Assembly (NCBI GenBank): GCA_020437585.1
Contig: JAGQWG010000001.1
Span: 216,577 to 280,576, forward strand
Direction of reading: 5' to 3'
Length of the DNA: 64,000 bases
Source: Ignavibacteriota bacterium
GTDB taxonomy: Bacteria > Bacteroidota > Ignavibacteria > Tepidaquicellales > Tepidaquicellaceae
Part shown: one piece after another, positions 1 through 64,000 of the stretch
Layout: each line of letters starts with the position of its first letter
How positions within the stretch are numbered: position 1 is the stretch's first letter
Translations under genes and position numbers: made by a program
The notes under the pieces: model-generated
What the model was told of the DNA's origin: nothing
Database searches by the model: none
What the model saw: only the letters and a program-made list of their open reading frames with translations

Positions 1-577
1 CAATCTCGCCTGATTCTAAATAATTAGTATTAAAAGTCATCGCATCACGGAGTTCATCAATTGCAAAAAATTCGTCTTCGATGTTTGCATCAATAACAAG
101 AACCCTTCCACTTTTAGGAACCTTATTTGTATCCAATGTTTTCTTTATCGCAAGAATATCTTCCCAGGCAAGTGAAGCACCTGCAAAATCGCTTGCGTTT
201 GTAGTTGTTTGAGCTTGCGAAACAACTAGGTTATCAAATTTTTCTTGTAATACTAATGAGGCTGAATTAAGATACTCCCGGATTAATGAACCGGCAGATT
301 CGAATTGAGCAAGAAGTTCATCTGCCAAAGGAACAGCATACCCCACTAACGGAACATTAATAAGACTTGTATCAGCTTTCACTTTCTTTCTGTCGCTATC
401 AACTAACGGTGTCCCGGCAGTCTTAACTATCGGGATAGCGAGATCAGGTACATCAACAGAACTTGCTCCGGGTCTTACCATCGAATCGAATGCTCTATTG
501 GCAAGTTGAAAGATTCCCTGAGACTCAATAAGACGTGTTATTACACTGTCCGCTACAATTGTTTTTGAAAATGCCAT
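1..577 (-). CDS. Phage major capsid protein, N-terminal 192 aa (partial, continues left of window)
   Basis: Reading frame is open from the ATG at 577-575 to position 1. It is absent from the ORF track because there is no stop in the window. My translation: MAFSKTIVADSVITRLIESQGIFQLANRAFDSMVRPGASSVDVPDL...KVPKSGRVLVIDANIEDEFFAIDELRDAMTFN. It lies directly downstream of the scaffold gene, as in the P2 O-N order. The capsid call rests on position and general resemblance only. Confidence 0.55.
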   Translation of the reverse strand, partial: MAFSKTIVADSVITRLIESQGIFQLANRAFDSMVRPGASSVDVPDLAIPIVKTAGTPLVDSDRKKVKADTSLINVPLVGYAVPLADELLAQFESAGSLIREYLNSASLVLQEKFDNLVVSQAQTTTNASDFAGASLAWEDILAIKKTLDTNKVPKSGRVLVIDANIEDEFFAIDELRDAMTFNTNYLESGEI

Positions 578-608
578 AATTTAAATTTTAAAGTTTAGAT
601 TAACAAAA

Positions 609-1571
609 TTAAAAATTGCCAAAATCATTGGATTCTTCTCTTAGTTTTATCAACTCCTCTTCTGTAAGAATCTTTGAATACTTCCCCGGATTGTTTAGTA
701 CATCACTATATGTCAAAGGACTACCGTCGGACTTAGTAAATTTTTGATTATCGTGTCCGGTAAATCCTGTTGACTCTATGCTTCTTGTAAAAAGAGCTTT
801 CGGAGGAAGCTTGTCAATAAATTTCATACATGCGTCTAGATTTTCTTCTGCAAATTCCCTAATCTCACCCTCCTGGGCAGGGACTATTTTCGCTTGGGCA
901 ATCGCCGATTTAAGCAATATATCTGTTGCCTTAGTTTTGTAGATTTTTACTTCATTTTGCAATTGTGTATAAACAGAATGAAGTTTTTTGGCAAGCTTTT
1001 CTTCTGTTATTCCTTGATCTAGCTCAACTCCGACCCCCAATGCAAATTCCAAGATTTTTTCCATTTTATTGTTTTTATTTAAATTGTTACCTGATTTTAT
1101 TTCTTTTCGAGACATTGAATAAAGTATTTTCCCAGCTACCAATTCCGGATTATAATTTCTATCCCTCTCGGTAAATTCAAGTGCAGGAAGCCCTGCTACA
1201 GCAGGACGGTTTGTCAATGCAACAGCAACCAGATAGAGACAATCTTTAAATGGTTCATAATTAAGCTTACCAAGCTCAATCGAACACCGTCTGTACTTTT
1301 TTGAATTAACCAATTTAATTAGGTCATCATCTAAGTGTGAAAAAGATGCGTACAACTTATCTCCGATCACCATTAGAGCTTCGACCCAGCCGTAGGCTTT
1401 TGGTTCTTCCGAAGAAGATGAACTAGGATGGCCTATCCATATAGGCGCTTCATAAACTGCAGGATCATAACTTTGAGCGATTTGCTCCAGTTCCATTGCG
1501 GTTACCGTCCCCTGTGGATATTGTCCCGCAGTAAAAACATGAAAGAATTTTTTGTTGTGGTAGTTTAACAT
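609..1571 (-). CDS. Phage capsid scaffolding protein / prohead protease, P2 GPO family
   Basis: GTVTAMELEQIAQSYDPAVYEAPIWIGH aligns by eye with recalled P2 gpO GRVISAQDIQEMAETFDPRVYGCRINLEH. CLYLVAVALTNRPAVAGLPALEF aligns with KCYLVGLAVTDDPASLGTEYLEF. The C-terminal half is coiled and charged. Confidence 0.75.
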   Translation of the reverse strand: MLNYHNKKFFHVFTAGQYPQGTVTAMELEQIAQSYDPAVYEAPIWIGHPSSSSSEEPKAYGWVEALMVIGDKLYASFSHLDDDLIKLVNSKKYRRCSIELGKLNYEPFKDCLYLVAVALTNRPAVAGLPALEFTERDRNYNPELVAGKILYSMSRKEIKSGNNLNKNNKMEKILEFALGVGVELDQGITEEKLAKKLHSVYTQLQNEVKIYKTKATDILLKSAIAQAKIVPAQEGEIREFAEENLDACMKFIDKLPPKALFTRSIESTGFTGHDNQKFTKSDGSPLTYSDVLNNPGKYSKILTEEELIKLREESNDFGNF

Positions 1572-1577
1572 AGTGAT

Positions 1578-1637
1578 GCAATTTATAATATGAAAATCAT
1601 TTTTCCAAATACTAAAAGGTTAGATACGTATCTATAC
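1578..1637 (-). promoter_or_regulatory. Palindrome-box promoter copy 1, proximal promoter of the scaffold-capsid operon
   Basis: Palindrome TAGATACGTATCTA at 1621-1634. On the minus strand, TTTG at 1609-1606 starts 18 nt after the dyad centre, and TAAATTGC at 1585-1578 follows 20 nt later. The scaffold ATG is at 1571. Part of a 37-bp direct repeat (1601-1637). Confidence 0.55.
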
Positions 1638-1667
1638 TTTTTTTATCTTTTGATTAGAACAAGGCAA

Positions 1668-1727
1668 CCAATTTAATAAAAGAAAAATCAGTTTCCAAAT
1701 ACTAAAAGGTTAGATACGTATCTATAC
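1668..1727 (-). promoter_or_regulatory. Palindrome-box promoter copy 2, distal tandem promoter
   Basis: Palindrome at 1711-1724, minus-strand TTTG at 1699-1696 and TAAATTGG at 1675-1668. Spacings are the same 18 and 20 nt. The 36-bp repeat 1692-1727 is identical to 1602-1637, with a 90-bp period. Confidence 0.5.
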
Positions 1728-1808
1728 ATGATTTTCAAAAATTATTATTATAGCAGTACTAATTTTTAAACTGATCACTAATCCAAGAAAGTAAATTGTG
1801 ATATGAAT

Positions 1809-1873
1809 AAAAAGTATAGATACGTATCTAACCCTTTTCTCTTTGCAATCGAAATTTTCATACTATATATTTG
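1809..1873 (+). promoter_or_regulatory. Palindrome-box promoter copy 3, promoter of the portal-terminase operon
   Basis: Palindrome at 1817-1830, TTTG at 1842-1845 (18 nt after the dyad centre), and TATATTTG at 1866-1873 after a 20-nt spacer. TATATTTG fits the Bacteroidota TAnnTTTG -7 consensus. The first gene's ATG is at 1905. Confidence 0.6.
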
Positions 1874-1904
1874 TATCGGTTTTTAAATCAAATCATACTA
1901 CCGC

Positions 1905-2291
1905 ATGCAAAAAGAAATTAGAGATAAACTTATCTCCCTGCTTGACGAAAGCCTCCCATCTATTACAGGTAAAGTTACTCGCTACCGAGGAGAGTTTGAA
2001 AAAGACTCCCGATGGAATCCGGAATTTCCTGCCTGCTTTGTTTTTCTTAAAGGATTCAACAAAGACATTGAGGGTACATACGGAGAAACACTTAAAAAAG
2101 GTTACTCCTTTCTTATTTATATTGCTGATCGAGATGATTGCGCTTCTCTGGCTGAAGAAATCTACAACACTCTGGATGGACTACAGATCGACATAGATGG
2201 AGATTTTTATAAATTGAACATTCGTTTAGTAAAACTTCTTGGATTTTTATATAGTGTTGATGTCTATACTATTGAATTAACAATAACCTAA
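1905..2291 (+). CDS. Phage protein, Mu gp37-like (DUF1834-like) head/tail joining candidate
   Basis: 128 aa. The pattern GKVTRYRGEF...FPACFVFLKG...FLIYIA...LDG resembles recalled DUF1834 proteins. First gene of the plus-strand phage operon. Confidence 0.45.
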   Translation: MQKEIRDKLISLLDESLPSITGKVTRYRGEFEKDSRWNPEFPACFVFLKGFNKDIEGTYGETLKKGYSFLIYIADRDDCASLAEEIYNTLDGLQIDIDGDFYKLNIRLVKLLGFLYSVDVYTIELTIT

Positions 2292-2317
2292 TTTTATTAA
2301 CCTATAACTACCATAAA

Positions 2318-3754
2318 ATGGAATTAATTAATAAACTTAAGCGGTCCATTTCAGATTCCTTAATAAAATTCGCTGCTGATAAAAAACCTTTATCAATGAA
2401 TCCTGCCATGGATAGTAAAGTTGTACGTCATGGAGGATTTAGAAATGTATTTAGTTTGTACACGGAAGAATTCTCTGGGCTAACGGCATATAATATAAAA
2501 CATTATTTTGAGGCAGCAAGGAAGGGCTTAAATTTTTTTAAAGCTGCACTCTTTGAAGATATTAAAAGAAAGGATATGCAGATCGGAGGTGTCTGTCAAT
2601 CTAGAAAGCTTGGAATAACAGGCAGATATAAACTGAACAGGATCGAAAACTTTGTTCATTGCAATGATGAAGGTATGAAAGCCTTTGTTTTAGAAAATTT
2701 TTCCAAAATAAATTTACCTGCATTCTTTTCTGATGTTGTAGATGCAAGTGTAACAGGAGTAAGTAATTTCGAGATAATATATAGGACAAATGGGAATAGT
2801 ATAACAATTGATAAAATACAGAAAATCCCAAATGAATTGATTGTATATGATGAAGGGGGCGACAGATATCTTTACCTTTCCCCTGAGGAAAGGGACATAT
2901 TTAAATTAAGAAGCTTGACTGCCTCAGCTTATAGTGGCTTCGATGATCGACTTGATATCAGTAAACTATCTCTTATTGAACTACCTGAAGAAAAAGTTCT
3001 TGAAGTTCATGCGCTAGATGGAAATGCGGGTAATGGATTAATGAACGGATGTATAGATGCTCTCATATGGGCTTTCTTTTTCAAAAGTTACCTTATAAAA
3101 GATCTGGCAACATTCCTGGAGCTTTTCGCTATCCCCGCGATTATTGGGAAGTACGACCCCTTAATGAGCCGGGAGGACAGGGTTAAGTTCGACACAGCAA
3201 TCCGTGATTTTGGCAATCATTTTAGGATGGTAATGAGTAAAGATGCGGAAGTAGAATTTGTAACTGATACAAATAAAGGAAGTTCCAATGAAATATATCA
3301 CCGCACTCTTGAATACTGGGATAAAAAAATAGCCATCCGGATCCTGGGGCAAAACCTCTCAACTGAAGTTGACTCTGGAAGTTACGCAGCAGCGCAGGCA
3401 CATAGTATTATTAGAAATGATTTCCTTATCTCTGATATGATTCTATGTGAATCAGCAATGAATACCCTGATAAAAAAGGTAATAGACTTGAACTTTAGCA
3501 ACCCTAAAGTTTACCCGAAGTTCGAATTTCCTGAAACTAAATCCTTGGAAGACAAAAAGATGCTAAGCGATATATACAGTTCCCTCAGCAGTTCAGGCTA
3601 TCACCTGGACAAAGAAGAAGTATCTAAAGAACTTGGCATAACAACAACTCCTCAATCTGAGATAATTAGTAAATTAAGAGACCTTACTAAGGATCACTCG
3701 AGAAACGGAGAAATGGAGAAATTCTTGACTGATACTCTTGAAGAAACTATCTAA
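2318..3754 (+). CDS. Phage portal protein candidate (Mu gp29 / DUF935-like)
   Basis: 478 aa, a portal-typical size. It sits between head-completion-type genes and upstream of the terminase. Family assignment is from recall and not verified. Confidence 0.55.
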   Translation: MELINKLKRSISDSLIKFAADKKPLSMNPAMDSKVVRHGGFRNVFSLYTEEFSGLTAYNIKHYFEAARKGLNFFKAALFEDIKRKDMQIGGVCQSRKLGITGRYKLNRIENFVHCNDEGMKAFVLENFSKINLPAFFSDVVDASVTGVSNFEIIYRTNGNSITIDKIQKIPNELIVYDEGGDRYLYLSPEERDIFKLRSLTASAYSGFDDRLDISKLSLIELPEEKVLEVHALDGNAGNGLMNGCIDALIWAFFFKSYLIKDLATFLELFAIPAIIGKYDPLMSREDRVKFDTAIRDFGNHFRMVMSKDAEVEFVTDTNKGSSNEIYHRTLEYWDKKIAIRILGQNLSTEVDSGSYAAAQAHSIIRNDFLISDMILCESAMNTLIKKVIDLNFSNPKVYPKFEFPETKSLEDKKMLSDIYSSLSSSGYHLDKEEVSKELGITTTPQSEIISKLRDLTKDHSRNGEMEKFLTDTLEETI

Positions 3755-3778
3755 TTGACAATCTAAACCGATAAACAA

Positions 3779-4198
3779 ATGGCATACTCTACACAAGAAG
3801 ACATACTAAAACGTATTAGAAAGCGCGAGCTTGACAAACTGATTGAAAGTCTGGACGGCGAACCTGATTCCGCCGACATCCTGACTGAGGCGATCTCGAC
3901 CGCCGATAGTATAATCGATGGATATCTAAAAAGCGTCGTAAAGGCACTCCCTCTGACGGAGGTTCCCGAGGCAGTCATTGACTGTTCAGCAAACATTGCA
4001 ATCTACATTCTTCACTCTCGCATACAATATCACGATGTACCTGAATTTTGGAAGGAAAGATACGATAACTGCATCTCATATCTGAAGGATGTTTCAAAAG
4101 GTCTGGCCAATATAGAGACAACTATAAACGAGGATGACCAGCAGGATAGCTTAAAAGCCTACTCAAATGAGAATGTTTTTAATAGGAATCTGTACTGA
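3779..4198 (+). CDS. Phage head-tail connector-like protein (Mu gp36 / DUF1320-like)
   Basis: 139 aa. YSTQEDILKRI...AISTADSIIDGYL...LPL...IAIYILHSR...ERYDNCISYLKDVSKG matches the recalled DUF1320 pattern. Its stop overlaps the terminase ATG (TGATG at 4196-4200). Confidence 0.6.
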   Translation: MAYSTQEDILKRIRKRELDKLIESLDGEPDSADILTEAISTADSIIDGYLKSVVKALPLTEVPEAVIDCSANIAIYILHSRIQYHDVPEFWKERYDNCISYLKDVSKGLANIETTINEDDQQDSLKAYSNENVFNRNLY

Positions 4199-5535
4199 TG
4201 GAAATAACAAGTCTTAATGATCTTCTTCCAAATTATAAATCTCTGCCTGCTTTAGAAAAGTGGCACATGTCAGATCACCTTGAAAAAGGGATAAAAGGTG
4301 GAGTTAGAAGCGGGAAGACATATGCACTAATGGCTGAGGCGTTATACCTTGCATACTGTAACCGCCCGTTTTTTCATTTATCTCTCTCTCCATCATTTGA
4401 TAATGCATGTGATACTGTTGTCGTTGTTTTGGAAGAACTCTGTGTTCGAAATAAATTGGAATACAGATGGATAAAATCAAACCGAACATTTCAATTCTGG
4501 CTTGAGAATGATAAAGATAACCACGCAAATATCCTCATTTACGGCTCGGAAATGTCGTTTAAAGGCATTACTGCCGCGTCCGGCGATATAAACGAACCCT
4601 TCTCAATTCCAAAAAAGAATATCCTGATTTGGTGGGAAAGAATATCACATCCGGAAGCCGCACGGCTCGTTCGCCTCTGGGGAGGAACCGCCGAACCCGA
4701 CAAGATGCAGTGGGGATGGGAGTATTGGGAAAAGGAGGAAATCAAAAATGATGATTCTTATATAACCACCATCACCACATATGACAATATCCATCTGAGT
4801 GATGACTACAAAAGACGGCTGGAGGATAAATACGATAGTCGTATGCGTGAGGTTTATATGATGGGTAAGAACATAAACCTATCAGCTGACCGCGCTTACT
4901 ACGCTTTTGATACTGAAAGATCTGTTGTGAAACAAAGCCAGGTGCAAACAACCAAAATTATCATCGGCTTCGATTTCAATGTGGATCCTATGTGCGCAAT
5001 AGAGTTAATCATAGACGAAGATGTTCGAACTCAGGTCGATGAGTATGTAATTCATTCCTCAAATACAGGTGAACTCTGTGAGTACATTATTATGCGACTT
5101 TTACAAAAATACAATCGGGAAGATATTACATTGATCATCACAGGTGATGCGTCAGGCAGGGCTTTGAAGACCGCTAGCTTCGGTAGAACGGATTATATGA
5201 TCATAAAAGAAGCATTCGAGAGAGCAGGATTTAGCTTAGATTTATATATCCCGAACAGTAATCCTCCCGTCCGAGATAGGATAAACTTTACTAATAAACT
5301 CTTTGAAACGGGTAAATATCTGATAACAGAAAATTGTAAGCAGTCAATCAAAGACCGGGGTCTCGTAACATGGAAACAGGGAACCGACGGCTTCATTATA
5401 GATAAATCGCGTCGGGACATATCACATTTATCGGATGCAGGAGATTACGCACTTTGGGCTAGCAAAAAAGTTGAAAATAGTGAACAGGATTACTTTACAA
5501 TTCAGCAAATGGGAAAAGCAAGGGAGTACCTCTAA
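4198..5535 (+). CDS. Phage terminase large subunit
   Basis: 445 aa. N-terminal Walker A GGVRSGKT. C-terminal nuclease-like half with acidic motifs (IIIGFDFNVDP, LIITGDASG). Translationally coupled to the upstream phage gene. Confidence 0.8.
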   Translation: MEITSLNDLLPNYKSLPALEKWHMSDHLEKGIKGGVRSGKTYALMAEALYLAYCNRPFFHLSLSPSFDNACDTVVVVLEELCVRNKLEYRWIKSNRTFQFWLENDKDNHANILIYGSEMSFKGITAASGDINEPFSIPKKNILIWWERISHPEAARLVRLWGGTAEPDKMQWGWEYWEKEEIKNDDSYITTITTYDNIHLSDDYKRRLEDKYDSRMREVYMMGKNINLSADRAYYAFDTERSVVKQSQVQTTKIIIGFDFNVDPMCAIELIIDEDVRTQVDEYVIHSSNTGELCEYIIMRLLQKYNREDITLIITGDASGRALKTASFGRTDYMIIKEAFERAGFSLDLYIPNSNPPVRDRINFTNKLFETGKYLITENCKQSIKDRGLVTWKQGTDGFIIDKSRRDISHLSDAGDYALWASKKVENSEQDYFTIQQMGKAREYL

Positions 5536-5586
5536 ATCGACTCGTATTAATTAAACAAAAGGATTAAGTTATTATAAATAAAACTT

Positions 5587-6135
5587 TTGAAAAAGAATAA
5601 ACCTTTCTGGAAAATACTCTCGACCCAAAAAGGGTTTGCAGGTGGCTGGATAGATATGGACATCGACCGCGTTGAGCTTCCCGATGGGAAGGTAATCGAA
5701 TTCGAAGCGGTTCACTATCATAATAATGGCGTCGGTGTTGCGGCGGAAAATTCAGAAGGAAAGGTGATCCTTGTTAAAAGCTATCGGTATATAAATGATT
5801 TCACCGGTTGGGAAATACCTGCGGGTACTATCGATAAAGGCTTGCATCATTCCGATGTGATAGTTAAGGAACTGAAAGAGGAAGCAGGATGCGAGGTAAG
5901 CAAGGAGGATCTAACTTACCTAGGTTACCATTACGCATCTATCGGTTCCAGTTCGCAAAAATTTCACTGCTACCACGCAAAGAACGTTAAACAGGTTACA
6001 ACCGAGCTGGATGAAAATGAAATCCTCGACGCAAAATGGTTCACAAAAGACGAGATCAGAAAGATGATTATGGGTAACGAGATAAAAGACGGGTTCAGTC
6101 TTTCAGTACTCCAGAGGATACTGCTTCAGGAGTGA
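5587..6135 (+). CDS. NUDIX hydrolase (ADP-ribose pyrophosphatase-like)
   Basis: Nudix box GTIDKGLHHSDVIVKELKEEAGCEV. The track start is a TTG, so the true start is uncertain. Confidence 0.75.
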   Translation: MKKNKPFWKILSTQKGFAGGWIDMDIDRVELPDGKVIEFEAVHYHNNGVGVAAENSEGKVILVKSYRYINDFTGWEIPAGTIDKGLHHSDVIVKELKEEAGCEVSKEDLTYLGYHYASIGSSSQKFHCYHAKNVKQVTTELDENEILDAKWFTKDEIRKMIMGNEIKDGFSLSVLQRILLQE

Positions 6136-6597
6136 TCACACCGGGATAGTTTTGCTCCTGTTATTTATTATGTCCAGGTCTGAACGCTTTGGAAAGTTAA
6201 GTATTACATATACTCCTGCTACTATCATTCCAAAAGTCGCATACACAAGGTTATAATTTATAAACAAGTTAGTAACAATTGCAAATATACCTCCCAAATC
6301 GCAGAGAAAAAAAGAAATAATATAAACACCGGCAAAGGTGTTTTTGAAGTTGTCCTTGTTTACGCTTTTTAATCTGGCTTTTCGGAGATAGATGGAGGAA
6401 ATACAAAGTATTGGTGCCGCAATCACCGAAATTAAGTTAAGTATTGCCATATCTTTATTAACATTATTAGAAGCTACTATCAAACCAAGGCTATAAATAA
6501 CAATTAGCCCCACTATTATACTGATCCCAATTACACGTATCTTTCGGGTTTCAACCAAAAAACGAACTTCCTCGACTAAGTTTACAGGATTTTCCAT
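6136..6597 (-). CDS. Hypothetical integral membrane protein
   Basis: 153 aa with about four hydrophobic helices and no recognisable motif. Confidence 0.5.
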   Translation of the reverse strand: MENPVNLVEEVRFLVETRKIRVIGISIIVGLIVIYSLGLIVASNNVNKDMAILNLISVIAAPILCISSIYLRKARLKSVNKDNFKNTFAGVYIISFFLCDLGGIFAIVTNLFINYNLVYATFGMIVAGVYVILNFPKRSDLDIINNRSKTIPV

Positions 6598-6666
6598 ATT
6601 CCTTTAAAATTGTTTGTATTTTAAATTAATATTATTTTAGAGGAATATTAACCCTTAAATTCATAT

Positions 6667-7725
6667 ATGTCAAGAAACGGAACAATAAGCACTGCTGAGA
6701 AACTTCCTGATGAGGATATGGATTTCGTTACCGGGGTTAGACCTCGAGAATTCAACGAATTTGTTGGACAGGAAAAGGTTAAAGAAAATCTAAAGATATT
6801 CATTGAAAGCTCCAAAAAACTTAATGAATCGCTCGATCATGTACTTTTTACCGGTCCTCCCGGTTTAGGGAAAACAACTCTCGCCCATATCATTGCAAAT
6901 GAACTCGATACGGATATTATCAGCACTTCCGGTCCGGTAATAGAGCGTCCGGGTGATCTTGCCGGCATGCTGACCAAATTAAAGGAAAAGGAAATACTTT
7001 TTATAGATGAGATACACAGGATCCCGAAGGTTGTGGAAGAGTTTCTATATTCTGCAATGGAAGAGTACCGGCTGGACATAGTGGTAGACCAGGGACCGGC
7101 TGCTAGGAGCATCCCACTAAAGCTGGAAAGATTTACCTTGATTGGCGCAACTACCCGACAGGGGTTATTATCCTCACCTATGCTGGACAGGTTCGGGATA
7201 ACAGCGCACCTCGATTACTATAATAACGAAAATCTGAGCAGCATTGTAAAACGATCTGCAAAAATACTCGGGATCGAAATAACAGAAGAGGGGTGTCATG
7301 AGATTGCAAGAAGAAGTAGGGCAACACCCCGAATTGCTAACCGTTTACTGCGAAGAACCAGGGATTTTGCGATAGTCAAAGGCAACGGAAAGGTGGATAA
7401 AGAGATAGCAGAGTATGCGCTCGAATCATTGGGAGTAGATGAGTACGGATTGGATAAGATAGATAAAAAAATCCTCGAAACTATAATAGTAAAGCATGAT
7501 GGCGGTCCCGTTGGGCTCAATACGATCGCAGCTTCGATTGGTGAAGATGCCGGAACTGTAGAAGATGTTTACGAACCGTTTCTGATTATAGAGGGCTTTA
7601 TAAAAAGAACACCAAAGGGCAGGGAGGCTACGCCGCATGCTTACAAGCATCTTGGAATACAAAAACCTCCAGCAGGCAGAAAAGGACCTCAGGGGGCTAC
7701 TTTATTTGACAATAATAAAGATTAA
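6667..7725 (+). CDS. ruvB: Holliday junction branch migration helicase RuvB
   Basis: [11 protein letters not shown], Walker [10 protein letters not shown], Walker B LFIDEIHR and the sensor region [17 protein letters not shown]. Length is typical for RuvB. Confidence 0.95.
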
Positions 7726-7730
7726 ATCTT

Positions 7731-8792
7731 ATGGGCACAAATTATAGAAATTTCTTGATTATTTTCATTTCCGTTTCGGTTTTCCTTGGATGCTCTCTAT
7801 TTAATAAGCTGAAAGAAAAACTATCCGAGAACAAAGAAGGAGAAAATATTGAAAAAACGGAAAACAGGGAGGAAACCGATAGGTCGTATATGGATCTTGA
7901 GTTTTATAACTCCTATATAGGGGTTATGAATAAACTTTCCGAATCCGTCGAGAATGTTCAAAAAGCATACCTGCAGAACGTACCCGAGCCAACAACGATC
8001 AAGAAAAATACTTTTATCATAATAGTGATGGCTGATACATATCTAGGTTTTCTTGAGAGGGATTATAAGGAGCAATATCGTTCTATGTACGATGGCGGAG
8101 ATCTAAGCAAACTGGAAGCATCCGAAGAAATGAAAACTACAGTTGAAGGTGACTTCAAAGATCTGCTGAAATCGATCGATGATTATATGAAAACAGCAGA
8201 CAAGGTTATTTCATACTATAAAGACGGTGATTTTAAAAGTGACCCTTCAAAGGCAGTTCCTTATGACGAGGAAATGAAGAATTCATACAAAAAGTATGAA
8301 GATGCGGATAAGAAGATCATGGCAGATCTAAAAAAATATAAACCTGAAAGAGAAGTAAGGGATCCAGATGATTACTCAAATCCTGATGAAAAATCCGTAG
8401 TAATCTTGGAGAATGCATATTTTAATACTTTAGATCAGGCTGACATTTATATGGAAGAATTTAGAAAAGCTCCAGATAAACCGGACCTTGTTGAGTTAAG
8501 GAAACAGCATGATCAGCTGGAAAAAGTGTTCAGCGAAGAGTCCGCTAAAGTTCAGGATGCACCTTTCACAGAAAAATCCAAGTATTTAAAATACAGTTAT
8601 GAAGATTATTTTGCTAAAATGGTAAAAGGACTCTTTGACAGCTCAAATGATTATATGAAGAAAATGGAAAAGGGTAATATAAAGGATTATGAGTATAATA
8701 ATATATACGATGCAGTCATTAGAAATTATAATAACGTTATAAATTCATACAATACTTCAATAAATAATTTGAATAGTTTTGTTGTTTATTAA
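7731..8792 (+). CDS. Hypothetical lipoprotein, helical and charged
   Basis: Signal peptide with lipobox VFLGC. The rest is K/E/D-rich. Confidence 0.5.
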   Translation: MGTNYRNFLIIFISVSVFLGCSLFNKLKEKLSENKEGENIEKTENREETDRSYMDLEFYNSYIGVMNKLSESVENVQKAYLQNVPEPTTIKKNTFIIIVMADTYLGFLERDYKEQYRSMYDGGDLSKLEASEEMKTTVEGDFKDLLKSIDDYMKTADKVISYYKDGDFKSDPSKAVPYDEEMKNSYKKYEDADKKIMADLKKYKPEREVRDPDDYSNPDEKSVVILENAYFNTLDQADIYMEEFRKAPDKPDLVELRKQHDQLEKVFSEESAKVQDAPFTEKSKYLKYSYEDYFAKMVKGLFDSSNDYMKKMEKGNIKDYEYNNIYDAVIRNYNNVINSYNTSINNLNSFVVY

Positions 8793-8859
8793 GAATACCA
8801 GCATTATGCATAATGTTTTAAGAACTTATTTTATATTTTATTGCTAGAATTTTAAAGAT

Positions 8860-9432
8860 ATGAAAAAAACATTAAAGCAAACATTAATATTACTTTGTAT
8901 AGCAATTTTCCTGGGATTCCTGGTAAATTTTATTAATCCCAATGGCGTCCCTCTTGTTATGGATACTGAAAAGTATTCAAAAGATACTGAGGAACCCGGT
9001 AAAGTGCTAGACCAGCTGGGAAATGACGGAAAGGATCTTGACCTCTCAAATCCTGACCTTGGCAATACACATCATGAGACAAAAGAGAGCACAAAACCTG
9101 TGAAGATCAACTATGACTTCGCAAAGCAATTGTTTGATAGAAAAGCGGTTTTTGTAGATGGCAGACCAGCAAATGAGTTTGCAGAAGGTCATATCCCGGG
9201 TGCTATAAATATCCCTTATGCAGATATCCGCGAAAAAACTCCAGAGGACAAGAGAAAAATGGTACAAAATATTAACGAGAATGCAGTAATAGTAACCTAT
9301 TGCAGCGGCTCTCATTGCGATATTAGCATAGACGTAGCATATGAGTTGTTCGATCTTGGATATAAAAACATTAATATCTATCTGGGCGGATTGGGAGAAT
9401 GGGTAGAGAAAGGATACCCGACTGAAAAGTAG
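8860..9432 (+). CDS. Rhodanese-domain protein, membrane anchored
   Basis: N-terminal transmembrane helix. Rhodanese motifs GHIPGAINIPY and active-site loop YCSGSHCDIS. Confidence 0.75.
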   Translation: MKKTLKQTLILLCIAIFLGFLVNFINPNGVPLVMDTEKYSKDTEEPGKVLDQLGNDGKDLDLSNPDLGNTHHETKESTKPVKINYDFAKQLFDRKAVFVDGRPANEFAEGHIPGAINIPYADIREKTPEDKRKMVQNINENAVIVTYCSGSHCDISIDVAYELFDLGYKNINIYLGGLGEWVEKGYPTEK

Positions 9433-9912
9433 ATGAGCTTTCTTTATAATAAATACTTCCAATTACTCCTTAGGTTTGTCGTTGGTGTAATTTTTATTTA
9501 CTCCTCATTAGATAAACTTTTCAATCCCGGAGATTTTGCCGTTGCAGTAAAAAACTATCAGATATTACCCCTCGGATTAGTTAATATTTTTGCAATAATT
9601 ATTCCATACGTTGAATTTCTTGCGGGTACCTTTTTAGTATTTGGGTTATTAAAGAAAGGAAGCTCTTTTACGATTTCTGCTCTATTGGTGGTCTTTTTAA
9701 TTGCTTTAATTAGGGCTAAATTAACCGGATTGGATATAAATTGTGGTTGTTTTTCTATTGATTCAAATGCGCCAAAATCCGATATTTCTATAAGGATTTT
9801 TGAGGATATTCTAATGCTGATCGGTTCGCTAATCATTTATTTTTTCTGCGAGCCAAAAAAAGAAGCCGAAACTACGGCAAATACAGAACTTAAAACTCAA
9901 GGAGAAATATAA
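9433..9912 (+). CDS. MauE/DoxX-family membrane protein
   Basis: 159 aa with four transmembrane helices and a CGCF motif. Abuts the rhodanese gene. Confidence 0.6.
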   Translation: MSFLYNKYFQLLLRFVVGVIFIYSSLDKLFNPGDFAVAVKNYQILPLGLVNIFAIIIPYVEFLAGTFLVFGLLKKGSSFTISALLVVFLIALIRAKLTGLDINCGCFSIDSNAPKSDISIRIFEDILMLIGSLIIYFFCEPKKEAETTANTELKTQGEI

Positions 9913-10359
9913 ATGTCAAATTTTTTAAACAGTAATGGAGGAAAAGCTTCATTCTTTGCTATCGGACTGGCAATAATTGTCGGAATAATGTTTTTTGTAG
10001 TATCCAATAATAAGATAGTTGCCTCAAATTCTTCAGCTCATCTCGTATTTAATGAAACAGTTCATGATTTTGGTACAGTACCGGAAGGTCCGCAAATAGA
10101 ATATAACTTTAAGTTTGTAAATAAAGGAAGCACTCCTTTAAAGATAGATAAAGTTACAACATCATGCGGTTGCACAGCTGCTACTACAAACGGAAAAGAA
10201 GAATACGGTAAAGGTGAAGAAGGATCTATCCATGTAACGTTTAATACGCGCGGAAGATCCGGAGTTCAGGAAAAAACATTGATGGTATTTTCAAATGACT
10301 CAAAAGAACCTCAGCAAACTTTAAAAATAACTTGTAATATAGATCCAAACGCTAACTAA
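9913..10359 (+). CDS. DUF1573 domain protein
   Basis: HDFGTVPEGPQIEYNFKFVNKGSTPLKIDKVTTSCGCT is the classic DUF1573 signature. N-terminal transmembrane anchor. Confidence 0.8.
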   Translation: MSNFLNSNGGKASFFAIGLAIIVGIMFFVVSNNKIVASNSSAHLVFNETVHDFGTVPEGPQIEYNFKFVNKGSTPLKIDKVTTSCGCTAATTNGKEEYGKGEEGSIHVTFNTRGRSGVQEKTLMVFSNDSKEPQQTLKITCNIDPNAN

Positions 10360-10383
10360 TATTAGTAAAGATTAATCGGTTTT

Positions 10384-10416
10384 AACCCTCCCCCTTTACA
10401 GAGGAGGGTTTTTTAT
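10384..10416. terminator. Intrinsic terminator between convergent genes
   Basis: AACCCTCC (10384-10391) pairs with GGAGGGTT (10403-10410), followed by TTTTATT. Confidence 0.7.
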
Positions 10417-11789
10417 TCCACTTCCTTGATTTCTTTTAAATGATCTTTTTCTTCCAAAAGCTTGATTGATTTTAATTTCCACTTCCCTCTCTTAAACCAA
10501 ATCGCCATTAAGATACCCTTGCCTAGATTTGAAACAGCAATAGCGAGCCAGATTCCGTTTAATCCAAGCCCTGGTGAAAGTAATGCCGCGAGCGGAATAC
10601 GGAGAATGTTAAAGGGCATTGTTATTATTGCCGGCGGCATAGTATCACCTGCCCCTGAAAATGCTCCTTCCAATACAACCTCAACGGCAGTAAAGATTAA
10701 CACAGCTGAAGCAAACTTATTGTAGTCTGAAGCTGCATTTATCACTGCTAAGTCTGAGGTAAAGATGGAAGCAATTTCCGAACTAAACATAAACAGACCT
10801 ATAGAATATACAAGAACGATACCTCCGCAGACAGCAACAATCCTCCATGCTATGTTTTCTGCCTCATCTTTCTTACCGGCACCAAAGCTATGACCCACCA
10901 TTATTGTTGAGGCGAGTGTAAATCCCATACAGATTTGGAATGCTACAGATTCCGATTTATGCCCGATCCCCATAGCAGCCAACCCGGTTGACCCGTATAG
11001 TGCAACAAATCTTGCTACAAAAACATATATCATAGAAAAAGCCATTCCGTTAACTGCAACGGGCGTTCCAATTTTAAACGTTTCTTTTACTATAGGGAGA
11101 TTTATAGTGTATTTCTTTATTGAATTAAGAAGATCCCTCCGCCGGGCAATAACATATCCGATAATATATGAAAGCAAGTATGAAAACAGCGTCGCAAAAG
11201 CGGCTCCGCTCAGCCCGAATTGCAGTATTCTTTCGTTGCCTATCTGAATTCCGAATATCAGTAAAGGGGTTGTAAAAAAGTTCAAAGCTACAGCAAAAAG
11301 AAGTAAGTAAAATGGTGTTTTTGTATCACCATAGCCCCTAAAAACAGCACTAATGGCATCTCTTAGTGCAAGACAGGGCAAACCTATCAAAATGGGGATG
11401 AGATATTGATTTGCCTGTGAAACCTCTGTATCATTGAGCCCCATAATATAAAATAATCCCGGGATAACTGGGATCATCGCCCAGCCTATTAATATAGAGA
11501 AAAGAAAACTATTTGTTATATTAACTGTACTTACTTTTTTTGACAAATTAAAATCTTTAGCACCAACAGACTGGGCTACAAGTGCGTTAAGACCTAGAGA
11601 AATAACCTCAGTCAGGGAAATGACACCCCAGACTATAAATGTAGCAACAGTCAAGCCAGCCAGCTCCAAGCTGCCGAGTTTCCCCACCCAATATGCATCA
11701 ATAATGGAAAAGGAAGATTTTGTAATTGTATATAATACAGCCGGGAGAGCTAAAGAGAGTATCTTTTTATTAATAGAAATGCCTGTCAT
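10413..11789 (-). CDS. MATE family efflux transporter
   Basis: 458 aa with about 12 transmembrane helices. N-terminal LALPAVLYTITKSSFSIIDAYWVGKLGS is MATE-typical. Confidence 0.85.
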   Translation of the reverse strand: MTGISINKKILSLALPAVLYTITKSSFSIIDAYWVGKLGSLELAGLTVATFIVWGVISLTEVISLGLNALVAQSVGAKDFNLSKKVSTVNITNSFLFSILIGWAMIPVIPGLFYIMGLNDTEVSQANQYLIPILIGLPCLALRDAISAVFRGYGDTKTPFYLLLFAVALNFFTTPLLIFGIQIGNERILQFGLSGAAFATLFSYLLSYIIGYVIARRRDLLNSIKKYTINLPIVKETFKIGTPVAVNGMAFSMIYVFVARFVALYGSTGLAAMGIGHKSESVAFQICMGFTLASTIMVGHSFGAGKKDEAENIAWRIVAVCGGIVLVYSIGLFMFSSEIASIFTSDLAVINAASDYNKFASAVLIFTAVEVVLEGAFSGAGDTMPPAIITMPFNILRIPLAALLSPGLGLNGIWLAIAVSNLGKGILMAIWFKRGKWKLKSIKLLEEKDHLKEIKEVE

Positions 11790-11912
11790 GTGGTTACTTA
11801 AAATAAAGGAATTGAATTAAATATTAACTACACAAAATGGGCTATATACTAATCAATATACTATTTTTCCTCTCTTTTATTTTCATTATATTAATAAATC
11901 ATTTTCTGCCAC

Positions 11913-14303
11913 ATGTTTAAAAGCAAAATTATTTTAAATATTATAATCTTAGTTGTTGTTTCCTTAACTTCGATACCTCTTTTTGCCCAAAATGATGATA
12001 ATGAGCAAACAGGTATTAAAGTCAAAGGACGTATACTAGACTTTATCTCAAAGGGAGTGCTTGAAGGATGCTCTGTTCAATATATGGAAAACGATAGTAT
12101 AGTACTGATTGTGTTTTCAGATGATAAAGGTATGTTTTCACTGAGTATTGATACTGCAAAGAATTCATTCATAAGACTTTTGAAAGAGGATTATGAAACC
12201 AGGGTCCTCCCGTCATCTATTCTTTCGGTTGATAATTTAGACACGATTTTTATGGTATCCTCAAAATACATAACAGATGAGATTACTGTTGAAGGTGAAC
12301 TTCTATTTATGCAGGTAGAAGATGATAAGTATATCTTTAATCTCAATAAAGAAATTATATCGGGTTCACGCACACTTGCCGACCTTTTAAGAAAGATTCC
12401 CTTACTATCAATTGATCTGGAAGGGAACGTTACTCTAAACGGTTCAACACCACAATTTTTGATGGATGGACGTAAAACTGATATATCTAGCTTTTTAAAA
12501 CAATTCCCGGCTGATATTTTCTCAAAAATTGAGATCCTTATCAATCCGTCGTCGAAATACAATTCCGTTTCGGGTACAGGAATTATAAATCTTATCACAA
12601 AAGAGGAGACCGGTTATAATATATACGGAAGTGTAAACGCAGACGTAACAAACCAACTAAATTATAATGGTGGTGCGACCCTTAACTATTACAAAAACAA
12701 GTTTAACATTGGGTCAAGATACAGTAACTCACATTATAATAATGATATCGATTATACCTCCACTAGGCTAAGCTATCTCGATAGCTCAACTCATGAAGTA
12801 AACTCATCTTCTACTTCCGGATATACCTCAAATTACGGATCGATCAGTTCAGATTACTCTTATGGAAAGGAAAATTATTTCGGATTGAGCGGCAGATTTA
12901 ATTCAAATATTAGCAACAACTCTTCGAATACAGATGAATCAGATATTAACTCAAATAATGTTACAACAAATTTTCAAAGAGGTGTTCAAACCTTTAGTAG
13001 TAAACCATATTCGCTTAATCTAGCTGCTTATAATAATATTACCAAAGGTGAAAGCGAATTTTACAGCGAATATGATTTTGAATATAGAAAATATAATTCT
13101 TACAATAACTTTACTATAGAAGACTTATTCAATAGCAATGATTCATATTTGCGAAACGAATCCACATTAAATACTAGTAGAAATCATACAGTAAAGCTCG
13201 ATTACTTAAACAGAATTAACAGAACGTTTGGAATCGAAAGTGGATTATACGGTGAATTGAACTACATAGAGAATAATTACTCAAACTCATATTCATCTGT
13301 GGATTCGACCAGTGTCAGCCCAAACAATTTTTACTACAACAATGATATTGCTGGTGCTTACACAGACATTTCTTTTAAAATACTGAAATTAAGAACAAAA
13401 TTTGGTGGTAGATTAGAGTACTATTATAATTATGGAAATCAGAAAACGACCGGCGAAGAATTTAATAATTCGTATCTTGATATTATGCCATATGTAAATT
13501 TATCGTATAAAACCAATGACTTTACAACGATGAAATTTTCTTATTCCAATAGAGTTTCTCGCCCGGGCTATAGTAGACTTAACCCTTATAAAAAGTATTC
13601 TGACCCTTACCACTATTCGGTTGGAAACCCGTATCTTCAGCCCGAACGTAGACAGAATTTTGAAATTGGATTTAACACCCTATTTGAACAACTAAACATA
13701 AACTTCTCAATATTCTATAAATTAGCGACTAATGTAATTGAGCGGACAGTAAAGCTTCTAGAGGGAAATGTAGCCGCCTCTACCTATGACAATATTTCCA
13801 CATCGAAAAGCTACGGATTGAGTACCTATCTAACAGGTCAATTATTTGAAGTCTTTAATTTGAACGCAGGATTCAGGGCAGATAAATTAGACTATTCTAA
13901 TTATACTTCTGGGGGATGGAATTATAATCTGAATGCCGGAGTATATGGAGAACTTAAAAACTTATTCTCATGGGGCGCAAATTTCTATTATTCTGCTAAC
14001 TCGTATTCGTACCAATCTTCTCACGGAAGTTTTCAAAGCTTATTTTTATACTTTGGAAAGGATTTATTTGATGAAAAGCTAAACATTGCAGTAAATATTA
14101 TGAATCCATTTAATAAAAATACTTATAATTCGGATATTTATGGGGAAAATTTTAAGCAAACATATAAAAGCACATATAATGCTCAATTATTTTCGCTGTC
14201 AGTAAGCTATATATTTGGTGAAAGTGAAGATTCCCAGATTAAGAAAAAGAATAATGATAGGAAGCCTAAAAATACTCCGTCAGATGAAGGGGGCTTGAAA
14301 TAA
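11913..14303 (+). CDS. Outer-membrane beta-barrel protein (TonB-dependent-receptor-like) with an N-terminal carboxypeptidase-regulatory-like domain
   Basis: 796 aa with a signal peptide. N/S/Y-rich alternating beta-strand sequence. The C-terminal SVSYIFG strand is followed by a basic tail. Confidence 0.65.
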   Translation: MFKSKIILNIIILVVVSLTSIPLFAQNDDNEQTGIKVKGRILDFISKGVLEGCSVQYMENDSIVLIVFSDDKGMFSLSIDTAKNSFIRLLKEDYETRVLPSSILSVDNLDTIFMVSSKYITDEITVEGELLFMQVEDDKYIFNLNKEIISGSRTLADLLRKIPLLSIDLEGNVTLNGSTPQFLMDGRKTDISSFLKQFPADIFSKIEILINPSSKYNSVSGTGIINLITKEETGYNIYGSVNADVTNQLNYNGGATLNYYKNKFNIGSRYSNSHYNNDIDYTSTRLSYLDSSTHEVNSSSTSGYTSNYGSISSDYSYGKENYFGLSGRFNSNISNNSSNTDESDINSNNVTTNFQRGVQTFSSKPYSLNLAAYNNITKGESEFYSEYDFEYRKYNSYNNFTIEDLFNSNDSYLRNESTLNTSRNHTVKLDYLNRINRTFGIESGLYGELNYIENNYSNSYSSVDSTSVSPNNFYYNNDIAGAYTDISFKILKLRTKFGGRLEYYYNYGNQKTTGEEFNNSYLDIMPYVNLSYKTNDFTTMKFSYSNRVSRPGYSRLNPYKKYSDPYHYSVGNPYLQPERRQNFEIGFNTLFEQLNINFSIFYKLATNVIERTVKLLEGNVAASTYDNISTSKSYGLSTYLTGQLFEVFNLNAGFRADKLDYSNYTSGGWNYNLNAGVYGELKNLFSWGANFYYSANSYSYQSSHGSFQSLFLYFGKDLFDEKLNIAVNIMNPFNKNTYNSDIYGENFKQTYKSTYNAQLFSLSVSYIFGESEDSQIKKKNNDRKPKNTPSDEGGLK

Positions 14304-14373
14304 TTACTGCAAATCCTCCATTTCAGTTTATATTTTAATTCTATTCCTATAAATTAAAATATAAACTACTCAA

Positions 14374-14874
14374 TTGGCTCACGAAATAAAAATTCCCGAA
14401 TCGGCTTCAAAAACCGACATCTATGATCTGTTAATAAAACAGATTGACTTTTTATTAAAAGATGAACATAATATTATATCTAATATTGCAAACATTACAT
14501 CTGTTCTTAAATATTCACTTCCGGGGGTGATCTGGGTCGGATTTTATTTTTACGAACCAGCTACAAATGAACTGGTACTTGGACCTTTCCAGGGAAAAGT
14601 TGCTTGTACACGAATCAAATCAGGTCAAGGTGTTTGTGGACAGTCACTTGAAAGAAAAGAATCCATTATAGTTGAAGATGTAGAGAAATTTCCAGGACAT
14701 ATTTATTGTGATTCCGATTCACGCTCTGAGATTGTGATCCCGATAATATCGAATGGTACCCCAAAGGGGGTCCTTGATCTTGACAGCGACAGCATTGGAA
14801 ATTTCGATGAAACAGATAGATTGTATCTTGAAAAGCTAATAGAAAACATTAAGTATTTATTTGAAAATGAATAA
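14374..14874 (+). CDS. GAF-domain protein (free methionine-R-sulfoxide reductase-like)
   Basis: WVGFYFYEP...LVLGPFQGKVACTRIKSGQGVCG...IVEDV..FPGHIYCDS.SRSEIVIPI...GVLDLDS. TTG start. Confidence 0.8.
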   Translation: MAHEIKIPESASKTDIYDLLIKQIDFLLKDEHNIISNIANITSVLKYSLPGVIWVGFYFYEPATNELVLGPFQGKVACTRIKSGQGVCGQSLERKESIIVEDVEKFPGHIYCDSDSRSEIVIPIISNGTPKGVLDLDSDSIGNFDETDRLYLEKLIENIKYLFENE

Positions 14875-15151
14875 AAAATCTCTTTTAAATAAGATAATAT
14901 ATAAGAGTACCTTACGAAAGGATACGGCTGAAAAAATATTTGATAGGATGTTTGAATTAATGAAAGAAAGTGTAAAAGAGAATAAAGGCTTTGGGATTGA
15001 TGAATTTGGTAACTTTGAGGTTATTCATATAGGTATGCGAAAAGAATTCGACAGCAAAAAAAAATCTGAAGTCTTAATTCCTCCTAAAGATAAGGTTTTA
15101 TTTACACCATCTGGAGTTTTGCTGGATAATATAAACGAAACCGTTGAATAA
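14861..15151 (+). CDS. HU/IHF-family DNA-binding protein (divergent)
   Basis: 96 aa with HU-like fold signals (FDRMFELMKESVKENKGFGIDEFGNFEV...PPKDKVLFTPS). Overlaps both neighbouring genes. Confidence 0.6.
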   Translation: MKMNKKSLLNKIIYKSTLRKDTAEKIFDRMFELMKESVKENKGFGIDEFGNFEVIHIGMRKEFDSKKKSEVLIPPKDKVLFTPSGVLLDNINETVE

Positions 15152-17120
15152 AGATGAACTTGTTATAAAACTTGCCGAGGAATTCGGTATCTCAACCATC
15201 GACATTTATCAATTGGTAAATTCGGTTATCGATTCGATGTCAAACGCACTGAGAAAAGGTAAAGCTATAAACATTAGCGAGTTCGGCAAGTTTAAAATTA
15301 TTTCAAGAAAAAAGGGAGAAGATATATATAAGACTGTTTCGTTCTCACCTGTTAAAAAATTTGCATTTGAAGTAAACTCAAAGTATAACAATCTTTCACC
15401 AACTATTCTCAGACCGTCAACAGACAAAGATGATGAAACATCTGGAATAAATAAAAAAGCTCCATTCAAAAGAGATATTGAATATAAAATATTACCAGAA
15501 AACATAAATCCAAGAGTAATGGAAAACAAAGATAAATATGACCGAAGTATCATTCGTGATGACCTTTCTCAAGATTCATCATCTAATGAGATTAATGATT
15601 TCATTAAAAGTAAGTTGGAAAACCCAGAGGGAGAACATATTTCCGGAGAAAAAGACATGAAAAATTTTGAATTACCGCATAGCCTGATAGAGCTTCACAA
15701 AGATATCACAAGTGAAGAGAAAATAGAGGACATTTTGCCCAGTCCGGATCAACTACCTGAAATTGATCAACTCGCAAGTATCGAAAGACTGATCAATGAA
15801 AGGAAAAAAGCGCTCGAACAATTAACTCCCGAGCATCAAACCGAGGAAAGGGATGAATCAACATCGATGCAGGAACATGATATCAAAGATTTTGCAATAG
15901 ACGATAGGGATAAGTTAGAGGAGTTTAAGACTTTCGAAGATGAAAGGAATGCAGAACTAAGTAAAATAATAGCGGAAAGAAATAAAATAATAGAAGATAT
16001 TAATTTAATGGTCGAGCAGGTAGATGAAATTCCCGCCATAAAGGAGATACACATCGATGAAAAACCTATCCTGGAAGAAAAGCATGCCGAAGATGAAAAA
16101 CCATTGGAAGAAATGACTGTTGATAAACTTGAGCCAGCACCTGAGATCCAACAGGAAGATATGACTCTAAAAGAGGATAAGTCAGAGGAAACGAAATTCC
16201 AGTATGACGAGACAGAATTACTGCATGAAAATTTTGATCCTATTGCTAGCGATGATGATATAAACAAGGATACTGATTATACAAAAAATGACATATTAAT
16301 ACCGGAGGATGTTGAAGAGCTAAAATCGGGAATATTAGAGACTGGAAATGATGCTAAGAGTTTCGAAGATATATTTGAAGCCAAGACTGATCCCTTCCCT
16401 GATAAAAAGGAAGTTGAAAAACCAACGCAAATCCGGGAGGAAAAGAAGTTAATTGAACCTCCTGTATCAAAAATTCCCGAACTCAAAACTCCTCAACCCT
16501 CTCCAATCCTTTCACAATCCCCCTCATACATTAAAAAGGAGCAGGAAAGGGAGCAGATGTACAAGGAAAAGTCCGAAAAATCTCGTAAAAAGGGTTACTG
16601 GATCGGAGGAGCTATTGTAGCATTCTTAATTCTAATGGTTTATCTGGCTTCAAACACGGGCAGTTTTACACCACCGCCTGAAAGCAAAAACGATCAGGTC
16701 AATACGGAACAGCAAAACACACCTCCGCAAAACAGTGAACAAAAAAGTGAACAACAAAATCAAACTTCAAAAGAAAATATACCGCCCGTAACTACAAACC
16801 AGGAACAGAATACGGAAAAAGCACCTGAGACAAAAGATGAAAAGACACAGCAAACACCTCCTGCTCAAGAAGAGGTTACCTTTGATAAAACCCTTAACGT
16901 TGCTTTTGTTAACGCACCGGACGGAATCTATATTCAAACAGCATCCTTTAAAACAAAGTCAGATGCTGATAAGTCCGCTTCAAAAATATCGGCAGGCAAC
17001 AAAAAAGTTTCTGTGGTTCAAGCTGACCTGGGTGAAAAAGGGACTTATTACAGGGTTAGGATTGGTAAGTTTGCATCAATGGAAGAAGCAAGGGAGTTTG
17101 CCGGTAAGCTTAAGAAGTAG
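15144..17120 (+). CDS. HU-like N-terminal domain + long acidic linker + TM helix + C-terminal SPOR domain protein
   Basis: N-terminus: SVIDSMSNALRKGKAINISEFGKFKII. About 350 aa of E/D/K-rich sequence. Transmembrane helix GYWIGGAIVAFLILMVYL. C-terminal SPOR-like YIQTASFKTKSDADK...YYRVRIGKFASMEEAREFAGKL. Confidence 0.7.
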   Translation: MNKDELVIKLAEEFGISTIDIYQLVNSVIDSMSNALRKGKAINISEFGKFKIISRKKGEDIYKTVSFSPVKKFAFEVNSKYNNLSPTILRPSTDKDDETSGINKKAPFKRDIEYKILPENINPRVMENKDKYDRSIIRDDLSQDSSSNEINDFIKSKLENPEGEHISGEKDMKNFELPHSLIELHKDITSEEKIEDILPSPDQLPEIDQLASIERLINERKKALEQLTPEHQTEERDESTSMQEHDIKDFAIDDRDKLEEFKTFEDERNAELSKIIAERNKIIEDINLMVEQVDEIPAIKEIHIDEKPILEEKHAEDEKPLEEMTVDKLEPAPEIQQEDMTLKEDKSEETKFQYDETELLHENFDPIASDDDINKDTDYTKNDILIPEDVEELKSGILETGNDAKSFEDIFEAKTDPFPDKKEVEKPTQIREEKKLIEPPVSKIPELKTPQPSPILSQSPSYIKKEQEREQMYKEKSEKSRKKGYWIGGAIVAFLILMVYLASNTGSFTPPPESKNDQVNTEQQNTPPQNSEQKSEQQNQTSKENIPPVTTNQEQNTEKAPETKDEKTQQTPPAQEEVTFDKTLNVAFVNAPDGIYIQTASFKTKSDADKSASKISAGNKKVSVVQADLGEKGTYYRVRIGKFASMEEAREFAGKLKK

Positions 17121-18765
17121 TTCGCTTACGAAATTTTAGCCCAATAGCGATAATTAATGTTGCTATTGAGACCAGAATCATAATTTTAGAGAAAACGTCA
17201 CCATGAGTGGTATAAAACGTTTTCTCTTTTCTTATGCCTATTTCCGAATTAATGATAGCCTGTTCGTTTACATTTGAGACATCATACATGTTTCCATAAG
17301 GATCGATAGTACATGATATTCCAGTATTGGCGCTTCTTGCTATCCATCGACGGTTCTCTATTGCCCGGAAAGTTGCATACTGATTGTGCTGGTAGGTTCC
17401 GAATAGTTTTCCCCACCACCCGTCATTTGTAATTATAACCGAAAACTCCGCTCCCATATCCACATAATGAGCAAAGAATTCCGGAAAAACGGATTCATAG
17501 CAAATAGCCGTATTGAATTTGTATTTCCCATCCAGATCAAATAAAACAGTGTCCTTCCCGATCTGGAAATTACTCAACCCAACCGACCATTTAATAAGAT
17601 CACGAAGAAATAAAAGTCTGTTTTGGTACGGCATCCTCTCGCTTCCGATTACGAGCTTAAACTTATCGTGTGTCTGATAATTTTCTTTCTTAACATTTTT
17701 CTCGACAAGAATCGCTGTATTAAAAATATCATATTTTCTTCCGTCCGAAAATTCCCGTGCATCAGGAGGAACATAGCCTGTATCAGGGTAATAAAGTATA
17801 TCCGGTGTTCCAATAAGTACAGGAATACCTTGTTCTTGTACAAACGTTTTTATAATAGCATGCTTAGTCTCATTCATAGGCATACGAAGGACATATGGAA
17901 GCGAAGTCTCCGGTAAAATTATAAGTTTAGGTCTTGGCTTATGATCTGCAGCTTCTTCCATAAGCTTAACATACTCCTTTGTAATCTCAAACTGATCACT
18001 GCCCCATTTAAACCATGGGTTCTTGTTCGGCTGAACTATACCAACATCGATCTTTCCATCTTCAAAATTCTTTGTGTATTTTTCACTCGGTGATGTAATA
18101 AATGCATAAAAATCCGGAATGAAATATATAATAATTATAATTATTCCAAGTATTATTATTTTACCGCCTTTCAATTGCCATTCCCTGCTAAAGAGCTTCC
18201 TCGCTCCAAAGAATAATAAAATTGCAATTATCGTTATCCAGAGTGTTACTGTATACATCCCGGTGATATCAATATATTGAACTTTGTGCAAATTATATGT
18301 CTGCGTATATGCCAGAGAAAGCCAGGGAAATGTCAGTTCATTAGTTGTCTGCAGGTATTCAAATGCTATCCATATAGGCGGAAGAAATATGAGAATCAAT
18401 TCCTGGTTCTTCTTAAATTTCATATTCCTGGCGACAAAGAAAAAAATGATAGTTGGAGGTAGTAAATAAACGATCGGATGGAGCAAGGCGGTCATAAACC
18501 CTCCAATAATCATAAAATACTCCGGCTTTGTAAAACCGCTCAATCCTATCCATGAGATCGCTATCATTTCCCAGATAACAAATATCAGATAGGTCCTTAA
18601 TATAACTTGCCTGTATGTAGTTGCTGTCGTTACAATATATATGTAAATAGCAAACGCTACGAAGACTAGGAAGTAAAGATTTACCGGGGGAAACGAGAGA
18701 CCGAAAAAGATCCCTGCTGTGATACAAAGTATTGTCTTGTTCTTGAGAAAATCGGGAATATTCAA
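17110..18765 (-). CDS. lnt: Apolipoprotein N-acyltransferase
   Basis: Multi-transmembrane N-terminal region plus a CN-hydrolase domain. Motifs LPETS, NTAICYESVFPEF and ITNDGWWG. Confidence 0.9.
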   Translation of the reverse strand: MNIPDFLKNKTILCITAGIFFGLSFPPVNLYFLVFVAFAIYIYIVTTATTYRQVILRTYLIFVIWEMIAISWIGLSGFTKPEYFMIIGGFMTALLHPIVYLLPPTIIFFFVARNMKFKKNQELILIFLPPIWIAFEYLQTTNELTFPWLSLAYTQTYNLHKVQYIDITGMYTVTLWITIIAILLFFGARKLFSREWQLKGGKIIILGIIIIIIYFIPDFYAFITSPSEKYTKNFEDGKIDVGIVQPNKNPWFKWGSDQFEITKEYVKLMEEAADHKPRPKLIILPETSLPYVLRMPMNETKHAIIKTFVQEQGIPVLIGTPDILYYPDTGYVPPDAREFSDGRKYDIFNTAILVEKNVKKENYQTHDKFKLVIGSERMPYQNRLLFLRDLIKWSVGLSNFQIGKDTVLFDLDGKYKFNTAICYESVFPEFFAHYVDMGAEFSVIITNDGWWGKLFGTYQHNQYATFRAIENRRWIARSANTGISCTIDPYGNMYDVSNVNEQAIINSEIGIRKEKTFYTTHGDVFSKIMILVSIATLIIAIGLKFRKRTTS

Positions 18766-19322
18766 TTTTGCAAGATTTTGAACTTCTCGTTAAACTTTTT
18801 CCAAATATAAACCAACAGCATAGCCCATAAAATTCCTACTACCGCTCCGACCACCAGGTCGAACGGGTAATGTACGCCGCAAAATACTCTCGAAAGCGAT
18901 ATGATAGTTGCTGCAATATAAAACCACCATTTTAATTTCGGATAAAAATAAGTAAACAAAAACGCAGCAGCAAAATTATTCATTGCATGGTTAGATGGAA
19001 ACGAATATGAATCGTTGCATCCTACAAGCAAGTTTACATTTGGAAGGGAATGACATGGCCTTACTCTTCCAAAAAATTCTTTTAAGAGATTTGAGAACTG
19101 GTCTGTTCCAAGTATCAGTATTATTGCAAGTATAACTGCAACCCTGCCTCTCGCCCCGCCTTTGATAACCAGGTAAAGCCCTACAAGAAAATAAAAGATG
19201 TACCAGTGTTTAGTCTCGGTAATAAACGGCATGAAGGAATCGAAGAAGGGATTTGCCAGCGTCTTATTAAAAAAGTAAAACAGCCAGGAATCTATTCCAT
19301 CGAAGATCATCTCTACACCCAT
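18762..19322 (-). CDS. PAP2-family phosphatase (membrane)
   Basis: Motifs KEFFGRVRP, SFPSNHA and SRVFCGVHYPFD. Confidence 0.85.
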   Translation of the reverse strand: MGVEMIFDGIDSWLFYFFNKTLANPFFDSFMPFITETKHWYIFYFLVGLYLVIKGGARGRVAVILAIILILGTDQFSNLLKEFFGRVRPCHSLPNVNLLVGCNDSYSFPSNHAMNNFAAAFLFTYFYPKLKWWFYIAATIISLSRVFCGVHYPFDLVVGAVVGILWAMLLVYIWKKFNEKFKILQN

Positions 19323-19327
19323 ACGAT

Positions 19328-19810
19328 TTATTTATATAATAATACAACCGAGTAAGATGCACAGCCCTCACCTCTTCCGATCCCTCCCAAACCTTCGTTT
19401 GTCGTCGCTTTTATAGATACTCTATCACAGTTAATAATTCCTGATATGTTCTTCTTCATTTCCGGAATGTGCGGGTATATCTTTGGGTCCTCAAGGATCA
19501 CCATTGTATCCGTGTTTGCAACCTTCCAACCGGCTGAAGCCGCGAGATTCATTGATTCTTCTAATAATACAAGGCTGGAAATATCCTTGAATTCAGGGTC
19601 TGTATTCGGGAATTGATGCCCGATATCTTCAAAACCCGCAGCACCAAGAATAGCATCACACAGTGAGTGCAGAAGCACATCGGCGTCCGAATGGCCATCC
19701 AATCCCATAGAATGAGGAATTTCCACTCCGCCGAGAATGAATTTTCTTCCTTCAGCAAACCTATGGATGTCATATCCAAAACCTATCCTGAAATTGGGGG
19801 TTTCCATCAC
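19328..19810 (-). CDS. ispF: 2-C-methyl-D-erythritol 2,4-cyclodiphosphate synthase
   Basis: FRIGFGYDIHRF...GHSDADVLLHSLCDAILGA. 160 aa. Confidence 0.95.
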   Translation of the reverse strand: MMETPNFRIGFGYDIHRFAEGRKFILGGVEIPHSMGLDGHSDADVLLHSLCDAILGAAGFEDIGHQFPNTDPEFKDISSLVLLEESMNLAASAGWKVANTDTMVILEDPKIYPHIPEMKKNISGIINCDRVSIKATTNEGLGGIGRGEGCASYSVVLLYK

Positions 19811-19860
19811 TCAAAATTAAGTTTAATTATTAATATATACGAGGTATTTGGATAAAAAAT

Positions 19861-20328
19861 ATGCATCATTCTCATTATTTTGAGGATATGGAAATTAAAA
19901 TCTGCAAAACAGAAGAAATACTCCCTCTCAGGATGTTAGTACTGCGGCCGGGCAGACCGGTCGAAGAAGGAAAGTTTCCGGGCGATGAGGATCCATCAAC
20001 TTTCCACCTGGGATTATTCGAAGGAGATAAACTTATTTCGATCGCCTCCTTTTATAAAGAGGATAAAAAAGGTTATGACGGAGTGGGTTACCGGCTTAGA
20101 AGCATGGCGACCGACCCTGCTTCACAGGGAAAAGGCTACGGTAAAAAAATACTGGACTTTGGAATAAACGAACTCAAAAATAGGAAGGTCGATTATCTCT
20201 GGTGCAACGCAAGAACAAAGGCAACCAGCTTTTATAGAAATTTCGGCTTCTCGGTTATTTCGGAAGAATTCGAAATCCCTACGATCGGTCCTCACTTTGA
20301 AATGATGTTAAAACTGGATCAGGATTGA
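19861..20328 (+). CDS. GNAT family N-acetyltransferase
   Basis: RSMATDPASQGKGYGKKIL...YRNFGF is the acetyl-CoA binding motif. Confidence 0.8.
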   Translation: MHHSHYFEDMEIKICKTEEILPLRMLVLRPGRPVEEGKFPGDEDPSTFHLGLFEGDKLISIASFYKEDKKGYDGVGYRLRSMATDPASQGKGYGKKILDFGINELKNRKVDYLWCNARTKATSFYRNFGFSVISEEFEIPTIGPHFEMMLKLDQD

Positions 20329-21512
20329 ATGACCCAAAGAAAATACGCATAGAAAATTACTCATACGAACTTCCGGAAGAAAGGATTGCTCGCTACCCTC
20401 TTGAAAAACGGGATTCCTCTAAGCTGCTTGTTTACACGGACGGAAAAATTTCCGAAGATATATTTAGTCATATCACCGAACATATTCCCGAGAATTCAAT
20501 TGTAATTTTTAACGATACAAAAGTTATCCAGGCACGGATACTGTTTGAGCGTGAAGGCTCAAAACATATAGAGATATTCTGTCTTGACCCACATAATAAA
20601 CCTCTAGAAACAGCCCTTAATGCAAAAGAGCGATGTACATGGGTATGCATGATCGGCAACTTGCGGAAATGGAAATCGGGAATTCTCGAAAAAGATTTTA
20701 CAGGCGGGACACTCCGCGCCGAACTAAAAGGTAATGCCGGGGATAATTATCTCGTAGAGTTTTCCTGGGAACCGGACGGTATTACATTTTCAGAGATCCT
20801 TGAATCGATCGGCGAAACTCCCATTCCCCCTTATCTTAAGCGAAATGCTGAAGAATCAGACAGAACCCGTTACCAGACAATCTATGCAGAACATGAGGGG
20901 TCAGTTGCTGCGCCTACAGCGGGGCTTCATTTTACCGATGAAGTTCTGGAAAAACTTCGGCAAAAAAATATTGAGATAGGGAAAGTTACCCTTCATGTTG
21001 GAGCCGGAACATTCAAGCCGGTAAAATCGGAGCTGATTGGTCAGCATACCATGCATAGCGAATTTGTAACCATTCCGGCGAGGACAATCGACCTTTTGAC
21101 TGAAAATAGAAATATTGTTTGTGTTGGTACCACTTCTTTACGTACAATAGAGAGTATACCTTATATTGCAGCTAAAATATTTGACCTGGAAATAAGAATT
21201 GATCAATGGGAGCCATATAATGATCAATTATTATCAAAAACTGACCAAAATCCGTTAAAAATCATCCAAAATCACCTCAAAATGACCAGAAATGACCACA
21301 TTTCTGCTCAAACAGGTATTATGATTGTACCGGGATTTAAGTTTAAATATACCAATATATTAGTTACAAATTTCCACCAACCGAATAGCACATTACTTTT
21401 GCTGGTTTCAGCCTTTGTGGGCAATGATTGGCAAAAAATATACGATTTTGCTCTCAAAAATGATTTCAGATTCCTCAGTTACGGAGATTCATCCATTCTC
21501 TGCAGAAATTAA
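20325..21512 (+). CDS. queA: S-adenosylmethionine:tRNA ribosyltransferase-isomerase
   Basis: YELPEERIARYPLEKRDSSKLLV, PPYLKR, YQTIYA...GSVAAPTAGLHFT, TLHVGAGTF, VGTTSLRTIES and FHQPNSTLL. Confidence 0.93.
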   Translation: MNDPKKIRIENYSYELPEERIARYPLEKRDSSKLLVYTDGKISEDIFSHITEHIPENSIVIFNDTKVIQARILFEREGSKHIEIFCLDPHNKPLETALNAKERCTWVCMIGNLRKWKSGILEKDFTGGTLRAELKGNAGDNYLVEFSWEPDGITFSEILESIGETPIPPYLKRNAEESDRTRYQTIYAEHEGSVAAPTAGLHFTDEVLEKLRQKNIEIGKVTLHVGAGTFKPVKSELIGQHTMHSEFVTIPARTIDLLTENRNIVCVGTTSLRTIESIPYIAAKIFDLEIRIDQWEPYNDQLLSKTDQNPLKIIQNHLKMTRNDHISAQTGIMIVPGFKFKYTNILVTNFHQPNSTLLLLVSAFVGNDWQKIYDFALKNDFRFLSYGDSSILCRN

Positions 21513-21592
21513 TTTCATTGTTACTATTTAAGGTATTAGCTATATTTAATGTTCATATAATTTAGCAACTTAAATCTTAGGAAGGGAATTAG

Positions 21593-22081
21593 ATGTCTTT
21601 AAAAGTTGGCGATAAAGCCCCGGATTTTACACTCAAATCTAAAAACATGACCGGGGAAGTAAAGGATTATTCTCTTAGTGATTATAAAGGGAAAAATGTT
21701 GTCTTGCTGTTTCACCCTCAGGCTTTCACAGGTGTTTGCACAGATGAGATGTGCAGCATAACAGACGGACTAAATGAATACAAGGACTTGAATGCTGAAG
21801 TACTTGGCATTAGTGTTGATTCCATCTTTACACTTGATGCATGGTCAAAAGCAAACAATATAGGTATTCCACTATTAAGTGACTTTAACAAGGAAGTTAT
21901 TAAATCATACGATACAATTTATCCGGACGGCGGGTTTGGTTTTGATATGAATGGTGTCTCGAGAAGAAGCGCATTTGTAATAGATAAGGACGGGGTTGTA
22001 CAATATGCTGAAGTTTTGGAAAGTGCCGGCGACCTTCCTAATTTTGATAAAATCAAAGAAGTTCTCGCAACGCTTTCTTAA
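21593..22081 (+). CDS. Peroxiredoxin (AhpC/TSA-redoxin family)
   Basis: KVGDKAPDFTL...GKNVVLLFHPQAFTGVCTDEMC, plus the DAWSK motif. Confidence 0.85.
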   Translation: MSLKVGDKAPDFTLKSKNMTGEVKDYSLSDYKGKNVVLLFHPQAFTGVCTDEMCSITDGLNEYKDLNAEVLGISVDSIFTLDAWSKANNIGIPLLSDFNKEVIKSYDTIYPDGGFGFDMNGVSRRSAFVIDKDGVVQYAEVLESAGDLPNFDKIKEVLATLS

Positions 22082-22094
22082 TGCGTTTGCTTAT

Positions 22095-23039
22095 ATGAAG
22101 ATTGCAAGAGACCTTAACGAAGTAGAATTTGACAGGAAAAGCGCGGTAACAGTAGGCACGTTCGACGGTGTACACCTGGGACACAGACAGATAATTAATG
22201 AGTTAAATAAAGTAAAAGAGGACAAAGGATTAAGAAGTGTTGTAATAACATTCGACCCGCATCCTCAAATCGTTCTTAGAAATAAAGCTAAAGACATAAA
22301 GCTTTTAAACACAACAGAAGAGAAACTGGATCATTTTCGTGAGCTCGACATAGACCTGGTATATATCATAAACTTCACCAAAGAATTCTCACAAACACAT
22401 GCAGTCGATTTTTACAAGAACTACCTTATAAACGGGGTAGGGCTGTCCGATTTGGTTCTCGGCTATGACCACATGTTCGGCAAGAACAGGGAAGGTAACT
22501 TCGAAACCCTGAAGGAACTAAGCAGTGAATACGATTTCGAAGTACACAAGATAGATGAATTTGCGCCGGGCGGTGAGCATGTAAGCAGTACGGACATAAG
22601 ACACGCTCTCGACTCAGGGGATATTCCCAAAGCATACAGGCTTCTCGGAGAGCGGTTTTCTATCACAGGTACAGTGGTCCACGGTCACAAGAAAGGACGG
22701 GAACTTGGTTACCCGACTGCTAATATTGAGCTTGATTCACATTTTAAGCTTATCCCAAGACTCGGCATTTACGCCGTTCAGGCTGAACTAGAGGGTAAGA
22801 GATACTTCGGAATGATGAGCATTGGATATAACCCGACGGTTACCGATGAAAAGCAGTTGAGAATAGAAGTTCACATTTTCGATTTTGACGAAAATGTTTA
22901 CGGCAAGAAGATAAAGATAAATCTTCTTGAATATCTCAGGGAGGAAAAGAAGTTTGATTCCCTGGATGAATTAATAAAAGAAATGAATTCCGATAAGGAA
23001 AAAACATTATTAATAATAGAAAAACTAAAGAATAACTAA
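22095..23039 (+). CDS. ribF: Bifunctional riboflavin kinase / FMN adenylyltransferase
   Basis: TVGTFDGVHLGHRQ, FDPHP, GYDHMFG, VVHGHKKGRELGYPTAN and GMMSIGYNPT. The start is moved to the in-frame ATG at 22095 because the track ORF overlaps the peroxiredoxin gene. Confidence 0.9.
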   Translation: MKIARDLNEVEFDRKSAVTVGTFDGVHLGHRQIINELNKVKEDKGLRSVVITFDPHPQIVLRNKAKDIKLLNTTEEKLDHFRELDIDLVYIINFTKEFSQTHAVDFYKNYLINGVGLSDLVLGYDHMFGKNREGNFETLKELSSEYDFEVHKIDEFAPGGEHVSSTDIRHALDSGDIPKAYRLLGERFSITGTVVHGHKKGRELGYPTANIELDSHFKLIPRLGIYAVQAELEGKRYFGMMSIGYNPTVTDEKQLRIEVHIFDFDENVYGKKIKINLLEYLREEKKFDSLDELIKEMNSDKEKTLLIIEKLKNN

Positions 23040-23055
23040 ACATTTAAAGAATTAA

Positions 23056-23328
23056 ATGGGACTAACAACAGAAGAAAAAAAGGAGATCATCACCAAATTT
23101 GGTAAGAATGAAAAGGATTCCGGAAAGCCGGAAGTTCAGATCGCTATCTTAACAAAAAGGATAAAGGACCTCTCCGCCGATCATTTCAGCAAACACAAAA
23201 AAGACCATCACTCAAATACAGGTCTTCTTAAAATGGTAGGTAAAAGAAGAAAACTCCTGAGATATCTGGAAAACACAGACATCGAAAGGTACAGAAAGGT
23301 TGTAAAAGACCTCGAACTCAGAAAGTAA
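23056..23328 (+). CDS. rpsO: 30S ribosomal protein S15
   Basis: 90 aa. [49 protein letters not shown]. Confidence 0.95.
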
Positions 23329-23344
23329 ACATTCAAAAAAATTA

Positions 23345-25468
23345 ATGACACACAGAAAAAGTATTGAGATTGGCGGTAGAACGTTAACGCTCGAAACAGG
23401 AAAATTAGCAAAACAGGCAGGCGGAGCGGTTCTGGTATCGCTTGATGATAACGTTGTGTTATGTACTGCTACGGCTAAAGACGAACCAAATCCCGGTCAG
23501 GATTTTTTCCCGCTTACGGTTGATTACAGGGAAAAAACAGCATCGGTAGGAAAGATCCCCGGCGGATTTTTCAAAAGAGAAGGAAGACCATCAGAAAAGG
23601 AGATCCTCTCTTCAAGACTAATAGACAGACCTATCCGTCCAATGTTCCCGGATGGATTTTTTAACGAAACACAGATATTATGCTCGGTGTATTCATCTGA
23701 CGGCCAGGTAGATCCGGACGTGATCGCAGCTACAGGTGCATCGGCAGCATTATTGATCTCAAATATACCTTTCGACAACCCGATAGCTGAGGTTAGAGTT
23801 TCAAGAGTCGACGGACAGCTTATGATAAATCCGACTCATGAACAATTGGACAAAGCAGATTATGATATTACTGTTGCAGGTACAGTTGATTCTGTAGTTA
23901 TGGTCGAAGGTGAAGCAAATGAAATTTCCGAAGACGAATTCCTAGAAGCAATAAAATTTGCTCACAGCAATATTGCGAAGCTTTGTGAATTCCAGAAAGA
24001 ATTTGCTGCTGAGGTAGCAAAACCAAAAATGGAGGTAACGCCTCCTGAAGTTAACCAGGAATTGCTCAGCCAGATAAACGATCTATACTTAAATGAAATA
24101 ACCGCGATACTTTCCAATCCTGATCTTAAAAAGGCGGAAAGACACGATGCAAAGAAAGAACTTGATACAAAAGTTTTAACAACTCTTGAAGAAAAATACA
24201 CTGCCGAAGAAAAAGAATTCGATGCAAAAGAAGCCGGAGAAATTATGCATGATATTCAGAGCGACATTCTCCGTAATAGGATATTAAAAGAAAAGGTAAG
24301 ACTTGACGGCAGGGGACTTACCGATATTAGAGCAATATCATGCGAAGTAGGAGTTCTTCCCAGAACCCACGGATCGGCGTTATTCACAAGGGGCGAGACA
24401 CAAAGCTTAACAACAGTTACTCTTGGCACCAAAAGAGACGAACAGCTTATCGAAGGATTAAAGGAGTTGTCTACAAAGAGATTCATCCTTCATTACAACT
24501 TCCCGCCCTTCAGTACAGGTGAAGTTGGCGGAAGACCGGGACCGGGACGTAGAGAAGTTGGACACGGTAACCTGGCTGAAAGAGCATTGAAGAAAGTTCT
24601 TCCTTCCGAGGATGATTTCCCCTATACAATCAGGGTTGTATCCGATATTCTGGAATCGAACGGTTCCTCTTCTATGGCTACTGTTTGCGCAGGCTCCATG
24701 GCACTGATGGATGCCGGTGTTAAGACAAAGATGCCTGTTGCGGGTATAGCAATGGGTCTTATAAAAGAAGGCGACGACGTAGCTGTGCTGTCCGATATTC
24801 TCGGCGATGAAGACCACTTCGGTGATATGGACTTTAAAGTTGCCGGTACGGAGAATGGAATCACATCCATCCAGATGGACATAAAGATAACCGGTATTTC
24901 TTTTGATATCATGCAGACGGCATTGACCCAGGCAAAAGCTGGAAGGCTTCATATACTCAGCAAAATGAACGAAGCTATTTCTGTACCGAGAGAGTCGATC
25001 TCAAACTATGCACCGCATCTCTATTCTATGTATGTACCTGTAGATATGATCGGTACTGTGATCGGACCGGGCGGTAAGATGATAAGACATATCATCGCGG
25101 AAAGCGGAGCTGAGATAGACATCGACGACGAAGGTAAAGTTACAATTGCGGCGGTAAGCGGAGACAGCGCTCACATCGCTAAAGATATGATCGCGAAACT
25201 TACCGAAGTACCTGAAGCAGGTAAGACATACACCGGTAAGGTAAAATCAATAAAAGACTTCGGAGCATTTATTGAAATACTTCCGGGTAAGGAAGGGCTT
25301 CTCCATATCTCTGAAATAGATCATAAACGTATTAATAAAGTTGAAGATGCTCTTAAAATGGGTCAGGAAATAGAAGTTAAGCTTCTCGGCATTGATAATA
25401 TGGGCAAGCTAAAGCTCAGCCGTAAAGCACTTCTGCCTAAACCCGAACGTCAACCTGAAAAACAATAA
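23345..25468 (+). CDS. pnp: Polyribonucleotide nucleotidyltransferase (PNPase)
   Basis: 707 aa with two RNase PH domains, a KH domain and an S1 domain. Motifs FFPLTVDYREK, FFKREGRPSE, GSSSMA and DHFGDMDFKVAGT. Follows rpsO in the canonical order. Confidence 0.97.
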   Translation: MTHRKSIEIGGRTLTLETGKLAKQAGGAVLVSLDDNVVLCTATAKDEPNPGQDFFPLTVDYREKTASVGKIPGGFFKREGRPSEKEILSSRLIDRPIRPMFPDGFFNETQILCSVYSSDGQVDPDVIAATGASAALLISNIPFDNPIAEVRVSRVDGQLMINPTHEQLDKADYDITVAGTVDSVVMVEGEANEISEDEFLEAIKFAHSNIAKLCEFQKEFAAEVAKPKMEVTPPEVNQELLSQINDLYLNEITAILSNPDLKKAERHDAKKELDTKVLTTLEEKYTAEEKEFDAKEAGEIMHDIQSDILRNRILKEKVRLDGRGLTDIRAISCEVGVLPRTHGSALFTRGETQSLTTVTLGTKRDEQLIEGLKELSTKRFILHYNFPPFSTGEVGGRPGPGRREVGHGNLAERALKKVLPSEDDFPYTIRVVSDILESNGSSSMATVCAGSMALMDAGVKTKMPVAGIAMGLIKEGDDVAVLSDILGDEDHFGDMDFKVAGTENGITSIQMDIKITGISFDIMQTALTQAKAGRLHILSKMNEAISVPRESISNYAPHLYSMYVPVDMIGTVIGPGGKMIRHIIAESGAEIDIDDEGKVTIAAVSGDSAHIAKDMIAKLTEVPEAGKTYTGKVKSIKDFGAFIEILPGKEGLLHISEIDHKRINKVEDALKMGQEIEVKLLGIDNMGKLKLSRKALLPKPERQPEKQ

Positions 25469-25473
25469 TTATA

Positions 25474-25779
25474 ATGAAATTCGAAGTAGATAAACAGCCG
25501 GACAAGACTATTTTTAAACTCGAAAACGATACTCTCGGTCATGAACTCGCCGCAGATCTGAAAACTGAGTTATTATTTCTTCAGAAGGAAATTGATAACC
25601 AGTTCATAATAGACCTCGGCGACGTGATAAAATGCGACAGCAGCGGTATATCATGCCTGCTTATGTCTGAAAGAGTCGAAAGAGAAAAGAACAGGAAACT
25701 TATTCTCAGGAATGTGAATGAAAGCGTGATGGATATTATAAAAATTGCGCGCCTTGAGAGAGTTTTCGACTTCGAATAA
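25474..25779 (+). CDS. STAS-domain protein (anti-sigma factor antagonist-like)
   Basis: 101 aa. The IIDLGDVIKCDSSGISCLL motif resembles SpoIIAA. Confidence 0.65.
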   Translation: MKFEVDKQPDKTIFKLENDTLGHELAADLKTELLFLQKEIDNQFIIDLGDVIKCDSSGISCLLMSERVEREKNRKLILRNVNESVMDIIKIARLERVFDFE

Positions 25780-25848
25780 GATTTCGTTTTATATTTATAT
25801 TCAAGCTTCTTATCATAATATTTTGGTAAGAAGTTTTTTTATACTCAT

Positions 25849-26196
25849 ATGGATAAAGACTACGTAAAACTCTGTAAGACATCCGAAGTTTACAATAAAA
25901 AAGGAAAACTGTTTCAGGTAGACGATGAAACGGAAGTTGTCATATTTAAAGTGAATGATAATTTCTACGCAGTGGATAACGTCTGTCCTCATAACCATTC
26001 TCCGCTTATCTATGATGGGTATATAGAGGGAATGTATGTCGCTTGTCCCGTTCATGGATTCCAGTTTCACCTGGAGACAGGTGAACAGCCAACAAAGATG
26101 GGGTATAAGCTGAGAACCTTTCCGCTCAAGATTGAGAATGAAGTTATCTATGTAAAGAAGCCGGATAGAAAGATATTTGATTTTAAATGGGACTGA
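25849..26196 (+). CDS. Rieske [2Fe-2S] domain protein (NirD-like small ferredoxin)
   Basis: CPHNHSPL and CPVHGFQF cluster ligand motifs. 115 aa. Confidence 0.8.
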   Translation: MDKDYVKLCKTSEVYNKKGKLFQVDDETEVVIFKVNDNFYAVDNVCPHNHSPLIYDGYIEGMYVACPVHGFQFHLETGEQPTKMGYKLRTFPLKIENEVIYVKKPDRKIFDFKWD

Positions 26197-26200
26197 TACT

Positions 26201-27142
26201 ATGAGCTTCTCCAAAAAGGAATTAACCATTACGATCAAAAATATTTGCGCGAATGAGGGCTTTTCAAAAGTAGGTATTGCTAAAGCAGAGAAGCTAACAG
26301 AAGAAGAACCGTATTTTAAAAAATGGCTGACAAAAGAGATGAACGGTGACATGAAATGGATGAATAATTCGTTTGAAAAAAGGCTTGACCCGCGACGGAT
26401 AGACGAAAATATAAGATCTGTTATCTCATTGGCATATTTATATGATACCCCCGTATTGCATTCGAATGATACTAATATTCCTAAGATCTCGCGCTATGCA
26501 TGGGGAAAGAGGGATTATCACAAAGTTCTTAAAAAGAAACTAAAGTCTGTTTGCAGATCTATCGAGGAACTATCCCCGGAGATCAAAACATGGTCATATG
26601 TTGACGACGGACCGGTTATGGATAAAGCCTGGGCAGTTCGCTCCGGTATCGGCTGGATGGGTAAACATACAAATGTCATTAATCCTGACATTGGAAGTTT
26701 TTTCTTCCTCTGTGATATCTTTCTCAATTTCGAACTCGAGTATGACGAACCGATTGGAGATCTTTGCAAAAATTGCACTCTTTGTATAAATGCCTGTCCG
26801 ACAGGAGCTATTTATGATGAGTACAAACTCGACGCGAACCTTTGTATTTCGTACCAGACGATCGAGAATAGGAATGGAATACCTGATGACATTTCACTTG
26901 AGGGCTGGATATTCGGATGTGACATATGCCAGGATGTATGTCCATATAACGGCAGGAAAGTATTTACCAATGACGATAACTTCTACCCAAGAATTGACGT
27001 AATTAATAAGACATTTGATGAACAGCTGGGAATGACTGAGGAAGAGTTTAATACTATATTCGAAGGTACCCCGATCCGCCGAACAAAATATTCCGGCTGG
27101 ATGAGAAATCTTAAAAAGGCTAAACAAAAAGTTTTACATTAA
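26201..27142 (+). CDS. queG: tRNA epoxyqueuosine(34) reductase
   Basis: Motifs ISRYAWGKRDYH, GIGWMGKHTNVI, 4Fe-4S CKNCTLCINACPTGA and CDICQDVCPYN. The start is placed at the ATG at 26201, which is in frame with the track ORF. Confidence 0.88.
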   Translation: MSFSKKELTITIKNICANEGFSKVGIAKAEKLTEEEPYFKKWLTKEMNGDMKWMNNSFEKRLDPRRIDENIRSVISLAYLYDTPVLHSNDTNIPKISRYAWGKRDYHKVLKKKLKSVCRSIEELSPEIKTWSYVDDGPVMDKAWAVRSGIGWMGKHTNVINPDIGSFFFLCDIFLNFELEYDEPIGDLCKNCTLCINACPTGAIYDEYKLDANLCISYQTIENRNGIPDDISLEGWIFGCDICQDVCPYNGRKVFTNDDNFYPRIDVINKTFDEQLGMTEEEFNTIFEGTPIRRTKYSGWMRNLKKAKQKVLH

Positions 27143-27157
27143 ACACAATACACCAAC

Positions 27158-28249
27158 ATGCTAAAAATTTCTATCTCCCTAATTCTCTTTATTATTGCAT
27201 TTTTAAGCATAAATTCATATGCGCAATACAGCTCACCTGAGAGTGTGACTTACGATTCCGTAACCAAACGATACTTTATTTCAAATACCAGCAGCGGTAA
27301 AGTCCTTCAGAGAAGCCAGGCCGGTGTTGTAACGGACTTTGTTACTCCCGGTGGCACGCTTCGCGGTCTCACTATTTACAATGGGGTCTTATACGCAGCC
27401 ACAAGTAACTCTGTTAAAGGTTACGATCTGAATACGGGTACACCAGGCATGAATCTCTCGATGGGTACCTCACTCAATGGCATAGATGCTGATACAAACG
27501 GGTATCTTTACGTATCTAACTTTACCTCAGCCGGGACAATTTACAAAATCCGTATTTCCGATAATCAATTCTGGGCTTTTGCAACTGTACCTAGAACGCC
27601 TAATGGTGTTTATGCAGATTACAAAAGGAACCGTCTCCTGGTAGTTGCATGGGGTGGCAGCGCAACTGTAATAAGCGTAAACCTTACCGATTCTACCGAT
27701 GTAACAACTCTGGTAACAACTCCTTATAGTAATCTTGACGGTATCTCGCTGGATAGAAATGATCACGTCTATTGTTCGTCTTATAGTAGTAATTTGGTCT
27801 TCCGATACGACATTAACTTTGCCTCTTCCCCTGCAGTAGTTGTCAACACAGGTCTTTCCAGCCCTGCCGACATATATGTAAATCGTATCACCGATACACT
27901 CGCTGTACCAAATGCAGGTAATAATACTGTAAGCTTTATTCCATTAACAGTACCAACAACTATACAACATACAAACAATATTGCTGATGGATACTTCCTT
28001 AAGCAAAATTACCCGAATCCATTCAACCCCTCGACAAATATCTCTTTTGAGATAAAAGAAAAAGGATTGGTAACTTTGAAGGTTTATGATATACTTGGCA
28101 ATGAGATGGCATCACTCGTAAATGAGGAGCTAAACTCAGGAAGCTATAATGTAACATTCGACGCTTCCAATTTTACAAGCGGGGTTTATTTTTACGAATT
28201 GAAATCAGGAAGTTATAGAGATACTAAAAAGATGTTGTTAGTAAAATAA
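27158..28249 (+). CDS. Secreted beta-propeller-like protein with T9SS C-terminal sorting domain
   Basis: Signal peptide. C-terminus: QNYPNPFNPSTNISFEI...VTLKVYDILGNE...SGVYFYELKSG...KKMLLVK. Confidence 0.75.
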   Translation: MLKISISLILFIIAFLSINSYAQYSSPESVTYDSVTKRYFISNTSSGKVLQRSQAGVVTDFVTPGGTLRGLTIYNGVLYAATSNSVKGYDLNTGTPGMNLSMGTSLNGIDADTNGYLYVSNFTSAGTIYKIRISDNQFWAFATVPRTPNGVYADYKRNRLLVVAWGGSATVISVNLTDSTDVTTLVTTPYSNLDGISLDRNDHVYCSSYSSNLVFRYDINFASSPAVVVNTGLSSPADIYVNRITDTLAVPNAGNNTVSFIPLTVPTTIQHTNNIADGYFLKQNYPNPFNPSTNISFEIKEKGLVTLKVYDILGNEMASLVNEELNSGSYNVTFDASNFTSGVYFYELKSGSYRDTKKMLLVK

Positions 28250-28659
28250 TGGTAGAAATCAACATAACATACGAAGGCGACCTTCACTGCCGGGCTGTTC
28301 ACGGTCCCAGCGGGGTCGTTATCGAAACCGACGCTCCCGTCGATAATCAGGGTAAGGGCGAATCCTTTTCACCGACTGACCTGCTTGCAACATCATTTGG
28401 AGTGTGTAACCTGACTTTAATGGGGATCTGTGCGCGTGGGCATGACATTGACCTTATGGGAACAACCGTCCGCGTGGAAAAACACATGACTAAAGAAAAA
28501 CCGCGTAAGGTGGCAAGGTTAGTTGTCGAAATAAATCTTCCGGCTGGGATACCTCATAACAAAAGGGACGTTCTCGAACATGCCGCTCGGACATGTCCTG
28601 TGGCATTGAGCATTAGTCCGGAAGTAGTTATTGAGCAGAGCTTTACTTACCCTGACTAA
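28249..28659 (+). CDS. OsmC-family protein
   Basis: 136 aa. Contains [14 protein letters not shown] and [12 protein letters not shown], the two conserved OsmC cysteine motifs. Confidence 0.8.
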
Positions 28660-31373
28660 TCCCTAAGGTTTGCCCTCGCAGCAGCAAGTCTTGCTATAGG
28701 TACTCTGAATGGTGAACAGCTAACGTAGTCCAGCCCCAGTCTGTGACAGAATTCCACGGATGCGGGTTCCCCGCCGTGTTCTCCGCAAATTCCTATTTTT
28801 AATTTCGGCTTTACTTTTCGCCCTCGCTCGACCCCAACTTCCATTAATACACCTACCCCTTCCTGGTCAATCGTTTCAAAGGGATCTCTTGCAAATATCT
28901 CATTCTCCACATAAAATGGCATAAATATACTGGAGTCATCTCTGGATATTCCGTATGTAAGTTGTGTCAGGTCGTTTGTACCAAATGAAAAGAAATCAGC
29001 TTCTTTCGCAATATTCCCTGCGATGATCGCGGCTCTTGGTATTTCTATCATTGTGCCAACCTTGTGATTGATCTTTATCTTCTCCTTCTCCATGACTTCC
29101 TTAGCTACTCTTTCAACTATTTCCTTTTGTAAAATAAATTCATTCTCATTACCAACCAGGGGTATCATTATCTCCGGATGAACTTCTATTCCTTCTTTCT
29201 TAACTTTCGCCGCTGCCTCGAATATTGCTCTTGCCTGCATCTCCGTTATCTCTGGATATGTATTTGCAAGACGGCATCCCCTGTGACCCAGCATCGGGTT
29301 AAATTCCCTTAACGCATTAAGCTTGTATTTTATTTCATCCACCGACGTTCCTATTAATTCGGCAAGTTTCTGTATCTCGAGATCCGTATGAGGTAAAAAC
29401 TCATGTAGTGGAGGATCTAAAGTTCTAATTGTGACCGGTTTCCCTTTCATTACCCTGAATATTCCTGTAAAGTCTTTCCTCTGGTAAGGAAGGATCTTTG
29501 CCAGCGCTTTCCGTCTTCCTGTTTCGTCATATGCCAGTATCATCTCTCTTACAGCATCTATCCTGTCACCACCAAAAAACATATGCTCCGTCCTGCAAAG
29601 CCCTATTCCCTCAGCACCGAATGCAACGGCATTCTCAGCCTGGTCCGGCTGGTCTGCATTTGTCCTGACACCCAGCTTTCTGTTCTTATCCACCCAGCCC
29701 ATAAATTTTGCATACATCTGATATAGTTTCGACTGGCTCGGTTTCATGGTCTTATCTATAAGAACCGCTAAGACTTCTGATGGCTTGGTATCCAGCTTCC
29801 CGGCGATTACTTCACCCGTAGAACCGTCTATTGAAATGTAGTCCCCTTCCCTGATTACAGTGTCTTTACCTTCCGCCTTTATCGTTTTCAATAGATAGTC
29901 TATATCGAGGATCGTACATCCGGCTACACATACTTTTCCCATCTGTCTTGCAACAAGAGCCGCATGCGATGTCATTCCGCCTTTGGAGGTAAGAATACCT
30001 TCCGATGCATTCATACCGCGTATGTCTTCAGGTGATGTTTCTATCCTTACAAGTATCACTTGCTCACCTCTGGCAGCTGCATTTACTGCATCGAATGAAT
30101 TAAAATAAACTCTCCCCGTAGCTGCACCCGGTCCGGCATTGAGCCCTTTCGCAAGGAGCCTGCCGTCTTTGATAGCATTATCCTTCTGTTTGGAATCGAA
30201 TATCGGTCTAAGCAAATGGTTGAATTGTTTCGGCTCGACACGCATTATAGCTTCCTTCTGGCTGATAAGTTTCTCATCCGCCATTTCGACTGCCATTCTT
30301 AGAGCCGCTATGCCTGTCCTCTTACCAACCCTGCATTGAAGCATGTAAAGCTTACCGTCCTGTATTGTGAACTCGACATCCATCATATCTCTATAGTGCT
30401 TCTCGAGGGTCCTTCTGATCTTATCGAGCTCCTTATATATCTTTGGAGAATCCTTTTCCAGCTTGGTTATCGATAGCGGTGTCCTGGTTCCTGCCACAAC
30501 GTCCTCACCCTGGGCATTCATCAGGTACTCACCGTAGAACTTGTTCTCTCCCGTTGCCGGGTCACGTGTAAACGCAACTCCCGTTCCGGACGTTTCTCCC
30601 ATATTTCCAAATACCATCGACTGCACATTAACTGCCGTTCCCCATTCTTTCGGGATATTGTTCAGTTTCCTGTAAACTATCGCCCTGTCATTCATCCATG
30701 AACGGAAGACCGCACCGATGGCTCCCCATAGCTGCTCCATTGGATCAGTCGGGAAGTTATGCCCGGTATTCTTCTTAATTGCATTCTTGAATTCATCCAC
30801 CAACTCTTTCAGATCGTCGGTGCTGAATTCAGTATCGTATTTTATTCCTTTCTGACGCTTCTTTTCTTCTATTACTTCTTCGAATGGATCGATCTGGTTC
30901 TTGTCCGCAGGCTTTAGATCGAGTACAACGTCTCCGTACATCTGAACAAATCTCCTGTAGCAGTCATATGCAAACCACTCATTTCCGGATTTCTTAGATA
31001 ATGCTTCGACCGTAGTATCATTAAGTCCCAGGTTCAAAACCGTATCCATCATCCCCGGCATCGAAGCTCTTGCTCCGGAGCGCACACTCACTAATAGCGG
31101 GTTCTTGGAATCACCAAATTTCGCACCCATTAACTTCTCGATCTTCTTAAGTGCTTCCTGTACCTGATTTTTTAACTCCTTTGGGTATTTCTTTTTGTTT
31201 GCGTAATAGTATGTACAAACATCCGTTGTTATTGTGAATCCGGGAGGAACGGGAAGCTTAAGGTTGGTCATCTCGGCAAGATTCGCCCCTTTTCCCCCTA
31301 GAAGGTTTTTCATGTTAGCTTTCCCCTCAGCCTTTCCATTGCCGAAGAAGTAAACGTATTTTTTTGATTTCAT
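28656..31373 (-). CDS. ppdK: Pyruvate, phosphate dikinase
   Basis: 905 aa. Motifs [10 protein letters not shown], phosphohistidine [15 protein letters not shown], and the PEP-utilising C-terminal [11 protein letters not shown] and CGEHGG. Confidence 0.97.
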
Positions 31374-31390
31374 TTAAAGAAGTTTATAAT

Positions 31391-33106
31391 TTATCCGGAT
31401 ATCCATTTTTCCCAGACTTTCCTTTGCATTTCATCTGGATTTTCTATTTTTACAAGCTCGTATGTAGGAACCTGTTCAAGTATCTTCATCTTGAGGTCCC
31501 TCACTTTCCCGGCTCGGCTGTATACAACTTCTGTCTCGTCGCCGGGTTTATATGTGTTTAACACTGCTTTAAAGTTACTATTACTTACTCTAATGCCATT
31601 CAAAGCAATCAACTCATCACCCGCGCTTAATCCAGCACCATAAGCGGAGCCCCCGTCATAAACCTCATCCAATATTACATTATCGCTTTTCTTATTAATA
31701 ACGGCATTTAGCTTTATCTCTCCCTCCTTATTTTTATCCTTCAATTCAACACCTGCCTTTAATAAATATTCTGCAAATGAAATCTCATCCGTCCCCCTTA
31801 TATACTTGTTCCAAAATTCATCCATATTCTTGCCGGTTAAACTCTCTATTACTTCCTTTACCCTATCACCTGTATAACCCTTGCTTGAATCATTGTTGTA
31901 ATCATCGAATAATATCCTTAGCGCATCATCGAGCGATTTTTCATAGTTAGAACCTGTGATTATCTCGATATCAAGCATTAAGGCAATCATACCACCCTTT
32001 TTATAGTAAGAGATTTGGTCATTCCTGCTGTTCTCGTGACGGTTGTAAAACTTTGTCCAGTTATAATAACTTGAATCTTCCAGCGACTGATGAAATCTTC
32101 CTGTATATCTCATTACCTCGTTAACCTCATCAGCGACAAACTCAAGGTATTCTTTATCATCGACAATATCAGCTCTTCGTAGAATAAGGTTATCGAAGAA
32201 ACTAGTCCATCCTTCCGTTACCCAATGCATCCTGGTATAGACTTCCTTTGAATAATCGAATGGCCCGAGTCCGACTGGTCTAACCCGCTTTACATTCCAT
32301 ACATGGAATAACTCATGAGATATCAGTCCAAGGAATTTCTTGTACCGCTTCTCGTCGTCGAATACCCATGGCTGATACATTGCAGAAAATGAATTGAGAT
32401 GTTCGAGTCCCCCACCCGCACCTTCGGCAACTGTAATTAAAAACGTAAAGTTCTCATAGGGAAGCCCGTCCATCATCTTGCTTTCTGCTTCAACTATCTT
32501 TTCAAAATCCACTACAAACTTTTCAGCATCATAATTACCTGCTCCATAAATACTTATATAATGTTTCTTCTCATCAACTTCAAATTCCAATACTTGCTGA
32601 TTCCCTATTTCTATTGGACAGTCTGCCAAAATATCATAGTTCTCAGCGCTGAATCTGCCATCACCAATCTTTTTCAATCCGGTTGATATCTTTTCCCAGT
32701 CTTGGTATGGTTGTATTTCCAATTCGCATTCGTCACCTATCCTCCCCTTAATATACATAAACACGCTCGTTCCATTTAAATATGCATGATCAGAGGTTAT
32801 CTCACTCGTCCTCACTGTAAGCTCGTTACAGTAAACCCTGTAAGCTAGTTTTAGATCTCCTACACCGGATGTATTTATTTTCCACGAACTTTTTCCGGTT
32901 TTTTCACAATCAAGTTCCTTACCATTTGTAATTGCTTTAACCTTATCCACGTGCCTTGCATAGTCTCTAACCTTATATGATCCCGGAGTCCACACCGGCA
33001 TCTCAAACTCCATCTCTTCTGCACCATCGGTAGAGGTTTTTATTTCAACATCACAATAATGTGTTACTGGATTTGGAAATGAAATTTTGTATTCTATTTT
33101 ACTCAT
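31391..33106 (-). CDS. M61 family glycyl aminopeptidase with C-terminal PDZ domain
   Basis: HELFHVWNVKR zinc motif. PDZ-like GSAYGAGLSAGDELIALNG. Confidence 0.8.
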   Translation of the reverse strand: MSKIEYKISFPNPVTHYCDVEIKTSTDGAEEMEFEMPVWTPGSYKVRDYARHVDKVKAITNGKELDCEKTGKSSWKINTSGVGDLKLAYRVYCNELTVRTSEITSDHAYLNGTSVFMYIKGRIGDECELEIQPYQDWEKISTGLKKIGDGRFSAENYDILADCPIEIGNQQVLEFEVDEKKHYISIYGAGNYDAEKFVVDFEKIVEAESKMMDGLPYENFTFLITVAEGAGGGLEHLNSFSAMYQPWVFDDEKRYKKFLGLISHELFHVWNVKRVRPVGLGPFDYSKEVYTRMHWVTEGWTSFFDNLILRRADIVDDKEYLEFVADEVNEVMRYTGRFHQSLEDSSYYNWTKFYNRHENSRNDQISYYKKGGMIALMLDIEIITGSNYEKSLDDALRILFDDYNNDSSKGYTGDRVKEVIESLTGKNMDEFWNKYIRGTDEISFAEYLLKAGVELKDKNKEGEIKLNAVINKKSDNVILDEVYDGGSAYGAGLSAGDELIALNGIRVSNSNFKAVLNTYKPGDETEVVYSRAGKVRDLKMKILEQVPTYELVKIENPDEMQRKVWEKWISG

Positions 33107-33144
33107 TGAAATTACTAGTGCTGAGGTTGATTTTGTGGTTAAAT

Positions 33145-33615
33145 TTAAATGTCCTGATAATTCTCTTCTTCGTTCTGAAATAGCCCTAAAACCTCTTTCG
33201 ATGTTTTAGCTTCATCTAGTTTATCCCGGAACTTATCGTTATTCATTATTCTGGAGATACGGCTGAGGAGTTTTATGTGTGTGTTCAATAGACTGTCTTT
33301 TCCTACCAACAGGAATACGAATTTCACCGGCTCTGAATCTATTGAATCGAAATCTATCGGGTCCTTAAGTATTGCGAATGAAGCAGTAACATCCGATATC
33401 TCGTCTGTTTTTCCGTGCGGAATTGCAAACCCTTTCCCCACCCCTGTCGAAACAAGTTTCTCCCTCTCAAAAACACATTCCACTACCTTTTCCTTATCGA
33501 TGATCTTCCCGGATCTTGCCGCAATATCAATCATCTTATTTATACAATCATCCTTATCATTTACTTCCAACCCTACGGATATAAGATCCTCTGTAAGTAT
33601 TTCACTTATTTTCAT
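33145..33615 (-). CDS. PTS EIIA(Ntr/Fru)-type protein (PtsN-like)
   Basis: 156 aa. The motif GKGFAIPHGK contains the active-site His. Confidence 0.75.
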   Translation of the reverse strand: MKISEILTEDLISVGLEVNDKDDCINKMIDIAARSGKIIDKEKVVECVFEREKLVSTGVGKGFAIPHGKTDEISDVTASFAILKDPIDFDSIDSEPVKFVFLLVGKDSLLNTHIKLLSRISRIMNNDKFRDKLDEAKTSKEVLGLFQNEEENYQDI

Positions 33616-33638
33616 TGTAAAACGAAACTCCTTTCGAC

Positions 33639-36086
33639 TTAATTGTAATTTTTTACTATATAGCTTAAAATTTTTGTTTTATAACTCTCTATTAATTCAT
33701 CTGTCCTTTCTTCCGAATCAGTCTCGACGTTCAAATGAACTAGTCCTCTATGCTTATCTGGCGTGAATAACACTGTATCATTATTGTTAATGAATATCTT
33801 TACCCCATCTATCAATTCCTGCGGATATTGTACATTATCTTCCATAAACTGCCTCATTATCGTTCCTTTTAGATCTTTCGGACATTCGATATTTTCTTTC
33901 TTCATATTCAGCTTTACCAGCTCCCGGTCTAGTTCGTCTATATTACATTCGCTCCTTGCTATCAATTCTAGTATTTTGGCAACAGAAAACATCCCGTCCG
34001 TCGCGTATAGAAATTCCGGGAATAAAAATCCTCCTCTTGTTCCTCCCACAAAACTTACCTCCGGGTCCTCACATGCCATCATCATCGCATAATGAGTATC
34101 CTTCACCCTGACTACCTCTACTCCGTACTCTTTCGCGATTATATCCACTTCCCTTGTTGATTGTACGGGAACAGCTATCTTTTTCACATCTGGTGTCACC
34201 ATCAGAAACATTTTTAATACCAGCACAAGGAATCTGTCTCCGCCAAGTATCTTACCCTCACTTGTTGCAAGCCATACTTTCTCACCGCCCGCGTCGATAG
34301 TAAAACCCAGGTCATATCCCAGGGATTTTACTACAAACGAAAAGTGCGTGAATGACTCTCTGAACTCGTCCACCGATCTGGTTATCTTATCCCTGTCCAA
34401 ATGCGCATTTAGCGAAACGATCTCGCAATCAAACTCTCCCAATATGCTGGGAAAGATTGTCGATGCGATTCCAAATGAATAATCAATTACTAATTTAAAC
34501 TTTGCTTTCTTGATTGCCTCCACGTCCAGCGATTCCAGAAAGTGTTTTTGATATTTCTCGTTCGTCCTTTCCTGAAATTTAAAATAACCTACATCGTAAT
34601 AATCCGCTCTCCTGTATTCCTCACTGAAGAATAATCTCTCGATTGCCTTTGTCTTATTGCTTGAAAGATCTTTCCCATCACTGTCGAAAAATATTATATC
34701 CGTCGAGCTCCTGTCGAATGGCGATTTCCTCACAAATATCCCCGCGTCTCCTTCACCGTTTTCAAGGATCTGTCTTAAAATTGGTATCGGTATAACCTGT
34801 GTGTCTATAACGTTTACCCCTGCTGACATTAGTCCGCTTGATACAGATCTCTTTATCATGTTTGACACATAATCGATATCCCTGGCTATCAATACCCTCT
34901 TACCCTCACCGACAAAAGCGCCAAATACTGTTCCCAGCTTAGATGCAAATTCAGGATTTACTTGCAGATTCGATAGTCCTGTTATTCTTGAATCCGTGAA
35001 AAGCTCCGTAAAGAATTTATCATCATATATAAGACTTCTGCCGACCTTCTCACCATCGTCGATCACCTTCTTATCCCATATTTTAATGCTCGAGCTGATG
35101 AATACATTATTGCCAATACTACATTCATCTCCTACAAAAACATAATCATTTATCCTGGTATCATGCCCGATCGTGCAGTTCCTTCCTATAACATCATAGA
35201 TAAGCTTGCTATTACTCCCGATTTTTACACCATCCCATACCACCGAATTCTGTATTACTGCCCCGGCTTCTATCTCGACATCGTCACCTATAATACTGTG
35301 ATTGATTGAGGCATCTGGATGGATTTTCGCCGTTGGACTAATACAGTTGCCGTTCCCGTCCGTCTCATTAATATAATTCAACTCGTTGTTTAGAACATCC
35401 ATGTTGGACGAAATATACTCTTCCAGGTTACCGACATCCCTCCAGTAACCGTCCGTCTTACATCCGTATATCGGTATCCCGCTTTCTAGCAATTTTGGAA
35501 AGAGGTCTTTGGAAAAATCGTAATTCTCTTTTTCCGGTATGTGAGAAAATATCTCTTTATTGAAAAAATAAATTCCAGTATTAATTGTATCTGAAAAAAC
35601 TTCCGACGATGACGGCTTCTCCAAAAACCTTACTATCCTTCCGTCTTCACCTGTTAGCACTATCCCAAATTGAAGCGGGTTCCTTGAGCTGTATAACGCC
35701 ATTGTGGCTATTGTTCCTTTATCGTTATGGAACTCACCTATCGAGCTAAGATCAAAATCCGTCAGCACATCACCGCTGATAACCACAAACTTGTCCTCGA
35801 TATATTTCTCGGCTAGCTTCACTGCGCCCGCAGTCCCATAATCCTGGTCTGGTATAATGTACCTTATATTAACACCATAGTCCGAACCATCCCCGAATAT
35901 CGCTTCGATCTTCTCGGGCATGTAATAAAGCATTATGGTATAATCTGTAATATTATGAGTCTTTAGTAGTGCAAAGATGTGCTCTAGGATAGGTTTATTG
36001 ACGATGGGTACCATCGGTTTCGGAATGTTGTTTGTTAGTGGTCTTAGCCTCGTTCCGAAACCTCCGGCCATTATGACTGCCTGCAT
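33639..36086 (-). CDS. Fusion protein: sugar-1-phosphate nucleotidyltransferase + left-handed beta-helix + phosphomannomutase/phosphoglucomutase-like domain
   Basis: N-terminus MAGGFGTRLRPLTNNIPKPMVPI. Hexapeptide repeats in the middle. The C-terminal half resembles PGM/PMM. 815 aa. Confidence 0.8.
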   Translation of the reverse strand: MQAVIMAGGFGTRLRPLTNNIPKPMVPIVNKPILEHIFALLKTHNITDYTIMLYYMPEKIEAIFGDGSDYGVNIRYIIPDQDYGTAGAVKLAEKYIEDKFVVISGDVLTDFDLSSIGEFHNDKGTIATMALYSSRNPLQFGIVLTGEDGRIVRFLEKPSSSEVFSDTINTGIYFFNKEIFSHIPEKENYDFSKDLFPKLLESGIPIYGCKTDGYWRDVGNLEEYISSNMDVLNNELNYINETDGNGNCISPTAKIHPDASINHSIIGDDVEIEAGAVIQNSVVWDGVKIGSNSKLIYDVIGRNCTIGHDTRINDYVFVGDECSIGNNVFISSSIKIWDKKVIDDGEKVGRSLIYDDKFFTELFTDSRITGLSNLQVNPEFASKLGTVFGAFVGEGKRVLIARDIDYVSNMIKRSVSSGLMSAGVNVIDTQVIPIPILRQILENGEGDAGIFVRKSPFDRSSTDIIFFDSDGKDLSSNKTKAIERLFFSEEYRRADYYDVGYFKFQERTNEKYQKHFLESLDVEAIKKAKFKLVIDYSFGIASTIFPSILGEFDCEIVSLNAHLDRDKITRSVDEFRESFTHFSFVVKSLGYDLGFTIDAGGEKVWLATSEGKILGGDRFLVLVLKMFLMVTPDVKKIAVPVQSTREVDIIAKEYGVEVVRVKDTHYAMMMACEDPEVSFVGGTRGGFLFPEFLYATDGMFSVAKILELIARSECNIDELDRELVKLNMKKENIECPKDLKGTIMRQFMEDNVQYPQELIDGVKIFINNNDTVLFTPDKHRGLVHLNVETDSEERTDELIESYKTKILSYIVKNYN

Positions 36087-36104
36087 GACGTTATAATTGC
36101 TCCA

Positions 36105-36704
36105 TTATTTGTTGAAGTTTACCTCCGGTACCTGGTCACTGCCCTCTTTCGATTTGAAATACTGCTTCTCTTTGAAACCAAATATTCCTGCCGTTATCAA
36201 TGTTGGGAATGATCTTATCTCTGTATTATATGCCTGAACCGCTTCGTTAAATCTCCTTCTCTCCACCGCGATCCTGTTCTCTGTTCCTTCTAGCTGTGCT
36301 TGAAGCTGTAGGAAGTTCTCGTTTGCTTTCAACTCCGGATAATTCTCTACTACAACAAGAAGTCTCGATAGAGCCCCTGACAGTTGATCCTGTGCGTTCT
36401 GAAACTGCTGGAATTTCTCCGGGTCGCTCAGGTCATCTGCTGTTAACTGGGTCTGTCCGACTTTGCTTCTCGCATCGGTAACCTCCGTTAATACACTTTT
36501 TTCAAAATCCGCGTATCCTTTTACTGTATTTACAAGATTAGGGATCAAGTCTGCGCGTCTCTGGTATTGATTTTCTACCTGGGACCACGCTCCGTTTACC
36601 TGCTCTTCCATTGTAACAAGCGTGTTATACCCGCATCCGGAAAGAGAAATCGATGTTATGAATAAAATTGATAGGAAAATTAGATTCTTGTAAGCAGTCT
36701 TCAT
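36105..36704 (-). CDS. LemA family protein
   Basis: Lipobox LSGC. AWSQVENQYQRRADLIPNLV and YPELKANENFLQLQ are typical of LemA. Confidence 0.85.
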   Translation of the reverse strand: MKTAYKNLIFLSILFITSISLSGCGYNTLVTMEEQVNGAWSQVENQYQRRADLIPNLVNTVKGYADFEKSVLTEVTDARSKVGQTQLTADDLSDPEKFQQFQNAQDQLSGALSRLLVVVENYPELKANENFLQLQAQLEGTENRIAVERRRFNEAVQAYNTEIRSFPTLITAGIFGFKEKQYFKSKEGSDQVPEVNFNK

Positions 36705-36807
36705 ATATTGCGTTTAATAACAAAAATACTATTAAGTGCCTTAAATTACAATCCGTATTGAACTCAATTAGTCCATTTAACAATGTAAATTTAAAATACT
36801 AAACAAA

Positions 36808-36828
36808 GGACTTGCGGACTATAATACC
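36808..36828 (+). promoter_or_regulatory. GGACT-TGC-GGACTATAATACC element upstream of the methyltransferase gene (promoter and/or C-box candidate)
   Basis: The 12-mer GACTATAATACC (36817-36828) lies 31 nt before the TTG start. The same 12-mer recurs at 38783-38794, in the region upstream of the C gene. It contains a TATAAT hexamer. Confidence 0.3.
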
Positions 36829-36858
36829 CATGCTTATATTATTATAAAAAAATTATAT

Positions 36859-37788
36859 TTGGGCAATCACTCAATTAATAGTCCTTTCAGATATGCTGGT
36901 GGTAAGTTTTACGCACGGAAACTAATACTATCCCTTATTCCAGAACATTCTGAATACATCGAACCTTTTGCAGGAGGTGGAAGTATTTTCTTTGCCAAGG
37001 GAAAGGTGGACTTTAATCAATTAAATGATATTGACGAAGAACTTTATAATACTTTTTTAACAATTCGTGATTTCCCTGATGAGTTAATATGTTTCCTTAC
37101 AAAAAGACCTGAGAGTGAAAGCTTAATTCTTGAATCATTAAGTCCAGAAGTGGCATTTGGGGATCCTCTTCCCGCTAAAAAGGAGCTTCATAAATTTTTC
37201 AAACACGATTTTAATCCTTCAACCGATATTGAAAGGGCTGGACGATGGTATTATTTGAATCGTACTTCATATAGTGGTATTATGAATATTCAGAACATGT
37301 ATTGGGGTTATGGAGATAAATTTTCAATGCAGCCTAAAAATTGGGCTTCTAACATTAGAAGAGCAAGTGAAAAACTTCAGAATACACAGCTTACTTCTCT
37401 GGATTTTGAAGAAGTAATTGATAATGCACCCTATGATTCTTTAATATTTGTTGATCCACCATATTTTAATGCCGATCAGGATAAATTCTATACCCATTAT
37501 TTTAATAAGGATGATCACTTCAGGCTTGAAGAATGTCTCAGAAGAAATTCTCATCGCTTAAAAATTTTCCTTACTTATGACAATTCATCTGAAATCAAGG
37601 CTTTGTACCATTGGATGAATGAAATACATGATAAGGAATGGAATTACTGTTTAAACAGAACTGATGATCAAAGAAATAAAACCAAACGTAAGGGGGAAAG
37701 AAATAAAGGACAAGAATTATTTATTTTGAATTACAATTCAGAAGAATGCCTTGTTAATAGAAGAGTTCAATTACGTCTAGAGGCTTGA
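36859..37788 (+). CDS. Dam-family (alpha class) N6-adenine DNA methyltransferase of the R-M cassette
   Basis: FRYAGGKFYARK, motif I EPFAGGGSIFF and motif IV FVDPPY. TTG start. Confidence 0.85.
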   Translation: MGNHSINSPFRYAGGKFYARKLILSLIPEHSEYIEPFAGGGSIFFAKGKVDFNQLNDIDEELYNTFLTIRDFPDELICFLTKRPESESLILESLSPEVAFGDPLPAKKELHKFFKHDFNPSTDIERAGRWYYLNRTSYSGIMNIQNMYWGYGDKFSMQPKNWASNIRRASEKLQNTQLTSLDFEEVIDNAPYDSLIFVDPPYFNADQDKFYTHYFNKDDHFRLEECLRRNSHRLKIFLTYDNSSEIKALYHWMNEIHDKEWNYCLNRTDDQRNKTKRKGERNKGQELFILNYNSEECLVNRRVQLRLEA

Positions 37789-38522
37789 TTTGATTTCCTT
37801 TTTTTCTCTACAACCTGTAACAATTTCTCTTCAAGTAATTCAGTTGAATTCCAATTTTCATCATTCAATAACTTTACTCTAGGTGTTCTAGGAATAAAAC
37901 CCCTAATAGAAATTGATTCTGGAATGCAAAATCTCCAATCCGTTTCCGTGCTAATAATAAGATCGTGGTCTGTTTGAACATTGTAGTGCCTACAGAGAAA
38001 TTCTCTGGTTCCAATATCGTGAATAATTTCTAATCCTTCGCTGATAGTATTTCCTTGATATATAGAATTAGTTGGATTGGTAAATATTAAATCAAAGTCA
38101 TTTTCAGAATATTTGTCATTGGTAGTCCCGGCAAGTCTAATGTTACTTCTGGATTTATGACACTTAACAGAAAAATGAGGCTCTTTCAAAATCCTAGAGT
38201 TTTTTCCTTGTGTAAAACTTCCGCGTACTGCACTTTTACTTTCTACTTTTAATATTATCCCTGTTCTCCTATGAGTAATTGAAATATCCTCATCTATGGT
38301 ACCGGGTTGAGCATTAAGATTCAACTTTTCAATACTCCAAATGCTTCGTGAAAGGTTTCTAATCAACATTGAATATAGATTATATTCCATTGCTTTACCC
38401 CTCACCATAGGAGTAACTTTTTGATCCTCTAAAATATGAAATAGGAACTCTATTGGTATGCCAAATTTGCTACAATAATCTACCATTTTCTTACCTAATA
38501 ATTCTAAATCTTTATTGTCCAT
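37767..38522 (-). CDS. Type II restriction endonuclease candidate (PD-(D/E)XK-like)
   Basis: 251 aa. IDEDISITHRRTGIILKVESKS gives a D...E-x-K arrangement. Translationally coupled to the upstream C gene with an 11-nt overlap. Convergent with the methyltransferase, overlapping its 3' end by 22 nt. Confidence 0.6.
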   Translation of the reverse strand: MDNKDLELLGKKMVDYCSKFGIPIEFLFHILEDQKVTPMVRGKAMEYNLYSMLIRNLSRSIWSIEKLNLNAQPGTIDEDISITHRRTGIILKVESKSAVRGSFTQGKNSRILKEPHFSVKCHKSRSNIRLAGTTNDKYSENDFDLIFTNPTNSIYQGNTISEGLEIIHDIGTREFLCRHYNVQTDHDLIISTETDWRFCIPESISIRGFIPRTPRVKLLNDENWNSTELLEEKLLQVVEKKRKSNQASRRN

Positions 38523-38745
38523 TAATTAAGTTTTTTGTAAAATCAGATATTTCACAATTTAATGTTCGGGCAATTTTAACCAGTGTTAAAAAACTAACAT
38601 TTCTTTCACCCCTCTCTATACCTCCCACATAAGATCGATCAATATTAGCTTTTAATGCAAGTTGTTCTTGTGAGAGATCTCTTCCCTTTCTTATACTTCT
38701 TATCTGCAAACCTAATGCAATCAGATATTTGCTTTTTTCTTTCAC
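38512..38745 (-). CDS. Controller (C) protein, XRE-family HTH
   Basis: 77 aa. LSQEQLALKANIDRSYVGGIERGERNVSFLTLVKIARTL is the C-protein-type HTH. GTG start. Immediately upstream of the nuclease. Confidence 0.75.
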   Translation of the reverse strand: MKEKSKYLIALGLQIRSIRKGRDLSQEQLALKANIDRSYVGGIERGERNVSFLTLVKIARTLNCEISDFTKNLINGQ

Positions 38746-38771
38746 TAGACAAAATTATCATAATGGGAGAA

Positions 38772-38794
38772 ATAATACCACAGACTATAATACC
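38772..38794. promoter_or_regulatory. ATAATACC-ACAGACT-ATAATACC element in the C-gene upstream region (C-box or promoter candidate)
   Basis: Direct repeat of ATAATACC at 38772-38779 and 38787-38794. Shares GACTATAATACC with the methyltransferase upstream region. Lies 27-49 nt upstream of the GTG start of the C gene. Confidence 0.3.
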
Positions 38795-38908
38795 TCAATA
38801 GTGTTTGAAGTTTCGGCTAAATGCCATATACTTAGAGATTTAAAAAAATCTTACTTTGATTTCTATTCAAGCATTTTTTTTGTCTCAAAATTATTATATT
38901 GTATCCCC

Positions 38909-39301
38909 ATGGAAATCGTAACTAACATTTACGAGGAACATGACAGCTACAATAGGGAAATCGCGGGTGAGCTTTATAATTTATCCTGGACTTTATTAGA
39001 TAAGAAAGCGCGTACTGAAGAAGAAGATGAAGCAATGCTGAATGCTGCTCATGCTTCGGTATATCATTGGAGAGCGCTAGGCTCCGACAGCAGTCTCGCT
39101 GCCGGGTATCTCCTCCTTTCACGTATTTATACATACAAAAAGTGCTATGACCTTGCTCTGGACTACGCCGAAAAATGTCTAGACATCTGCGAGCAAAAGG
39201 ATATTTCTGAAAATGAGTTTGATATTAATTGGGCTTACGGCGCAGTAGCATCAGCGCACCAAAACCGCGCGGAATTTTACAAAAGAAAGTATAAGAAGTA
39301 A
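38909..39301 (+). CDS. Hypothetical helical protein
   Basis: 130 aa counted from the in-frame ATG at 38909. The longer track ORF would overlap the C gene. No motif recognised. Confidence 0.5.
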   Translation: MEIVTNIYEEHDSYNREIAGELYNLSWTLLDKKARTEEEDEAMLNAAHASVYHWRALGSDSSLAAGYLLLSRIYTYKKCYDLALDYAEKCLDICEQKDISENEFDINWAYGAVASAHQNRAEFYKRKYKK

Positions 39302-39305
39302 ATCT

Positions 39306-39869
39306 TTACTGGTACGTAAACTCTATAGAATCCCCCTCTTTCAACCCGTACTTATCTGCAAATCCTGCAACAGTCTCGACTACATACATTGCCGGCTTTT
39401 CTGAGGGTAGATCCTTTTCTGAGAATGGTGTGGTGTTTTTATGTATTTTAACGATCTTCTTATCTTTACCGATGAACATTATATCCAGAGGCAGTATCGT
39501 ATTCTTCATCCAGAAGGCTTGCTGATCCTCTGTCGGAAAAACAAACAGCATTCCTCTCGCCTCATCCATGGTCTTTCTATACATTAGTCCTTGCTGTCTC
39601 TCCGGACCGTTGTCTGCGATCTCGATGTCTATTTTCTTTACTTCCTTACCGTCTTTCGTAAAAGTCAGCTCACCCTCTTTCTTAAATTGTGGCTCCTGTA
39701 CTTTATCTACTTCTTTTTGGATCGTGGGCGGTACAACAATTTCTTCTTTCTTTATCGCATACTCATAGATCAAATAGCCCGCAATAACCAAAATTACGAC
39801 TACTAGTATATTTCTCGGAAGGTTTGAACTTTCCTGCTTTTGAGGTGCCTTTTTAGTCTGCTTGCTCAT
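39306..39869 (-). CDS. DUF192 domain protein, membrane anchored
   Basis: ERQQGLMYRKTMDEARGMLFVF...MKNTILPLDIMFI...YVVE is the DUF192 signature. Confidence 0.8.
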   Translation of the reverse strand: MSKQTKKAPQKQESSNLPRNILVVVILVIAGYLIYEYAIKKEEIVVPPTIQKEVDKVQEPQFKKEGELTFTKDGKEVKKIDIEIADNGPERQQGLMYRKTMDEARGMLFVFPTEDQQAFWMKNTILPLDIMFIGKDKKIVKIHKNTTPFSEKDLPSEKPAMYVVETVAGFADKYGLKEGDSIEFTYQ

Positions 39870-40640
39870 TTATTTGTTTACCTTGTTTAAAAAGTTGCTT
39901 ACACCGTTTTTGCATTCCTCTGTCATCCTTGTTATTGCATTCAGGTCCACAGCATATTCCAGCGCCGCTTCAAAACTCATCGAGGAAATATTCCCGAACA
40001 TCTCTTTTGTCAATTTTAACGAACTTAACGGCAATTTGTTCAATCCTGCGCAGAGCTTATCCGTAAAGCTCTCCAGCTCATCCGGTTTAGTTACGTAGTT
40101 CGCAAAGCCCATTCTGTAAGCTTCATCTCCCATTATAAAACGGGAAGTTAAAAGAAGGTCTTTCGCGTGCGCTTCGGTCACTCTCTTCATCAGGAATATC
40201 ATCACTATCGCAGGGATAAATCCTATTTTTACCTCCGTATACCCGAACTGCGCTGTCTCCGATGCCACCACTATATCACATGCTGATGCTATCCCGCATC
40301 CACCTGCCAGTGCATAGCCCTCTACCATCGCAATTGTTGGTTTTCTGTTATTGTAAATTGCAAGGAGCAGATTTTTAAATTTTCTCGAATCGTCCTTGTT
40401 TTGCAATATGTCATACTCAGATATTTTTTGCAGATAATCGAGAAAGAGCCCCGAACAGAAATTACCTCCCGCCCCGGTTAGTATGATAGATTTAGTCTCT
40501 TCGTCGTTTGAATACTTGTTCATAGTATCTGTCAGCTCTTCTATCATCAGCTCGTCCAGTGAATTCCTTTTCTCCGGGCGGTTCAAAATTATCTTTTTTG
40601 TCTGGCCTTTCTCTTCTACTAAAATTCTTTGATAATCCAT
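39870..40640 (-). CDS. Enoyl-CoA hydratase/isomerase family protein
   Basis: LNRPEKRNSL, GAGGNFCSG and GYALAGGCGIASACDIVVAS..AQFGYTEVKIG. Confidence 0.85.
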   Translation of the reverse strand: MDYQRILVEEKGQTKKIILNRPEKRNSLDELMIEELTDTMNKYSNDEETKSIILTGAGGNFCSGLFLDYLQKISEYDILQNKDDSRKFKNLLLAIYNNRKPTIAMVEGYALAGGCGIASACDIVVASETAQFGYTEVKIGFIPAIVMIFLMKRVTEAHAKDLLLTSRFIMGDEAYRMGFANYVTKPDELESFTDKLCAGLNKLPLSSLKLTKEMFGNISSMSFEAALEYAVDLNAITRMTEECKNGVSNFLNKVNK

Positions 40641-40644
40641 TTTA

Positions 40645-41454
40645 TTATAATTTTGGCAGATAATTAATTAACAATTCATTGTTGTTTGAAATAATTGCCG
40701 AATTGATAAGGAAATACTTCCGTAGATTCTCTTCCGTAATTATGTCATGTGTTTTGCCCGCGAATACCAGCTTCCCTTTGTCTAGCAGCAAGGTCTTATG
40801 AGTATATTTTAGAGCGAGGCTAAGGTCATGCATCACAACCATTATCGTTAGTCCTTTTTCCGAATTTAACTTATGCAATATCGAAAATATCTCATGCTGG
40901 TAATTTACGTCAAGGTATGTCAGCGGTTCGTCAATGATCAATACTTTTTCCTTAAGATCTTCTTTTAAATTCAATTGCACCAATGCAAGAGTAATTAGAA
41001 CTTTTTGCCTCTCACCTCCCGAAAGCTCGGAAATTTCCCTGTCCCTAAAATCCATAATACCTGCCACATCCAGCGCTTCACTTACAACCGATTCATCCTC
41101 CTCATTATACCTAAATTCCGAAAAATTCTTGTAAGAGTATCTTCCCAATAACAGAAAATCTTTTACGGTTATCTTATCCGTAAGCATTATTCCGGACTGA
41201 GGGAGGTAGCATAAGCCCCTTGAAAGAGTCTTCCTTTCATATTCTGCTATATTCTTATCTTTAAAAATGATCTTACCACTTGTATTAGTGTGGATCCCCG
41301 AAAGCAGTTTTACCAAAGTTGATTTCCCGGAGCCGTTCCTGCCGATGATCGAAACGAATTCACCTCCACCAATAGAAAAGGAAACATCCTTAAGAGCGAA
41401 CCTTTCATTGCCGTAGGAAAAGCTAATATCTTCTGCTCTAAGTATCTCACTCAT
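40645..41454 (-). CDS. ABC transporter ATP-binding protein (FecE/BtuD-like)
   Basis: Walker A GRNGSGKST, signature LSGGERQ and Walker B LIIDEP. No permease or binding protein is adjacent. Confidence 0.8.
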   Translation of the reverse strand: MSEILRAEDISFSYGNERFALKDVSFSIGGGEFVSIIGRNGSGKSTLVKLLSGIHTNTSGKIIFKDKNIAEYERKTLSRGLCYLPQSGIMLTDKITVKDFLLLGRYSYKNFSEFRYNEEDESVVSEALDVAGIMDFRDREISELSGGERQKVLITLALVQLNLKEDLKEKVLIIDEPLTYLDVNYQHEIFSILHKLNSEKGLTIMVVMHDLSLALKYTHKTLLLDKGKLVFAGKTHDIITEENLRKYFLINSAIISNNNELLINYLPKL

Positions 41455-42767
41455 TAGTAGAATACCTCGGATTTAGTTTCGCACAGCACAGGTTTTATAC
41501 CGTCTGTTTCGAGAAGGGTTACTTTTTTTATCATGTTTTCATCGGCAAATTTGGGATCGGCTTTTACCCTTATATAATTCGTCGTAAGTCCTTCCCTGTA
41601 GCCGTCTTTCACAGATTCAAATAATACATCCTGCTCCGTCCCAACAAACCTGCTGTAAAAGTCAAATCTCTTTTTATCGGACAATCTCCTTAGTATATGA
41701 CTTCGCTTTTTCCTCACTTCCATGTCCACGCTTCCCGGCATCACAGCCGCATCGGTATCGCGTCTCTCTGAGTAAGAAAATACGTGCAGGTAACTAATAG
41801 GAAGTTCGTTAAGGAAATTATACGTGTTTTGAAACCTTTCTTCAGTCTCACCCGGAAATCCAACAATAACGTCTACACCAATACCAACATCCTTTATCTC
41901 ATCATTCAGTCTGTGTACGAGGTCACGGTAGTATTCCTTCTTGTACCGGCGTCTCATGCCCTGCAGCGTCTCCGCGTCACCGCTCTGAAGCGGTATATGG
42001 AAGTGGTTGCAGAACTTATCCGACGACTTTGCAAAGTCTATTATCTGCTGGTTCACAAGATTAGGCTCGATCGAACTTATTCTAATTCTCTTTATATCCA
42101 GTTTGTCCAACTCATACAGCACGTCCACCAGCCTGTACAATCTTCCATTTTGATATTTATAGTCACCTGTATTAACTCCTGTTAGAACAATCTCCTTATA
42201 CCCTGAATCAATCACCCTCTTCGCGTTGTCTATTACTTCGTTTATCGGCTGGCTTCTTGACTTGCCTCTTGCAAGCGGTATCGTGCAAAACGAGCATTTG
42301 TAATTACATCCATCCTGTATCTTCAAAAACGCGCGAGTGCGCGAATCAATGTCCGCAGAAAAGGCAAAATGGAAATCATTTACTTCCTCGATAGGGGAAC
42401 GGTAAATACATGACGGCTCGCCTTTTTCGAAGCTATCTACATAGTCGAATACTTTGAACTTTTCCTTTGCGCCTAGCACAACATCCACGCCCTCGATCGA
42501 AGCAATCTCGCCCGGTTGTAACTGCGCATAGCATCCTGTAACGATCACATATGTTTCCGGATTATTGCGGAGTATGCTTCGGACGATCTGCCTGCATTCC
42601 TTATCGGCGTTATTCGTCACGGAACAGGTACTGAGGACAAATATATCAGATTCATCACCATATTCCCGTATCTGGAAGCCCCGCGTTTCGAACTCCTTTG
42701 CCAATGTGGAGGTCTCGCTGTAGTTCAGCTTGCATCCTAATGTATGTAATGACACACTTTTAGCCAT
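41454..42767 (-). CDS. mtaB: tRNA methylthiotransferase, MtaB-like radical SAM enzyme
   Basis: N-terminal LHTLGCKLNYSET, radical SAM CNYKCSFCTIP, and a C-terminal TRAM-like domain. Confidence 0.8.
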   Translation of the reverse strand: MAKSVSLHTLGCKLNYSETSTLAKEFETRGFQIREYGDESDIFVLSTCSVTNNADKECRQIVRSILRNNPETYVIVTGCYAQLQPGEIASIEGVDVVLGAKEKFKVFDYVDSFEKGEPSCIYRSPIEEVNDFHFAFSADIDSRTRAFLKIQDGCNYKCSFCTIPLARGKSRSQPINEVIDNAKRVIDSGYKEIVLTGVNTGDYKYQNGRLYRLVDVLYELDKLDIKRIRISSIEPNLVNQQIIDFAKSSDKFCNHFHIPLQSGDAETLQGMRRRYKKEYYRDLVHRLNDEIKDVGIGVDVIVGFPGETEERFQNTYNFLNELPISYLHVFSYSERRDTDAAVMPGSVDMEVRKKRSHILRRLSDKKRFDFYSRFVGTEQDVLFESVKDGYREGLTTNYIRVKADPKFADENMIKKVTLLETDGIKPVLCETKSEVFY

Positions 42768-42840
42768 AGGAGGAAATTTACTAAAAAAGTAATGGAATTT
42801 TAAGGCTTAAATATAGCATTCGGATTGCTATCATAATGAT

Positions 42841-43257
42841 GGAGCCGGATAAGCGGTTCTTCCGGCTGAGCCTCTGACTTTCGCTTCATTCCTTTCCCCG
42901 GGTGAGGATCGGGAGGTGAGGGAAGCTACACGCCCAAGCCCGCCTACATTTAACTTATTTACTCTTCCATAAGCGGTTTCCCGCCGGTGGGTTGATTTAA
43001 AGGACGGTAAGATTCCTCACTTTCTGTACCAATTTACGCATGTTCCAAGTATGGGTTGATTTAAAGTTCGGCGGCAACACTTTTAGTTGTTGGTGACGGT
43101 TCACTTTGTTCACCTAAAACACCAACAACGGCGTTACGGTGTGTTGTCCCATTTTACACATGTTCTAATCCCGTCAAGGACGGAACGCGGATTGTACTTT
43201 CTAAGAAGAAAGCATACCGCTTGTAGGTTGATTAGGTCGGGACGAATCCCGCCTTAA
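42841..43257 (-). ncRNA. Candidate structured ncRNA of unknown family, or a ~490-nt structured 5' leader of mtaB
   Basis: 570-bp gap with no ORF of 60 aa or more on any frame, and visibly more GC-rich than its flanks. Perfect 10-bp stem GTTGTTGGTG (43086-43095) with CACCAACAAC (43120-43129). 7-bp stem AGCCGGA/TCCGGCT (42843-42867). 5' UUCG hairpin. Repeated modules GGGTTGATTTAAAG x2 (plus one degenerate copy) and TTTACRCATGTTC x2. The strand is chosen because a conserved promoter points into it. Confidence 0.5.
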
Positions 43258-43262
43258 ATAAG

Positions 43263-43327
43263 GAAATATAGGGTGAGAAAAGAATGAAAGCAAAGAGAAA
43301 AGGGTTAGATACGTATATATACTTTTT
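43263..43327 (-). promoter_or_regulatory. Palindrome-box promoter copy 4 (orphan), pointing into the structured region
   Basis: Minus strand reads AAAAAGTATATATACGTATCTAACCCTTTTCTCTTTGC, matching 1809-1846 at 37 of 38 positions. TTTG (43294-43291) lies 18 nt after the dyad centre. TATATTTC (43270-43263) follows a 20-nt spacer. Confidence 0.6.
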
Positions 43328-43339
43328 TTTCTACTAACT

Positions 43340-43765
43340 CTATTGCTCTAGTTTAGCTTCCAAATATCCTTTCAGGCTTTTTTCAAGAATACTTGTCCAA
43401 CCAGCTTCGAAGTTCTTCCTGTCAAATTCAGGTTTATCCGGGAATGTCTCCAATCCGGAATGGGTAAGAACCAGTTTTGTCGAGTCACCTTCAGGGAACA
43501 GCTCCCATGAGACATACGATATTCCGGGTTCGCCGTCATATCTCCAGCTGTATACAAGTTTCTTCCCCGGTATCACTTCTATCACTTCACACAGATGAAG
43601 GAATAGTTTATCTTTTTCTCCGGCTGTAAATTCGAACCTGAAACCTTCCTCAGCAATAAACTCTTCCAGGTCAAAATACCATTCCTTCATTTCCTCCTTA
43701 CCGGTTATTGCGCTCCATACCTCCGACACAGGAGCATTTAATGTTATTTCTTTTATCAGTTGCAT
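43340..43765 (-). CDS. SRPBCC superfamily protein (AHSA1/START-like)
   Basis: 141 aa. The pattern VWSAIT..EEMKEWYF...F.F......KLVYSW...T.L.LTHSG is typical of this family. Confidence 0.7.
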   Translation of the reverse strand: MQLIKEITLNAPVSEVWSAITGKEEMKEWYFDLEEFIAEEGFRFEFTAGEKDKLFLHLCEVIEVIPGKKLVYSWRYDGEPGISYVSWELFPEGDSTKLVLTHSGLETFPDKPEFDRKNFEAGWTSILEKSLKGYLEAKLEQ

Positions 43766-44172
43766 TAAGCCTCCGCAACTTCCTTTAGTTTAGCAAGTTT
43801 CTCATCCCAGCCTTTGTTGTGTCCTTCTGACATGCTTTCACCCAGTGGTCCTATATTTTCCCATCCAGTGTGTGTCAGCGTCAGATCCGTTTCTCCATTT
43901 CCTTCCAACTCAATGGATACTTCACTGTCACCTTCAAATTCCGGTAAACGCCACGTGTAAACAAGTTTCTTGTTCTCGACAAGTTCTTTAATTGTGCAAT
44001 TAATTGGAAAAGGTCCCTCGCCCATATCCCCGGTGAAGGCAAAAGACTTTCCCACCTCTGAGACAAAATCATTCGGCATCAGCCATTGGGCAAGCTGCTC
44101 AGTATTGATCAAAGCCTGCCATACTTTCGATACCGGTGCATTTATGTGAACTTTCTTTTCGATCTTTTTCAT
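43765..44172 (-). CDS. SRPBCC superfamily protein (AHSA1/START-like), paralog
   Basis: 135 aa. VWQALINTEQLAQWLMPNDF...KLVYTW...LTLTHTGW. Abuts its neighbours by 1-4 nt. Confidence 0.7.
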   Translation of the reverse strand: MKKIEKKVHINAPVSKVWQALINTEQLAQWLMPNDFVSEVGKSFAFTGDMGEGPFPINCTIKELVENKKLVYTWRLPEFEGDSEVSIELEGNGETDLTLTHTGWENIGPLGESMSEGHNKGWDEKLAKLKEVAEA

Positions 44173-44498
44173 TTCTCTTTTTCTATATAATTTTTTAGTG
44201 AAATTAGTTTGTCATCCCAGAACCTATCGAAGTACTGAAGCCACTTGTTCACTTCCTTCAAAGGTTTCGCATTTACACGGTAATACCTTTCCCGTCCGTC
44301 ACGCCGCGGTACCACCAATTTTGATTCCTGAAGTATCCTCAGGTGTTTTGATACCGCCGGACGGCTAAATTTAAAGTGTCCGGCTATATCATTTACCCGC
44401 ATCTCTTTTTCGGTTAGCATAGTCAATATTTGTCTCCTGCTCGAATCTGCCAGCGCATTGAATATAATATCTATATTTCTATGAGAATTTTTAATCAT
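44169..44498 (-). CDS. ArsR/SmtB family transcriptional regulator
   Basis: IFNALADSSRRQILTML....MRVNDIAGHFKFSRPAVSKHLRILQESKLV. Start is placed at the ATG at 44498. The upstream part of the track ORF is taken up by operator-like dyads. Confidence 0.8.
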   Translation of the reverse strand: MIKNSHRNIDIIFNALADSSRRQILTMLTEKEMRVNDIAGHFKFSRPAVSKHLRILQESKLVVPRRDGRERYYRVNAKPLKEVNKWLQYFDRFWDDKLISLKNYIEKEK

Positions 44499-44502
44499 AA
44501 TT

Positions 44503-44545
44503 GGTAACTTTTCGGTTACACAAAGATACGTAACTTTTTGGTTAC
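44503..44545 (-). promoter_or_regulatory. Two GTAAC-N6-GTTAC dyads, candidate ArsR operator
   Basis: GGTAACTTTTCGGTTAC (44503-44519) and GTAACTTTTTGGTTAC (44530-44545) lie directly upstream of the ArsR ATG. Confidence 0.5.
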
Positions 44546-44578
44546 TTGTCAAGTAGAAAATTATGCTATTAGTGGGAT

Positions 44579-44851
44579 TTATTTATAGGAGAGATTCATT
44601 CTCTTTACGGACACCGCCATTACATTGTTCTTTAAGGCAGGGTCATTCTGAAGTATTGTATTGATTTCCTCTACAGTACAGTCAAATACCGTCAGGCTCC
44701 CCGTACCGTCTTCGTAAGGACCACCAAATTTCAGCTTTCCTTTGTCATTCAGCTCCTTCATATATTCAATATGAGCTAAAAAGATAGGATCATCCGGAGA
44801 GCCCCAGTTATCTCCTTTAGACCAATCTAATATATAATAGTATTCTGCCAT
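44579..44851 (-). CDS. YciI-like small protein
   Basis: 90 aa. HIEYMKELNDKGKLKFGGPY...DPALKNNV resembles YCII. Weak call. Confidence 0.45.
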   Translation of the reverse strand: MAEYYYILDWSKGDNWGSPDDPIFLAHIEYMKELNDKGKLKFGGPYEDGTGSLTVFDCTVEEINTILQNDPALKNNVMAVSVKRMNLSYK

Positions 44852-45771
44852 TATTTCTTGAATATATCTTCCAATGTCTCTTTTAGATGTGGATATTTAA
44901 ATTCAAACCCGTGTTCAAGCAGATATTTTGGAATAACCCGTCTCCCCATTAATATAAGCTCATGTTCCGTACCGATTATCTTCGTGCCTATTTTAAGTAT
45001 AAATGCCGGATTGGGAATGCCGATTGGGACATGCAAAACTTTACGGAGCGTTCTCATCAATTCTGCATTTGTTACAGGTGCCGGACCGGTACATATTATC
45101 ATTCCTTCAGCAGTATCGTTTTTTATCACCCAATCGATGACTCTGCAAAAATCCAGTTCGTGCATCCAACTGATGTATTGTTTACCGCTACCGAACTTCC
45201 CACCCAGACCAAGTCTTGTTACAATTGTGAAAGGCTTAAGCACACCCCCGTCCTTTCCAAATACCAGCCCAATACGCAGATAAACTTTCCTTGTACCCGG
45301 GGTAACAATATTATTGAATGTCTCTTCCCACTTTTTCGCAACTCCAGGCGAAAAACCACCCGGTACGGGAGACGACTCATCCATTATCGCATCTCCCGAA
45401 TCACCATATATCGCGGCTGTGCTGGAATTGATCCATAGCTTAGGAGGATCCGTTGGTCTTAATATTGCCTCTCCTATTATATCAGTAGAATCTACCCTTG
45501 AATTAATAATCTCTTTCCTGTTCTTCTCGTTGTACCTGCAATTAACCGATCTTCCCGCCAGGTTGATCACAACGTCACTACCATCTATCTCTTTAGCCCA
45601 TTCTCCCAATGTTTTTCCGTCCCATTTTACATATAAAATGTTTTTGTCCGGAGACTTTGGATTTCTTGAAAGCACAACAACCTGAATATCGGAATTATAA
45701 AAGTGTTTTATCAGACAACCACCCAGAAAACCGGACCCTCCGGCTAAAATTATCTTCTTTGCCTTATTCAT
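44851..45771 (-). CDS. NAD-dependent epimerase family protein (TIGR01777/DUF1731-like)
   Basis: ILAGGSGFLGGCL, VINLAGRSV and C-terminal P..LLEHGFEFKYP. Confidence 0.8.
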   Translation of the reverse strand: MNKAKKIILAGGSGFLGGCLIKHFYNSDIQVVVLSRNPKSPDKNILYVKWDGKTLGEWAKEIDGSDVVINLAGRSVNCRYNEKNRKEIINSRVDSTDIIGEAILRPTDPPKLWINSSTAAIYGDSGDAIMDESSPVPGGFSPGVAKKWEETFNNIVTPGTRKVYLRIGLVFGKDGGVLKPFTIVTRLGLGGKFGSGKQYISWMHELDFCRVIDWVIKNDTAEGMIICTGPAPVTNAELMRTLRKVLHVPIGIPNPAFILKIGTKIIGTEHELILMGRRVIPKYLLEHGFEFKYPHLKETLEDIFKK

Positions 45772-46496
45772 AAGTATTCGATCTCCGTTTCACTGGTATC
45801 AGTATCATAAATCAATATACCGGGATTAGAATTATCCATCTCCCCGCATAGCTTTCCCTCCTTATTCCAAGCAGAGGATGCACCGTAAGAATCGAAAATT
45901 TCACATGGTCCAACGCTGTTAGACATTATGACATCCATTGAATATTTTTTTGCAATCCCGGGATAATGCGTAAATACTTTTTCAACCCCATTTTTGTTTT
46001 TTACAACACTTGTCAGGTAAATCCCAGAACCAAGTTCATTTGCTTTTTCGGAATGTTCCGGGAGTAATGACTCGTAGCAAATGGCAGGGGTAATATGATT
46101 ATCTTCGAGGGGAAAGACTAATTGCTCATTGCCTTCGGTGAAATAGGGCAGTTCATCCGAATGAAGATATTGCTTTGAATAGAGCCTTCTGTCCAAGCCA
46201 GGCGAAAAGATCACCATGCTTATTCTTACACCGTCATTCGCTCCGGTGGGCACACCTACGCAAACAGTTATATCTCCTTCATCACTCGCATTTTGGAAAA
46301 CATCGAGCCTTTTATCTTCCGGGGAAGTCGCAAGTTCCCCGGCAAGCGACGGTTCATATCCGGTTAATGATAGTTCAGGAAAAACTATAAGGCGCGCTCT
46401 ATGCTCGAGCGCTTTTTTTATAAAGGAAAGGTGATCATTGATATTTTGTTGCATATCACCTCTAACAGGCAGGGTTTGAGCAGCACAAATCCTCAT
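45768..46496 (-). CDS. Carbon-nitrogen hydrolase family protein
   Basis: RLIVFPELSLTGY and AICYESLLPE give the Glu and Cys catalytic motifs. Confidence 0.8.
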   Translation of the reverse strand: MRICAAQTLPVRGDMQQNINDHLSFIKKALEHRARLIVFPELSLTGYEPSLAGELATSPEDKRLDVFQNASDEGDITVCVGVPTGANDGVRISMVIFSPGLDRRLYSKQYLHSDELPYFTEGNEQLVFPLEDNHITPAICYESLLPEHSEKANELGSGIYLTSVVKNKNGVEKVFTHYPGIAKKYSMDVIMSNSVGPCEIFDSYGASSAWNKEGKLCGEMDNSNPGILIYDTDTSETEIEYL

Positions 46497-46499
46497 ATA

Positions 46500-46856
46500 T
46501 TAATTCTTTTTCATCAGCAGGTATGCCTTTGATTTATTGTTCCAGCCGGCTTGTGACTCATATTGTACCTTGTAGATCGTTAGATCAGCCTGGGATTCAT
46601 AGTCAACGAAGTACAGCTTAAAATCTGCCTGTGACTCATAATCTACGAAATACCATAGTCCGTCTTCGTCTGCCTGCGATTCATACCTGACCGTATATAC
46701 ATTGAGGTCAGCCTGAGATTCATAATCAACGATATAGACCTTAATATCCGCCTGCGATTCATATTTTACAGGATATACTTTCTGGCAGAGAGCTATATTT
46801 GTAAAGAAAGCTGTTCCCGACAGTGCAAAAATAAAAATGAGAAATAATTTTTTCAT
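46500..46856 (-). CDS. Small secreted protein built from seven YESQAD repeats
   Basis: Signal peptide, then seven units of roughly 11-15 aa with the core (V/R/K/Q/D)YESQA(D/G). Confidence 0.7.
   Translation of the reverse strand: MKKLFLIFIFALSGTAFFTNIALCQKVYPVKYESQADIKVYIVDYESQADLNVYTVRYESQADEDGLWYFVDYESQADFKLYFVDYESQADLTIYKVQYESQAGWNNKSKAYLLMKKN
46542..46769 (-). repeat. In-frame tandem coding repeats (YESQAD units)
   Basis: GACTCATA/GATTCATA...TCAGCCTG-type units recur about every 33-45 nt on the plus strand. Confidence 0.7.
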
Positions 46857-46904
46857 GATAGTTTAATTGATTCATAGATTAAACAAGCCGGGCATCTATA
46901 AGTT

Positions 46905-47555
46905 TCATTCCGATATATGTTTTCTTCTTATTCTTCTATATGTCTTTATTGAGATAGCCGAAATTAACGGCAATACATATAAACTCATTTTAGCTACCGT
47001 AATATCAAAAAAAGCTAACACCGCCGTGAAGAAAAACATAGCAGGTGTTAAGATCTGAACTTTTGTAATTGACCTTAGCTCTTTTAGGTTGAGATTGTCA
47101 TCAATCAGCCTGTGATTCCTGATCGCATATTCCCAGTGAATGATCAGGATCACACCCAATATTATAAGGTTAAAACAATAGACCTGGATGCTTATATGAT
47201 TATTGCTGTACTCCACCATCATCGATGTCGTGAATGGAATAATGGCAACAAACATGAGAAAAAAAATGTTTATCCACATCAGATTCCTGTCGGATGTGCG
47301 TATCTCTCTAAACTGCATCTGGTGCCTGACCCAAAAAAGTCCAAGTACAATAAAACTGATAAAGTAGTTTTCGAGAACCGGAAGTACCTGTAATAACTTA
47401 TGTATGGTGGTCTTATCATCGGGTGAAAGCGGGGGTACCTGTACGCTTAATATAAGGAGGGTCATGGTAATCGAAAAAACACCGTCAGAAAGTGCTTCTA
47501 TCCTCGAAACACTGTATTTTTCAGGGTCAGGTTGAAATAGCTTTCTGAAATTCAA
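46905..47555 (-). CDS. TMEM175-family potassium channel (DUF1211)
   Basis: RIEALSDGVFSITMTLLIL signature with six transmembrane helices. Confidence 0.8.
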   Translation of the reverse strand: MNFRKLFQPDPEKYSVSRIEALSDGVFSITMTLLILSVQVPPLSPDDKTTIHKLLQVLPVLENYFISFIVLGLFWVRHQMQFREIRTSDRNLMWINIFFLMFVAIIPFTTSMMVEYSNNHISIQVYCFNLIILGVILIIHWEYAIRNHRLIDDNLNLKELRSITKVQILTPAMFFFTAVLAFFDITVAKMSLYVLPLISAISIKTYRRIRRKHISE

Positions 47556-47706
47556 TGGTAAACACTTTATTTAAGAATTTTATAAATATACCTAAAAATG
47601 AAATTTGAAAAAACAGCCTATTTCCCAGCATAATAATGAGCAAATCTTATTAACTGTGTATTTGCAACGGTATTGCGTATATTATATTAACAGAGTTACG
47701 GATTTT

Positions 47707-47733
47707 AACCTCCGATATACCGGAGGTTTTTTT
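47707..47733 (+). terminator. Intrinsic-terminator-like hairpin 19 nt upstream of the DEAD-box helicase start (attenuator or small transcript end)
   Basis: AACCTCCG (47707-47714) pairs with CGGAGGTT (47721-47728), followed by TTTTT. The upstream gene is on the opposite strand, so this hairpin does not terminate any annotated gene. Confidence 0.5.
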
Positions 47734-47751
47734 GTATAATTAAAAAGAACA

Positions 47752-49326
47752 ATGTACACAGTTAAGTTTAAGGAATTAGATCTGTCTAAAGAGATAATGA
47801 AGGCGGTCGAAGATATGGGATTCGAAGAAGCTACCCCTATCCAGTCGCAATCGATACCAATAATCATGCAAGGGAAAGACGTAATAGGACAGGCTCAGAC
47901 AGGAACGGGAAAAACAGCTTCATTCGGAATTCCAATAATAGAAAATATTAAGAATGAGAAGAGAATCCAGGCTCTTGTGCTCTGTCCTACAAGAGAGCTG
48001 ACGATACAGGTAGCCGAAGAAATAAATGAACTGTTGAAATATAAGAATGGAATCAGCATAGTCCCAATTTACGGCGGACAGTCAATCGACAGGCAAATAA
48101 AGGCTCTCAAGAGCGGAGTTCAGATCATAATTGCAACACCGGGAAGATTGGTCGACCATATCATGCGAAAGACCATAAAACTTGATAAGGTATTTATGGT
48201 TGTTTTAGACGAAGCTGACATAATGCTCGATATGGGATTTAGAAATGATCTTGAAACGATCCTCAAGAATGTTCCAAAACAAAGACAAACAGTTTTATTT
48301 TCAGCAACGATGTCAAAACCAATACTGGACTTATCCAGAAAATATCTGGTAAGCCCCGAGATGGTTAAGGTCGTTCATAAAGAACTCACAGTTCCCAAGA
48401 TCAAACAATACTACCTGGAGGTAAAACCCAACGTAAAGTTGGAAGCGCTGACACGATTGCTTGATATTCACGACCCGGAGCTTGCTATAGTATTCTGTAA
48501 TACAAAAAGAGGTGTGGATAAGCTCGCAAAGCATTTGCAGGCACGGGGCTATTTTGCAGAGGGACTGCACGGCGACATGCGTCAGCAACAAAGGGATAAG
48601 GTAATGTCGAAATTCAGGACCGGTGAGCTGGATATTTTGGTAGCAACGGATGTAGCAGCGAGGGGCATAGATGTAGATGAAATAGATGTGGTGTTTAATT
48701 ACGATGTCCCACAAGACGAAGAGTACTACGTACACAGGATCGGGCGAACGGCAAGAGCAGGACGTGAGGGAAAGGCATTTACATTTGTAACAGGCAAGGA
48801 GATATATAAGATCCGGGATATAGAAAAGTTTTCAAAGACAAAAATAGTAAGGCAGAACATCCCATCTGTAAAGGACGTACAGGCAATAAAAACAACGGAG
48901 ATAATAGAAGAAATAAAAGAGGTGATAGATGGTGACGAAGGAATATTTAAATACAGGGAGATCCTTGAAAAACTAATGCAGGAAGACTATACGTCAGCAG
49001 AAATTGCTGCAGCACTTTTAAAGATCCTCCTCGAGGGTGAATCATTCGAAGAACAGGAAATCCAGTCTAAACCTCTGGCTAAGAGCAAAACCGAAAGATT
49101 GTTTGTCAATATAGGGAAAAGTAAAAAGGTGAAGCCGGGTGATCTGGTAGGCGCATTTTCGGGAGAATCGGGAATACCGGGAAATGCGATTGGAGCAATA
49201 GATATATATGATAATTTTAGCTTTTTAGAAATAGAAGGGAAGTATCTAGATACAGTCCTCAAGAAAATGAACAAGGTGACATTTAAGGGGAAGAAACTTT
49301 TTGTTGAACCGGCGAAGAGAAATTAA
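47752..49326 (+). CDS. DEAD-box ATP-dependent RNA helicase with DbpA-type C-terminal RNA-binding domain
   Basis: Q motif, AQTGTGKT, PTRELT, DEAD, SAT and HRIGRTARAG. C-terminal RLFVNIGKSKKVKPGDLVGA. Confidence 0.92.
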   Translation: MYTVKFKELDLSKEIMKAVEDMGFEEATPIQSQSIPIIMQGKDVIGQAQTGTGKTASFGIPIIENIKNEKRIQALVLCPTRELTIQVAEEINELLKYKNGISIVPIYGGQSIDRQIKALKSGVQIIIATPGRLVDHIMRKTIKLDKVFMVVLDEADIMLDMGFRNDLETILKNVPKQRQTVLFSATMSKPILDLSRKYLVSPEMVKVVHKELTVPKIKQYYLEVKPNVKLEALTRLLDIHDPELAIVFCNTKRGVDKLAKHLQARGYFAEGLHGDMRQQQRDKVMSKFRTGELDILVATDVAARGIDVDEIDVVFNYDVPQDEEYYVHRIGRTARAGREGKAFTFVTGKEIYKIRDIEKFSKTKIVRQNIPSVKDVQAIKTTEIIEEIKEVIDGDEGIFKYREILEKLMQEDYTSAEIAAALLKILLEGESFEEQEIQSKPLAKSKTERLFVNIGKSKKVKPGDLVGAFSGESGIPGNAIGAIDIYDNFSFLEIEGKYLDTVLKKMNKVTFKGKKLFVEPAKRN

Positions 49327-49495
49327 TACCATCTTGATTTCCGGAGCAAGTATTTTCAAGCCTTCCGAACCCCTAATTATACTGATTTTTAGCTGAAATC
49401 ATAACATTTCAAGATTCGTGAACTTCCTTTTTTCGTTTAGAATATGTACATTTCATCTCTATAATTCTAAACTAAAAACTAAGGAGAAAAGAAAA

Positions 49496-49792
49496 ATGTT
49501 ACGCATCAGAGAGGTTTTTTATTGCAAACCCGGTCAGGCAAAAAATTTGGTCGAGAAATTTAAAAAAGCAGGCGATGTAATGGAAAAGGCAGGCGGTTTT
49601 TCCGGCATGAAGATCATGGTTGATTATATTGCAACTTATTGGACGGTTATTCTCGAAACCGACGTTGAATCAATCGATGAGTTCGAAAAAGGCATGGCTG
49701 AATATGCAGGGAATATGGAAGTTCAAAATGCTATGGATGGATATATGGATCTGGTAGAGGGCGGACGCAGAGAAGTGTTCCGTATAATGTAG
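49496..49792 (+). CDS. Hypothetical small protein
   Basis: 98 aa counted from the ATG at 49496, preceded by AAGGAG at 49481-49486. Confidence 0.5.
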   Translation: MLRIREVFYCKPGQAKNLVEKFKKAGDVMEKAGGFSGMKIMVDYIATYWTVILETDVESIDEFEKGMAEYAGNMEVQNAMDGYMDLVEGGRREVFRIM

Positions 49793-49874
49793 TTTTTAAT
49801 TTTTTTTTGTGGTGAAAAATCTTTATGTGATGCTCACCCCTGCATTTAATTTGCAGGGGTGAAGGACTTCTTCG

Positions 49875-51005
49875 TCAAAATTTAATTACTTCCAGAGAGT
49901 CGGATTTTTTTTCATCTATAACTAAATTTTCTCCTTTCAGATAAATATCGAAAAAAGTCTTCATATAGTCCAGAGTCTCACTAATTATCCTGAGTGCATT
50001 TTCTTTAACGGGCTCATTGTCGGCACTATAATAGTTTATATCTAAAAAACTATTATGATCAGCTCCACCAATTAAAACTCTATACGCACCCCCTTTTACT
50101 TTTTCACAAAACTCACTTCTCCTGATAAACTGCTTCTTGAAACCGTCATGATTCTTATAATCAGGGAGATCCTCGATAAACATAAACGGAACGTTAATTC
50201 CTTCCAGAGCTACTGTAGGAGGCGTTCCATCTATATCAAGAACCGCTTTAATGCGGTCATCCAGAATGCTCGCATAAATAGCCGCGGCTCCGCCAATCGA
50301 ATGCCCCCATACACCAATACTTTTAAGGTCAATTTTTCCATCAAAATCTTCCGGATTAACTTCCTCCAGTTTATTGAGAGAATAGATCATGTCTTCCGCA
50401 AGTACTTTTTGCCGTTTACCTTTCTCTTTCCTGTAATCATCGGCTGTTATTTGAGCCGGGATTTCCAGCAATTTCAAACTATCATGAAATGAAAGATCGG
50501 AAGGGAAAACCTCACCCTCTTCATTTAATACAAACTCGCTTTCGTATAAATGATTTACACCCGCTACAATAAATCCGTTCCGTGCTAATGCTTCAGCATA
50601 ATAGGTATACAGGCTGATATTTCCTCCCAATGTTGGGGAAAATATCAATAGAGGAAAACTTTTCTTCTGAGTACTCACCGGAGCATTTACAAATGATATT
50701 GTGCTAATACTTGAGACAAGTGTCACATCTTCTGCTGACCACCCGTTCAATTTTTCCCATATATCTTCAATGTTACTATAATAACTTGACCTTTCGTACT
50801 CGTTATTTGATTCCGTAATATCGGACGGGTACCATACCTGGACATTTATGATCCTGTAATCTCCATAATACGGGTCTAAGCGGTTTGTATCGATCCACCG
50901 AAAATATTTAGTTCCTACATTGTATGTTTCATTAGGATAGTCCTGTGCTATAGAAAATGTCTGGGGCAGAAAAAAAATGAATACTAGCACAAGCAAATGT
51001 TTCAT
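49875..51005 (-). CDS. Secreted alpha/beta hydrolase (PAF-acetylhydrolase/lipase-like)
   Basis: Signal peptide from the ATG at 51005. Nucleophile elbow GHSIGG. Confidence 0.7.
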   Translation of the reverse strand: MKHLLVLVFIFFLPQTFSIAQDYPNETYNVGTKYFRWIDTNRLDPYYGDYRIINVQVWYPSDITESNNEYERSSYYSNIEDIWEKLNGWSAEDVTLVSSISTISFVNAPVSTQKKSFPLLIFSPTLGGNISLYTYYAEALARNGFIVAGVNHLYESEFVLNEEGEVFPSDLSFHDSLKLLEIPAQITADDYRKEKGKRQKVLAEDMIYSLNKLEEVNPEDFDGKIDLKSIGVWGHSIGGAAAIYASILDDRIKAVLDIDGTPPTVALEGINVPFMFIEDLPDYKNHDGFKKQFIRRSEFCEKVKGGAYRVLIGGADHNSFLDINYYSADNEPVKENALRIISETLDYMKTFFDIYLKGENLVIDEKKSDSLEVIKF

Positions 51006-51016
51006 TGTTAATTTTC

Positions 51017-51745
51017 TCAATACTGGCTCATTATAAAATCTTTCACCTTATCATTGGAAGGGTTGTTTAATACGACATCCCTGTCGTCATATTGCTGTAT
51101 CTCCCCCTCGTCTATTACCATAATTTTATCGGCGAGCCGCTTTGCCTCCGTTAAGTCATGTGTCACCATTATAATACATCTTGGCTCATTCTCCTGTAAC
51201 GTCAACAGCTCAGCGTGTATCTCATTTTTTGTAGTAGGGTCGAGAGCACCAAACGCCTCATCCAATAAAAATATCGGCGGATTCAATATCATAGCCCGGC
51301 AAATTCCCACTCTCTGCTGCTCTCCACCGGATAGCTGATATGGGAATTTCTCCTTAAACCCGGGTCCAAGATTCACAAAACCCATCAGCTCTTCGATCCT
51401 GTTATCTAGTTCCGCCGGGTTTCTGTGCCCGTTCACCTTAGCCAGGAGCGCAATATTCTCATAGACGTTCATATGAGGAAATAACCCCGTGCCCTGCACC
51501 GAGTAGCCTATTTTAAGCCGTGTCGGGATAATATTCCTGTAATCAAGTTCCTCACCAAAGAGATAAACCTTACCCGATGACGGATGAACCAGCCCGTTCA
51601 CCATCTGCAATAGAGTTGACTTACCGCTTCCGCTCTTACCTATTATCGCGGTTATTAAATTATCCTCTATCTCAAAAGTAGCGTCCTTAACCGCTGCTTT
51701 TTCACCATAATAACGGGAAACATGTTCAAATTTTACCGGAAACAC
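51017..51745 (-). CDS. ABC transporter ATP-binding protein (OpuA/ProV-like core, no CBS tail)
   Basis: Walker A GKSGSGKST, signature LSGGEQQR and Walker B LLDEAF. GTG start. No permease is adjacent. Confidence 0.8.
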   Translation of the reverse strand: MFPVKFEHVSRYYGEKAAVKDATFEIEDNLITAIIGKSGSGKSTLLQMVNGLVHPSSGKVYLFGEELDYRNIIPTRLKIGYSVQGTGLFPHMNVYENIALLAKVNGHRNPAELDNRIEELMGFVNLGPGFKEKFPYQLSGGEQQRVGICRAMILNPPIFLLDEAFGALDPTTKNEIHAELLTLQENEPRCIIMVTHDLTEAKRLADKIMVIDEGEIQQYDDRDVVLNNPSNDKVKDFIMSQY

Positions 51746-51832
51746 GAGAAGTGAGTTTAAATTTTAGCGAATATGCAATATATTTCTATTCAGGCTAAAT
51801 TAAGTCTTAATTAAGGAAATTAAAAGAATAAA

Positions 51833-53209
51833 ATGGAAAACATTATTATAACTACGAACAAAGTGGGTGGCAATAAAGCCATTAGTGAAGAACGAGTAAA
51901 ACTTTATAACCAGTTCCTCGATGTCAGATATCTTACATTCGATATACTGGACCCCCTGGAGATCGAGGATTATGTTGTTCAAACAGAGGCATATATGAGC
52001 CCTCCGAGATGGCATATCGGTCATACCACGTGGTTTTATGAACAACTCCTACGGTCGTATTATAAAGATAAATTTGTTCCCTACAAAGAGGATTACGCAT
52101 TTTATTTTAATTCATACTACTTAACCTTTGGTAAACTCTTTAATAAAGCAAAGCGCGGTACACTTTCTCGCCCGACTGTTAAAGAAACCATTAACTACTG
52201 TAATCACATCAACAAGCAAGTACTCGACTTCTTCCTGGATGAAAACGTTGAGATAACCGACGACATTAAAAAGAAGTTCGAACTCGGCTATAATCATGAA
52301 TACCAGCACCAGGAATTAATAGTTTACGATGTTCAGCATCTCCTGCAGGATGATTACAATCCTAAAACAATGAAGGAACCGCCTACTTCATCCGGAGAGA
52401 TTAATTTCGATATGGTGAAAATTCCCGGAGGTATTTTCGAAATGGGGTTTGACCCAGAGAGATACGGTGACCGTTTTGCATACGATATAGAAATGCCCTT
52501 GCACAAGATCTATCTCAACGATTATCTGATCGACCGCTATCCTGTAACAAATGGACAGTATCTTGAATTTATAAATGACGGCGGCTATAAAGAATTCCGC
52601 CACTGGCTCTCCGAAGCTTGGTATGCAGTAAACGACAATGGATGGGAAGCCCCTCTATACTGGCTGCAGGATGACAGCGGTGAATGGTATAAATATGACT
52701 TCCGCGGAAAATCATACATAAAAGACATTGCCAACGAACCTGTAACACATATCAGCTATTTCGAAGCGGATGCCTTCGCTAAATGGGCAGGAAAGCACCT
52801 CCCTACCGAAGGCGAATGGGAAAAAGCTGCATCTTTCAATGAGGATCTGGGAAAAAGCACACTTTTCCCATGGGGTGATGACGATCCATCATTTGAAAAC
52901 ACAAGCCTCCTCGGAATGGATGTATGGAGAACGACCGATGTAAATTCTTATGAAAAGGGTAAGAGCTATTATGAATGTTACCAGATGATAGGTGATGCCT
53001 GGGAATGGACTTCATCGGAGTTTATGGCATATCCCGGATTCAAATCAGGTTTTGCCGAATATAATGACAAATGGTTCAACAACCAAAAGGTTCTAAGAGG
53101 CGGCTCATTTGGCACGCCAAAACAATCGACGCGTAATACATACCGTAATTTCTTTAAGACACACGAAAGGTGGCTCATATCTGGTTTCCGGTGCGCAAAG
53201 GATATATAA
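51833..53209 (+). CDS. egtB: Ergothioneine biosynthesis sulfoxide synthase EgtB-like (DinB_2 + FGE-sulfatase domains)
   Basis: PPRWHIGHTTWFYE, NHEYQHQELI, PVTHISYFEADAFAKWAGKHLPTEGEWEKAA, GDAWEWTSS and RGGSFGTP...GFRCAKD. Confidence 0.8.
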   Translation: MENIIITTNKVGGNKAISEERVKLYNQFLDVRYLTFDILDPLEIEDYVVQTEAYMSPPRWHIGHTTWFYEQLLRSYYKDKFVPYKEDYAFYFNSYYLTFGKLFNKAKRGTLSRPTVKETINYCNHINKQVLDFFLDENVEITDDIKKKFELGYNHEYQHQELIVYDVQHLLQDDYNPKTMKEPPTSSGEINFDMVKIPGGIFEMGFDPERYGDRFAYDIEMPLHKIYLNDYLIDRYPVTNGQYLEFINDGGYKEFRHWLSEAWYAVNDNGWEAPLYWLQDDSGEWYKYDFRGKSYIKDIANEPVTHISYFEADAFAKWAGKHLPTEGEWEKAASFNEDLGKSTLFPWGDDDPSFENTSLLGMDVWRTTDVNSYEKGKSYYECYQMIGDAWEWTSSEFMAYPGFKSGFAEYNDKWFNNQKVLRGGSFGTPKQSTRNTYRNFFKTHERWLISGFRCAKDI

Positions 53210-53216
53210 CTACTCG

Positions 53217-53241
53217 GGGCAGCTCTGACTGCCCTTTTTTA
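53217..53241 (+). terminator. Intrinsic terminator after egtB
   Basis: GGGCAG, loop CTCTGA, CTGCCC, then TTTTTT. Confidence 0.75.
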
Positions 53242-53302
53242 TTTATATTTACAATAGTTTGTTTTTTAGGTAAAATTACCCAAAACACAAAATGGGGGAC
53301 TT

Positions 53303-54802
53303 ATGAAATTTTTACTCACACTTCTTTTGGCATTTTCCTTCTTTTCTTCAGGATTCGCAGGCAATACACCGCACAGCAATTTTTCTGACCTTTTGGTTTC
53401 CATGGAAAAAGACCCGAAAATCGAATTACAGATCAGAAATATTGCTTTACAGGATAATTCTCCAATGGAGATCTATCTCGAGCAAGGTATATACATTCGC
53501 GCACTTGGAATAGAGGATGGTAAAATTGTTTATGGAATTATCAATAATCTCGCTGACATATATGCCGGGGCTGAAGTATCTTATTTAGATAATATAATTA
53601 CCCGGTACGATATCTTAAAAGCCCGGGTCCATTATGCTGATGGTACCGTACTAAATCCAACACTCGGGATCCCTCAGCCTTCTATACTGGAGGGGGGAAG
53701 TAATAATCTTCTCTTAATTCCTGAATCGACCAATGATAAAGTTTGGGCATTCAACCCGCAGAACGGCGACCTTGTAGAGTCTGATTTTATTCCACCTGAT
53801 GCTGTAAATCTGAGCCTTCCTCAACATGCAGTTCAAACGCCCAGGGGCACAATTACTATTTCAGACCAGACTACAGACGGGATTTTCGAATATGATACGT
53901 CGGGGGTATTTATAAGGCTATTTGCTCCTTCGACCGGCGTCAATACCTCGATACTTGATAATACAAGAGGTCATGCTTACCAATCAAATGGAAACCTCCT
54001 CGGAACCGTAGGCACGGGACCTAATATTAACGCAATTCCACAATTCGATACAGGCGGCGCTTATCTCGGAACTTTCATTACATCCGGAATAGCCTCGAGT
54101 TGGTTCATAGAATACAGAACTTCCGATATGCTGATCTCTGTAATAAATACGCCCACCGGTGTGAGCAAATATGACCTGAACGGAACTTTCCAGAGTACCT
54201 TTGCATCTATCTCGTCATTTCCACAGCAGGTACATAACATGCAGAATGGTAACGTTGCAATTGCTAATTTTTCTTCCGGCTCTCAGCAAGGGATCCTTAT
54301 TTTCCCTTCCGCCGGAGGTACTTTTATTAAACAGTTACAGGGCGTAACCGGAAATAGAGGTGTCTGGCAGCTTGGGAATGGAAACTTCCTTACAACAAAT
54401 GGAAGCGGTGTTCATGAGGTTGACAGTGCTACGGGAAACCTTGTCCGTACAATAGTCCCGGGTGTTCAATCAAGATTGATCTCATTCTACGATCCTGATA
54501 TGCTTGTAGGATTAGAAAATCAAAATAGTTCTGTTCCGGAAAAATACTCTCTGCAACAAAATTATCCGAATCCCTTCAATCCCTCGACCACAATATCATT
54601 TGATATACCTCTGAACGGGTTCGTAACGCTGAAAGTTTATGATATTCTTGGTAAGGAAGTTAAAACACTGGTCAACAAAAGCTTAACCGCCGGAAGCTAT
54701 GACTTTAGCTTTGACGCATCCGAGCTTAATTCAGGAATATATTTCTATACCCTGAGAACGGGTGACTTTGCAGAAACTAAGAAGATGTTACTAATAAAAT
54801 AA
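53303..54802 (+). CDS. Secreted protein with T9SS C-terminal sorting domain
   Basis: Signal peptide. C-terminus QNYPNPFNPSTTISFDI...VTLKVYDILGKE...SGIYFYTLRTG...KKMLLIK, paralogous to the C-terminus of 27158-28249. Confidence 0.75.
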   Translation: MKFLLTLLLAFSFFSSGFAGNTPHSNFSDLLVSMEKDPKIELQIRNIALQDNSPMEIYLEQGIYIRALGIEDGKIVYGIINNLADIYAGAEVSYLDNIITRYDILKARVHYADGTVLNPTLGIPQPSILEGGSNNLLLIPESTNDKVWAFNPQNGDLVESDFIPPDAVNLSLPQHAVQTPRGTITISDQTTDGIFEYDTSGVFIRLFAPSTGVNTSILDNTRGHAYQSNGNLLGTVGTGPNINAIPQFDTGGAYLGTFITSGIASSWFIEYRTSDMLISVINTPTGVSKYDLNGTFQSTFASISSFPQQVHNMQNGNVAIANFSSGSQQGILIFPSAGGTFIKQLQGVTGNRGVWQLGNGNFLTTNGSGVHEVDSATGNLVRTIVPGVQSRLISFYDPDMLVGLENQNSSVPEKYSLQQNYPNPFNPSTTISFDIPLNGFVTLKVYDILGKEVKTLVNKSLTAGSYDFSFDASELNSGIYFYTLRTGDFAETKKMLLIK

Positions 54803-54823
54803 ATTTTAACATTTTATAACACT

Positions 54824-54852
54824 AAAAAGGCAGCTTTTAGCTGCCTTTTTTA
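54824..54852. terminator. Bidirectional intrinsic terminator
   Basis: AAAAAGGCAGC, loop TTTTA, GCTGCCTTTTTT. Overlaps the egtD stop codon. Confidence 0.75.
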
Positions 54853-55874
54853 TTAAATAACGTTAGTGCAAAATACTTTCTATCGTCATTCCATGTCTTT
54901 ATCCAGTCCAGTCTTGCGGTATCCGCAAATTCCATTATAAGGTCATCGTTAAATTTATAAGAATTCTCGGTGTGAATACTCTCCCCTTCTTTAAGATCTA
55001 TTTTCAAACCAATATCGTTTATCATTACACTCTGTTCCTCTTTCGAGAACAAATGCATTTCTATCCTGCTCTTCTCTTTATTGTAGATGGATTCATGTCT
55101 GAATTTTGACAGGTCGAATTCTCCACCCAGTTCATTATTTATTCTTTGAAGAATATTGAGGTTAAATTCCGCCGTCAAGCCGTCCCTGTCATTATAAGCT
55201 CGTACTAATATATCTTCATCTTTAATTAGATCGAACCCTATCAGCAATGCATCTGTATCCTTCATCTCGCTTGCGATCTTTGACAGGAATTCCTTAATGT
55301 ATGACCTTCGGAAATTACCTATGCTCGAGCCCAGGAATATCGTTAGATTGTCCGAGTTATCTATATCCTTAACTATCCTGTATCCAGAAATATATTCTGC
55401 AATTATGCCATTTATTGTTAAGTTTGAATAATCTTTAAGTAATTGTTCAGATGTGGGAATCAGTATATCCGAAACATCGAGAGGAATGTAATTCAACTGC
55501 CGTCCTGTTTCGAGCTCCGCATCTAGTAAGTGACGGGTCTTTGTAGACGTACCACTACCGAGCTCTACCATCACAGGTTTATTTTTACTGAACTCTATAA
55601 TATCACCCGACCTCTCAATTAAGATACTCTCCTCCGTTCGTGTTGGATAATAATCCTCTATCTGTGTTATTTTATCGAAGAGCTCCGAGCCCCTGTCGTC
55701 ATAAAAATATTTCGGATATAGAAATTTTTTCTCTGCGGTAAGCCCGTTCTTAACATCCTCTGCGAATGTGCTTTCAGTCAGAGCTTTCTCAAACCTGTAA
55801 ATGTTTAACCGGTCATTCAAAATTTCTTTTGAAAAGACCGGCGAATTTTTTATTACTGTGTCCGTCGGCAACAA
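54837..55874 (-). CDS. egtD: L-histidine N-alpha-methyltransferase EgtD-like
   Basis: PKYFYDDRGSELFDKITQIEDYYPTRTEESIL, ELGSGTSTKTRHLL, YIPLDVS and FLGSSIGNF. Confidence 0.85.
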   Translation of the reverse strand: MLPTDTVIKNSPVFSKEILNDRLNIYRFEKALTESTFAEDVKNGLTAEKKFLYPKYFYDDRGSELFDKITQIEDYYPTRTEESILIERSGDIIEFSKNKPVMVELGSGTSTKTRHLLDAELETGRQLNYIPLDVSDILIPTSEQLLKDYSNLTINGIIAEYISGYRIVKDIDNSDNLTIFLGSSIGNFRRSYIKEFLSKIASEMKDTDALLIGFDLIKDEDILVRAYNDRDGLTAEFNLNILQRINNELGGEFDLSKFRHESIYNKEKSRIEMHLFSKEEQSVMINDIGLKIDLKEGESIHTENSYKFNDDLIMEFADTARLDWIKTWNDDRKYFALTLFNKKGS

Positions 55875-55939
55875 TTTTAGGAAGGTTAGTTAAACTTAAA
55901 ATAAAGTTCTTGTTGCTAATTACAACACCTAAAGAGCGT

Positions 55940-56593
55940 CTAGCTGTTTTCCCAGCGGTTTATTAGTTCAATAAATTCTTTTTGTATAGTTTCACATCTG
56001 TCTTTCGTGTACCATATTGCTATATCTTTCTGAACTTCGGCAAGTTCTTTCTGCTTTGTTCGTTTATGTTCCCGCATCATCTCCTGCGCCGGCTCAGGTC
56101 GGGGTCCCCACGTTCCCATATAGCTCCAGTTGGACTTATCTACTGATATAAGCTTTGGTATCGATCGTGTCCCGCTCGTCAGACAGCAATCCATTAATTC
56201 GGGGTTCTCATCCCTGAAAATAAACCCTAACCCTATATTATCAGAGAGTTCCGCTATCTTGTTTATTGCAGGAATGTTCTGCGCAGAATCTCCGCACCAT
56301 GATTCCGTTAATACCAACCACGCATAATCCCTTTTTAGATCCATAGTGATCTCGACCATTCCGGGCAGTATCTCGATCGTATTATCCCATCTTTTCATTC
56401 TTACGGCATTTAGCTTGGTATTGTTTACCCTGCTTTCACTTTTCTCCGTACCGGTCGTATCTCTCTCATCAGCCAGCCTAAGTACTAAATTTTTATATTC
56501 ACTATAAGATAATGCATTCTCGAATTTATTCCTGAAGAACTTAGGATTATGTTCTTGAATATTGCTATTTATTGCTCCGGTATTGTTTGACAT
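55940..56593 (-). CDS. Thioredoxin-fold family protein
   Basis: 217 aa. WLVLTESWCGDSAQNIP is a thioredoxin-like CxxS-type site. Confidence 0.6.
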   Translation of the reverse strand: MSNNTGAINSNIQEHNPKFFRNKFENALSYSEYKNLVLRLADERDTTGTEKSESRVNNTKLNAVRMKRWDNTIEILPGMVEITMDLKRDYAWLVLTESWCGDSAQNIPAINKIAELSDNIGLGFIFRDENPELMDCCLTSGTRSIPKLISVDKSNWSYMGTWGPRPEPAQEMMREHKRTKQKELAEVQKDIAIWYTKDRCETIQKEFIELINRWENS

Positions 56594-56669
56594 TGTAAAA
56601 TTATTTTAATCTTGATACTCTTATCAACATAAATTGGAAAAAATTAATCTTAATCTAAATTCATAAATT

Positions 56670-57107
56670 ATGGCAGCAGAAGAAATAAAATTAATAATGA
56701 AGTACAATACTTTTGTATTTAATAAAAATCTTGAAGAAATTTCAAACGAAGATAGTCTCACCACTGCTGATGACAGGGTAAACCTTATAAACTGGGTTGC
56801 AGGACATATTGTAAATACGCGTGATGATCTGCTTGAAGACGTTGGGAGTGGAAGGATCCTCCAACCTGAATACAAAGAATATTACGCGGGGAATAAACAA
56901 CTTCCCTCAACCGATGTTGCAATTGATATTGATACAATAAAGAAAGATTTCGAGAAGCTTACGGAAGAAATAAACAAGGTTCTGAATGAAGGAGATGATG
57001 AAAAGGACAAAAAGGTAGCATTTTTTATGTTTCATGAATCATACCACGCCGGACAATTGGGTGTATTAAGGAAACTGCTTGGAAAAGAAGGGAAAATGCG
57101 GATATAA
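56670..57107 (+). CDS. DinB-family protein
   Basis: 145 aa. INWVAGHIVNTR and HESYHAGQLG carry the His triad elements. Confidence 0.65.
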   Translation: MAAEEIKLIMKYNTFVFNKNLEEISNEDSLTTADDRVNLINWVAGHIVNTRDDLLEDVGSGRILQPEYKEYYAGNKQLPSTDVAIDIDTIKKDFEKLTEEINKVLNEGDDEKDKKVAFFMFHESYHAGQLGVLRKLLGKEGKMRI

Positions 57108-57132
57108 AAAAAGCCCGCATGAGCGGGCCTTT
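57106..57132. terminator. Bidirectional intrinsic terminator between DinB-like and msrB
   Basis: AAAAAAAGCCCGC, loop ATGA, GCGGGCCTTT. The minus-strand reading gives the hairpin followed by TTTTTTT. Confidence 0.75.
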
Positions 57133-57134
57133 AC

Positions 57135-57722
57135 TTATTTTTCGTTCCCATCTTTGTCTTTGAATTGTAATGATACCGAATTTATACAGTACCTCTTTCC
57201 AGTAGGAGGAGGACCGTCATCGAATACATGTCCTAAGTGAGATCCGCATCTTCCGCATGTTACTTCAGTCCTCACCATTCCATGCGAAGTGTCTTCACTT
57301 AGCACAATACTGCTGTCCGTTACCGCTTCAAAAAAACTTGGCCATCCGCATCCTGATTCGAACTTTGCAGTCGAATAGAATACAGGATTTCCGCACGCAT
57401 TACAATGAAATGTGCCTACATCTTTAAAATCTTCATACTTCCCCGTAAAGGGTCTCTCTGTTCCTTTCTCTCTAAGAACGTGGTACTCTTCGTCTGTTAG
57501 TTCTTTCTTCCACTCTTCTTCGGTTTTGTTTACTTTATCGGACATATTATCTCCCTGGGTTTGATTATTTTCCGAATCCAATGAATCGGACACCAATTTG
57601 ACGTTTTCACTAACTACATTGTTGTCCGGTTCGTGCCCTCCGGAGAAAAGCGAATTTCTGAATAGAAAAGCCAGCACGGCTACCGCCGCGATACCGATCA
57701 CTATTAATGGTTTCATTTTCAT
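57135..57722 (-). CDS. msrB: Peptide-methionine (R)-S-oxide reductase, membrane/secretion-anchored
   Basis: SelR domain: [49 protein letters not shown]-terminal transmembrane or signal segment. Confidence 0.9.
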
Positions 57723-57863
57723 TTGTGGGTTATTGTTTGCTCTAATTCTCTACGTAATATCAAACAGATTCCACTGCTGTTTAGTTTCTTAAACTGAATA
57801 TATTTATATATGATTGAAATGTTAAGCGATTAAAATTATATTAAGTATGCCAGTACTAATTTA

Positions 57864-58376
57864 ATGGAATATAATAACATAGAGATACGCCAATTTGATC
57901 CGAATAGGGATTCGGTTTCTGAGCTGACCAAACTCCTTAATAAAAGCTACAAACAGCTAGCAGATATGGGATTTCGGTACATTGCTACTCACCAGGCAGA
58001 CGACATAACATTGAGCAGAATTAACAGGGCATACTGCCTGGTTGCTTTAAAAGATGGCAAGATCATAGCAACTATATCCTATTACCATGAATCGGGTTAC
58101 GAAAGATGTAACTGGTATGATAAAGATGGTGTCGGATATTTTGGACAATTTGGAGTTGATCCCGCGCTTCAGAGATCGGGCATAGGAAGCCGTTTGATGG
58201 AATTGATCGAGGAACATTCCCGCAACAAAGGTGACGCCGAGCTTGCTCTCGATACAGCCGAGGGCGCTTCTCATCTTATCGAAATATACAAAAAGAAAGG
58301 CTACCGCTTCATCGAATACGTTCAATGGAAAGATACTAACTACCGCAGTGTAATAATGAGCAAAAAACTAAACTGA
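57864..58376 (+). CDS. GNAT family N-acetyltransferase
   Basis: FGVDPALQRSGIGSRLM...YKKKGY. Confidence 0.8.
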   Translation: MEYNNIEIRQFDPNRDSVSELTKLLNKSYKQLADMGFRYIATHQADDITLSRINRAYCLVALKDGKIIATISYYHESGYERCNWYDKDGVGYFGQFGVDPALQRSGIGSRLMELIEEHSRNKGDAELALDTAEGASHLIEIYKKKGYRFIEYVQWKDTNYRSVIMSKKLN

Positions 58377-58385
58377 TCAAAAATT

Positions 58386-58823
58386 ATGAGCACAAACGAA
58401 ACAATTGCCGTTCTCAGACCGGATGAAAAATTCACTACACACATCTCCGTAGACGGTCACGAAATAATTGCAGATGAACCTGGCTCCTCCGGTGGATATG
58501 ATAAAGGACCGACTCCCTATGGTCTCATTGCATCAGGACTTGCCGCCTGTACCGTAATGACTATGAAATGGTACTCTGATAGAAAAGGTTGGAATGTTGA
58601 CGAGTTTAAAGCCATTATAACTCACGGAAAAGATTATGTAGAAGATTGTGAAAATTGCGAAGAGGGTAAAAAAGCCCAGATCTATAAATTTAATGTGACG
58701 GTAAAAACAAAAGGACAGCTCTCCGACGAGCAAAAGCTCAAACTAATTGACATCGCTAAGAAATGTCCCGTCCACAGGACACTTTTATCACCGATCGATA
58801 TAGAAACTAAATTCGAAGACTGA
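58386..58823 (+). CDS. OsmC-family protein
   Basis: GPTPYGLIASGLAACTVMT and AKKCPVHRTL. Confidence 0.8.
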   Translation: MSTNETIAVLRPDEKFTTHISVDGHEIIADEPGSSGGYDKGPTPYGLIASGLAACTVMTMKWYSDRKGWNVDEFKAIITHGKDYVEDCENCEEGKKAQIYKFNVTVKTKGQLSDEQKLKLIDIAKKCPVHRTLLSPIDIETKFED

Positions 58824-59227
58824 TGCCCGCAGGATATTCCGGTACACCGCTCGTAAAAAAACTCGGTATTAAAGAAGGCTTTAAAGTCCGCTTCATAAAT
58901 AAGCCAAAGAATTATATGGATCTGCTGGAAGAAATTCCTCCTGCTGTTAAACAGATCAAAACAGGCAAAGCTGACTTTGTTCACATATTCACTAAAAGCC
59001 GTAAGGACCTTGCTTCCGAATTGAAAAAGAATATGAGATCCATAGAGCAGGACGGAATGATATGGGTTTCGTGGCCAAAGAAAGCATCTAAGGTACCTAC
59101 AGATATTACGGAGGATGTTATCCGTGAAGTTGCCCTCCCGATGGGACTTGTGGATATAAAAGTATGCGCTGTGGATGATATCTGGTCTGGATTAAAACTC
59201 GTCATTAGAAAAGAAAACCGAAGATAA
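58823..59227 (+). CDS. DUF3052-like protein
   Basis: The N-terminus MPAGYSGTPLVKKLGIKEGFKV matches my recall of DUF3052. Confidence 0.6.
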   Translation: MPAGYSGTPLVKKLGIKEGFKVRFINKPKNYMDLLEEIPPAVKQIKTGKADFVHIFTKSRKDLASELKKNMRSIEQDGMIWVSWPKKASKVPTDITEDVIREVALPMGLVDIKVCAVDDIWSGLKLVIRKENRR

Positions 59228-59228
59228 A

Positions 59229-59630
59229 ATGAGCGAAAGAAAAAAAGTATCGGCTGGCACAAAATGGGGTGATTCCGTCGGGTATTCCCGCGCGGTTCTT
59301 GCGGAAAATATCATCGAAGTAGCCGGCACAACCTCCTTTGAAAATGGTGAAGTTGTCGGAGTGGGTGATGCATATGCCCAGGGAATGTTTATTTTAAATA
59401 AGATACGCTCTGCTATTAGCGAGCTGGGCGGTGACATAAATGATGTTGTAAGGACACGCATGTTTATTACGGATATCGGTGCTTGGGATGGCGTTGCCAA
59501 AGCTCACGGTGAATTCTTTTCTGAAATCAAACCCGCTTCTACTATGGTCGTTATTAGCGGGCTTGCTCATCCTGATATGCTTGTCGAGATCGAAGCCACT
59601 GCAATTTTAGCCAATAAAAAACCCGGCTGA
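59229..59630 (+). CDS. RidA/YjgF-family protein
   Basis: VVRTRMFITDI and MLVEIEATA are the C-terminal signature. Confidence 0.75.
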   Translation: MSERKKVSAGTKWGDSVGYSRAVLAENIIEVAGTTSFENGEVVGVGDAYAQGMFILNKIRSAISELGGDINDVVRTRMFITDIGAWDGVAKAHGEFFSEIKPASTMVVISGLAHPDMLVEIEATAILANKKPG

Positions 59631-59644
59631 AAAACCGGGTTTTA
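59617..59644 (+). terminator. Intrinsic terminator after the RidA-like gene
   Basis: AAAACCCGG, loop CTGAAAAA, CCGGGTTTT. Overlaps the stop codon. Confidence 0.7.
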
Positions 59645-59667
59645 AATCTTTTAATTCTCCCCTAAAA

Positions 59668-60363
59668 TTATTCCTTCTTTGGTTCTTTCTTTACAGGAGT
59701 ATTGTTATTATTGCTCTCCCTCTTATACTCTCTTCCGGAGTTATCGTTATTATAGCTCGGCGGAGGAGTATAGGTATTATTTGAGGACTTATAAGAATTA
59801 TTCGAAGATTTCTTCTTAGTTGTATAACGCTTCTTAGAAGTTTTTCTTTTCTTGGAATATTTCTTTTTAGAGTTCTTCTTGCTCTTTGTGTACTTCTTAT
59901 TTTTATTTGAAGTTTTCTTGTTCCCTACTGTCTTACCGGTGGTGTACTTCTTTCCATTCCAGGTAAAAGTAGAAAGACCTTTTCTCTTTGCGTCCTTGTA
60001 AGCAGAGCCAAAGCTTACATTCTTATAACTGGCGCTTTCACGCTTGTTGTTGTTGCTTTTCTTATTGCTGGTGATGTTCTTCTTACCGTCGGTGTCTTTC
60101 TCCGTCGTGTAAGTCTTACCGTTGTATTTGAATGTCTTTAAACCTTTTTTTCTTGCCTCTCTGTATGCCTGTCCGAAACTCGAGAGGTTACTGCTAGACT
60201 TCTTCTTGTAAGTCTTTTTCTTTGAAGATTTCTTTTTCTTCTTTTTCCTGTTTTGCTCTACCTTTTCAGTACCGTTTGTTGATGCTTGAACGGTGCTGAC
60301 TTCAGCAATAAACCCTCCAAAAAAAGAAAAACAAATCCCCAAAATAAGCGCTCGTAATAACAC
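59668..60363 (-). CDS. Secreted, extremely lysine/serine/asparagine-rich protein with a duplicated 27-aa module
   Basis: GTG start preceded by AAGGAGG. Signal peptide. Modules FGQAYREARKKGLKTFKYNGKTYTTEK and FGSAYKDAKRKGLSTFTWNGKKYTTGK sit between K/S/N-rich tracts. Confidence 0.65.
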   Translation of the reverse strand: MLLRALILGICFSFFGGFIAEVSTVQASTNGTEKVEQNRKKKKKKSSKKKTYKKKSSSNLSSFGQAYREARKKGLKTFKYNGKTYTTEKDTDGKKNITSNKKSNNNKRESASYKNVSFGSAYKDAKRKGLSTFTWNGKKYTTGKTVGNKKTSNKNKKYTKSKKNSKKKYSKKRKTSKKRYTTKKKSSNNSYKSSNNTYTPPPSYNNDNSGREYKRESNNNNTPVKKEPKKE

Positions 60364-60554
60364 GTAGCCCTCCTTGTTTAATTAAATGGTTGACGAAAAA
60401 GTAAATTCACATTGCTAACGATTATTAACTTATTATTAATAACCAAAAAAAACAATACAATTTGGGGTAAAAGCCATATTACGCGCTAAAATTAAACCTT
60501 TTCACTGTTTTTTGCATCAAATGTAATATATTTTAAGTAATATTTCATTTTTTA

Positions 60555-61409
60555 ATGCAAGATTCCAATTTTAAGCCTAATCTCTTATTACTTCTAAATA
60601 GAATCGCTGAGAAACCTGCATACATCACATTGAACACGGGTAACGATGTATTTGGATTTACTGTCGGTGAGACATTCCTGCCTCCGACATTGATCTACGC
60701 CTATAGAGGAGGATGCATGATCTCTCAAAACGATCGAGAAACCCGGTTGCGAAATGGATCTTTTCTCATTTTAAATAAAAATGAAAAATTTTCTATTTCC
60801 AAGATGAACGGTACTGACCGCGGACCTGTATTGCTGTTATTTAAAAAGGATTTTGTAACCGATACCCTTTCGGAAAGTATCTCAGGAAAAATATTCCCGG
60901 CTGACTGGAGTTTCCATTCCCTAATCCGTGAAATGAGTACTGGCATGAAGAGAATTTCTACGGACTTCCAGTGGGGAGAAGAAAAGTTTTTCGAAGTACT
61001 AATACATTTAAATTCGTTGGGGAGTAAAATAGAAAACGAATTAGAGAACCTGAGCCACCAAAAGAAATCAACGAGGATGGAAACTTACCGCAAACTAAAT
61101 AGAGCAAAAGATTTTATCCGTACATACTATGATGAAAAATTAAATCTCGATGATATCTCCAGGGAAGCTGGATTATCCAAATATTATCTTATCAAATTGT
61201 TTAAAGAACTTTATCAGCTTACCCCATATGAATTCCTACTTAGACAGAGAATGATACACGCCTGCGAAATGTTGAGAACCGAGAAGAAAAGCATAACAAA
61301 CATTTGCTACGATACCGGATTTGAAAGCCCTTCCTCGTTTTCTTTATTATTTAAAAAACATACCGGATTATCCCCTCGCGAATACAGGAATTTATCCCTT
61401 AATTATTAG
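60555..61409 (+). CDS. AraC family transcriptional regulator
   Basis: C-terminal dual HTH: LDDISREAGLSKYYLIKLFKELYQLTPYEF...ITNICYDTGFESPSSFSLLFKKHTGLSPREY. Confidence 0.88.
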   Translation: MQDSNFKPNLLLLLNRIAEKPAYITLNTGNDVFGFTVGETFLPPTLIYAYRGGCMISQNDRETRLRNGSFLILNKNEKFSISKMNGTDRGPVLLLFKKDFVTDTLSESISGKIFPADWSFHSLIREMSTGMKRISTDFQWGEEKFFEVLIHLNSLGSKIENELENLSHQKKSTRMETYRKLNRAKDFIRTYYDEKLNLDDISREAGLSKYYLIKLFKELYQLTPYEFLLRQRMIHACEMLRTEKKSITNICYDTGFESPSSFSLLFKKHTGLSPREYRNLSLNY

Positions 61410-61479
61410 CAACATTTGATAAGAATTATTTCGCGTGCGAAACTAATTTTAGATTATTTAAATTTAATAATCTAGAAAC

Positions 61480-62472
61480 ATGAATACACTTAAATTGAAA
61501 AACCTGTTATTTATACTAATTTTGTTTTTACCATATCTTGCCCAAGCGCAGGATAAACCTGCTATCCGGTTCGATGATAAAGTCCGTATAGTCGAGGCAT
61601 ACAGGATAGAGGAAAAATCCGCTGATAGCATCTGGCAGGGATGGTCAAAAACACCTTTCGTCATTCTGTTAGTGGACGATAATTATGAGTATCTCTTAGG
61701 ACATACTCCTTTGACCGATGATTTCATTTCCTTGGGATATGATGATATTCTCAAGCAGGAAGTCTATTACCGTAATAGGACATTCGACAAGAAACTTTTA
61801 GCGACTTTTCCAGCAATTGACGGAATTCCTACTATTGTGATCGGACTCCCGGAAAACACCGGCTTAAACTCTGTCGGTTGGACAATAACATTACTACATG
61901 AGCACTTCCACCAGATGCAAATGTCTGATCCTGATTACTACACATCAGTCGCATCTCTCGATCTTGCAAAAGGTGATGAGTCGGGTATGTGGATGATAAA
62001 CTTCCCATTCCCATATAACTCAGCCGAAGCAGAACAGAAGCTTGCGGTAACAAATGCTCTACTGGCAGATTTAATTGCAGATTATAATGAAGATAAGCTT
62101 AATGAATATTTAAAAGAAAGATCGAAGCTCAAAGAGATATTTGGCGAGGAAAATTACCGTTACTTCTCTTTCCAGCTTTGGCAGGAAGGGATTGCCCGGT
62201 ATACAGAAATGCAGGTCATGAAAATGCTAAATGACGGATATACACCCACAAAAGCATTCCAGCATCTTTCCGATTACCAGGATGTAAACAATGTGATAAT
62301 ATACGCATTTAAAGAATTACAGAAGACTTTGAGAGAAGCCAAATTAAGTGATTACGAAAGGGTCATATTTTACTCTATTGGTGCAGGGGAAGGATTATTA
62401 CTTGACATAGTTGATCCTGATTGGAAGAAAAAATACTTTACGGAAAAATTTTATATTGAGAATTACTATTAA
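61480..62472 (+). CDS. Secreted hypothetical protein with HExxH motif
   Basis: Signal peptide. LLHEHFHQMQ contains H-E-H-F-H. Confidence 0.45.
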   Translation: MNTLKLKNLLFILILFLPYLAQAQDKPAIRFDDKVRIVEAYRIEEKSADSIWQGWSKTPFVILLVDDNYEYLLGHTPLTDDFISLGYDDILKQEVYYRNRTFDKKLLATFPAIDGIPTIVIGLPENTGLNSVGWTITLLHEHFHQMQMSDPDYYTSVASLDLAKGDESGMWMINFPFPYNSAEAEQKLAVTNALLADLIADYNEDKLNEYLKERSKLKEIFGEENYRYFSFQLWQEGIARYTEMQVMKMLNDGYTPTKAFQHLSDYQDVNNVIIYAFKELQKTLREAKLSDYERVIFYSIGAGEGLLLDIVDPDWKKKYFTEKFYIENYY

Positions 62473-62496
62473 AGTTATATTTTATTGTAAAGGGGA

Positions 62497-62886
62497 TTGA
62501 TGGATACGCATACTTCTGAAGCCGAGAAATTAAAGAACCTCATAATTGTCGGTGATAGGGTTTTAATAAAACCAAAGACTGCCGACGAAAAAACCAAAAC
62601 CGGTCTTTATCTTCCTCTCAATGTACAGGAAAAGGAAGAAGTAAGGAGCGGGTTCGTGATGAAAGTGGGACCGGGCTATCCGATACCACTCCCTGCCGAA
62701 GGTCTTGATGAGGATTGGAAAGGAAACGATGAAGCAGTAAAATATATTCCCTTGCAGGCAAAAGAAGGCGACCTTGCTATTTACCTTCAAAAAGGAGCAG
62801 TCGAAGTTCTCTATCAGGATGAAAAATATTATATAGTCTCTCAGCACTCTATACTTATGATTGAGAGATATGACGATGTTTATTAA
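62497..62886 (+). CDS. GroES-like (Cpn10 fold) protein, extended
   Basis: IVGDRVLIKPK....KTKTGLYLP....E....G.VMKVGPG. At 129 aa it is longer than canonical GroES. No groEL follows. Confidence 0.55.
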   Translation: MMDTHTSEAEKLKNLIIVGDRVLIKPKTADEKTKTGLYLPLNVQEKEEVRSGFVMKVGPGYPIPLPAEGLDEDWKGNDEAVKYIPLQAKEGDLAIYLQKGAVEVLYQDEKYYIVSQHSILMIERYDDVY

Positions 62887-62926
62887 AATAATTTATATAT
62901 TCCGATAAGTAAAAAACAATTGGTTC

Positions 62927-63322
62927 ATGACTACAAATATTAATTCGGATACCACTACTAATGGCATAAGAGTTCAGGTTTTTCCTGAATACGTGCAGGA
63001 GCATTCGGACACCGATAATAACCTCTATTATTTTAAATACAGGATAATTATTACAAATAATTCCGATAAGGCAGTTACGCTGGTTTCACGTCATTGGGAA
63101 ATCATTAATTCCGAGGGCGATACAGAGGTCGTAGATGGTCCCGGAGTTATAGGTAAAACTCCTTACCTCGAGCCCGGTGACGATTTTGAATACGAAAGCT
63201 ATTGCCCTCTTGATACGAGCTGGGGTACAATGGAAGGCTCTTATAGCATGCAGGATGATGACGGTGATTCATTCGACATTGAGATCGGACGTTTTTATCT
63301 GTGTATACCCGTAACCGTGTAA
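62927..63322 (+). CDS. apaG: ApaG protein
   Basis: GIRVQVFPEYVQEHSD...YYFKYRIIITNNSDKAVTLVSRHWEIINSEGDTEVVDGPGVIGKTPYLEPGDDFEY.S......GTMEGSY. Confidence 0.88.
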   Translation: MTTNINSDTTTNGIRVQVFPEYVQEHSDTDNNLYYFKYRIIITNNSDKAVTLVSRHWEIINSEGDTEVVDGPGVIGKTPYLEPGDDFEYESYCPLDTSWGTMEGSYSMQDDDGDSFDIEIGRFYLCIPVTV

Positions 63323-63337
63323 CATTAATCCGTAACT

Positions 63338-64000
63338 TTGGGTTTTAATCACTTCTTTGATTCCTTCGTTAGCGACCCCCTTAATATCTTTATCTCTATT
63401 CTTTTCGTTTTTTATTTACTGACCTATATTGAATATTATTTCGGTAGTAAGTCGATTAAAAACCTGAAAGACTTCCCGCCAACTAAGGTTGACGATCCAC
63501 CATTTATCTCATTCATTATACCCGCTAGAAATGAGGGAAAGAAAATAAAAGAAGCCCTTTCGTCGGTCCTGGCTCTGGATTATCCACGATATGAAGTAAT
63601 AGCAATTAACGATAGATCCGATGATAGTACGGGCAGGATTTTAAATGACTTATCCGCCATAAATTCCCATCTGAAAGTCGTTCACATAACTTCACTTCCA
63701 CCGGGATGGCTCGGAAAGAACTATGCACTCGATTACGGAGCAAAAAATGCTTCCGGCAAGTATTTTATATTTACTGATGCAGATGTAGTTTTTAAACCGG
63801 ATACGCTGAACCGTGTATTGGAATACATAAAACAAAACAACACCGATCACCTGGCAATGGCACCTTCACACGTTTTTAAAAAGACCCTTCTGACCGCAGT
63901 TATATGTATTTTCGAATTCCTTTTCATGGTAAAATTTAAACCGTGGAAAGTAGCTAACCCCAAAAGCAAATACTTCATCGGTATAGGCTCCTTCAATATG
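63338..64000 (+). CDS. Family 2 glycosyltransferase (partial, continues right of window)
   Basis: My translation of the open frame: ...PFISFIIPARNEGKKIKEALSSVLALDYPRYEVIAINDRSDDSTGRIL...FIFTDADVVF, preceded by a transmembrane helix. The only in-frame start candidate is the TTG at 63338, so the start is uncertain. Confidence 0.7.
   Translation, partial: MGFNHFFDSFVSDPLNIFISILFVFYLLTYIEYYFGSKSIKNLKDFPPTKVDDPPFISFIIPARNEGKKIKEALSSVLALDYPRYEVIAINDRSDDSTGRILNDLSAINSHLKVVHITSLPPGWLGKNYALDYGAKNASGKYFIFTDADVVFKPDTLNRVLEYIKQNNTDHLAMAPSHVFKKTLLTAVICIFEFLFMVKFKPWKVANPKSKYFIGIGSFNM

What the first reader, a model, noticed from the sequence alone, without database searches (positions are those of the whole stretch)
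1578..1873. Three palindrome-box promoters in the divergent control region of the phage head/packaging operons (late-promoter-like architecture)
The 333-bp intergenic region holds three copies of the perfect 14-bp palindrome TAGATACGTATCTA, at 1621-34, 1711-24 and 1817-30.

Two copies lie inside a 36/37-bp direct repeat with a 90-bp period. They face the scaffold-capsid operon as tandem promoters. The third faces the portal-terminase operon.

In every copy a TTTG starts exactly 18 nt after the dyad centre, and a TAWATT box follows after 20 nt. This places the dyad centre near -50. That recalls what is known of P2-type late promoters, where Ogr-family activators act at a dyad centred near -55. 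By analogy, a dedicated dimeric activator may gate capsid and packaging gene expression.

The proximal leftward promoter would give an almost leaderless scaffold mRNA, since its -7-like box ends 6 nt before the ATG.
Basis: partly seen in the sequence, partly recalled or inferred. Interest (0 to 1): 0.65.

Follow-up and report, generated by a model that had tools for sequence, protein, structure and literature searches.

The report
Host-wide palindrome promoter cassette on phage island
The three palindromes are real and each sits at a fixed distance upstream of a normal host-type promoter, but the same cassette also precedes ordinary chromosomal genes. The head and packaging genes therefore seem wired into a host regulon, on an old phage-derived island that has no regulatory genes of its own.

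Summary
TAGATACGTATCTA occurs exactly at 1621-34, 1711-24 and 1817-30 (no shuffle reaches this). Each copy is followed by ACC, a T-run, TTTG, 20 nt and TAWATTKN. That is the Bacteroidota/Chlorobi-type sigma-A -33/-7 promoter, with the dyad at about -54.5.

The cassettes are conserved footprints in orthologous control regions of four lineages. Two strains differ at 11 of 333 control-region positions, none inside a cassette (p=3e-4).

The cassette is not phage-specific:
- A fourth copy at 43306-19 faces a non-phage region.
- A related Ignavibacteriae MAG carries it upstream of ddl, gcvH-rpmF-plsX, efp-accBC and a thiolase operon.
- Metagenome contig depth suggests about 20 copies per genome.
- In that lineage, island and host sites share the same symmetric variant, TATATACGTATATA.

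The "prophage" is an island of about 18 kb holding only head, lysis, tail and packaging genes. It has no integrase, repressor or replication gene. It lies between rpsT and NUDIX/ruvB and has been inherited vertically with synonymous sites saturated, which makes it look like a gene transfer agent (GTA).

Most likely the palindrome is the operator of a clade-specific dimeric host factor acting from a fixed upstream position, probably as an activator. The factor is unidentified. A 62-aa NrdR-type zinc-ribbon protein near the island is only a weak candidate.

The parts
1621..1634 (.). Palindrome c1, TAGATACGTATCTA. It is the upstream element of the proximal leftward promoter.
   Evidence: Exact match. 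No strain difference falls inside the cassette.
1578..1620 (-). Core of the proximal scaffold promoter, read on the minus strand. It comprises ACC plus a T-run at 1620-1610, -33 TTTG at 1609-1606, a 20-nt spacer, and the -7 box TAAATTGC at 1585-1578. The predicted start is about 1573, which leaves a 2-nt leader (effectively leaderless).
   Evidence: The -7 box position of -12..-5 is taken from PMC9723704.
1711..1724 (.). Palindrome c2, the upstream element of the distal leftward promoter. It is a tandem copy 90 nt upstream of c1.
   Evidence: The tandem copy is found only in the window's species.
1668..1710 (-). Core of the distal scaffold promoter, read on the minus strand. It has -33 TTTG at 1699-1696 and the -7 box TAAATTGG at 1675-1668. 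The predicted start is about 1663, giving a leader of about 92 nt.
1817..1830 (.). Palindrome c3, the upstream element of the rightward promoter.
   Evidence: It is conserved in lineages A, B and C (alignment A1).
1831..1873 (+). Core of the rightward promoter. It has ACCCTTTTCTC, -33 TTTG at 1842-1845, a 20-nt spacer and the -7 box TATATTTG at 1866-1873, a perfect match to TTTG-N20-TAnnTTTG. The predicted start is about 1878, giving a 27-nt leader to the ATG at 1905.
1..577 (-). 5' part of the major capsid gene. The full gene encodes 268 aa and continues left of the window.
   Evidence: phrog_267 major head protein, 1e-13.
609..1571 (-). Scaffold / head-maturation protease (GPO-type). It is the first gene of the leftward operon of about 12 kb, which runs capsid, lysis-like genes, tail, tape measure and distal tail.
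1905..2291 (+). 128-aa first gene of the rightward operon, with weak similarity to Mu gp37.
2318..3754 (+). Mu-type portal protein.
   Evidence: Portal_Mu, 2e-60.
3779..4198 (+). Mu gp36-like head-tail adaptor.
4198..5535 (+). Large terminase subunit. It is the last gene of the island; host NUDIX and RuvB genes follow.
   Evidence: There is no att-like repeat at the island ends.
43263..43319 (-). Fourth cassette, c4, outside the island. The palindrome TAGATACGTATATA lies at 43306-19, -33 TTTG at 43294-43291 and the -7 box TATATTTC at 43270-43263. It faces a 570-nt ORF-free stretch and a MiaB/RimO-like gene.
   Evidence: It is 82% identical to c3 over 68 nt.

Best explanation
Each 14-bp palindrome is the operator of a dimeric DNA-binding protein that belongs to the host, or at least is not specific to the island. 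It is locked 11 bp upstream of the -33 element of a Bacteroidota/Chlorobi-type sigma-A promoter, with the dyad at about -54.5. From there the protein most likely touches RNA polymerase (alpha-CTD or sigma region 4) and sets promoter output, as a class-I-type activator would.

In the window, two tandem cassettes drive the scaffold-capsid-lysis-tail operon and one drives the 128aa-portal-adaptor-TerL operon. Both operons belong to an island of about 18 kb that is phage-derived, vertically inherited, holds only structural genes and has no regulator of its own. About 20 cassettes per genome precede unrelated chromosomal operons, so the island is a member of a clade-specific host regulon.

Shown:
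- the cassette anatomy and its fixed geometry;
- its conservation and avoidance of substitutions;
- its presence at host operons;
- the concerted symmetric change of the palindrome between lineages;
- the island's gene content and vertical history.

Inferred:
- that a protein dimer binds the palindrome;
- that it activates rather than represses;
- the transcription start sites;
- the identity of the factor, which remains unknown.
For: (1) Sixteen cassettes from lineages A, B, C and E align without gaps as GGKA-TA[G/T]ATACGTAT[C/A]TA-ACC-T-rich(8)-TTTG-N20-TAWATTKN. One cassette (L004, scaffold side) has a 12-nt rather than 11-nt spacing. Information content is concentrated in the palindrome, ACC, TTTG and the -7 box, and the spacers vary.

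(2) The -7 box was not part of any search pattern. It is still present at the exact offset in 7 of 7 independent non-island sites (background 1.9%, chance about 8e-13). The one hit from outside the clade (L009, Flavobacteriaceae) lacks it.

(3) The promoter type fits the taxon. The sigma-A -7 box TAnnTTTG lies at -12..-5 in Flavobacterium (PMC9723704). Chlorobaculum RpoD promoters are Bacteroidetes-like (bioRxiv 10.1101/172254).

(4) Phylogenetic footprint: in otherwise unalignable intergenic DNA, only the cassette is invariant across lineages (alignments A1 and A2). Within the species, 0 of 11 differences fall in the 171 cassette nucleotides (Fisher p=3e-4).

(5) Host sites exist. They comprise c4 in the window and, in MAG CALGOI01, sites upstream of ddl, gcvH-yceD-rpmF-plsX, efp-accB-accC, a 202-aa gene plus thiolase, and a 193-aa gene plus AHSA1/DinB-like genes, alongside the island's portal operon. 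Other contigs of 4.5-22 kb at the same depth also carry the cassette. Summed depth over the palindrome is 19-24 times the unique flank.

(6) Positions 3 and 12 change together (G/C to T/A), which keeps the symmetry. They do so in island and host sites of the same lineage, as expected if one trans factor is shared.

(7) The island has no regulatory, integration or replication gene.
Against: - No transcript or binding data exist; no RNA run holds the locus.
- The core promoters are near consensus (c3 is a perfect TTTG-N20-TAnnTTTG). They may therefore not need an activator, and an island that carries lysis-like genes must be kept silent somehow, which would favour a repressor.
- No candidate factor was tied to the motif, and none of the mapped sites precedes an obvious regulator gene.
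- The strict search pattern required ACC-N8-TTTG, so the constancy of the palindrome-to-TTTG spacing in the scanned host sites is partly imposed by the search.
- Host sites have long leaders (190-540 nt) that remain unexplained.
Confidence: 0.55

Rival explanations
1. Repressor operator. The palindrome binds a dimeric repressor that keeps these strong promoters, including the potentially lethal island operons, shut until a signal arrives. Cooperative binding or looping between the three operators could contribute in the island.
For: The core promoters are near consensus and should fire unaided. The leftward operon carries holin-like and cell-wall-hydrolase-like genes, so it must be silenced. 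c2 and c3 are 106 bp apart, about 10 helical turns.
Against: The operator lies wholly upstream of the -33 element. The 11-bp offset is kept in the island cassettes, in c4 and in L004, none of which was found by the search pattern, and a repressor would not need such a fixed offset. The palindrome-to-palindrome spacing is not conserved: 351 bp in L004 and about 2.1 kb in L003. Host sites have a single operator.
Confidence: 0.2
2. Dedicated island or phage activator on the P2 Ogr model. A small zinc-binding protein encoded next to the island, the 62-aa NrdR-type zinc ribbon, binds the dyad at about -55 and switches on the head and packaging operons. Under this reading the host sites are secondary targets.
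For: The dyad is at about -54.5. A 62-aa stand-alone NrdR-type zinc ribbon (Pfam 41 bits against a cut-off of 27; phrog_10675 1.5e-8) lies at the left edge of the island in lineage A. It is kept intact next to the remnants in lineages B and D, and a homolog sits beside TerL in the distant relative L005. NrdR itself reads AT-rich palindromes through this domain (my own knowledge).
Against: In lineages C and E, and ancestrally in B, a host Na/H-antiporter gene separates the zinc-ribbon gene from the island. In lineage C, which has the most mapped host sites, the gene stops after 37 aa. Ogr_Delta scores only E=0.58. The dyad is not TGT-N12-ACA. The cassette precedes housekeeping operons at about 20 copies per genome. 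L005 has a zinc-ribbon gene but no such palindrome, only a half-site.
Confidence: 0.1
3. The cassette has no dedicated factor. It would be a self-contained strong-promoter unit whose upstream palindrome works like an UP element (read directly by RNA polymerase alpha-CTDs, or acting through DNA shape). It would have spread by duplication as a 'mobile promoter'.
For: The palindrome occupies -61..-48, where UP elements lie, and is flanked by an A-tract and a T-tract. c3 and c4 share 82% identity over 68 nt, including the spacer, and c1 and c2 are a recent tandem duplication.
Against: A perfect 14-20-bp palindrome with a central CG, and a compensatory symmetric change between lineages, fit a dimeric protein better than alpha-CTD contacts. 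Spacers between unrelated sites are not homologous. Only about 1 host promoter in 58 kb of the window carries it, so it is not a general promoter feature.
Confidence: 0.1
4. The palindrome is not a transcription signal. It would instead be a packaging (pac/cos) site, an origin or partition site, a REP-like hairpin repeat or a bidirectional terminator.
For: It lies in the head/packaging control region close to parAB. The palindrome with its A/T arms can form a hairpin followed by T-runs at c1 and c4.
Against: The hairpins are weak, at -2 to -9 kcal/mol with AU stems, and the terminator scan does not pick them up. The fixed register with the -33/-7 boxes at unrelated loci is unexplained by any of these roles. 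Island depth equals host-flank depth, and no ends or joints are seen. The sequence does not resemble the canonical parS.
Confidence: 0.03

Closest known systems
Bacteroidota/Chlorobi-type sigma-A promoters (-33 TTTG / -7 TAnnTTTG)
   Same: The core of every cassette is TTTG-N20-TAWATTKN, and c3 and several relatives match the consensus perfectly. The host is an Ignavibacteria-like member of the same superphylum.
   Different: There is an additional, invariant 14-bp palindrome plus ACC exactly 11 bp upstream of the -33 element. As far as I could find, this is not part of the described consensus.
P2/186/P4 late promoters with Ogr/Delta/B zinc-finger activators
   Same: A dyad is centred at about -55 of divergent head-gene promoters (portal-terminase one way, scaffold-capsid the other). 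A small zinc-binding protein is encoded nearby.
   Different: The dyad sequence differs. The core promoters are strong rather than lacking a -35 element. The motif is shared with about 20 chromosomal promoters. The nearby protein is an NrdR-type ribbon rather than an Ogr/Delta finger, and it is probably a host gene.
Fixed-position upstream activator sites of global regulators (for example CcpA cre at about -56 of B. subtilis ackA, or class I CRP sites)
   Same: A palindromic operator with a central CG sits at a fixed upstream position of otherwise ordinary housekeeping-type promoters and belongs to a multi-operon regulon.
   Different: The regulator family is unknown here. The resemblance comes from my own knowledge of those systems and was not tested.
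Gene transfer agents such as RcGTA, whose structural cluster is run by host regulators (CtrA, GafA)
   Same: It is a cluster holding only head, tail and terminase genes. It has no integrase, repressor or replication genes, sits at a fixed chromosomal locus, is inherited vertically under purifying selection, and has promoters that carry a host regulon signal.
   Different: The cluster has a different gene order with two divergent operons. Lysis-like genes lie inside it. It has decayed in two of five lineages. No particle or packaging data exist. No GTA is described for this phylum.

Membership tests
Bacteroidota/Chlorobi-type sigma-A promoter | A -7 box TAnnTTTG (in Chlorobi, TA[ATC][ATC][AT]T). 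| tested here: met
   c3 TATATTTG, c1 TAAATTGC, c2 TAAATTGG and c4 TATATTTC. 15 of 16 aligned cassettes show TAnnTT at the fixed offset, and the sixteenth (L004, scaffold side) has TAAATTTG one nt further on. Consensus taken.
Bacteroidota/Chlorobi-type sigma-A promoter | A -33 TTTG placed 19-21 nt upstream of the -7 box. | tested here: met
   TTTG with a 20-nt spacer in all four window cassettes.
Bacteroidota/Chlorobi-type sigma-A promoter | Transcription starts about 5 nt downstream of the -7 box. | not testable with these tools
   No RNA run holds the locus.
P2-type late promoter / Ogr-Delta system | A TGT-N12-ACA dyad centred near -55. | tested here: not met
   The position matches (-54.5), but the sequence is TAGATACGTATCTA, a contiguous 7+7 palindrome. 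The P2 consensus is from my own knowledge.
P2-type late promoter / Ogr-Delta system | An Ogr/Delta-family zinc-finger activator encoded by the element. | tested here: not met
   No regulator lies inside the island. The neighbouring 62-aa protein is Zn_ribbon_NrdR (41 bits). Ogr_Delta scores E=0.58 for the L003 ortholog only, below its cut-off.
P2-type late promoter / Ogr-Delta system | The signal is confined to the element's late operons. | tested here: not met
   Host operons carry it, at about 20 copies per genome.
NrdR regulon | Tandem 16-bp NrdR boxes (acaCwAtATaTwGtgt) at nrd promoters, and an NrdR protein with an ATP-cone. | tested here: not met
   The motif differs (central ACGT, 14 bp). 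No nrd genes lie downstream. The 62-aa protein has no ATP-cone. The box consensus is from my own knowledge.
Gene transfer agent (domesticated phage cluster) | A structural and packaging gene cluster without integration, lysogeny or replication genes. | tested here: met
   The full inventory runs from the rpsT side to the NUDIX side. There is no att repeat.
Gene transfer agent (domesticated phage cluster) | The same locus in diverged genomes, co-divergence with the host, and purifying selection. | tested here: met
   The same rpsT...NUDIX-RuvB site is occupied in five lineages. Island proteins are as diverged as the flanking host proteins. Synonymous sites are saturated (pS above 0.75), yet the ORFs are intact in lineages A and E and in the sampled parts of C. 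However, lineages B and D hold decayed remnants.
Gene transfer agent (domesticated phage cluster) | Particles that package random host DNA and transfer it. | not testable with these tools
   The only relevant data are that island depth equals flank depth and that there are no excision joints.
REP/MITE-like dispersed palindromic repeat | A stable hairpin, intergenic dispersal, and no fixed relation to promoter boxes. | tested here: not met
   The hairpins are weak. The register with the -33/-7 boxes is fixed. Only the cassette is shared between loci.

The most novel reading that the evidence does not exclude
The island is a gene-transfer-agent-like, domesticated phage of an Ignavibacteria lineage. 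Its two divergent structural operons have been placed under a clade-specific global regulator, whose 14-bp operator sits at -54.5 of about 20 promoters, including translation, lipid and cell-wall operons. Particle production would then be tied to a host physiological signal. This would be the first GTA-type element, and the first defined global regulon signal, in this phylum.
Probability: 0.3. Interest if true: 0.8.

Novelty: new variant of a known kind. Interest (0 to 1): 0.6.

Why it matters
Almost nothing is known about transcription control in Ignavibacteria, which are common in activated sludge. This work gives three testable things.

- A sharply defined cis-element with fixed geometry, about 20 genomic copies and lineage-specific symmetric variants. 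It is an ideal bait for finding the cognate factor.
- A clear example of phage structural operons running on the host's own promoter grammar rather than on a phage late-gene switch.
- A candidate GTA-like island outside the phyla where such elements are known. The island has natural 'knock-out' lineages (B and D) for comparison.

Tried and rejected
- Rfam on the whole window, on the c4 region and on six related loci gave no family at gathering score. The only hit was a chance-level sroD match (E=0.78).
- tRNA/tmRNA scans found nothing.
- IMG/VR scans with the portal protein and with the cassette pattern returned nothing.
- No RNA-seq runs hold the locus.
- The exact consensus TTTG-N19-21-TAnnTTTG is only weakly enriched in the window (4 matches against 1.25 expected). 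It is therefore not a useful genome-wide promoter finder on its own.
- Homology between the long leaders downstream of different host cassettes was tested. Similarity stops at the -7 box, so the cassettes do not mark a repeated RNA gene or a MITE.
- The terminator/hairpin reading was rejected because the structures are weak.
- The word-based search for zinc-ribbon homologs found only one close relative. The exhaustive search found many stand-alone ribbons of 45-90 aa but gives no genomic context.
- An upstream ATACTTAT element 25 nt before the palindrome is present in only four cassettes (L003 portal side, L014, L010 and L012). I did not count it as part of the module.
- An att-type direct repeat at the island ends was not found.
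- Literature searches for the motif, and for GTAs in Ignavibacteria or Bacteroidetes, found nothing relevant.

Full report
**1. The observation**

The 333-bp region between the scaffold gene (609-1571, minus strand) and the 128-aa gene (1905-2291, plus strand) holds three exact copies of TAGATACGTATCTA, at 1621-34, 1711-24 and 1817-30. With up to 2 mismatches the window has 4 matches against 0.36 expected, and no shuffle out of 100 reaches 4.

The repeat is longer than the palindrome:
- 1579-1644 and 1669-1734 are 82% identical direct copies, 90 nt apart.
- 1580-1642 is 81% complementary to 1809-1871.

Read towards the gene it faces, each copy is palindrome, ACC plus a T-rich 8-mer, TTTG, 20 nt, then TAWATTKN.

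**2. These are promoters of the host's own type**

TTTG-N19-21-TAnnTTTG is the sigma-A consensus of Bacteroidota. In Flavobacterium psychrophilum the -7 box occupies -12..-5 (PMC9723704). In Chlorobaculum, a relative of Ignavibacteria, the RpoD motif is of the same kind, with a -7 box TA[ATC][ATC][AT]T (bioRxiv 10.1101/172254).

Cassette c3 is a perfect match (TTTG 1842-45, TATATTTG 1866-73). Applying the -12..-5 rule gives these predicted starts:
- c3: about 1878, with a 27-nt leader.
- c2: about 1663, with a 92-nt leader.
- c1: about 1573, with a 2-nt leader, which is effectively leaderless.

The dyad centre then falls at about -54.5. The organism is an Ignavibacteria-like bacterium from activated sludge.

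**3. Comparative evidence that the cassettes are functional**

The same island occurs in other lineages. I call the window's species A, and L023/L024 belong to it. The others are B (L003, L015), C (L004, L012, L026 and MAG CALGOI01), D (L025) and E (L028).

In A, B, C and E the control regions are unalignable except for the cassette. The palindrome, AACC, the T-run, TTTG and TAAATTTGTA are the invariant columns (alignments A1 and A2; table). Lineages B, C and E have one leftward cassette, so the tandem pair c1/c2 is specific to A.

Two strains of A differ at 11 of 333 control-region positions. None of these lies in the 171 nt of the three cassettes (Fisher p=3e-4).

**4. The cassette is not phage-specific**

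The octamer ATACGTAT occurs only four times in the 64-kb window. The fourth copy (43306-19, TAGATACGTATATA) is a complete cassette on the minus strand (TTTG 43294-91, TATATTTC 43270-63). It is 82% identical to c3 over 68 nt. It faces a 570-nt ORF-free stretch and a MiaB/RimO-like gene, 41 kb from the island.

I scanned species-representative genomes for TAKATACGTATMTAACC-N8-TTTG. The scan gave 7 hits, 6 of them in one Ignavibacteriae MAG. In that MAG the cassette precedes:
- ddl;
- gcvH-yceD-rpmF-plsX;
- efp-accB-accC;
- a 202-aa gene plus a thiolase;
- a 193-aa gene plus AHSA1/DinB-like genes;
- the island's own portal operon.

The metagenome scan returned the same organism and two more sites from lineage B.

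The -7 box was not in the search pattern. It is nevertheless present at the exact offset in 7 of 7 independent non-island sites, against a 1.9% background (chance about 8e-13). The single hit from outside the clade lacks it.

In the window's own metagenomes, several other contigs of 4.5-22 kb at the same depth carry the cassette. Summed contig depth over the palindrome is 19-24 times that of the unique flanks. This points to roughly 20 copies per genome. Several of the loose ends again show TTTG or TA.. at the right offsets.

Lineage C uses TATATACGTATATA at both island and host sites. Lineages A, B and E use TAGATACGTATCTA. This paired, symmetry-preserving change is what a shared dimeric factor would produce.

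**5. What the 'prophage' is**

Walking left of the window shows the whole element, in this order:

rpsT | 62-aa zinc ribbon (-) | 214 | 479 | 164 | 566 | tape measure 835 | 52 | 146 | 173 | 72 | 82 (holin-like) | 125 | 217 (phrog_3000) | 61 | capsid 268 | scaffold 320 | control region | 128 | portal | adaptor | TerL | NUDIX, RuvB.

It spans about 18 kb. It has no integrase, repressor or replication gene and no att repeat.

It occupies the same chromosomal site in all five lineages. Its proteins are as diverged from their orthologs as the flanking host proteins are. Synonymous sites are saturated (pS above 0.75) in island and host genes alike, yet the ORFs are intact in A and E and in the sampled parts of C. 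I read this as long vertical descent under purifying selection.

Two lineages hold remnants:
- B has lost everything from capsid to tail. There the scaffold N-terminus is fused to the TrkA_N end of an antiporter gene, and at least five frameshifts are confined to island genes.
- D keeps only TerL and the distal tail genes.

Depth over the island equals that of its flanks, and no excision joints are seen. Known phages share only Mu-like portals at 27% identity or less. The best description is a domesticated, GTA-like or PBSX-like element, or a very slowly decaying one.

**6. Who binds the palindrome?**

This is unknown. It is a 62-aa stand-alone NrdR-type zinc ribbon (Pfam 41 bits against a cut-off of 27; phrog_10675). 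It is conserved next to rpsT in A, B, D and E, and a homolog lies beside TerL in the distant relative L005.

Three points count against it:
- In C and E a host Na/H-antiporter gene lies between it and the island.
- In C, the lineage with the most mapped host sites, it is cut to 37 aa.
- L005 has the protein but only a half-site.

I keep it as a weak candidate. None of the mapped sites precedes an obvious regulator gene.

**7. Mechanism**

The invariant 11-bp offset from the -33 element holds in the island cassettes, in c4 and in L004. None of these was selected by the search pattern. That offset argues for a factor that works in contact with RNA polymerase from about -54.5, in the manner of a class-I activator. 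It argues against a repressor, a hairpin, a terminator (weak folds) or a packaging site.

The main counter-argument is that the core promoters are near consensus and that the island must normally be silent. I therefore give a repressor 0.2. I give an UP-like element with no factor 0.1, and the dedicated Ogr-like activator 0.1.

**8. Verdict**

The 'dedicated late activator' reading is not supported. The element belongs to a host-wide, clade-specific promoter cassette. The surrounding island is probably more interesting than the finding as originally framed.

Noticed in passing
window 42768-43339: This is a 570-nt ORF-free, internally repetitive stretch (GGTTGATTTAAAG twice, plus a paired 'ttacRcatgttc' motif). 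It lies downstream of cassette c4 and upstream of a MiaB/RimO-like gene. There is no Rfam family. The minus strand folds somewhat better than shuffles (z=-2.6). It could be a long leader or an undescribed RNA.
   Followed up: partly
window 1-5535 plus L001 10001-20963 and L022 1-3790: The 'prophage' is an island of about 18 kb holding only structural, lysis-like and packaging genes, between rpsT and NUDIX/RuvB. It has no integrase, repressor, replication genes or att repeat. It sits at the same locus in five lineages with saturated synonymous divergence, which makes it a GTA-like candidate.
   Followed up: partly
L003 5880-13420; L025 6150-11010: There are two independent decay states of the island. 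In L003 everything from capsid to tail is deleted, the scaffold N-terminus is fused to TrkA_N, and at least 5 frameshifts occur only in island genes, yet both cassettes remain perfect. L025 keeps only TerL and the distal tail genes.
   Followed up: partly
L001 19721-20963 (479-aa gene); L023 10001-11329: The distal tail protein is only 71% identical between strains whose capsid and scaffold are 98-99% identical. The tape measure also differs in length (835 against 797 aa). This suggests a hypervariable receptor-binding module.
   Followed up: no
L022 3787-3975 (-); L003 5879-6085; L025 11301-11101; L028 13259-13059; L005 11518-11360: A stand-alone NrdR-type zinc-ribbon protein of 62-69 aa, without an ATP-cone, is conserved divergently from rpsT. 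It is cut to 37 aa in L026. An exhaustive search shows many similar proteins of 45-90 aa in public data.
   Followed up: partly
window 1557-1564 (-), 1897-1904 (+); L001 12017-12024: ACTACCRC lies immediately before or just after the start codons of the scaffold, 128-aa and 217-aa genes. In L001 there are 5 matches against 0.45 expected. It may be a translation-initiation context in an organism without Shine-Dalgarno sequences.
   Followed up: no
L012 5650-6870 (between gp36 and TerL): Lineage C has three small extra genes (69, 138 and 149 aa) inserted between the adaptor and the terminase genes. They are absent from the window.
   Followed up: no
L002 position 1; L028 position 1: Public short-read contigs end exactly inside the palindrome. 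This is an assembly break caused by the multi-copy cassette.
   Followed up: yes

Follow-up and report, generated by a model that had tools for sequence, protein, structure and literature searches.

We identified a discrete element in the window (i.e., the whole 64,000-nucleotide stretch of Ignavibacteriota DNA that was analyzed) in which a near-exact copy of the promoter of a Mu-like portal-terminase operon precedes a GC-rich sequence predicted to specify a structured RNA. The whole unit (promoter plus RNA) occupies positions 43329-42843 (~487 bp) of the minus strand, on which all features of the element given below are read. Since its promoter so nearly matches that of the portal-terminase operon, the element probably represents an RNA gene of recent origin with a link to the prophage. 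Our preferred reading, to which we give somewhat less than an even chance, is that it represents a recently acquired discrete unit composed of the portal-operon promoter copy and a ~415-nt structured noncoding RNA (ncRNA) belonging to the regulon of the Mu-like cluster. This reading draws on promoter identity and architecture, lineage restriction, sequence constraint, and an analogous RNA in relatives, each as read from the DNA. Should this RNA exist and function together with the cluster, a phage regulon would clearly have been extended to a distant ncRNA gene on the host chromosome.

The element lies in the gap between an MtaB-type radical-SAM gene (mtaB; 41454-42767, minus strand; Pfam UPF0004 and Radical_SAM) and an SRPBCC gene (43340-43765, minus strand); its upstream neighbors in the window form an operon of ArsR and two SRPBCC genes (43340-44552, minus strand). 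A previous sequence-only reading had described this gap as devoid of ORFs and, by eye, as more GC-rich than its surroundings. Both descriptions were accurate. No ORF of at least 60 amino acids (aa) was found between mtaB and the SRPBCC gene, the longest being 56 aa (plus strand) and 38 aa (minus strand), and the GC content of positions 42841-43257 is 48.4%, compared with 38.8% for the window, 39.4% for coding DNA, and 23 to 31% for the other true intergenic regions. GC content is the strongest intrinsic anomaly of the element. A Pfam scan of its six-frame translations returned nothing credible, and no conserved small ORF was found in the element when its two haplotypes (described below) were compared.

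The presumed transcript is preceded by a box (GTATATATACGTATCTAACC; 43303-43322, centered at about -55), a presumed site for a dimeric regulator, which includes an imperfect 14-bp palindrome (TATATACGTATCTA; 43319-43306; consensus TAGATACGTATCTA). The core promoter (43263-43294) follows, consisting of a -33 TTTG (43294-43291), a 20-nt spacer, and a -7 sequence (TATATTTC; 43270-43263), and the positions of these two motifs place the predicted start of transcription at about 43257 ± 3. Promoters of the -33/-7 type are known from Bacteroidota, and the core promoter of the element is of this Bacteroidota/FCB type. Positions 43327-43290 (minus strand) are identical to positions 1809-1846 (plus strand) at 37 of 38 sites (E = 1e-13), as expected from the earlier claim that the promoter is the one driving the phage head and packaging operons 41 kb away. 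Positions 1809-1846 are the promoter box of an operon (1905-5535, plus strand) encoding a 128-aa protein, Portal_Mu, Gp36, and the large terminase, and it was probably from this box that the promoter of the element was derived. The head protease/scaffold gene (609-1571, minus strand), after which come major head, holin-like, and tape-measure genes outside the window, is faced by two tandem box promoters (1618-1727, minus strand), with box copies at 1644-1618 and 1727-1708; the three box copies of the cluster share the divergent intergenic region between this gene and the portal operon.

The readable 74 kb of this genome contains four box copies, all at promoters. The same 20-mer box was found in relatives L087 to L089 and L103, and a variant was found in L104. 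An alignment of 11 promoters from five organisms (4 copies here and 7 from related organisms) revealed one layout: a box with the palindrome, 8 nt, TTTG, 20 nt, and TAnATTkn. The element conforms to it, carrying the box GTATAkATACGTATCTAACC followed by 8 nt, TTTG, 20 nt, and a TAnnTTTG-like -7 sequence. Between the two haplotypes of the element, the promoter differs only in its spacer, the length of which is kept, and the promoter motifs are intact in both. This layout (palindrome-8-TTTG-20-TAnnTTTG; GTATAKATACGTATCTAACC-N8-TTTG-N20-TANNTTTG) provides a searchable regulon signature in Ignavibacteria. The Mu-like cluster adjoins NUDIX-ruvB in both the window and L103 (portal proteins 77% identical), and this shared neighborhood indicates that the cluster is old and vertically inherited.

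The boundaries of the unit were defined by comparison with relatives. The element is missing from L001, which is the nearest species in GTDB (89% MtaB identity), and from L099, a relative from JGI (90% MtaB identity), with homology resuming at 42812 and about 42842, respectively. In L099, the genes are laid out as ArsR-SRPBCC-SRPBCC-DUF899-SnoaL2, ending 87 nt before mtaB. These relatives with 89 to 90% MtaB identity retain the last 45 to 75 nt before mtaB. The element is present together with its box in L093, L094, L095, L097, and L098 (MtaB 97.7 to 98.4% identical). These strains have a PQQ_2 gene upstream instead of the ArsR/SRPBCC operon, and homology begins exactly at the box, so the unit spans 43329-42843 and is confined to one species-level cluster. 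A search with the element (nhmmer) of 80 mtaB loci of Ignavibacteria and Bacteroidota gave no match, and a single copy of the element was seen across 74 kb of this genome, with no further copies in ~1.7 Mb of related loci beyond one per locus.

One alternative, which we regard as unlikely, is that the box represents a regulator-dependent second promoter of the mtaB-ABC-ECH-DUF192 operon and the element its long structured 5' leader, in which case the RNA would not be released and would serve only to carry transcription, and perhaps attenuation, into mtaB while the regulator of the cluster is active. The element lies on the mtaB strand and directly upstream of that gene; positions 42600-43500 contain no terminator-like site, so that transcription might continue into mtaB, and two other non-phage boxes in a related organism face same-strand host genes 330 to 500 nt away. 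However, mtaB has an upstream region of its own (42768-42842, minus strand) that lies outside the element and is kept in relatives without it. This region includes a -7-like sequence (TAAATTTC) about 9 to 16 nt 5' of the ATG. A -7-like TAAATT motif is kept in all relatives, 10 to 17 nt 5' of the mtaB ATG, and in those without the element the conserved promoter-like region lies within about 45 nt of the ATG. The retention of this motif in relatives without the element suggests that mtaB has its own promoter and that the element is an addition. Of the two possibilities raised in the sequence-only reading (i.e., a stand-alone RNA or an mtaB leader), the former is favored by this conservation. In addition, no riboswitch or leader family matched the element, and the tRNA-modification operon has no evident tie to head assembly.

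The presumed transcript (42843-43257; ~415 nt) is noncoding, has a GC content of 48%, and is predicted from its sequence and folding to contain many helices. The 5' hairpin P1 (AGGCGGGA-UUCG-UCCCGACCU; 43234-43254) has a pair probability of 0.96 in both haplotypes and is invariant. A central domain (42943-43227) is closed by the long-range helix P2, in which CCUACA (43227-43222) pairs with UGUAGG (42948-42943); it contains the predicted helices P3/P3a (43220-43187), P4 (43186-43168, with two G-U pairs), a variable hairpin, and the GAAA hairpin P6 (42990-42967), and its helices are predicted independently in each of the two haplotypes. The variable hairpin is a cassette of 79 nt (43067-43146) that contains the 10-bp stem GUUGUUGGUG/CACCAACAAC and a CAACAC/GUGUUG helix. 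The 3' domain (42843-42941) is multi-stem and includes a C-rich tract (42941-42868) and a terminal hairpin (AGCCGGA-11 nt-UCCGGCU; 42867-42843) with no U-tract after it.

All of the structural details noted earlier by eye were recovered at or beside the coordinates given for them, including the perfect 10-bp stem (43086-43095 with 43120-43129), the enclosing CAACAC/GTGTTG helix, and the 7-bp hairpin at 42843-42867 with its 11-nt loop. A stem as long as the first occurred in 13 of 1,000 dinucleotide shuffles and is moderately unusual. A pseudoknot proposed between the ACCGCUU of the terminal loop and an AAGCGGU near the 5' end is unsupported, as ~5 such 7-nt pairs are expected by chance in 415 nt and the 5' partner is predicted to lie inside a local helix with a probability of 1.0. 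The folding z score of the minus strand is -2.7 to -3.1 for the window element and -3.8 for the L093 version, compared with -1.5 for the plus strand, and ~16 G-U pairs are predicted in the minus-strand reading only. Among 124 genomic windows of the same size, the minus-strand z score of the element stands only at the 5th percentile. The modeled fold would consist of a stable scaffold, one freely replaceable hairpin, and three A/U-rich single-stranded module copies.

Direct repeats in the element are far above chance expectation: exact repeats reach a length of 15 nt, and seven different 10-mers occur more than once, values that none of 1,000 dinucleotide shuffles attained. They are short modules within otherwise unrelated sequence; an ancient 120-nt tandem duplication was considered and rejected, because self-alignment identity at any offset did not exceed that of shuffles. 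The copy numbers reported earlier were reproduced, with two occurrences of ATAAGCGGTT, two copies and a degenerate third of the TGGGTTGATTTAAAG module, and two copies of TTTACRCATGTTC. Module 1 (UUUAAAUCAACCCA) is found in two exact copies (43065-43052 and 43001-42988) and as a degenerate third copy (CUAAUCAACCUA; 43234-43223), every copy leads into the 5' strand of a helix, and the module is absent from the rest of the window and from the related loci compared. It resembles the translation-start regions of the cluster through the shared A/U-rich motifs CUUUAAA and CUACCAC, although the statistical support for a likeness between the module and the operon 5' untranslated region is weak, with scores just as high for 9 of 308 genomic control chunks. 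The AAUCAA modules each have an AUG 12 to 21 nt downstream, as do the genes of the operon. Module 2 (GAACAUGYGUAAAWUGG) has two copies, one on either side of the cassette (43165-43149 and 43045-43029), and their ACAUGUGU cores are mutually complementary and can pair. In the L093 type, an A-U pair replaces an A.C mismatch (columns 95/222) as a result of a C-to-U substitution at 43038.

These features suggest how the element might work. A copy of the portal-adaptor-terminase operon promoter would have been fused to a GC-rich, folded, noncoding sequence of ~415 nt, and a dimeric regulator bound to the TAGATACGTATCTA palindrome would activate the head and packaging operons and switch on the element as well. 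The transcript would be structured, would act as RNA, and would be a member of the cluster regulon rather than a regulator of mtaB. We infer that the element is transcribed, that its 3' end lies near the terminal hairpin, and that it acts in trans on a binding partner. Because the three displayed A/U-rich modules resemble cluster translation-start regions, the RNA may serve as a scaffold or sponge to which a single kind of partner, such as a protein or the ribosome, binds in several copies. As for an antisense target, complementarity between the element and the phage cluster was no higher than chance.

The element occurs as two haplotypes, which are ~98% identical outside a swapped hairpin (6 to 8 scattered differences). 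Where the window element has its 79-nt hairpin (43146-43067), L093, L094, L095, and L097 have an unrelated hairpin of 69 nt (CCCCCCUUUAACAAAGGGGGG...) between identical flanks. The haplotypes are invariant across the first 114 nt (P = 0.002) and the last ~90 nt of the transcript. Outside the cassette, 6 of 336 nt differ, compared with 43 of 708 third codon positions of mtaB and the ABC gene (Fisher P = 0.0015), and among window-type strains with 16 to 47 flanking-gene differences the element is identical. L093 differs from L097, L095, and L098 at three sites in 9.3 kb, all of them within the element (window positions 42972, 42964, and 42910), and the probability of all three falling there by chance is ~9e-5. 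The invariant ends and this cluster of single-nucleotide polymorphisms (SNPs) suggest that the ends of the element are constrained and that its middle is a local hotspot. The low divergence could be a result of recent recombination rather than selection. Of the 123 pairs predicted in the consensus fold, 3 are variable outside the misaligned cassette, and each is changed on one side (A.C/A-U, G-U/G-C, and C.A/C-G); no compensatory double change was found in the helices of the element between these two haplotypes, which are ~98% identical.

The main null model is a nonfunctional or selfish mosaic, made up of a duplicated operon promoter and leftover phage intergenic modules (GC-rich hairpins and translation-start regions) that are drifting at a flexible intergenic site. 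It has perhaps one chance in several of being correct. Such a mosaic is consistent with the restriction to one species-level cluster, with the rearranged neighborhood between strains, and with the local clustering of SNPs. The modules resemble cluster translation-start regions, each being followed by an ORF of 3 to 15 codons, and similar GC-rich hairpins are found in the operon gaps of relatives, including one CCCCCCUUU..AAAGGGGGG motif. However, divergence is significantly below that at neighboring synonymous-type sites, no differences occur in the 5' 114 nt or the 3' 90 nt, and the element is identical in window-type strains despite the 16 to 47 differences in their flanking genes. The intact promoter motifs of both haplotypes and a GC content far exceeding that of local intergenic DNA also argue against simple drift.

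Other box loci revealed a second RNA in relatives. A box scan of JGI metagenomes led to the identification of three contigs (L087, L088, and L089) from one related organism. The box of L088 lies 5' of a protease homolog. In L089, the 500 nt between the box and a transaldolase gene are AT rich and unstructured (z = -0.3), indicating that some boxes drive no structured RNA. In L087, the box is followed by a 330-nt ORF-poor, well-folded region (z = -3.5), here called RNA X, and then by a lipoprotein gene. One homolog of RNA X separates Portal_Mu from Gp36 in L103 (E = 1e-38), and another separates Gp36 from the gene that follows it in L185 (E = 1e-33). RNA X is ~290 nt long, and RNAalifold predicted 82 pairs for the three sequences, 13 of which are changed on both sides; these compensatory changes indicate that RNA X is a genuine structured RNA. 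Whole hairpins are replaced by other hairpins among the three sequences. RNA X accompanies the portal-adaptor-terminase operon, either embedded in it (two lineages) or behind a promoter copy at a host locus (the third). The element has the same layout as RNA X of L087 (i.e., a separate locus behind a box promoter). Given the link of RNA X to the same operon and promoter, an RNA tied to the phage cluster is a more credible interpretation than a leader of mtaB, and inside the phage operons of the other relatives a leader role for a host gene is impossible. RNA X is absent from the window and from L091, and the window operon has no corresponding gap. A search for similarity between the element and RNA X (nhmmer --max; three-sequence profile; 1 kb searched) returned nothing at E ≤ 100.

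The element and RNA X nevertheless resemble each other in kind: they belong to the same clade and are associated with the same phage-like cluster and, in L087, with the same box promoter, and both have a 5' hairpin followed by a domain of several hairpins that is closed by a long-range helix, with hairpins whose sequence is exchanged while the hairpin form is kept. They differ in that the element has no detectable sequence homology to RNA X, which is ~290 nt and shows compensatory changes. With promoter and context constant and the RNA differing among sister lineages, these loci would provide a natural experiment in RNA turnover.

The promoter arrangement recalls the late promoters of Mu and P2/P4. 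The Mu late promoters Plys, PI, PP, and Pmom are C dependent, and the P2/P4 late promoters, including those of satellite P4 itself, are activated by Ogr/Delta. As in these phages, a dyad site lies just 5' of the -35 equivalent and is common to several head-gene operons, one box copy is also found outside the phage proper, and the head genes here are Mu type (Portal_Mu, Gp36, and a Mu-like protease). Unlike in those phages, the core is of the Bacteroidota/FCB type (TTTG/TAnnTTTG), and the comparison is one of sequence layout.

The element also resembles, in kind, known prophage-associated structured RNAs. The phi29 pRNA is 120 to 174 nt long, forms a three-way junction with interlocking loops, and is transcribed from an early promoter in phi29-like phages. 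Like it, the RNAs described here are structured and tied to portal and terminase genes, either by promoter (the element) or by operon position (RNA X); unlike it, the element is ~415 nt long and has no Rfam match, the likeness being one of sequence context. GOLLD and ROOL are widespread RNAs of 580 to 830 nt, often located beside tRNA genes and often in prophages, and are supported by covariation. The element shares with them a large size, GC richness, a multi-helix and ORF-free character, and a variable peripheral helix, but it is ~415 nt long and restricted to one species cluster, and neither Rfam model matches it. Like the sponge RNAs CsrB and RsmZ, it has a structured scaffold that would display repeated short single-stranded motifs; its motif is UUUAAAUCAACCYA in three copies, whereas theirs is GGA, and the resemblance concerns a possible mode of action rather than identity.

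By analogy with pRNA, the element and the unrelated RNA X might be interchangeable, trans-acting RNA parts of the head-assembly or DNA-packaging machinery of a vertically inherited Mu-like (possibly gene transfer agent-like) particle, i.e., a pRNA-like component outside the phi29 group, an extension of our reading that we consider doubtful. Under it, the RNA gene could either be embedded among the portal, adaptor, and terminase genes or be relocated behind a copy of the operon promoter, a proposal that is likewise speculative and improbable. If the RNA of the element exists and works with the cluster, it and RNA X together would point to a structured RNA partner in the portal-terminase modules of certain Mu-like elements.

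A role at the DNA level is very unlikely. The element could in principle serve as a pac-like packaging start, a transcription-primed replication origin, or a recombination site, its repeats being protein-binding sites; three direct copies of a 13- to 17-bp motif with irregular spacing, the hairpins, the adjacent promoter, and the variable upstream gene content between strains are compatible with such functions. Against this, the two strands differ in folding and in G-U pairing, neither terminal inverted repeats nor target duplications were seen, neither the phage cluster itself nor 74 kb of the genome contains the motif elsewhere, and no recombinase or small-terminase gene is adjacent. The translation of very small peptides from the AUGs located 12 to 21 nt after each AAUCAA module, as in the genes of the operon, is scarcely credible, because the ORFs downstream of the modules have just 3, 4, 14, and 15 codons, one that has 15 codons in one haplotype has 47 in the other, a nonsynonymous change is present in another, and no Pfam signal was found.

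Judging from our searches, the element belongs to no known family, in line with the failure of the sequence-only reading to place it. No match was found in the whole window with Rfam 15 at gathering thresholds, and at E ≤ 10 only chance-level matches of <19 bits were found for positions 42700-43400 and the L093 version; the families covered include RNase P, tmRNA, 6S, SRP, pRNA, GOLLD, ROOL, OLE, HEARO, and the SAM riboswitches. ARAGORN predicted neither a tRNA nor a tmRNA in the element, and blastn searches of the element against phage and plasmid collections gave no match. Scans of IMG/VR with four element-derived patterns, the box, and an X-derived pattern yielded nothing or chance matches inside genes, and the element, RNA X, and the box are all absent from the 80 IMG/VR loci encoding relatives of the portal. 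A bacterial RNase P RNA, proposed from a P4-like AAGCGGU/AGAACCGCUUAU pair, was rejected since no type A or B model matched at E ≤ 10; the sole RNase P match, to the Plasmodium model, scored 16 bits in AT-rich sequence outside the element. A decayed protein gene was rejected as well, as tblastn with the cluster proteins and with DUF899 and SnoaL2 of L099 and the Pfam search found nothing. The element is not a MITE- or REP-like repeat, being single-copy and having no terminal inverted repeats beyond a pair of 79%-complementary 19-mers. The GTTG...CAAC hairpin is reminiscent of attC sites and CRISPR repeats, but the core sites are absent and the hairpin is single-copy and swapped out in relatives. 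Separately, the operon gaps of relatives hold GC-rich hairpins, and one motif there (CCCCCCUUU..AAAGGGGGG) resembles the L093-type cassette.

RNA X, a structured RNA of relatives with no detectable homology to the element (the box promoter and presumed noncoding transcript upstream of mtaB), represents a new structured RNA family. Its copies are ~290 nt long, and compensatory changes occur in 13 of the 82 predicted base pairs among the three members compared; an Rfam search gave no match for RNA X. One copy lies at a host locus under its own box promoter (L087, a contig of a related organism, 1545-1266, minus strand), and the others lie on the plus strand between the portal and Gp36 genes in the relative L103 (11326-11624) and between Gp36 and the following gene in the relative L185 (2304-2609). 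The same organism as L087 has a third nonphage box on contig L089 (1097-1613), in which the -33 TTTG is replaced by CTAG. The ~500 nt that separate this box from a downstream transaldolase gene are AT-rich and unstructured (z = -0.3). Among 124 background windows, the lowest folding z-score (-5.8) belonged to window 22661-23075 (plus strand), within a 347-aa ORF upstream of rpsO (23058-23327) and pnp.

The Mu-like head/tail cluster of this genome spans window 609-5535 and L091 10001-20963, and that of L103 spans 6049-13423. NUDIX-ruvB adjoins the cluster in both the window and L103, the portals are 77% identical, the boxes are perfectly conserved, and the L103 protease gene is not adjoined by capsid and tail genes. 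Together, these features suggest that the cluster is old and vertically inherited, and possibly domesticated or split. The L103 portal is divided into two ORFs, possibly through sequencing errors, since the contig is a 7x long-read assembly. Cluster genes also share unusual translation-start regions, with CTTTAAA and/or CTACCAC repeats immediately 5' of ATG (window 1875-1907 and 2290-2317; L091 10960-10994; gene starts in L103, L104, L185, and L186). In the more distant L186, the 517-nt gap between a 127-aa gene and the portal gene (3864-4380) holds tandem repeats of the GGTCTTTT(T)GAGGTCTTTTTTGGGGGT type.

The genes that directly precede the element or mtaB are interchangeable between close relatives: ArsR and two SRPBCC genes in the window (43340-44552), a PQQ_2 protein gene in the element-bearing strain L093 (2283-3431), and ArsR, two SRPBCC, DUF899, and SnoaL2 genes in L099, which lacks the element (1675-3913). 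This region is a small flexible islet, whose end coincides exactly with the box. Within the element, strains L093/L094 and L095/L097/L098 differ at window 42972, 42964, and 42910 (L093 3796, 3804, and 3858). No other site distinguishes the two strain groups over 9.3 kb, and the three all fall within 63 nt, marking this stretch as a local substitution hotspot.

Follow-up and report, generated by a model that had tools for sequence, protein, structure and literature searches.

The 64-kb window analysed here comprises, at its left end, the right-hand part of a phage-like head-tail cluster and, farther to the right, an operon that begins with mtaB, a radical-SAM tRNA-modification gene (Table 1). 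The cluster genes are arranged in two divergent operons, and left of the window the cluster runs on into capsid, connector and tail genes. Three putative promoters, A, B and C, occupy the region between the divergent operons, and each includes a copy of a 20-nt box, GTATAKATACGTATCTAACC. An additional copy had been proposed far from the cluster. The window does harbor exactly four full copies, the fourth being part of an orphan promoter, D, that points toward mtaB. Promoter D is flanked, as described in the initial annotation, by an SRPBCC/ArsR operon on one side and by mtaB on the other. No phage gene occurs within 35 kb of it. The ArsR/SRPBCC genes end 13 nt upstream of the A-run of promoter D, and 495 nt separate its -7 element from the start of mtaB. 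Thus, promoter D does not precede a phage structural operon, its downstream region consisting of this 495-nt non-coding leader and mtaB.

Table 1. Features of the cluster end and of the mtaB locus, numbered from the first nucleotide of the window.
Feature	Position	Strand	Remarks
Head-tail cluster, right-hand part	1..5535	.	Continues leftward into tail genes (L005)
Capsid gene, 5' part	1-577	-	
GPO/Mu-type protease-scaffold	609-1571	-	
Promoter A	1578..1637	-	Box 1618-1637; predicted to drive the protease/scaffold-capsid-tail operon
Promoter B	1668..1727	-	Box 1708-1727; tandem second copy, 90 nt upstream of A
Promoter C	1814..1873	+	Box 1814-1833; TTTG 1842-1845; TATATTTG 1866-1873; predicted to drive the orf128-portal-adaptor-terminase operon
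orf128	1905-2291	+	
Mu-type portal	2318-3754	+	PF06074
gp36-like adaptor	3779-4198	+	PF07030
Large terminase	4198-5535	+	
mtaB operon, in the path of promoter D	39306..42767	-	MtaB homologs; gene order the same in relatives
DUF192 gene, mtaB operon	39306-39869	-	
Enoyl-CoA hydratase, mtaB operon	39870-40640	-	
ABC ATPase, mtaB operon	40645-41454	-	
mtaB, radical-SAM tRNA-modification gene	41454-42767	-	
Proximal region just upstream of the mtaB start codon	42768..42812	-	Conserved in L012, L013, L014, L015 and L016
Untranslated leader downstream of D	42813..43262	-	Lineage-specific; hairpin-rich; no conserved ORF
Promoter D (orphan)	43263..43330	-	Box 43322-43303; TTTG 43294-43291; TATATTTC 43270-43263; layout and 37/38 identity to 1809-1846
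ArsR and two SRPBCC/AHSA1 genes, upstream side of D	43340-44552	-	

The box and the promoters that carry it

Direct reading of both strands gives AAAAAGTATATATACGTATCTAACCCTTTTCTCTTTGC for positions 43327-43290 of the minus strand and AAAAAGTATAGATACGTATCTAACCCTTTTCTCTTTGC for positions 1809-1846 of the plus strand. The initial annotation had reported that these segments of D and C agree at 37 of 38 positions, that the two promoters share one geometry and that their spacers are unrelated, and all three statements hold. The lone mismatch is a G to T change in D, located in the left half of the palindrome described below. From upstream to downstream, promoter D consists of an A-run, the box GTATATATACGTATCTAACC, an 8-nt gap, TTTG, a 20-nt spacer and the -7 element TATATTTC. 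Promoter C has the same order of box, gap, TTTG and 20-nt spacer, including the same gap sequence CTTTTCTC, followed by TATATTTG as the -7 element. The two 20-nt spacers are identical at 10/20 positions in ungapped alignment. The -7-like element of promoter A, TAAATTGC, ends 6 nt before the ATG at 1571, and promoter B equals A without difference from the box through TTTGGAAA. The orphan was also said to belong to the same family as the three head-region copies, which agrees with their equal box orientation, 8-nt gap and 32-nt distance from box to -7 element. The D box itself is 19/20 identical to the cluster box, its ACC end correctly facing the promoter, and its spacing is exact, TTTG lying 8 nt and the -7 element 32 nt past the box.

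The core elements of these promoters resemble those recognised by the Bacteroidota sigma-A factor. The TTTG and TAnnTTTG of promoter C lie 20 nt apart and match the motif perfectly. Promoter D shows the same layout, with TTTG, 20 nt (19-21 nt are allowed) and TATATTTC, which matches 7/8 positions of TAnnTTTG and ends in C, not G. Its transcription start is predicted a few nucleotides downstream, at about 43255-43260 on the minus strand. The -7 motif occurs 10 times in the intergenic DNA of the window against 6.3 expected, which is not a clear enrichment, so the core-promoter assignment rests on conservation within the family. The same conservation suggests that D is active as a promoter.

The core of the box is a 14-bp perfect palindrome with the half-sites TAGATAC and GTATCTA, embedded in asymmetric flanks (GTA on one side and ACC on the other), and the predicted start is about 50-55 bp downstream of its center. 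The initial annotation had named a common dispersed repeat as a finding that would overturn its reading. Chance is excluded as the origin of the box, with 0.00 matches expected from 100 shuffles against four copies in the 64-kb window. A fifth match in the window, with 3 mismatches (27502-27521), is inside a gene and has neither the promoter layout nor the downstream elements. No further box was found in the 9.4 kb that adjoin the window on the left, for a total of 74 kb of the genome scanned. The GTDB species representatives yielded one exact match, in a gammaproteobacterial MAG, which lacks promoter context and is a chance hit; those in IMG/VR are likewise chance hits within coding sequence. 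The JGI metagenomes gave three boxes in promoter context, all from one sample (L008, L009 and L010), as well as chance hits in coding sequence. Public collections thus hold the box only in relatives of the cluster, and a dispersed repeat of the REP or MITE type is rejected on the available data. Viral contigs showed no close relatives by portal protein or by two leader/element motifs, and a degenerate box pattern retrieved only chance hits from them. A search of the literature for the box sequence found no match. We also considered whether the box ends the SRPBCC operon upstream of it as an intrinsic terminator, a stable GC-rich hairpin with a U-run behind it, and rejected this. The RNA across the box has folding energies of -2.3 and -3.3 kcal/mol, which do not surpass those of shuffled sequences, and a terminator scan found none.

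Relatives were gathered through exact-pattern scans, through contigs encoding proteins of the window and through homologs of the protease, MtaB and a tail protein. Aligned without gaps, 13 promoters from about six Ignavibacteria lineages (the window, L008, L009, L010, L012, L017, L018 and L020) display a common layout: the box, whose ACC end always faces the promoter, 8 nt, TTTG, 20 nt and TAnnTT(T)G. The distance from box to -7 element is 32 nt in 12/13 promoters and 33 nt in the protease-side promoter of L020; TTTG is found 8 nt past the box in 10/13. A 14th promoter, on the protease side of L019, is cut by the contig end and has a distance of 33 nt when checked by eye. The box is conserved at 20/20 positions across lineages that share only 58-76% identity in the protease and about 72-81% in the flanking DNA.

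Forms of the box include the cluster form TAGATACGTATCTA, the orphan variant TATATACGTATCTA and the variant of L020, TATATACGTATATA. The L020 palindrome has the half-sites TATATAC and GTATATA, in which G to T and C to A changes occupy mirror positions. Such a symmetric change of both half-sites is expected where a dimer recognises its operator and has shifted in specificity. All the late operons, those with the two-half-site change of L020 included, have a dyad-symmetric site at a fixed upstream position. The orphans upstream of mtaB are the sole family members with an imperfect palindrome, with one change in promoter D and two in L012, and in each a single core element is weakened, namely TATATTTC in D and the TTTG of L012, which reads ATTT. 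These features fit weaker sites or a relaxed constraint.

The region upstream of mtaB in the window and in relatives

Relatives whose MtaB is 89-90% identical to that of the window share only the final 45-55 nt of the intergenic region before the mtaB start codon, and the upstream neighbors of mtaB differ in every lineage. The conserved proximal region is probably mtaB's own promoter and leader. One of these relatives (L012/L013; MtaB 89% identical) has a box, GGATACATACGCATATGACC, 347 nt upstream of mtaB and pointing toward it (L012 2888-2907). It is followed by an 8-nt gap, by ATTT and by a perfect TATCTTTG exactly 32 nt after the box. The L012 orphan is identical at 18/20 positions to the cluster box of L020 and has 5 mismatches to the box of the window. 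Beyond the clusters, no other site in the 301 kb examined comes this close, with 2 or fewer mismatches. L020 (NODE_7269) comes from the same sample as L012 (NODE_2442) and has similar coverage, from which we infer that the two contigs belong to one organism. At the diagnostic positions 2 and 15 the L012 orphan carries the states of L020, and the window orphan those of the window cluster. Each orphan upstream of mtaB thus appears to follow the cluster operator of its own lineage.

The mtaB DNA of the window and of L012 is about 76% identical (converted from a two-sequence column score) at 89% protein identity, and their leaders cannot be aligned, local alignment scoring no better than shuffles. 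Neutral sites are therefore near saturation. Since neutral sequence has been scrambled while the box and its spacing were kept, selection is implied. The initial annotation had preferred selection on promoter function to a recent duplication, and the species-matched box upstream of mtaB in L012 supports this preference. The site upstream of mtaB is not universal, as L015 (MtaB 90%) has an intergenic region of 110 nt upstream of mtaB with no orphan box.

Promoter D might instead be a non-functional relic, a fragment of the portal promoter and its leader that gene conversion or youth has kept similar to its source. The orphan is of the portal (C) subtype even in the unconstrained 8-nt gap CTTTTCTC, and its leader faintly resembles that of C (p about 0.01). 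L008 illustrates that deletions within a cluster in decay can leave a portal-type promoter orphaned. Imperfect palindromes confined to the orphans and the lack of an orphan in L015 are also compatible with a relic. However, a relic that predates the split of the lineages should be as randomised as the leaders, whereas both orphans keep box, orientation and 32-nt spacing, and each tracks the box variant of its own cluster. That two recent insertions independently hit one place upstream of mtaB is improbable, and gene conversion of a 20-38-bp tract located 41 kb away is hard to sustain without selection. An unselected ancestral relic is thus unlikely, because box, orientation and exact spacing were kept and the cluster operator was followed. 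Promoter D is most likely a maintained, co-regulated promoter that reads toward mtaB.

The leader downstream of D contains internal repeats, with TTTAAATCAACCCA present twice, 64 nt apart, and GAACATGYGTAAA also present twice. The open reading frames on its transcribed strand do not exceed 38 aa and are not conserved; a 10-codon ORF of the L012 leader is destroyed in L013. A conserved small ORF was thus rejected. Rfam gave nothing at gathering thresholds, a permissive scan returned noise, and no tRNA or tmRNA was detected in the leader. The resemblance of the D leader to the C leader involves one of the internal repeats, extends over 16/18 positions from TTTAAATCAA to CATACT and is marginal, and blastn against 50,697 phage records found nothing, so that an origin from decayed phage sequence was discarded as well. 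The leaders of L012 and L020 do not resemble each other significantly (96/500 shuffles).

The product of promoter D could also be a stand-alone non-coding RNA, namely the hairpin-rich leader of about 450 nt, perhaps as a cluster-linked regulator, mtaB being a mere neighbor. The window leader folds better than its shuffles (z = -2.95, with 0/100 as good) and contains the repeats mentioned above, mtaB has its own conserved proximal promoter, and box promoters of a relative (L008, L010) also precede about 440-500 nt without ORFs. However, the leader of L012 is not unusually structured (z = -1.19) and cannot be aligned to that of the window, so that neither sequence nor detectable structure is conserved between them, which led us to reject a conserved structured RNA. 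The leader lacks an Rfam match as well as a terminator that would mark its 3' end. We consider a stand-alone RNA quite improbable, and the product under selection is probably something other than the leader. No intrinsic terminator was found between the orphan and mtaB, in the window and in L012 alike, and read-through into the mtaB operon is the simplest reading, by which transcripts from D would reach mtaB.

Finally, the box may act at the DNA level only, either as a decoy or titration site or as a recombination or inversion site paired with the box of promoter C. It is largely palindromic, promoters C (+) and D (-) are mutually inverted, and several assemblies break at or near boxes (L006, L017 and L019). 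Such breaks are also expected from exact repeats of 20-36 nt in short-k assemblies. A bare site would need neither the -33 and -7 elements nor their spacing, yet both are conserved together with the box at the two mtaB orphans. The cluster promoters lie outside the inverted boxes and read outward, which is not the layout of an invertible promoter, and an inverton was rejected since the promoters are not between the inverted boxes. A single arrangement is observed in 24/24 contigs read for this locus, and more than 40 samples contain the species. A role confined to the DNA is therefore given very little weight, and D is treated below as a promoter.

The head-tail cluster and a candidate regulator

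The entire element is visible in a sister genome (L021/L022, GCA_020437435.1), whose head genes are 96% identical to those of the window at the nucleotide level and which has the same three boxes. The gene order is ruvB, orf153, a NUDIX gene, then the cluster, with terminase, adaptor, portal and orf128 on one side of the promoter region, and on the other protease, capsid and further genes to the tape measure and four distal tail genes. Past the last tail gene, it continues with a small zinc-ribbon gene, rpsT, ridA, parB and parA. From this synteny we infer the position of the far left cluster end in the genome of the window. The element spans about 17 kb (15-17 kb). All of its identifiable genes encode phage structural proteins, many small ORFs are without a match, and no integrase, repressor or replication gene was detected in the L021/L022 cluster.

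The cluster occupies one fixed locus, from ruvB to rpsT-parAB, in the window, L021/L022, L018 and L023. The L018 cluster has decayed: its portal, terminase and orf128 genes are frameshifted, the region from capsid to tail is deleted and the protease is truncated. In L023, all that is left is the terminase with three distal tail genes, and boxes are absent. The large terminase is 76% identical, compared with 91-94% for RuvB, 82-83% for NUDIX and 65-83% for other neighbors. The divergence of the cluster proteins is thus about that of the host neighbors, which indicates vertical inheritance. Comparison of the genome of the window with its sister (L005 with L021) gave dN/dS values of 0.02-0.30 in 10/12 cluster genes. 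Among the remaining two, one has no non-synonymous change and the small gene g82 has a dN/dS of 0.70. These values point to purifying selection on the structural genes. The nearest sequenced phage portals share only about 26% identity with that of the cluster. The cluster had first been taken for a phage module of the ordinary inducible kind, which does not agree with its restriction to structural genes, its vertical inheritance and its fixed locus. Judged from these comparisons, it appears to be an old, vertically inherited element on which selection acts in some lineages, others having lost it. In these features the cluster is closer to a gene transfer agent (GTA) than to an inducible prophage.

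No recognisable regulator is visible within the cluster, so a trans-acting factor is needed. A gene for a Cys4 zinc-ribbon protein of 62-69 aa is located just beyond the last tail gene, on the opposite strand, in all three lineages in which the left edge of the cluster can be read, including two with decayed clusters. In L021 the gene occupies 12052-12240 and its product has 62 aa. The protein passes the Pfam Zn_ribbon_NrdR model with 40-43 bits (cutoff 27.2), is sub-threshold for Ogr_Delta at 13 bits (cutoff 26.3) and matches PHROG 10675, a phage family of unknown function (E = 5e-8). No hit to a Mor/C homolog was found. Thus, neither an Ogr/Delta nor a Mor/C family activator was identified at the cluster, and by analogy the NrdR-type zinc-ribbon protein is a candidate regulator of the boxes. 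Its persistence would explain why the boxes are perfect in lineages with decayed structural genes (L018, L008-L010).

These observations suggest the following mechanism. A dimeric trans-acting protein, possibly the small zinc-ribbon protein encoded at the cluster edge, would recognise the palindrome formed by TAGATAC and GTATCTA, whose asymmetric flanks would fix the orientation. The palindrome would be held at a fixed distance from the core promoter, 8 nt from the -33 TTTG and 32 nt from the -7 TAnnTTTG. The bound protein would most likely activate the housekeeping RNA polymerase at all four promoters; repression is also possible, as the core elements match well. The same protein would control both divergent operons, protease-capsid-tail and portal-terminase. 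The fourth site would place transcription through the 0.5-kb non-conserved leader into the mtaB operon under that control, so that D would add a regulated distal promoter to the conserved proximal one of mtaB. A single regulator thus probably controls both the cluster and the mtaB locus. That D is a working member of this small family of regulated promoters, and that the mtaB operon is co-regulated with the cluster, appears to us rather probable, with some room for doubt.

If D is active, a host housekeeping operon is wired into the circuit of a domesticated phage-like element, with an operator that has co-evolved at both loci across species. The joint reading goes further and supposes a true GTA of Ignavibacteria, with the zinc-ribbon protein as a switch in the role of Ogr and a regulon extended by selection to mtaB. 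We find it doubtful in this complete form; if true, particle production would be coupled to tRNA modification (ms2t6A37, mtaB) and hence to the decoding of ANN codons. The compact, vertically inherited head-tail cluster is a candidate GTA in Ignavibacteria. Its operator and promoter are defined, its candidate zinc-ribbon regulator is open to testing, and all of these parts could be synthesised and assayed with no need for a culture.

Comparison with known promoters, late operons and gene transfer agents

The housekeeping promoters of Bacteroidota have TTTG at -33 and TAnnTTTG at -7, according to the work on B. fragilis as cited in PMC7366714. Promoter C has these two elements 20 nt apart, and the -7-like element is conserved throughout the family. 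The host differs in being Ignavibacteria-like, to go by the organisms named as sources of MtaB homologs, and the assignment of this promoter type to it is tentative.

The late promoters of phages P2 and P4 are activated by the zinc-finger proteins Ogr and Delta and have a dyad element about 55 bp upstream of the start. These activators are Cys4 zinc proteins of about 70 aa, encoded beyond the tail genes, and act in trans, including on an unlinked element. The present system is similar in several respects: several late operons share one dyad element at a fixed upstream position, the scaffold/protease of the cluster is of the P2 gpO type, and a Cys4 zinc-ribbon gene of 62-69 aa is found just past the last tail gene. 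It also differs. The box is unrelated to TGT-N12-ACA, and the core promoter follows the Bacteroidota -33/-7 pattern. By its scores the zinc protein, a candidate regulator, is NrdR-type and falls below the Ogr_Delta cutoff. Where P2 has a satellite phage as additional target, the target here is a housekeeping operon of the host.

The four late promoters of phage Mu, Plys, PI, PP and Pmom, are activated by protein C, which binds nearer the start and overlaps the -35 region. The head genes of the cluster are Mu-type (portal PF06074, gp36 PF07030 and a Mu-like protease), and here too four promoters have a common dyad-symmetric site, one of them far from the rest. In contrast to Mu, the cluster lacks both a transposase and an early region, a search for Mor/C homologs found none, and the closest sequenced phage portals are only about 26% identical to that of the cluster.

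GTA regulons have been described for RcGTA, with its direct activator GafA, and for the Caulobacter GTA (PMC6363796, PMC11150451, PMC9632790). No GTA is known from Ignavibacteria, a phylum-level group, and a full-text literature search that combined "gene transfer agent" with "Ignavibacteria" retrieved no paper. The cluster shares with GTAs a size of about 15-17 kb. It also has three genomic hallmarks of a GTA: a content limited to head and tail genes, in which integrase, repressor and replication genes are lacking, vertical inheritance at a fixed locus, and purifying selection. The likeness extends to a putative regulator encoded outside the structural operons and to sites for it at other chromosomal loci. 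It differs in that the extra locus, mtaB, has no phage-derived gene, and that two lineages let the cluster decay. Taken together, promoter D looks like a late promoter of the P2 or Mu type that works with a common operator, and the whole cluster looks like a GTA regulon with an extra target.

Box at a further host locus and candidate regulator

The contig of one relative, L010, carries an orphan perfect copy of the box, the 20-nt site with a 14-bp palindrome. This copy lacks the TTTG element and is followed by about 500 nt without an ORF and then by a transaldolase gene, which suggests that the box is present at additional host loci in this clade. A candidate for the box-binding regulator is an NrdR-type zinc-ribbon protein of 62 to 69 residues, which stands alone, without an ATP-cone, in the sister genome (L021, GCA_020437435.1) and in two relatives (L018 and L023). 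Its gene is located between rpsT and the last tail gene of the phage-like head-tail cluster, and is kept even in lineages where the cluster has decayed. By synteny, this gene falls about 11 kb leftward, beyond the window.

Coordinates of features in the window and in related contigs
Feature	Sequence	Position	Strand
Orphan perfect box	L010	1097-1116	+
NrdR-type zinc-ribbon gene	L021	12052-12240	-
NrdR-type zinc-ribbon gene	L018	9098-9307	-
NrdR-type zinc-ribbon gene	L023	11092-11301	-
Structured element	L008	1545-1270	-
Structured element	L018	3850-3570	-
Dam-like N6-adenine methyltransferase	window	36859-37788	+
251-aa ORF, no domain match	window	37767-38522	-

Protease start, structured element and mtaB leader

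The ATG of the protease gene lies just 6 nt past the -7-like element of promoter A, the protease-side box promoter of the cluster (window 1571-1585), which implies that the protease mRNA is leaderless or nearly so. Two relatives share a structured element (about 265 nt, 79% identity) with a long-range stem of 13 bp and hairpins with five compensatory pairs. It lies immediately 3' of a portal-type box promoter in L008, and in L018 it separates the portal gene from the adaptor gene. The element has no match in Rfam and is not in the window, whose portal and adaptor genes are 25 nt apart.

Upstream of mtaB, GC-rich hairpin units sharing CCTCCCGAT were observed in two lineages (window 42870-42935, minus strand, and L014 1-110) and resemble short REP-like intergenic repeats. 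Contigs that the same study obtained from other samples break within the mtaB leader: L004 stops at window 43184, and L016 begins at about 42958. Low coverage could explain this, as could strain variation where the leader carries repeats.

Methyltransferase region and nature of the cluster

The Dam-like methyltransferase gene and the 251-aa ORF (window 36859-38522) are flanked by the DUF192 and LemA genes. The same position harbors only a 130-aa ORF in L012, the relative with 89% MtaB identity. This segment is possibly a restriction-modification or orphan methylase module that was inserted here.

The cluster (window 1-5535 together with L005, L021, L018 and L023) comprises structural genes only, over about 17 kb. 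Its locus is fixed in several species, with ruvB-NUDIX on one side and rpsT-parAB on the other. The cluster shows purifying selection, with dN/dS of 0.02-0.30 in most genes, and has degraded independently in two lineages. Together, these features are GTA-like.
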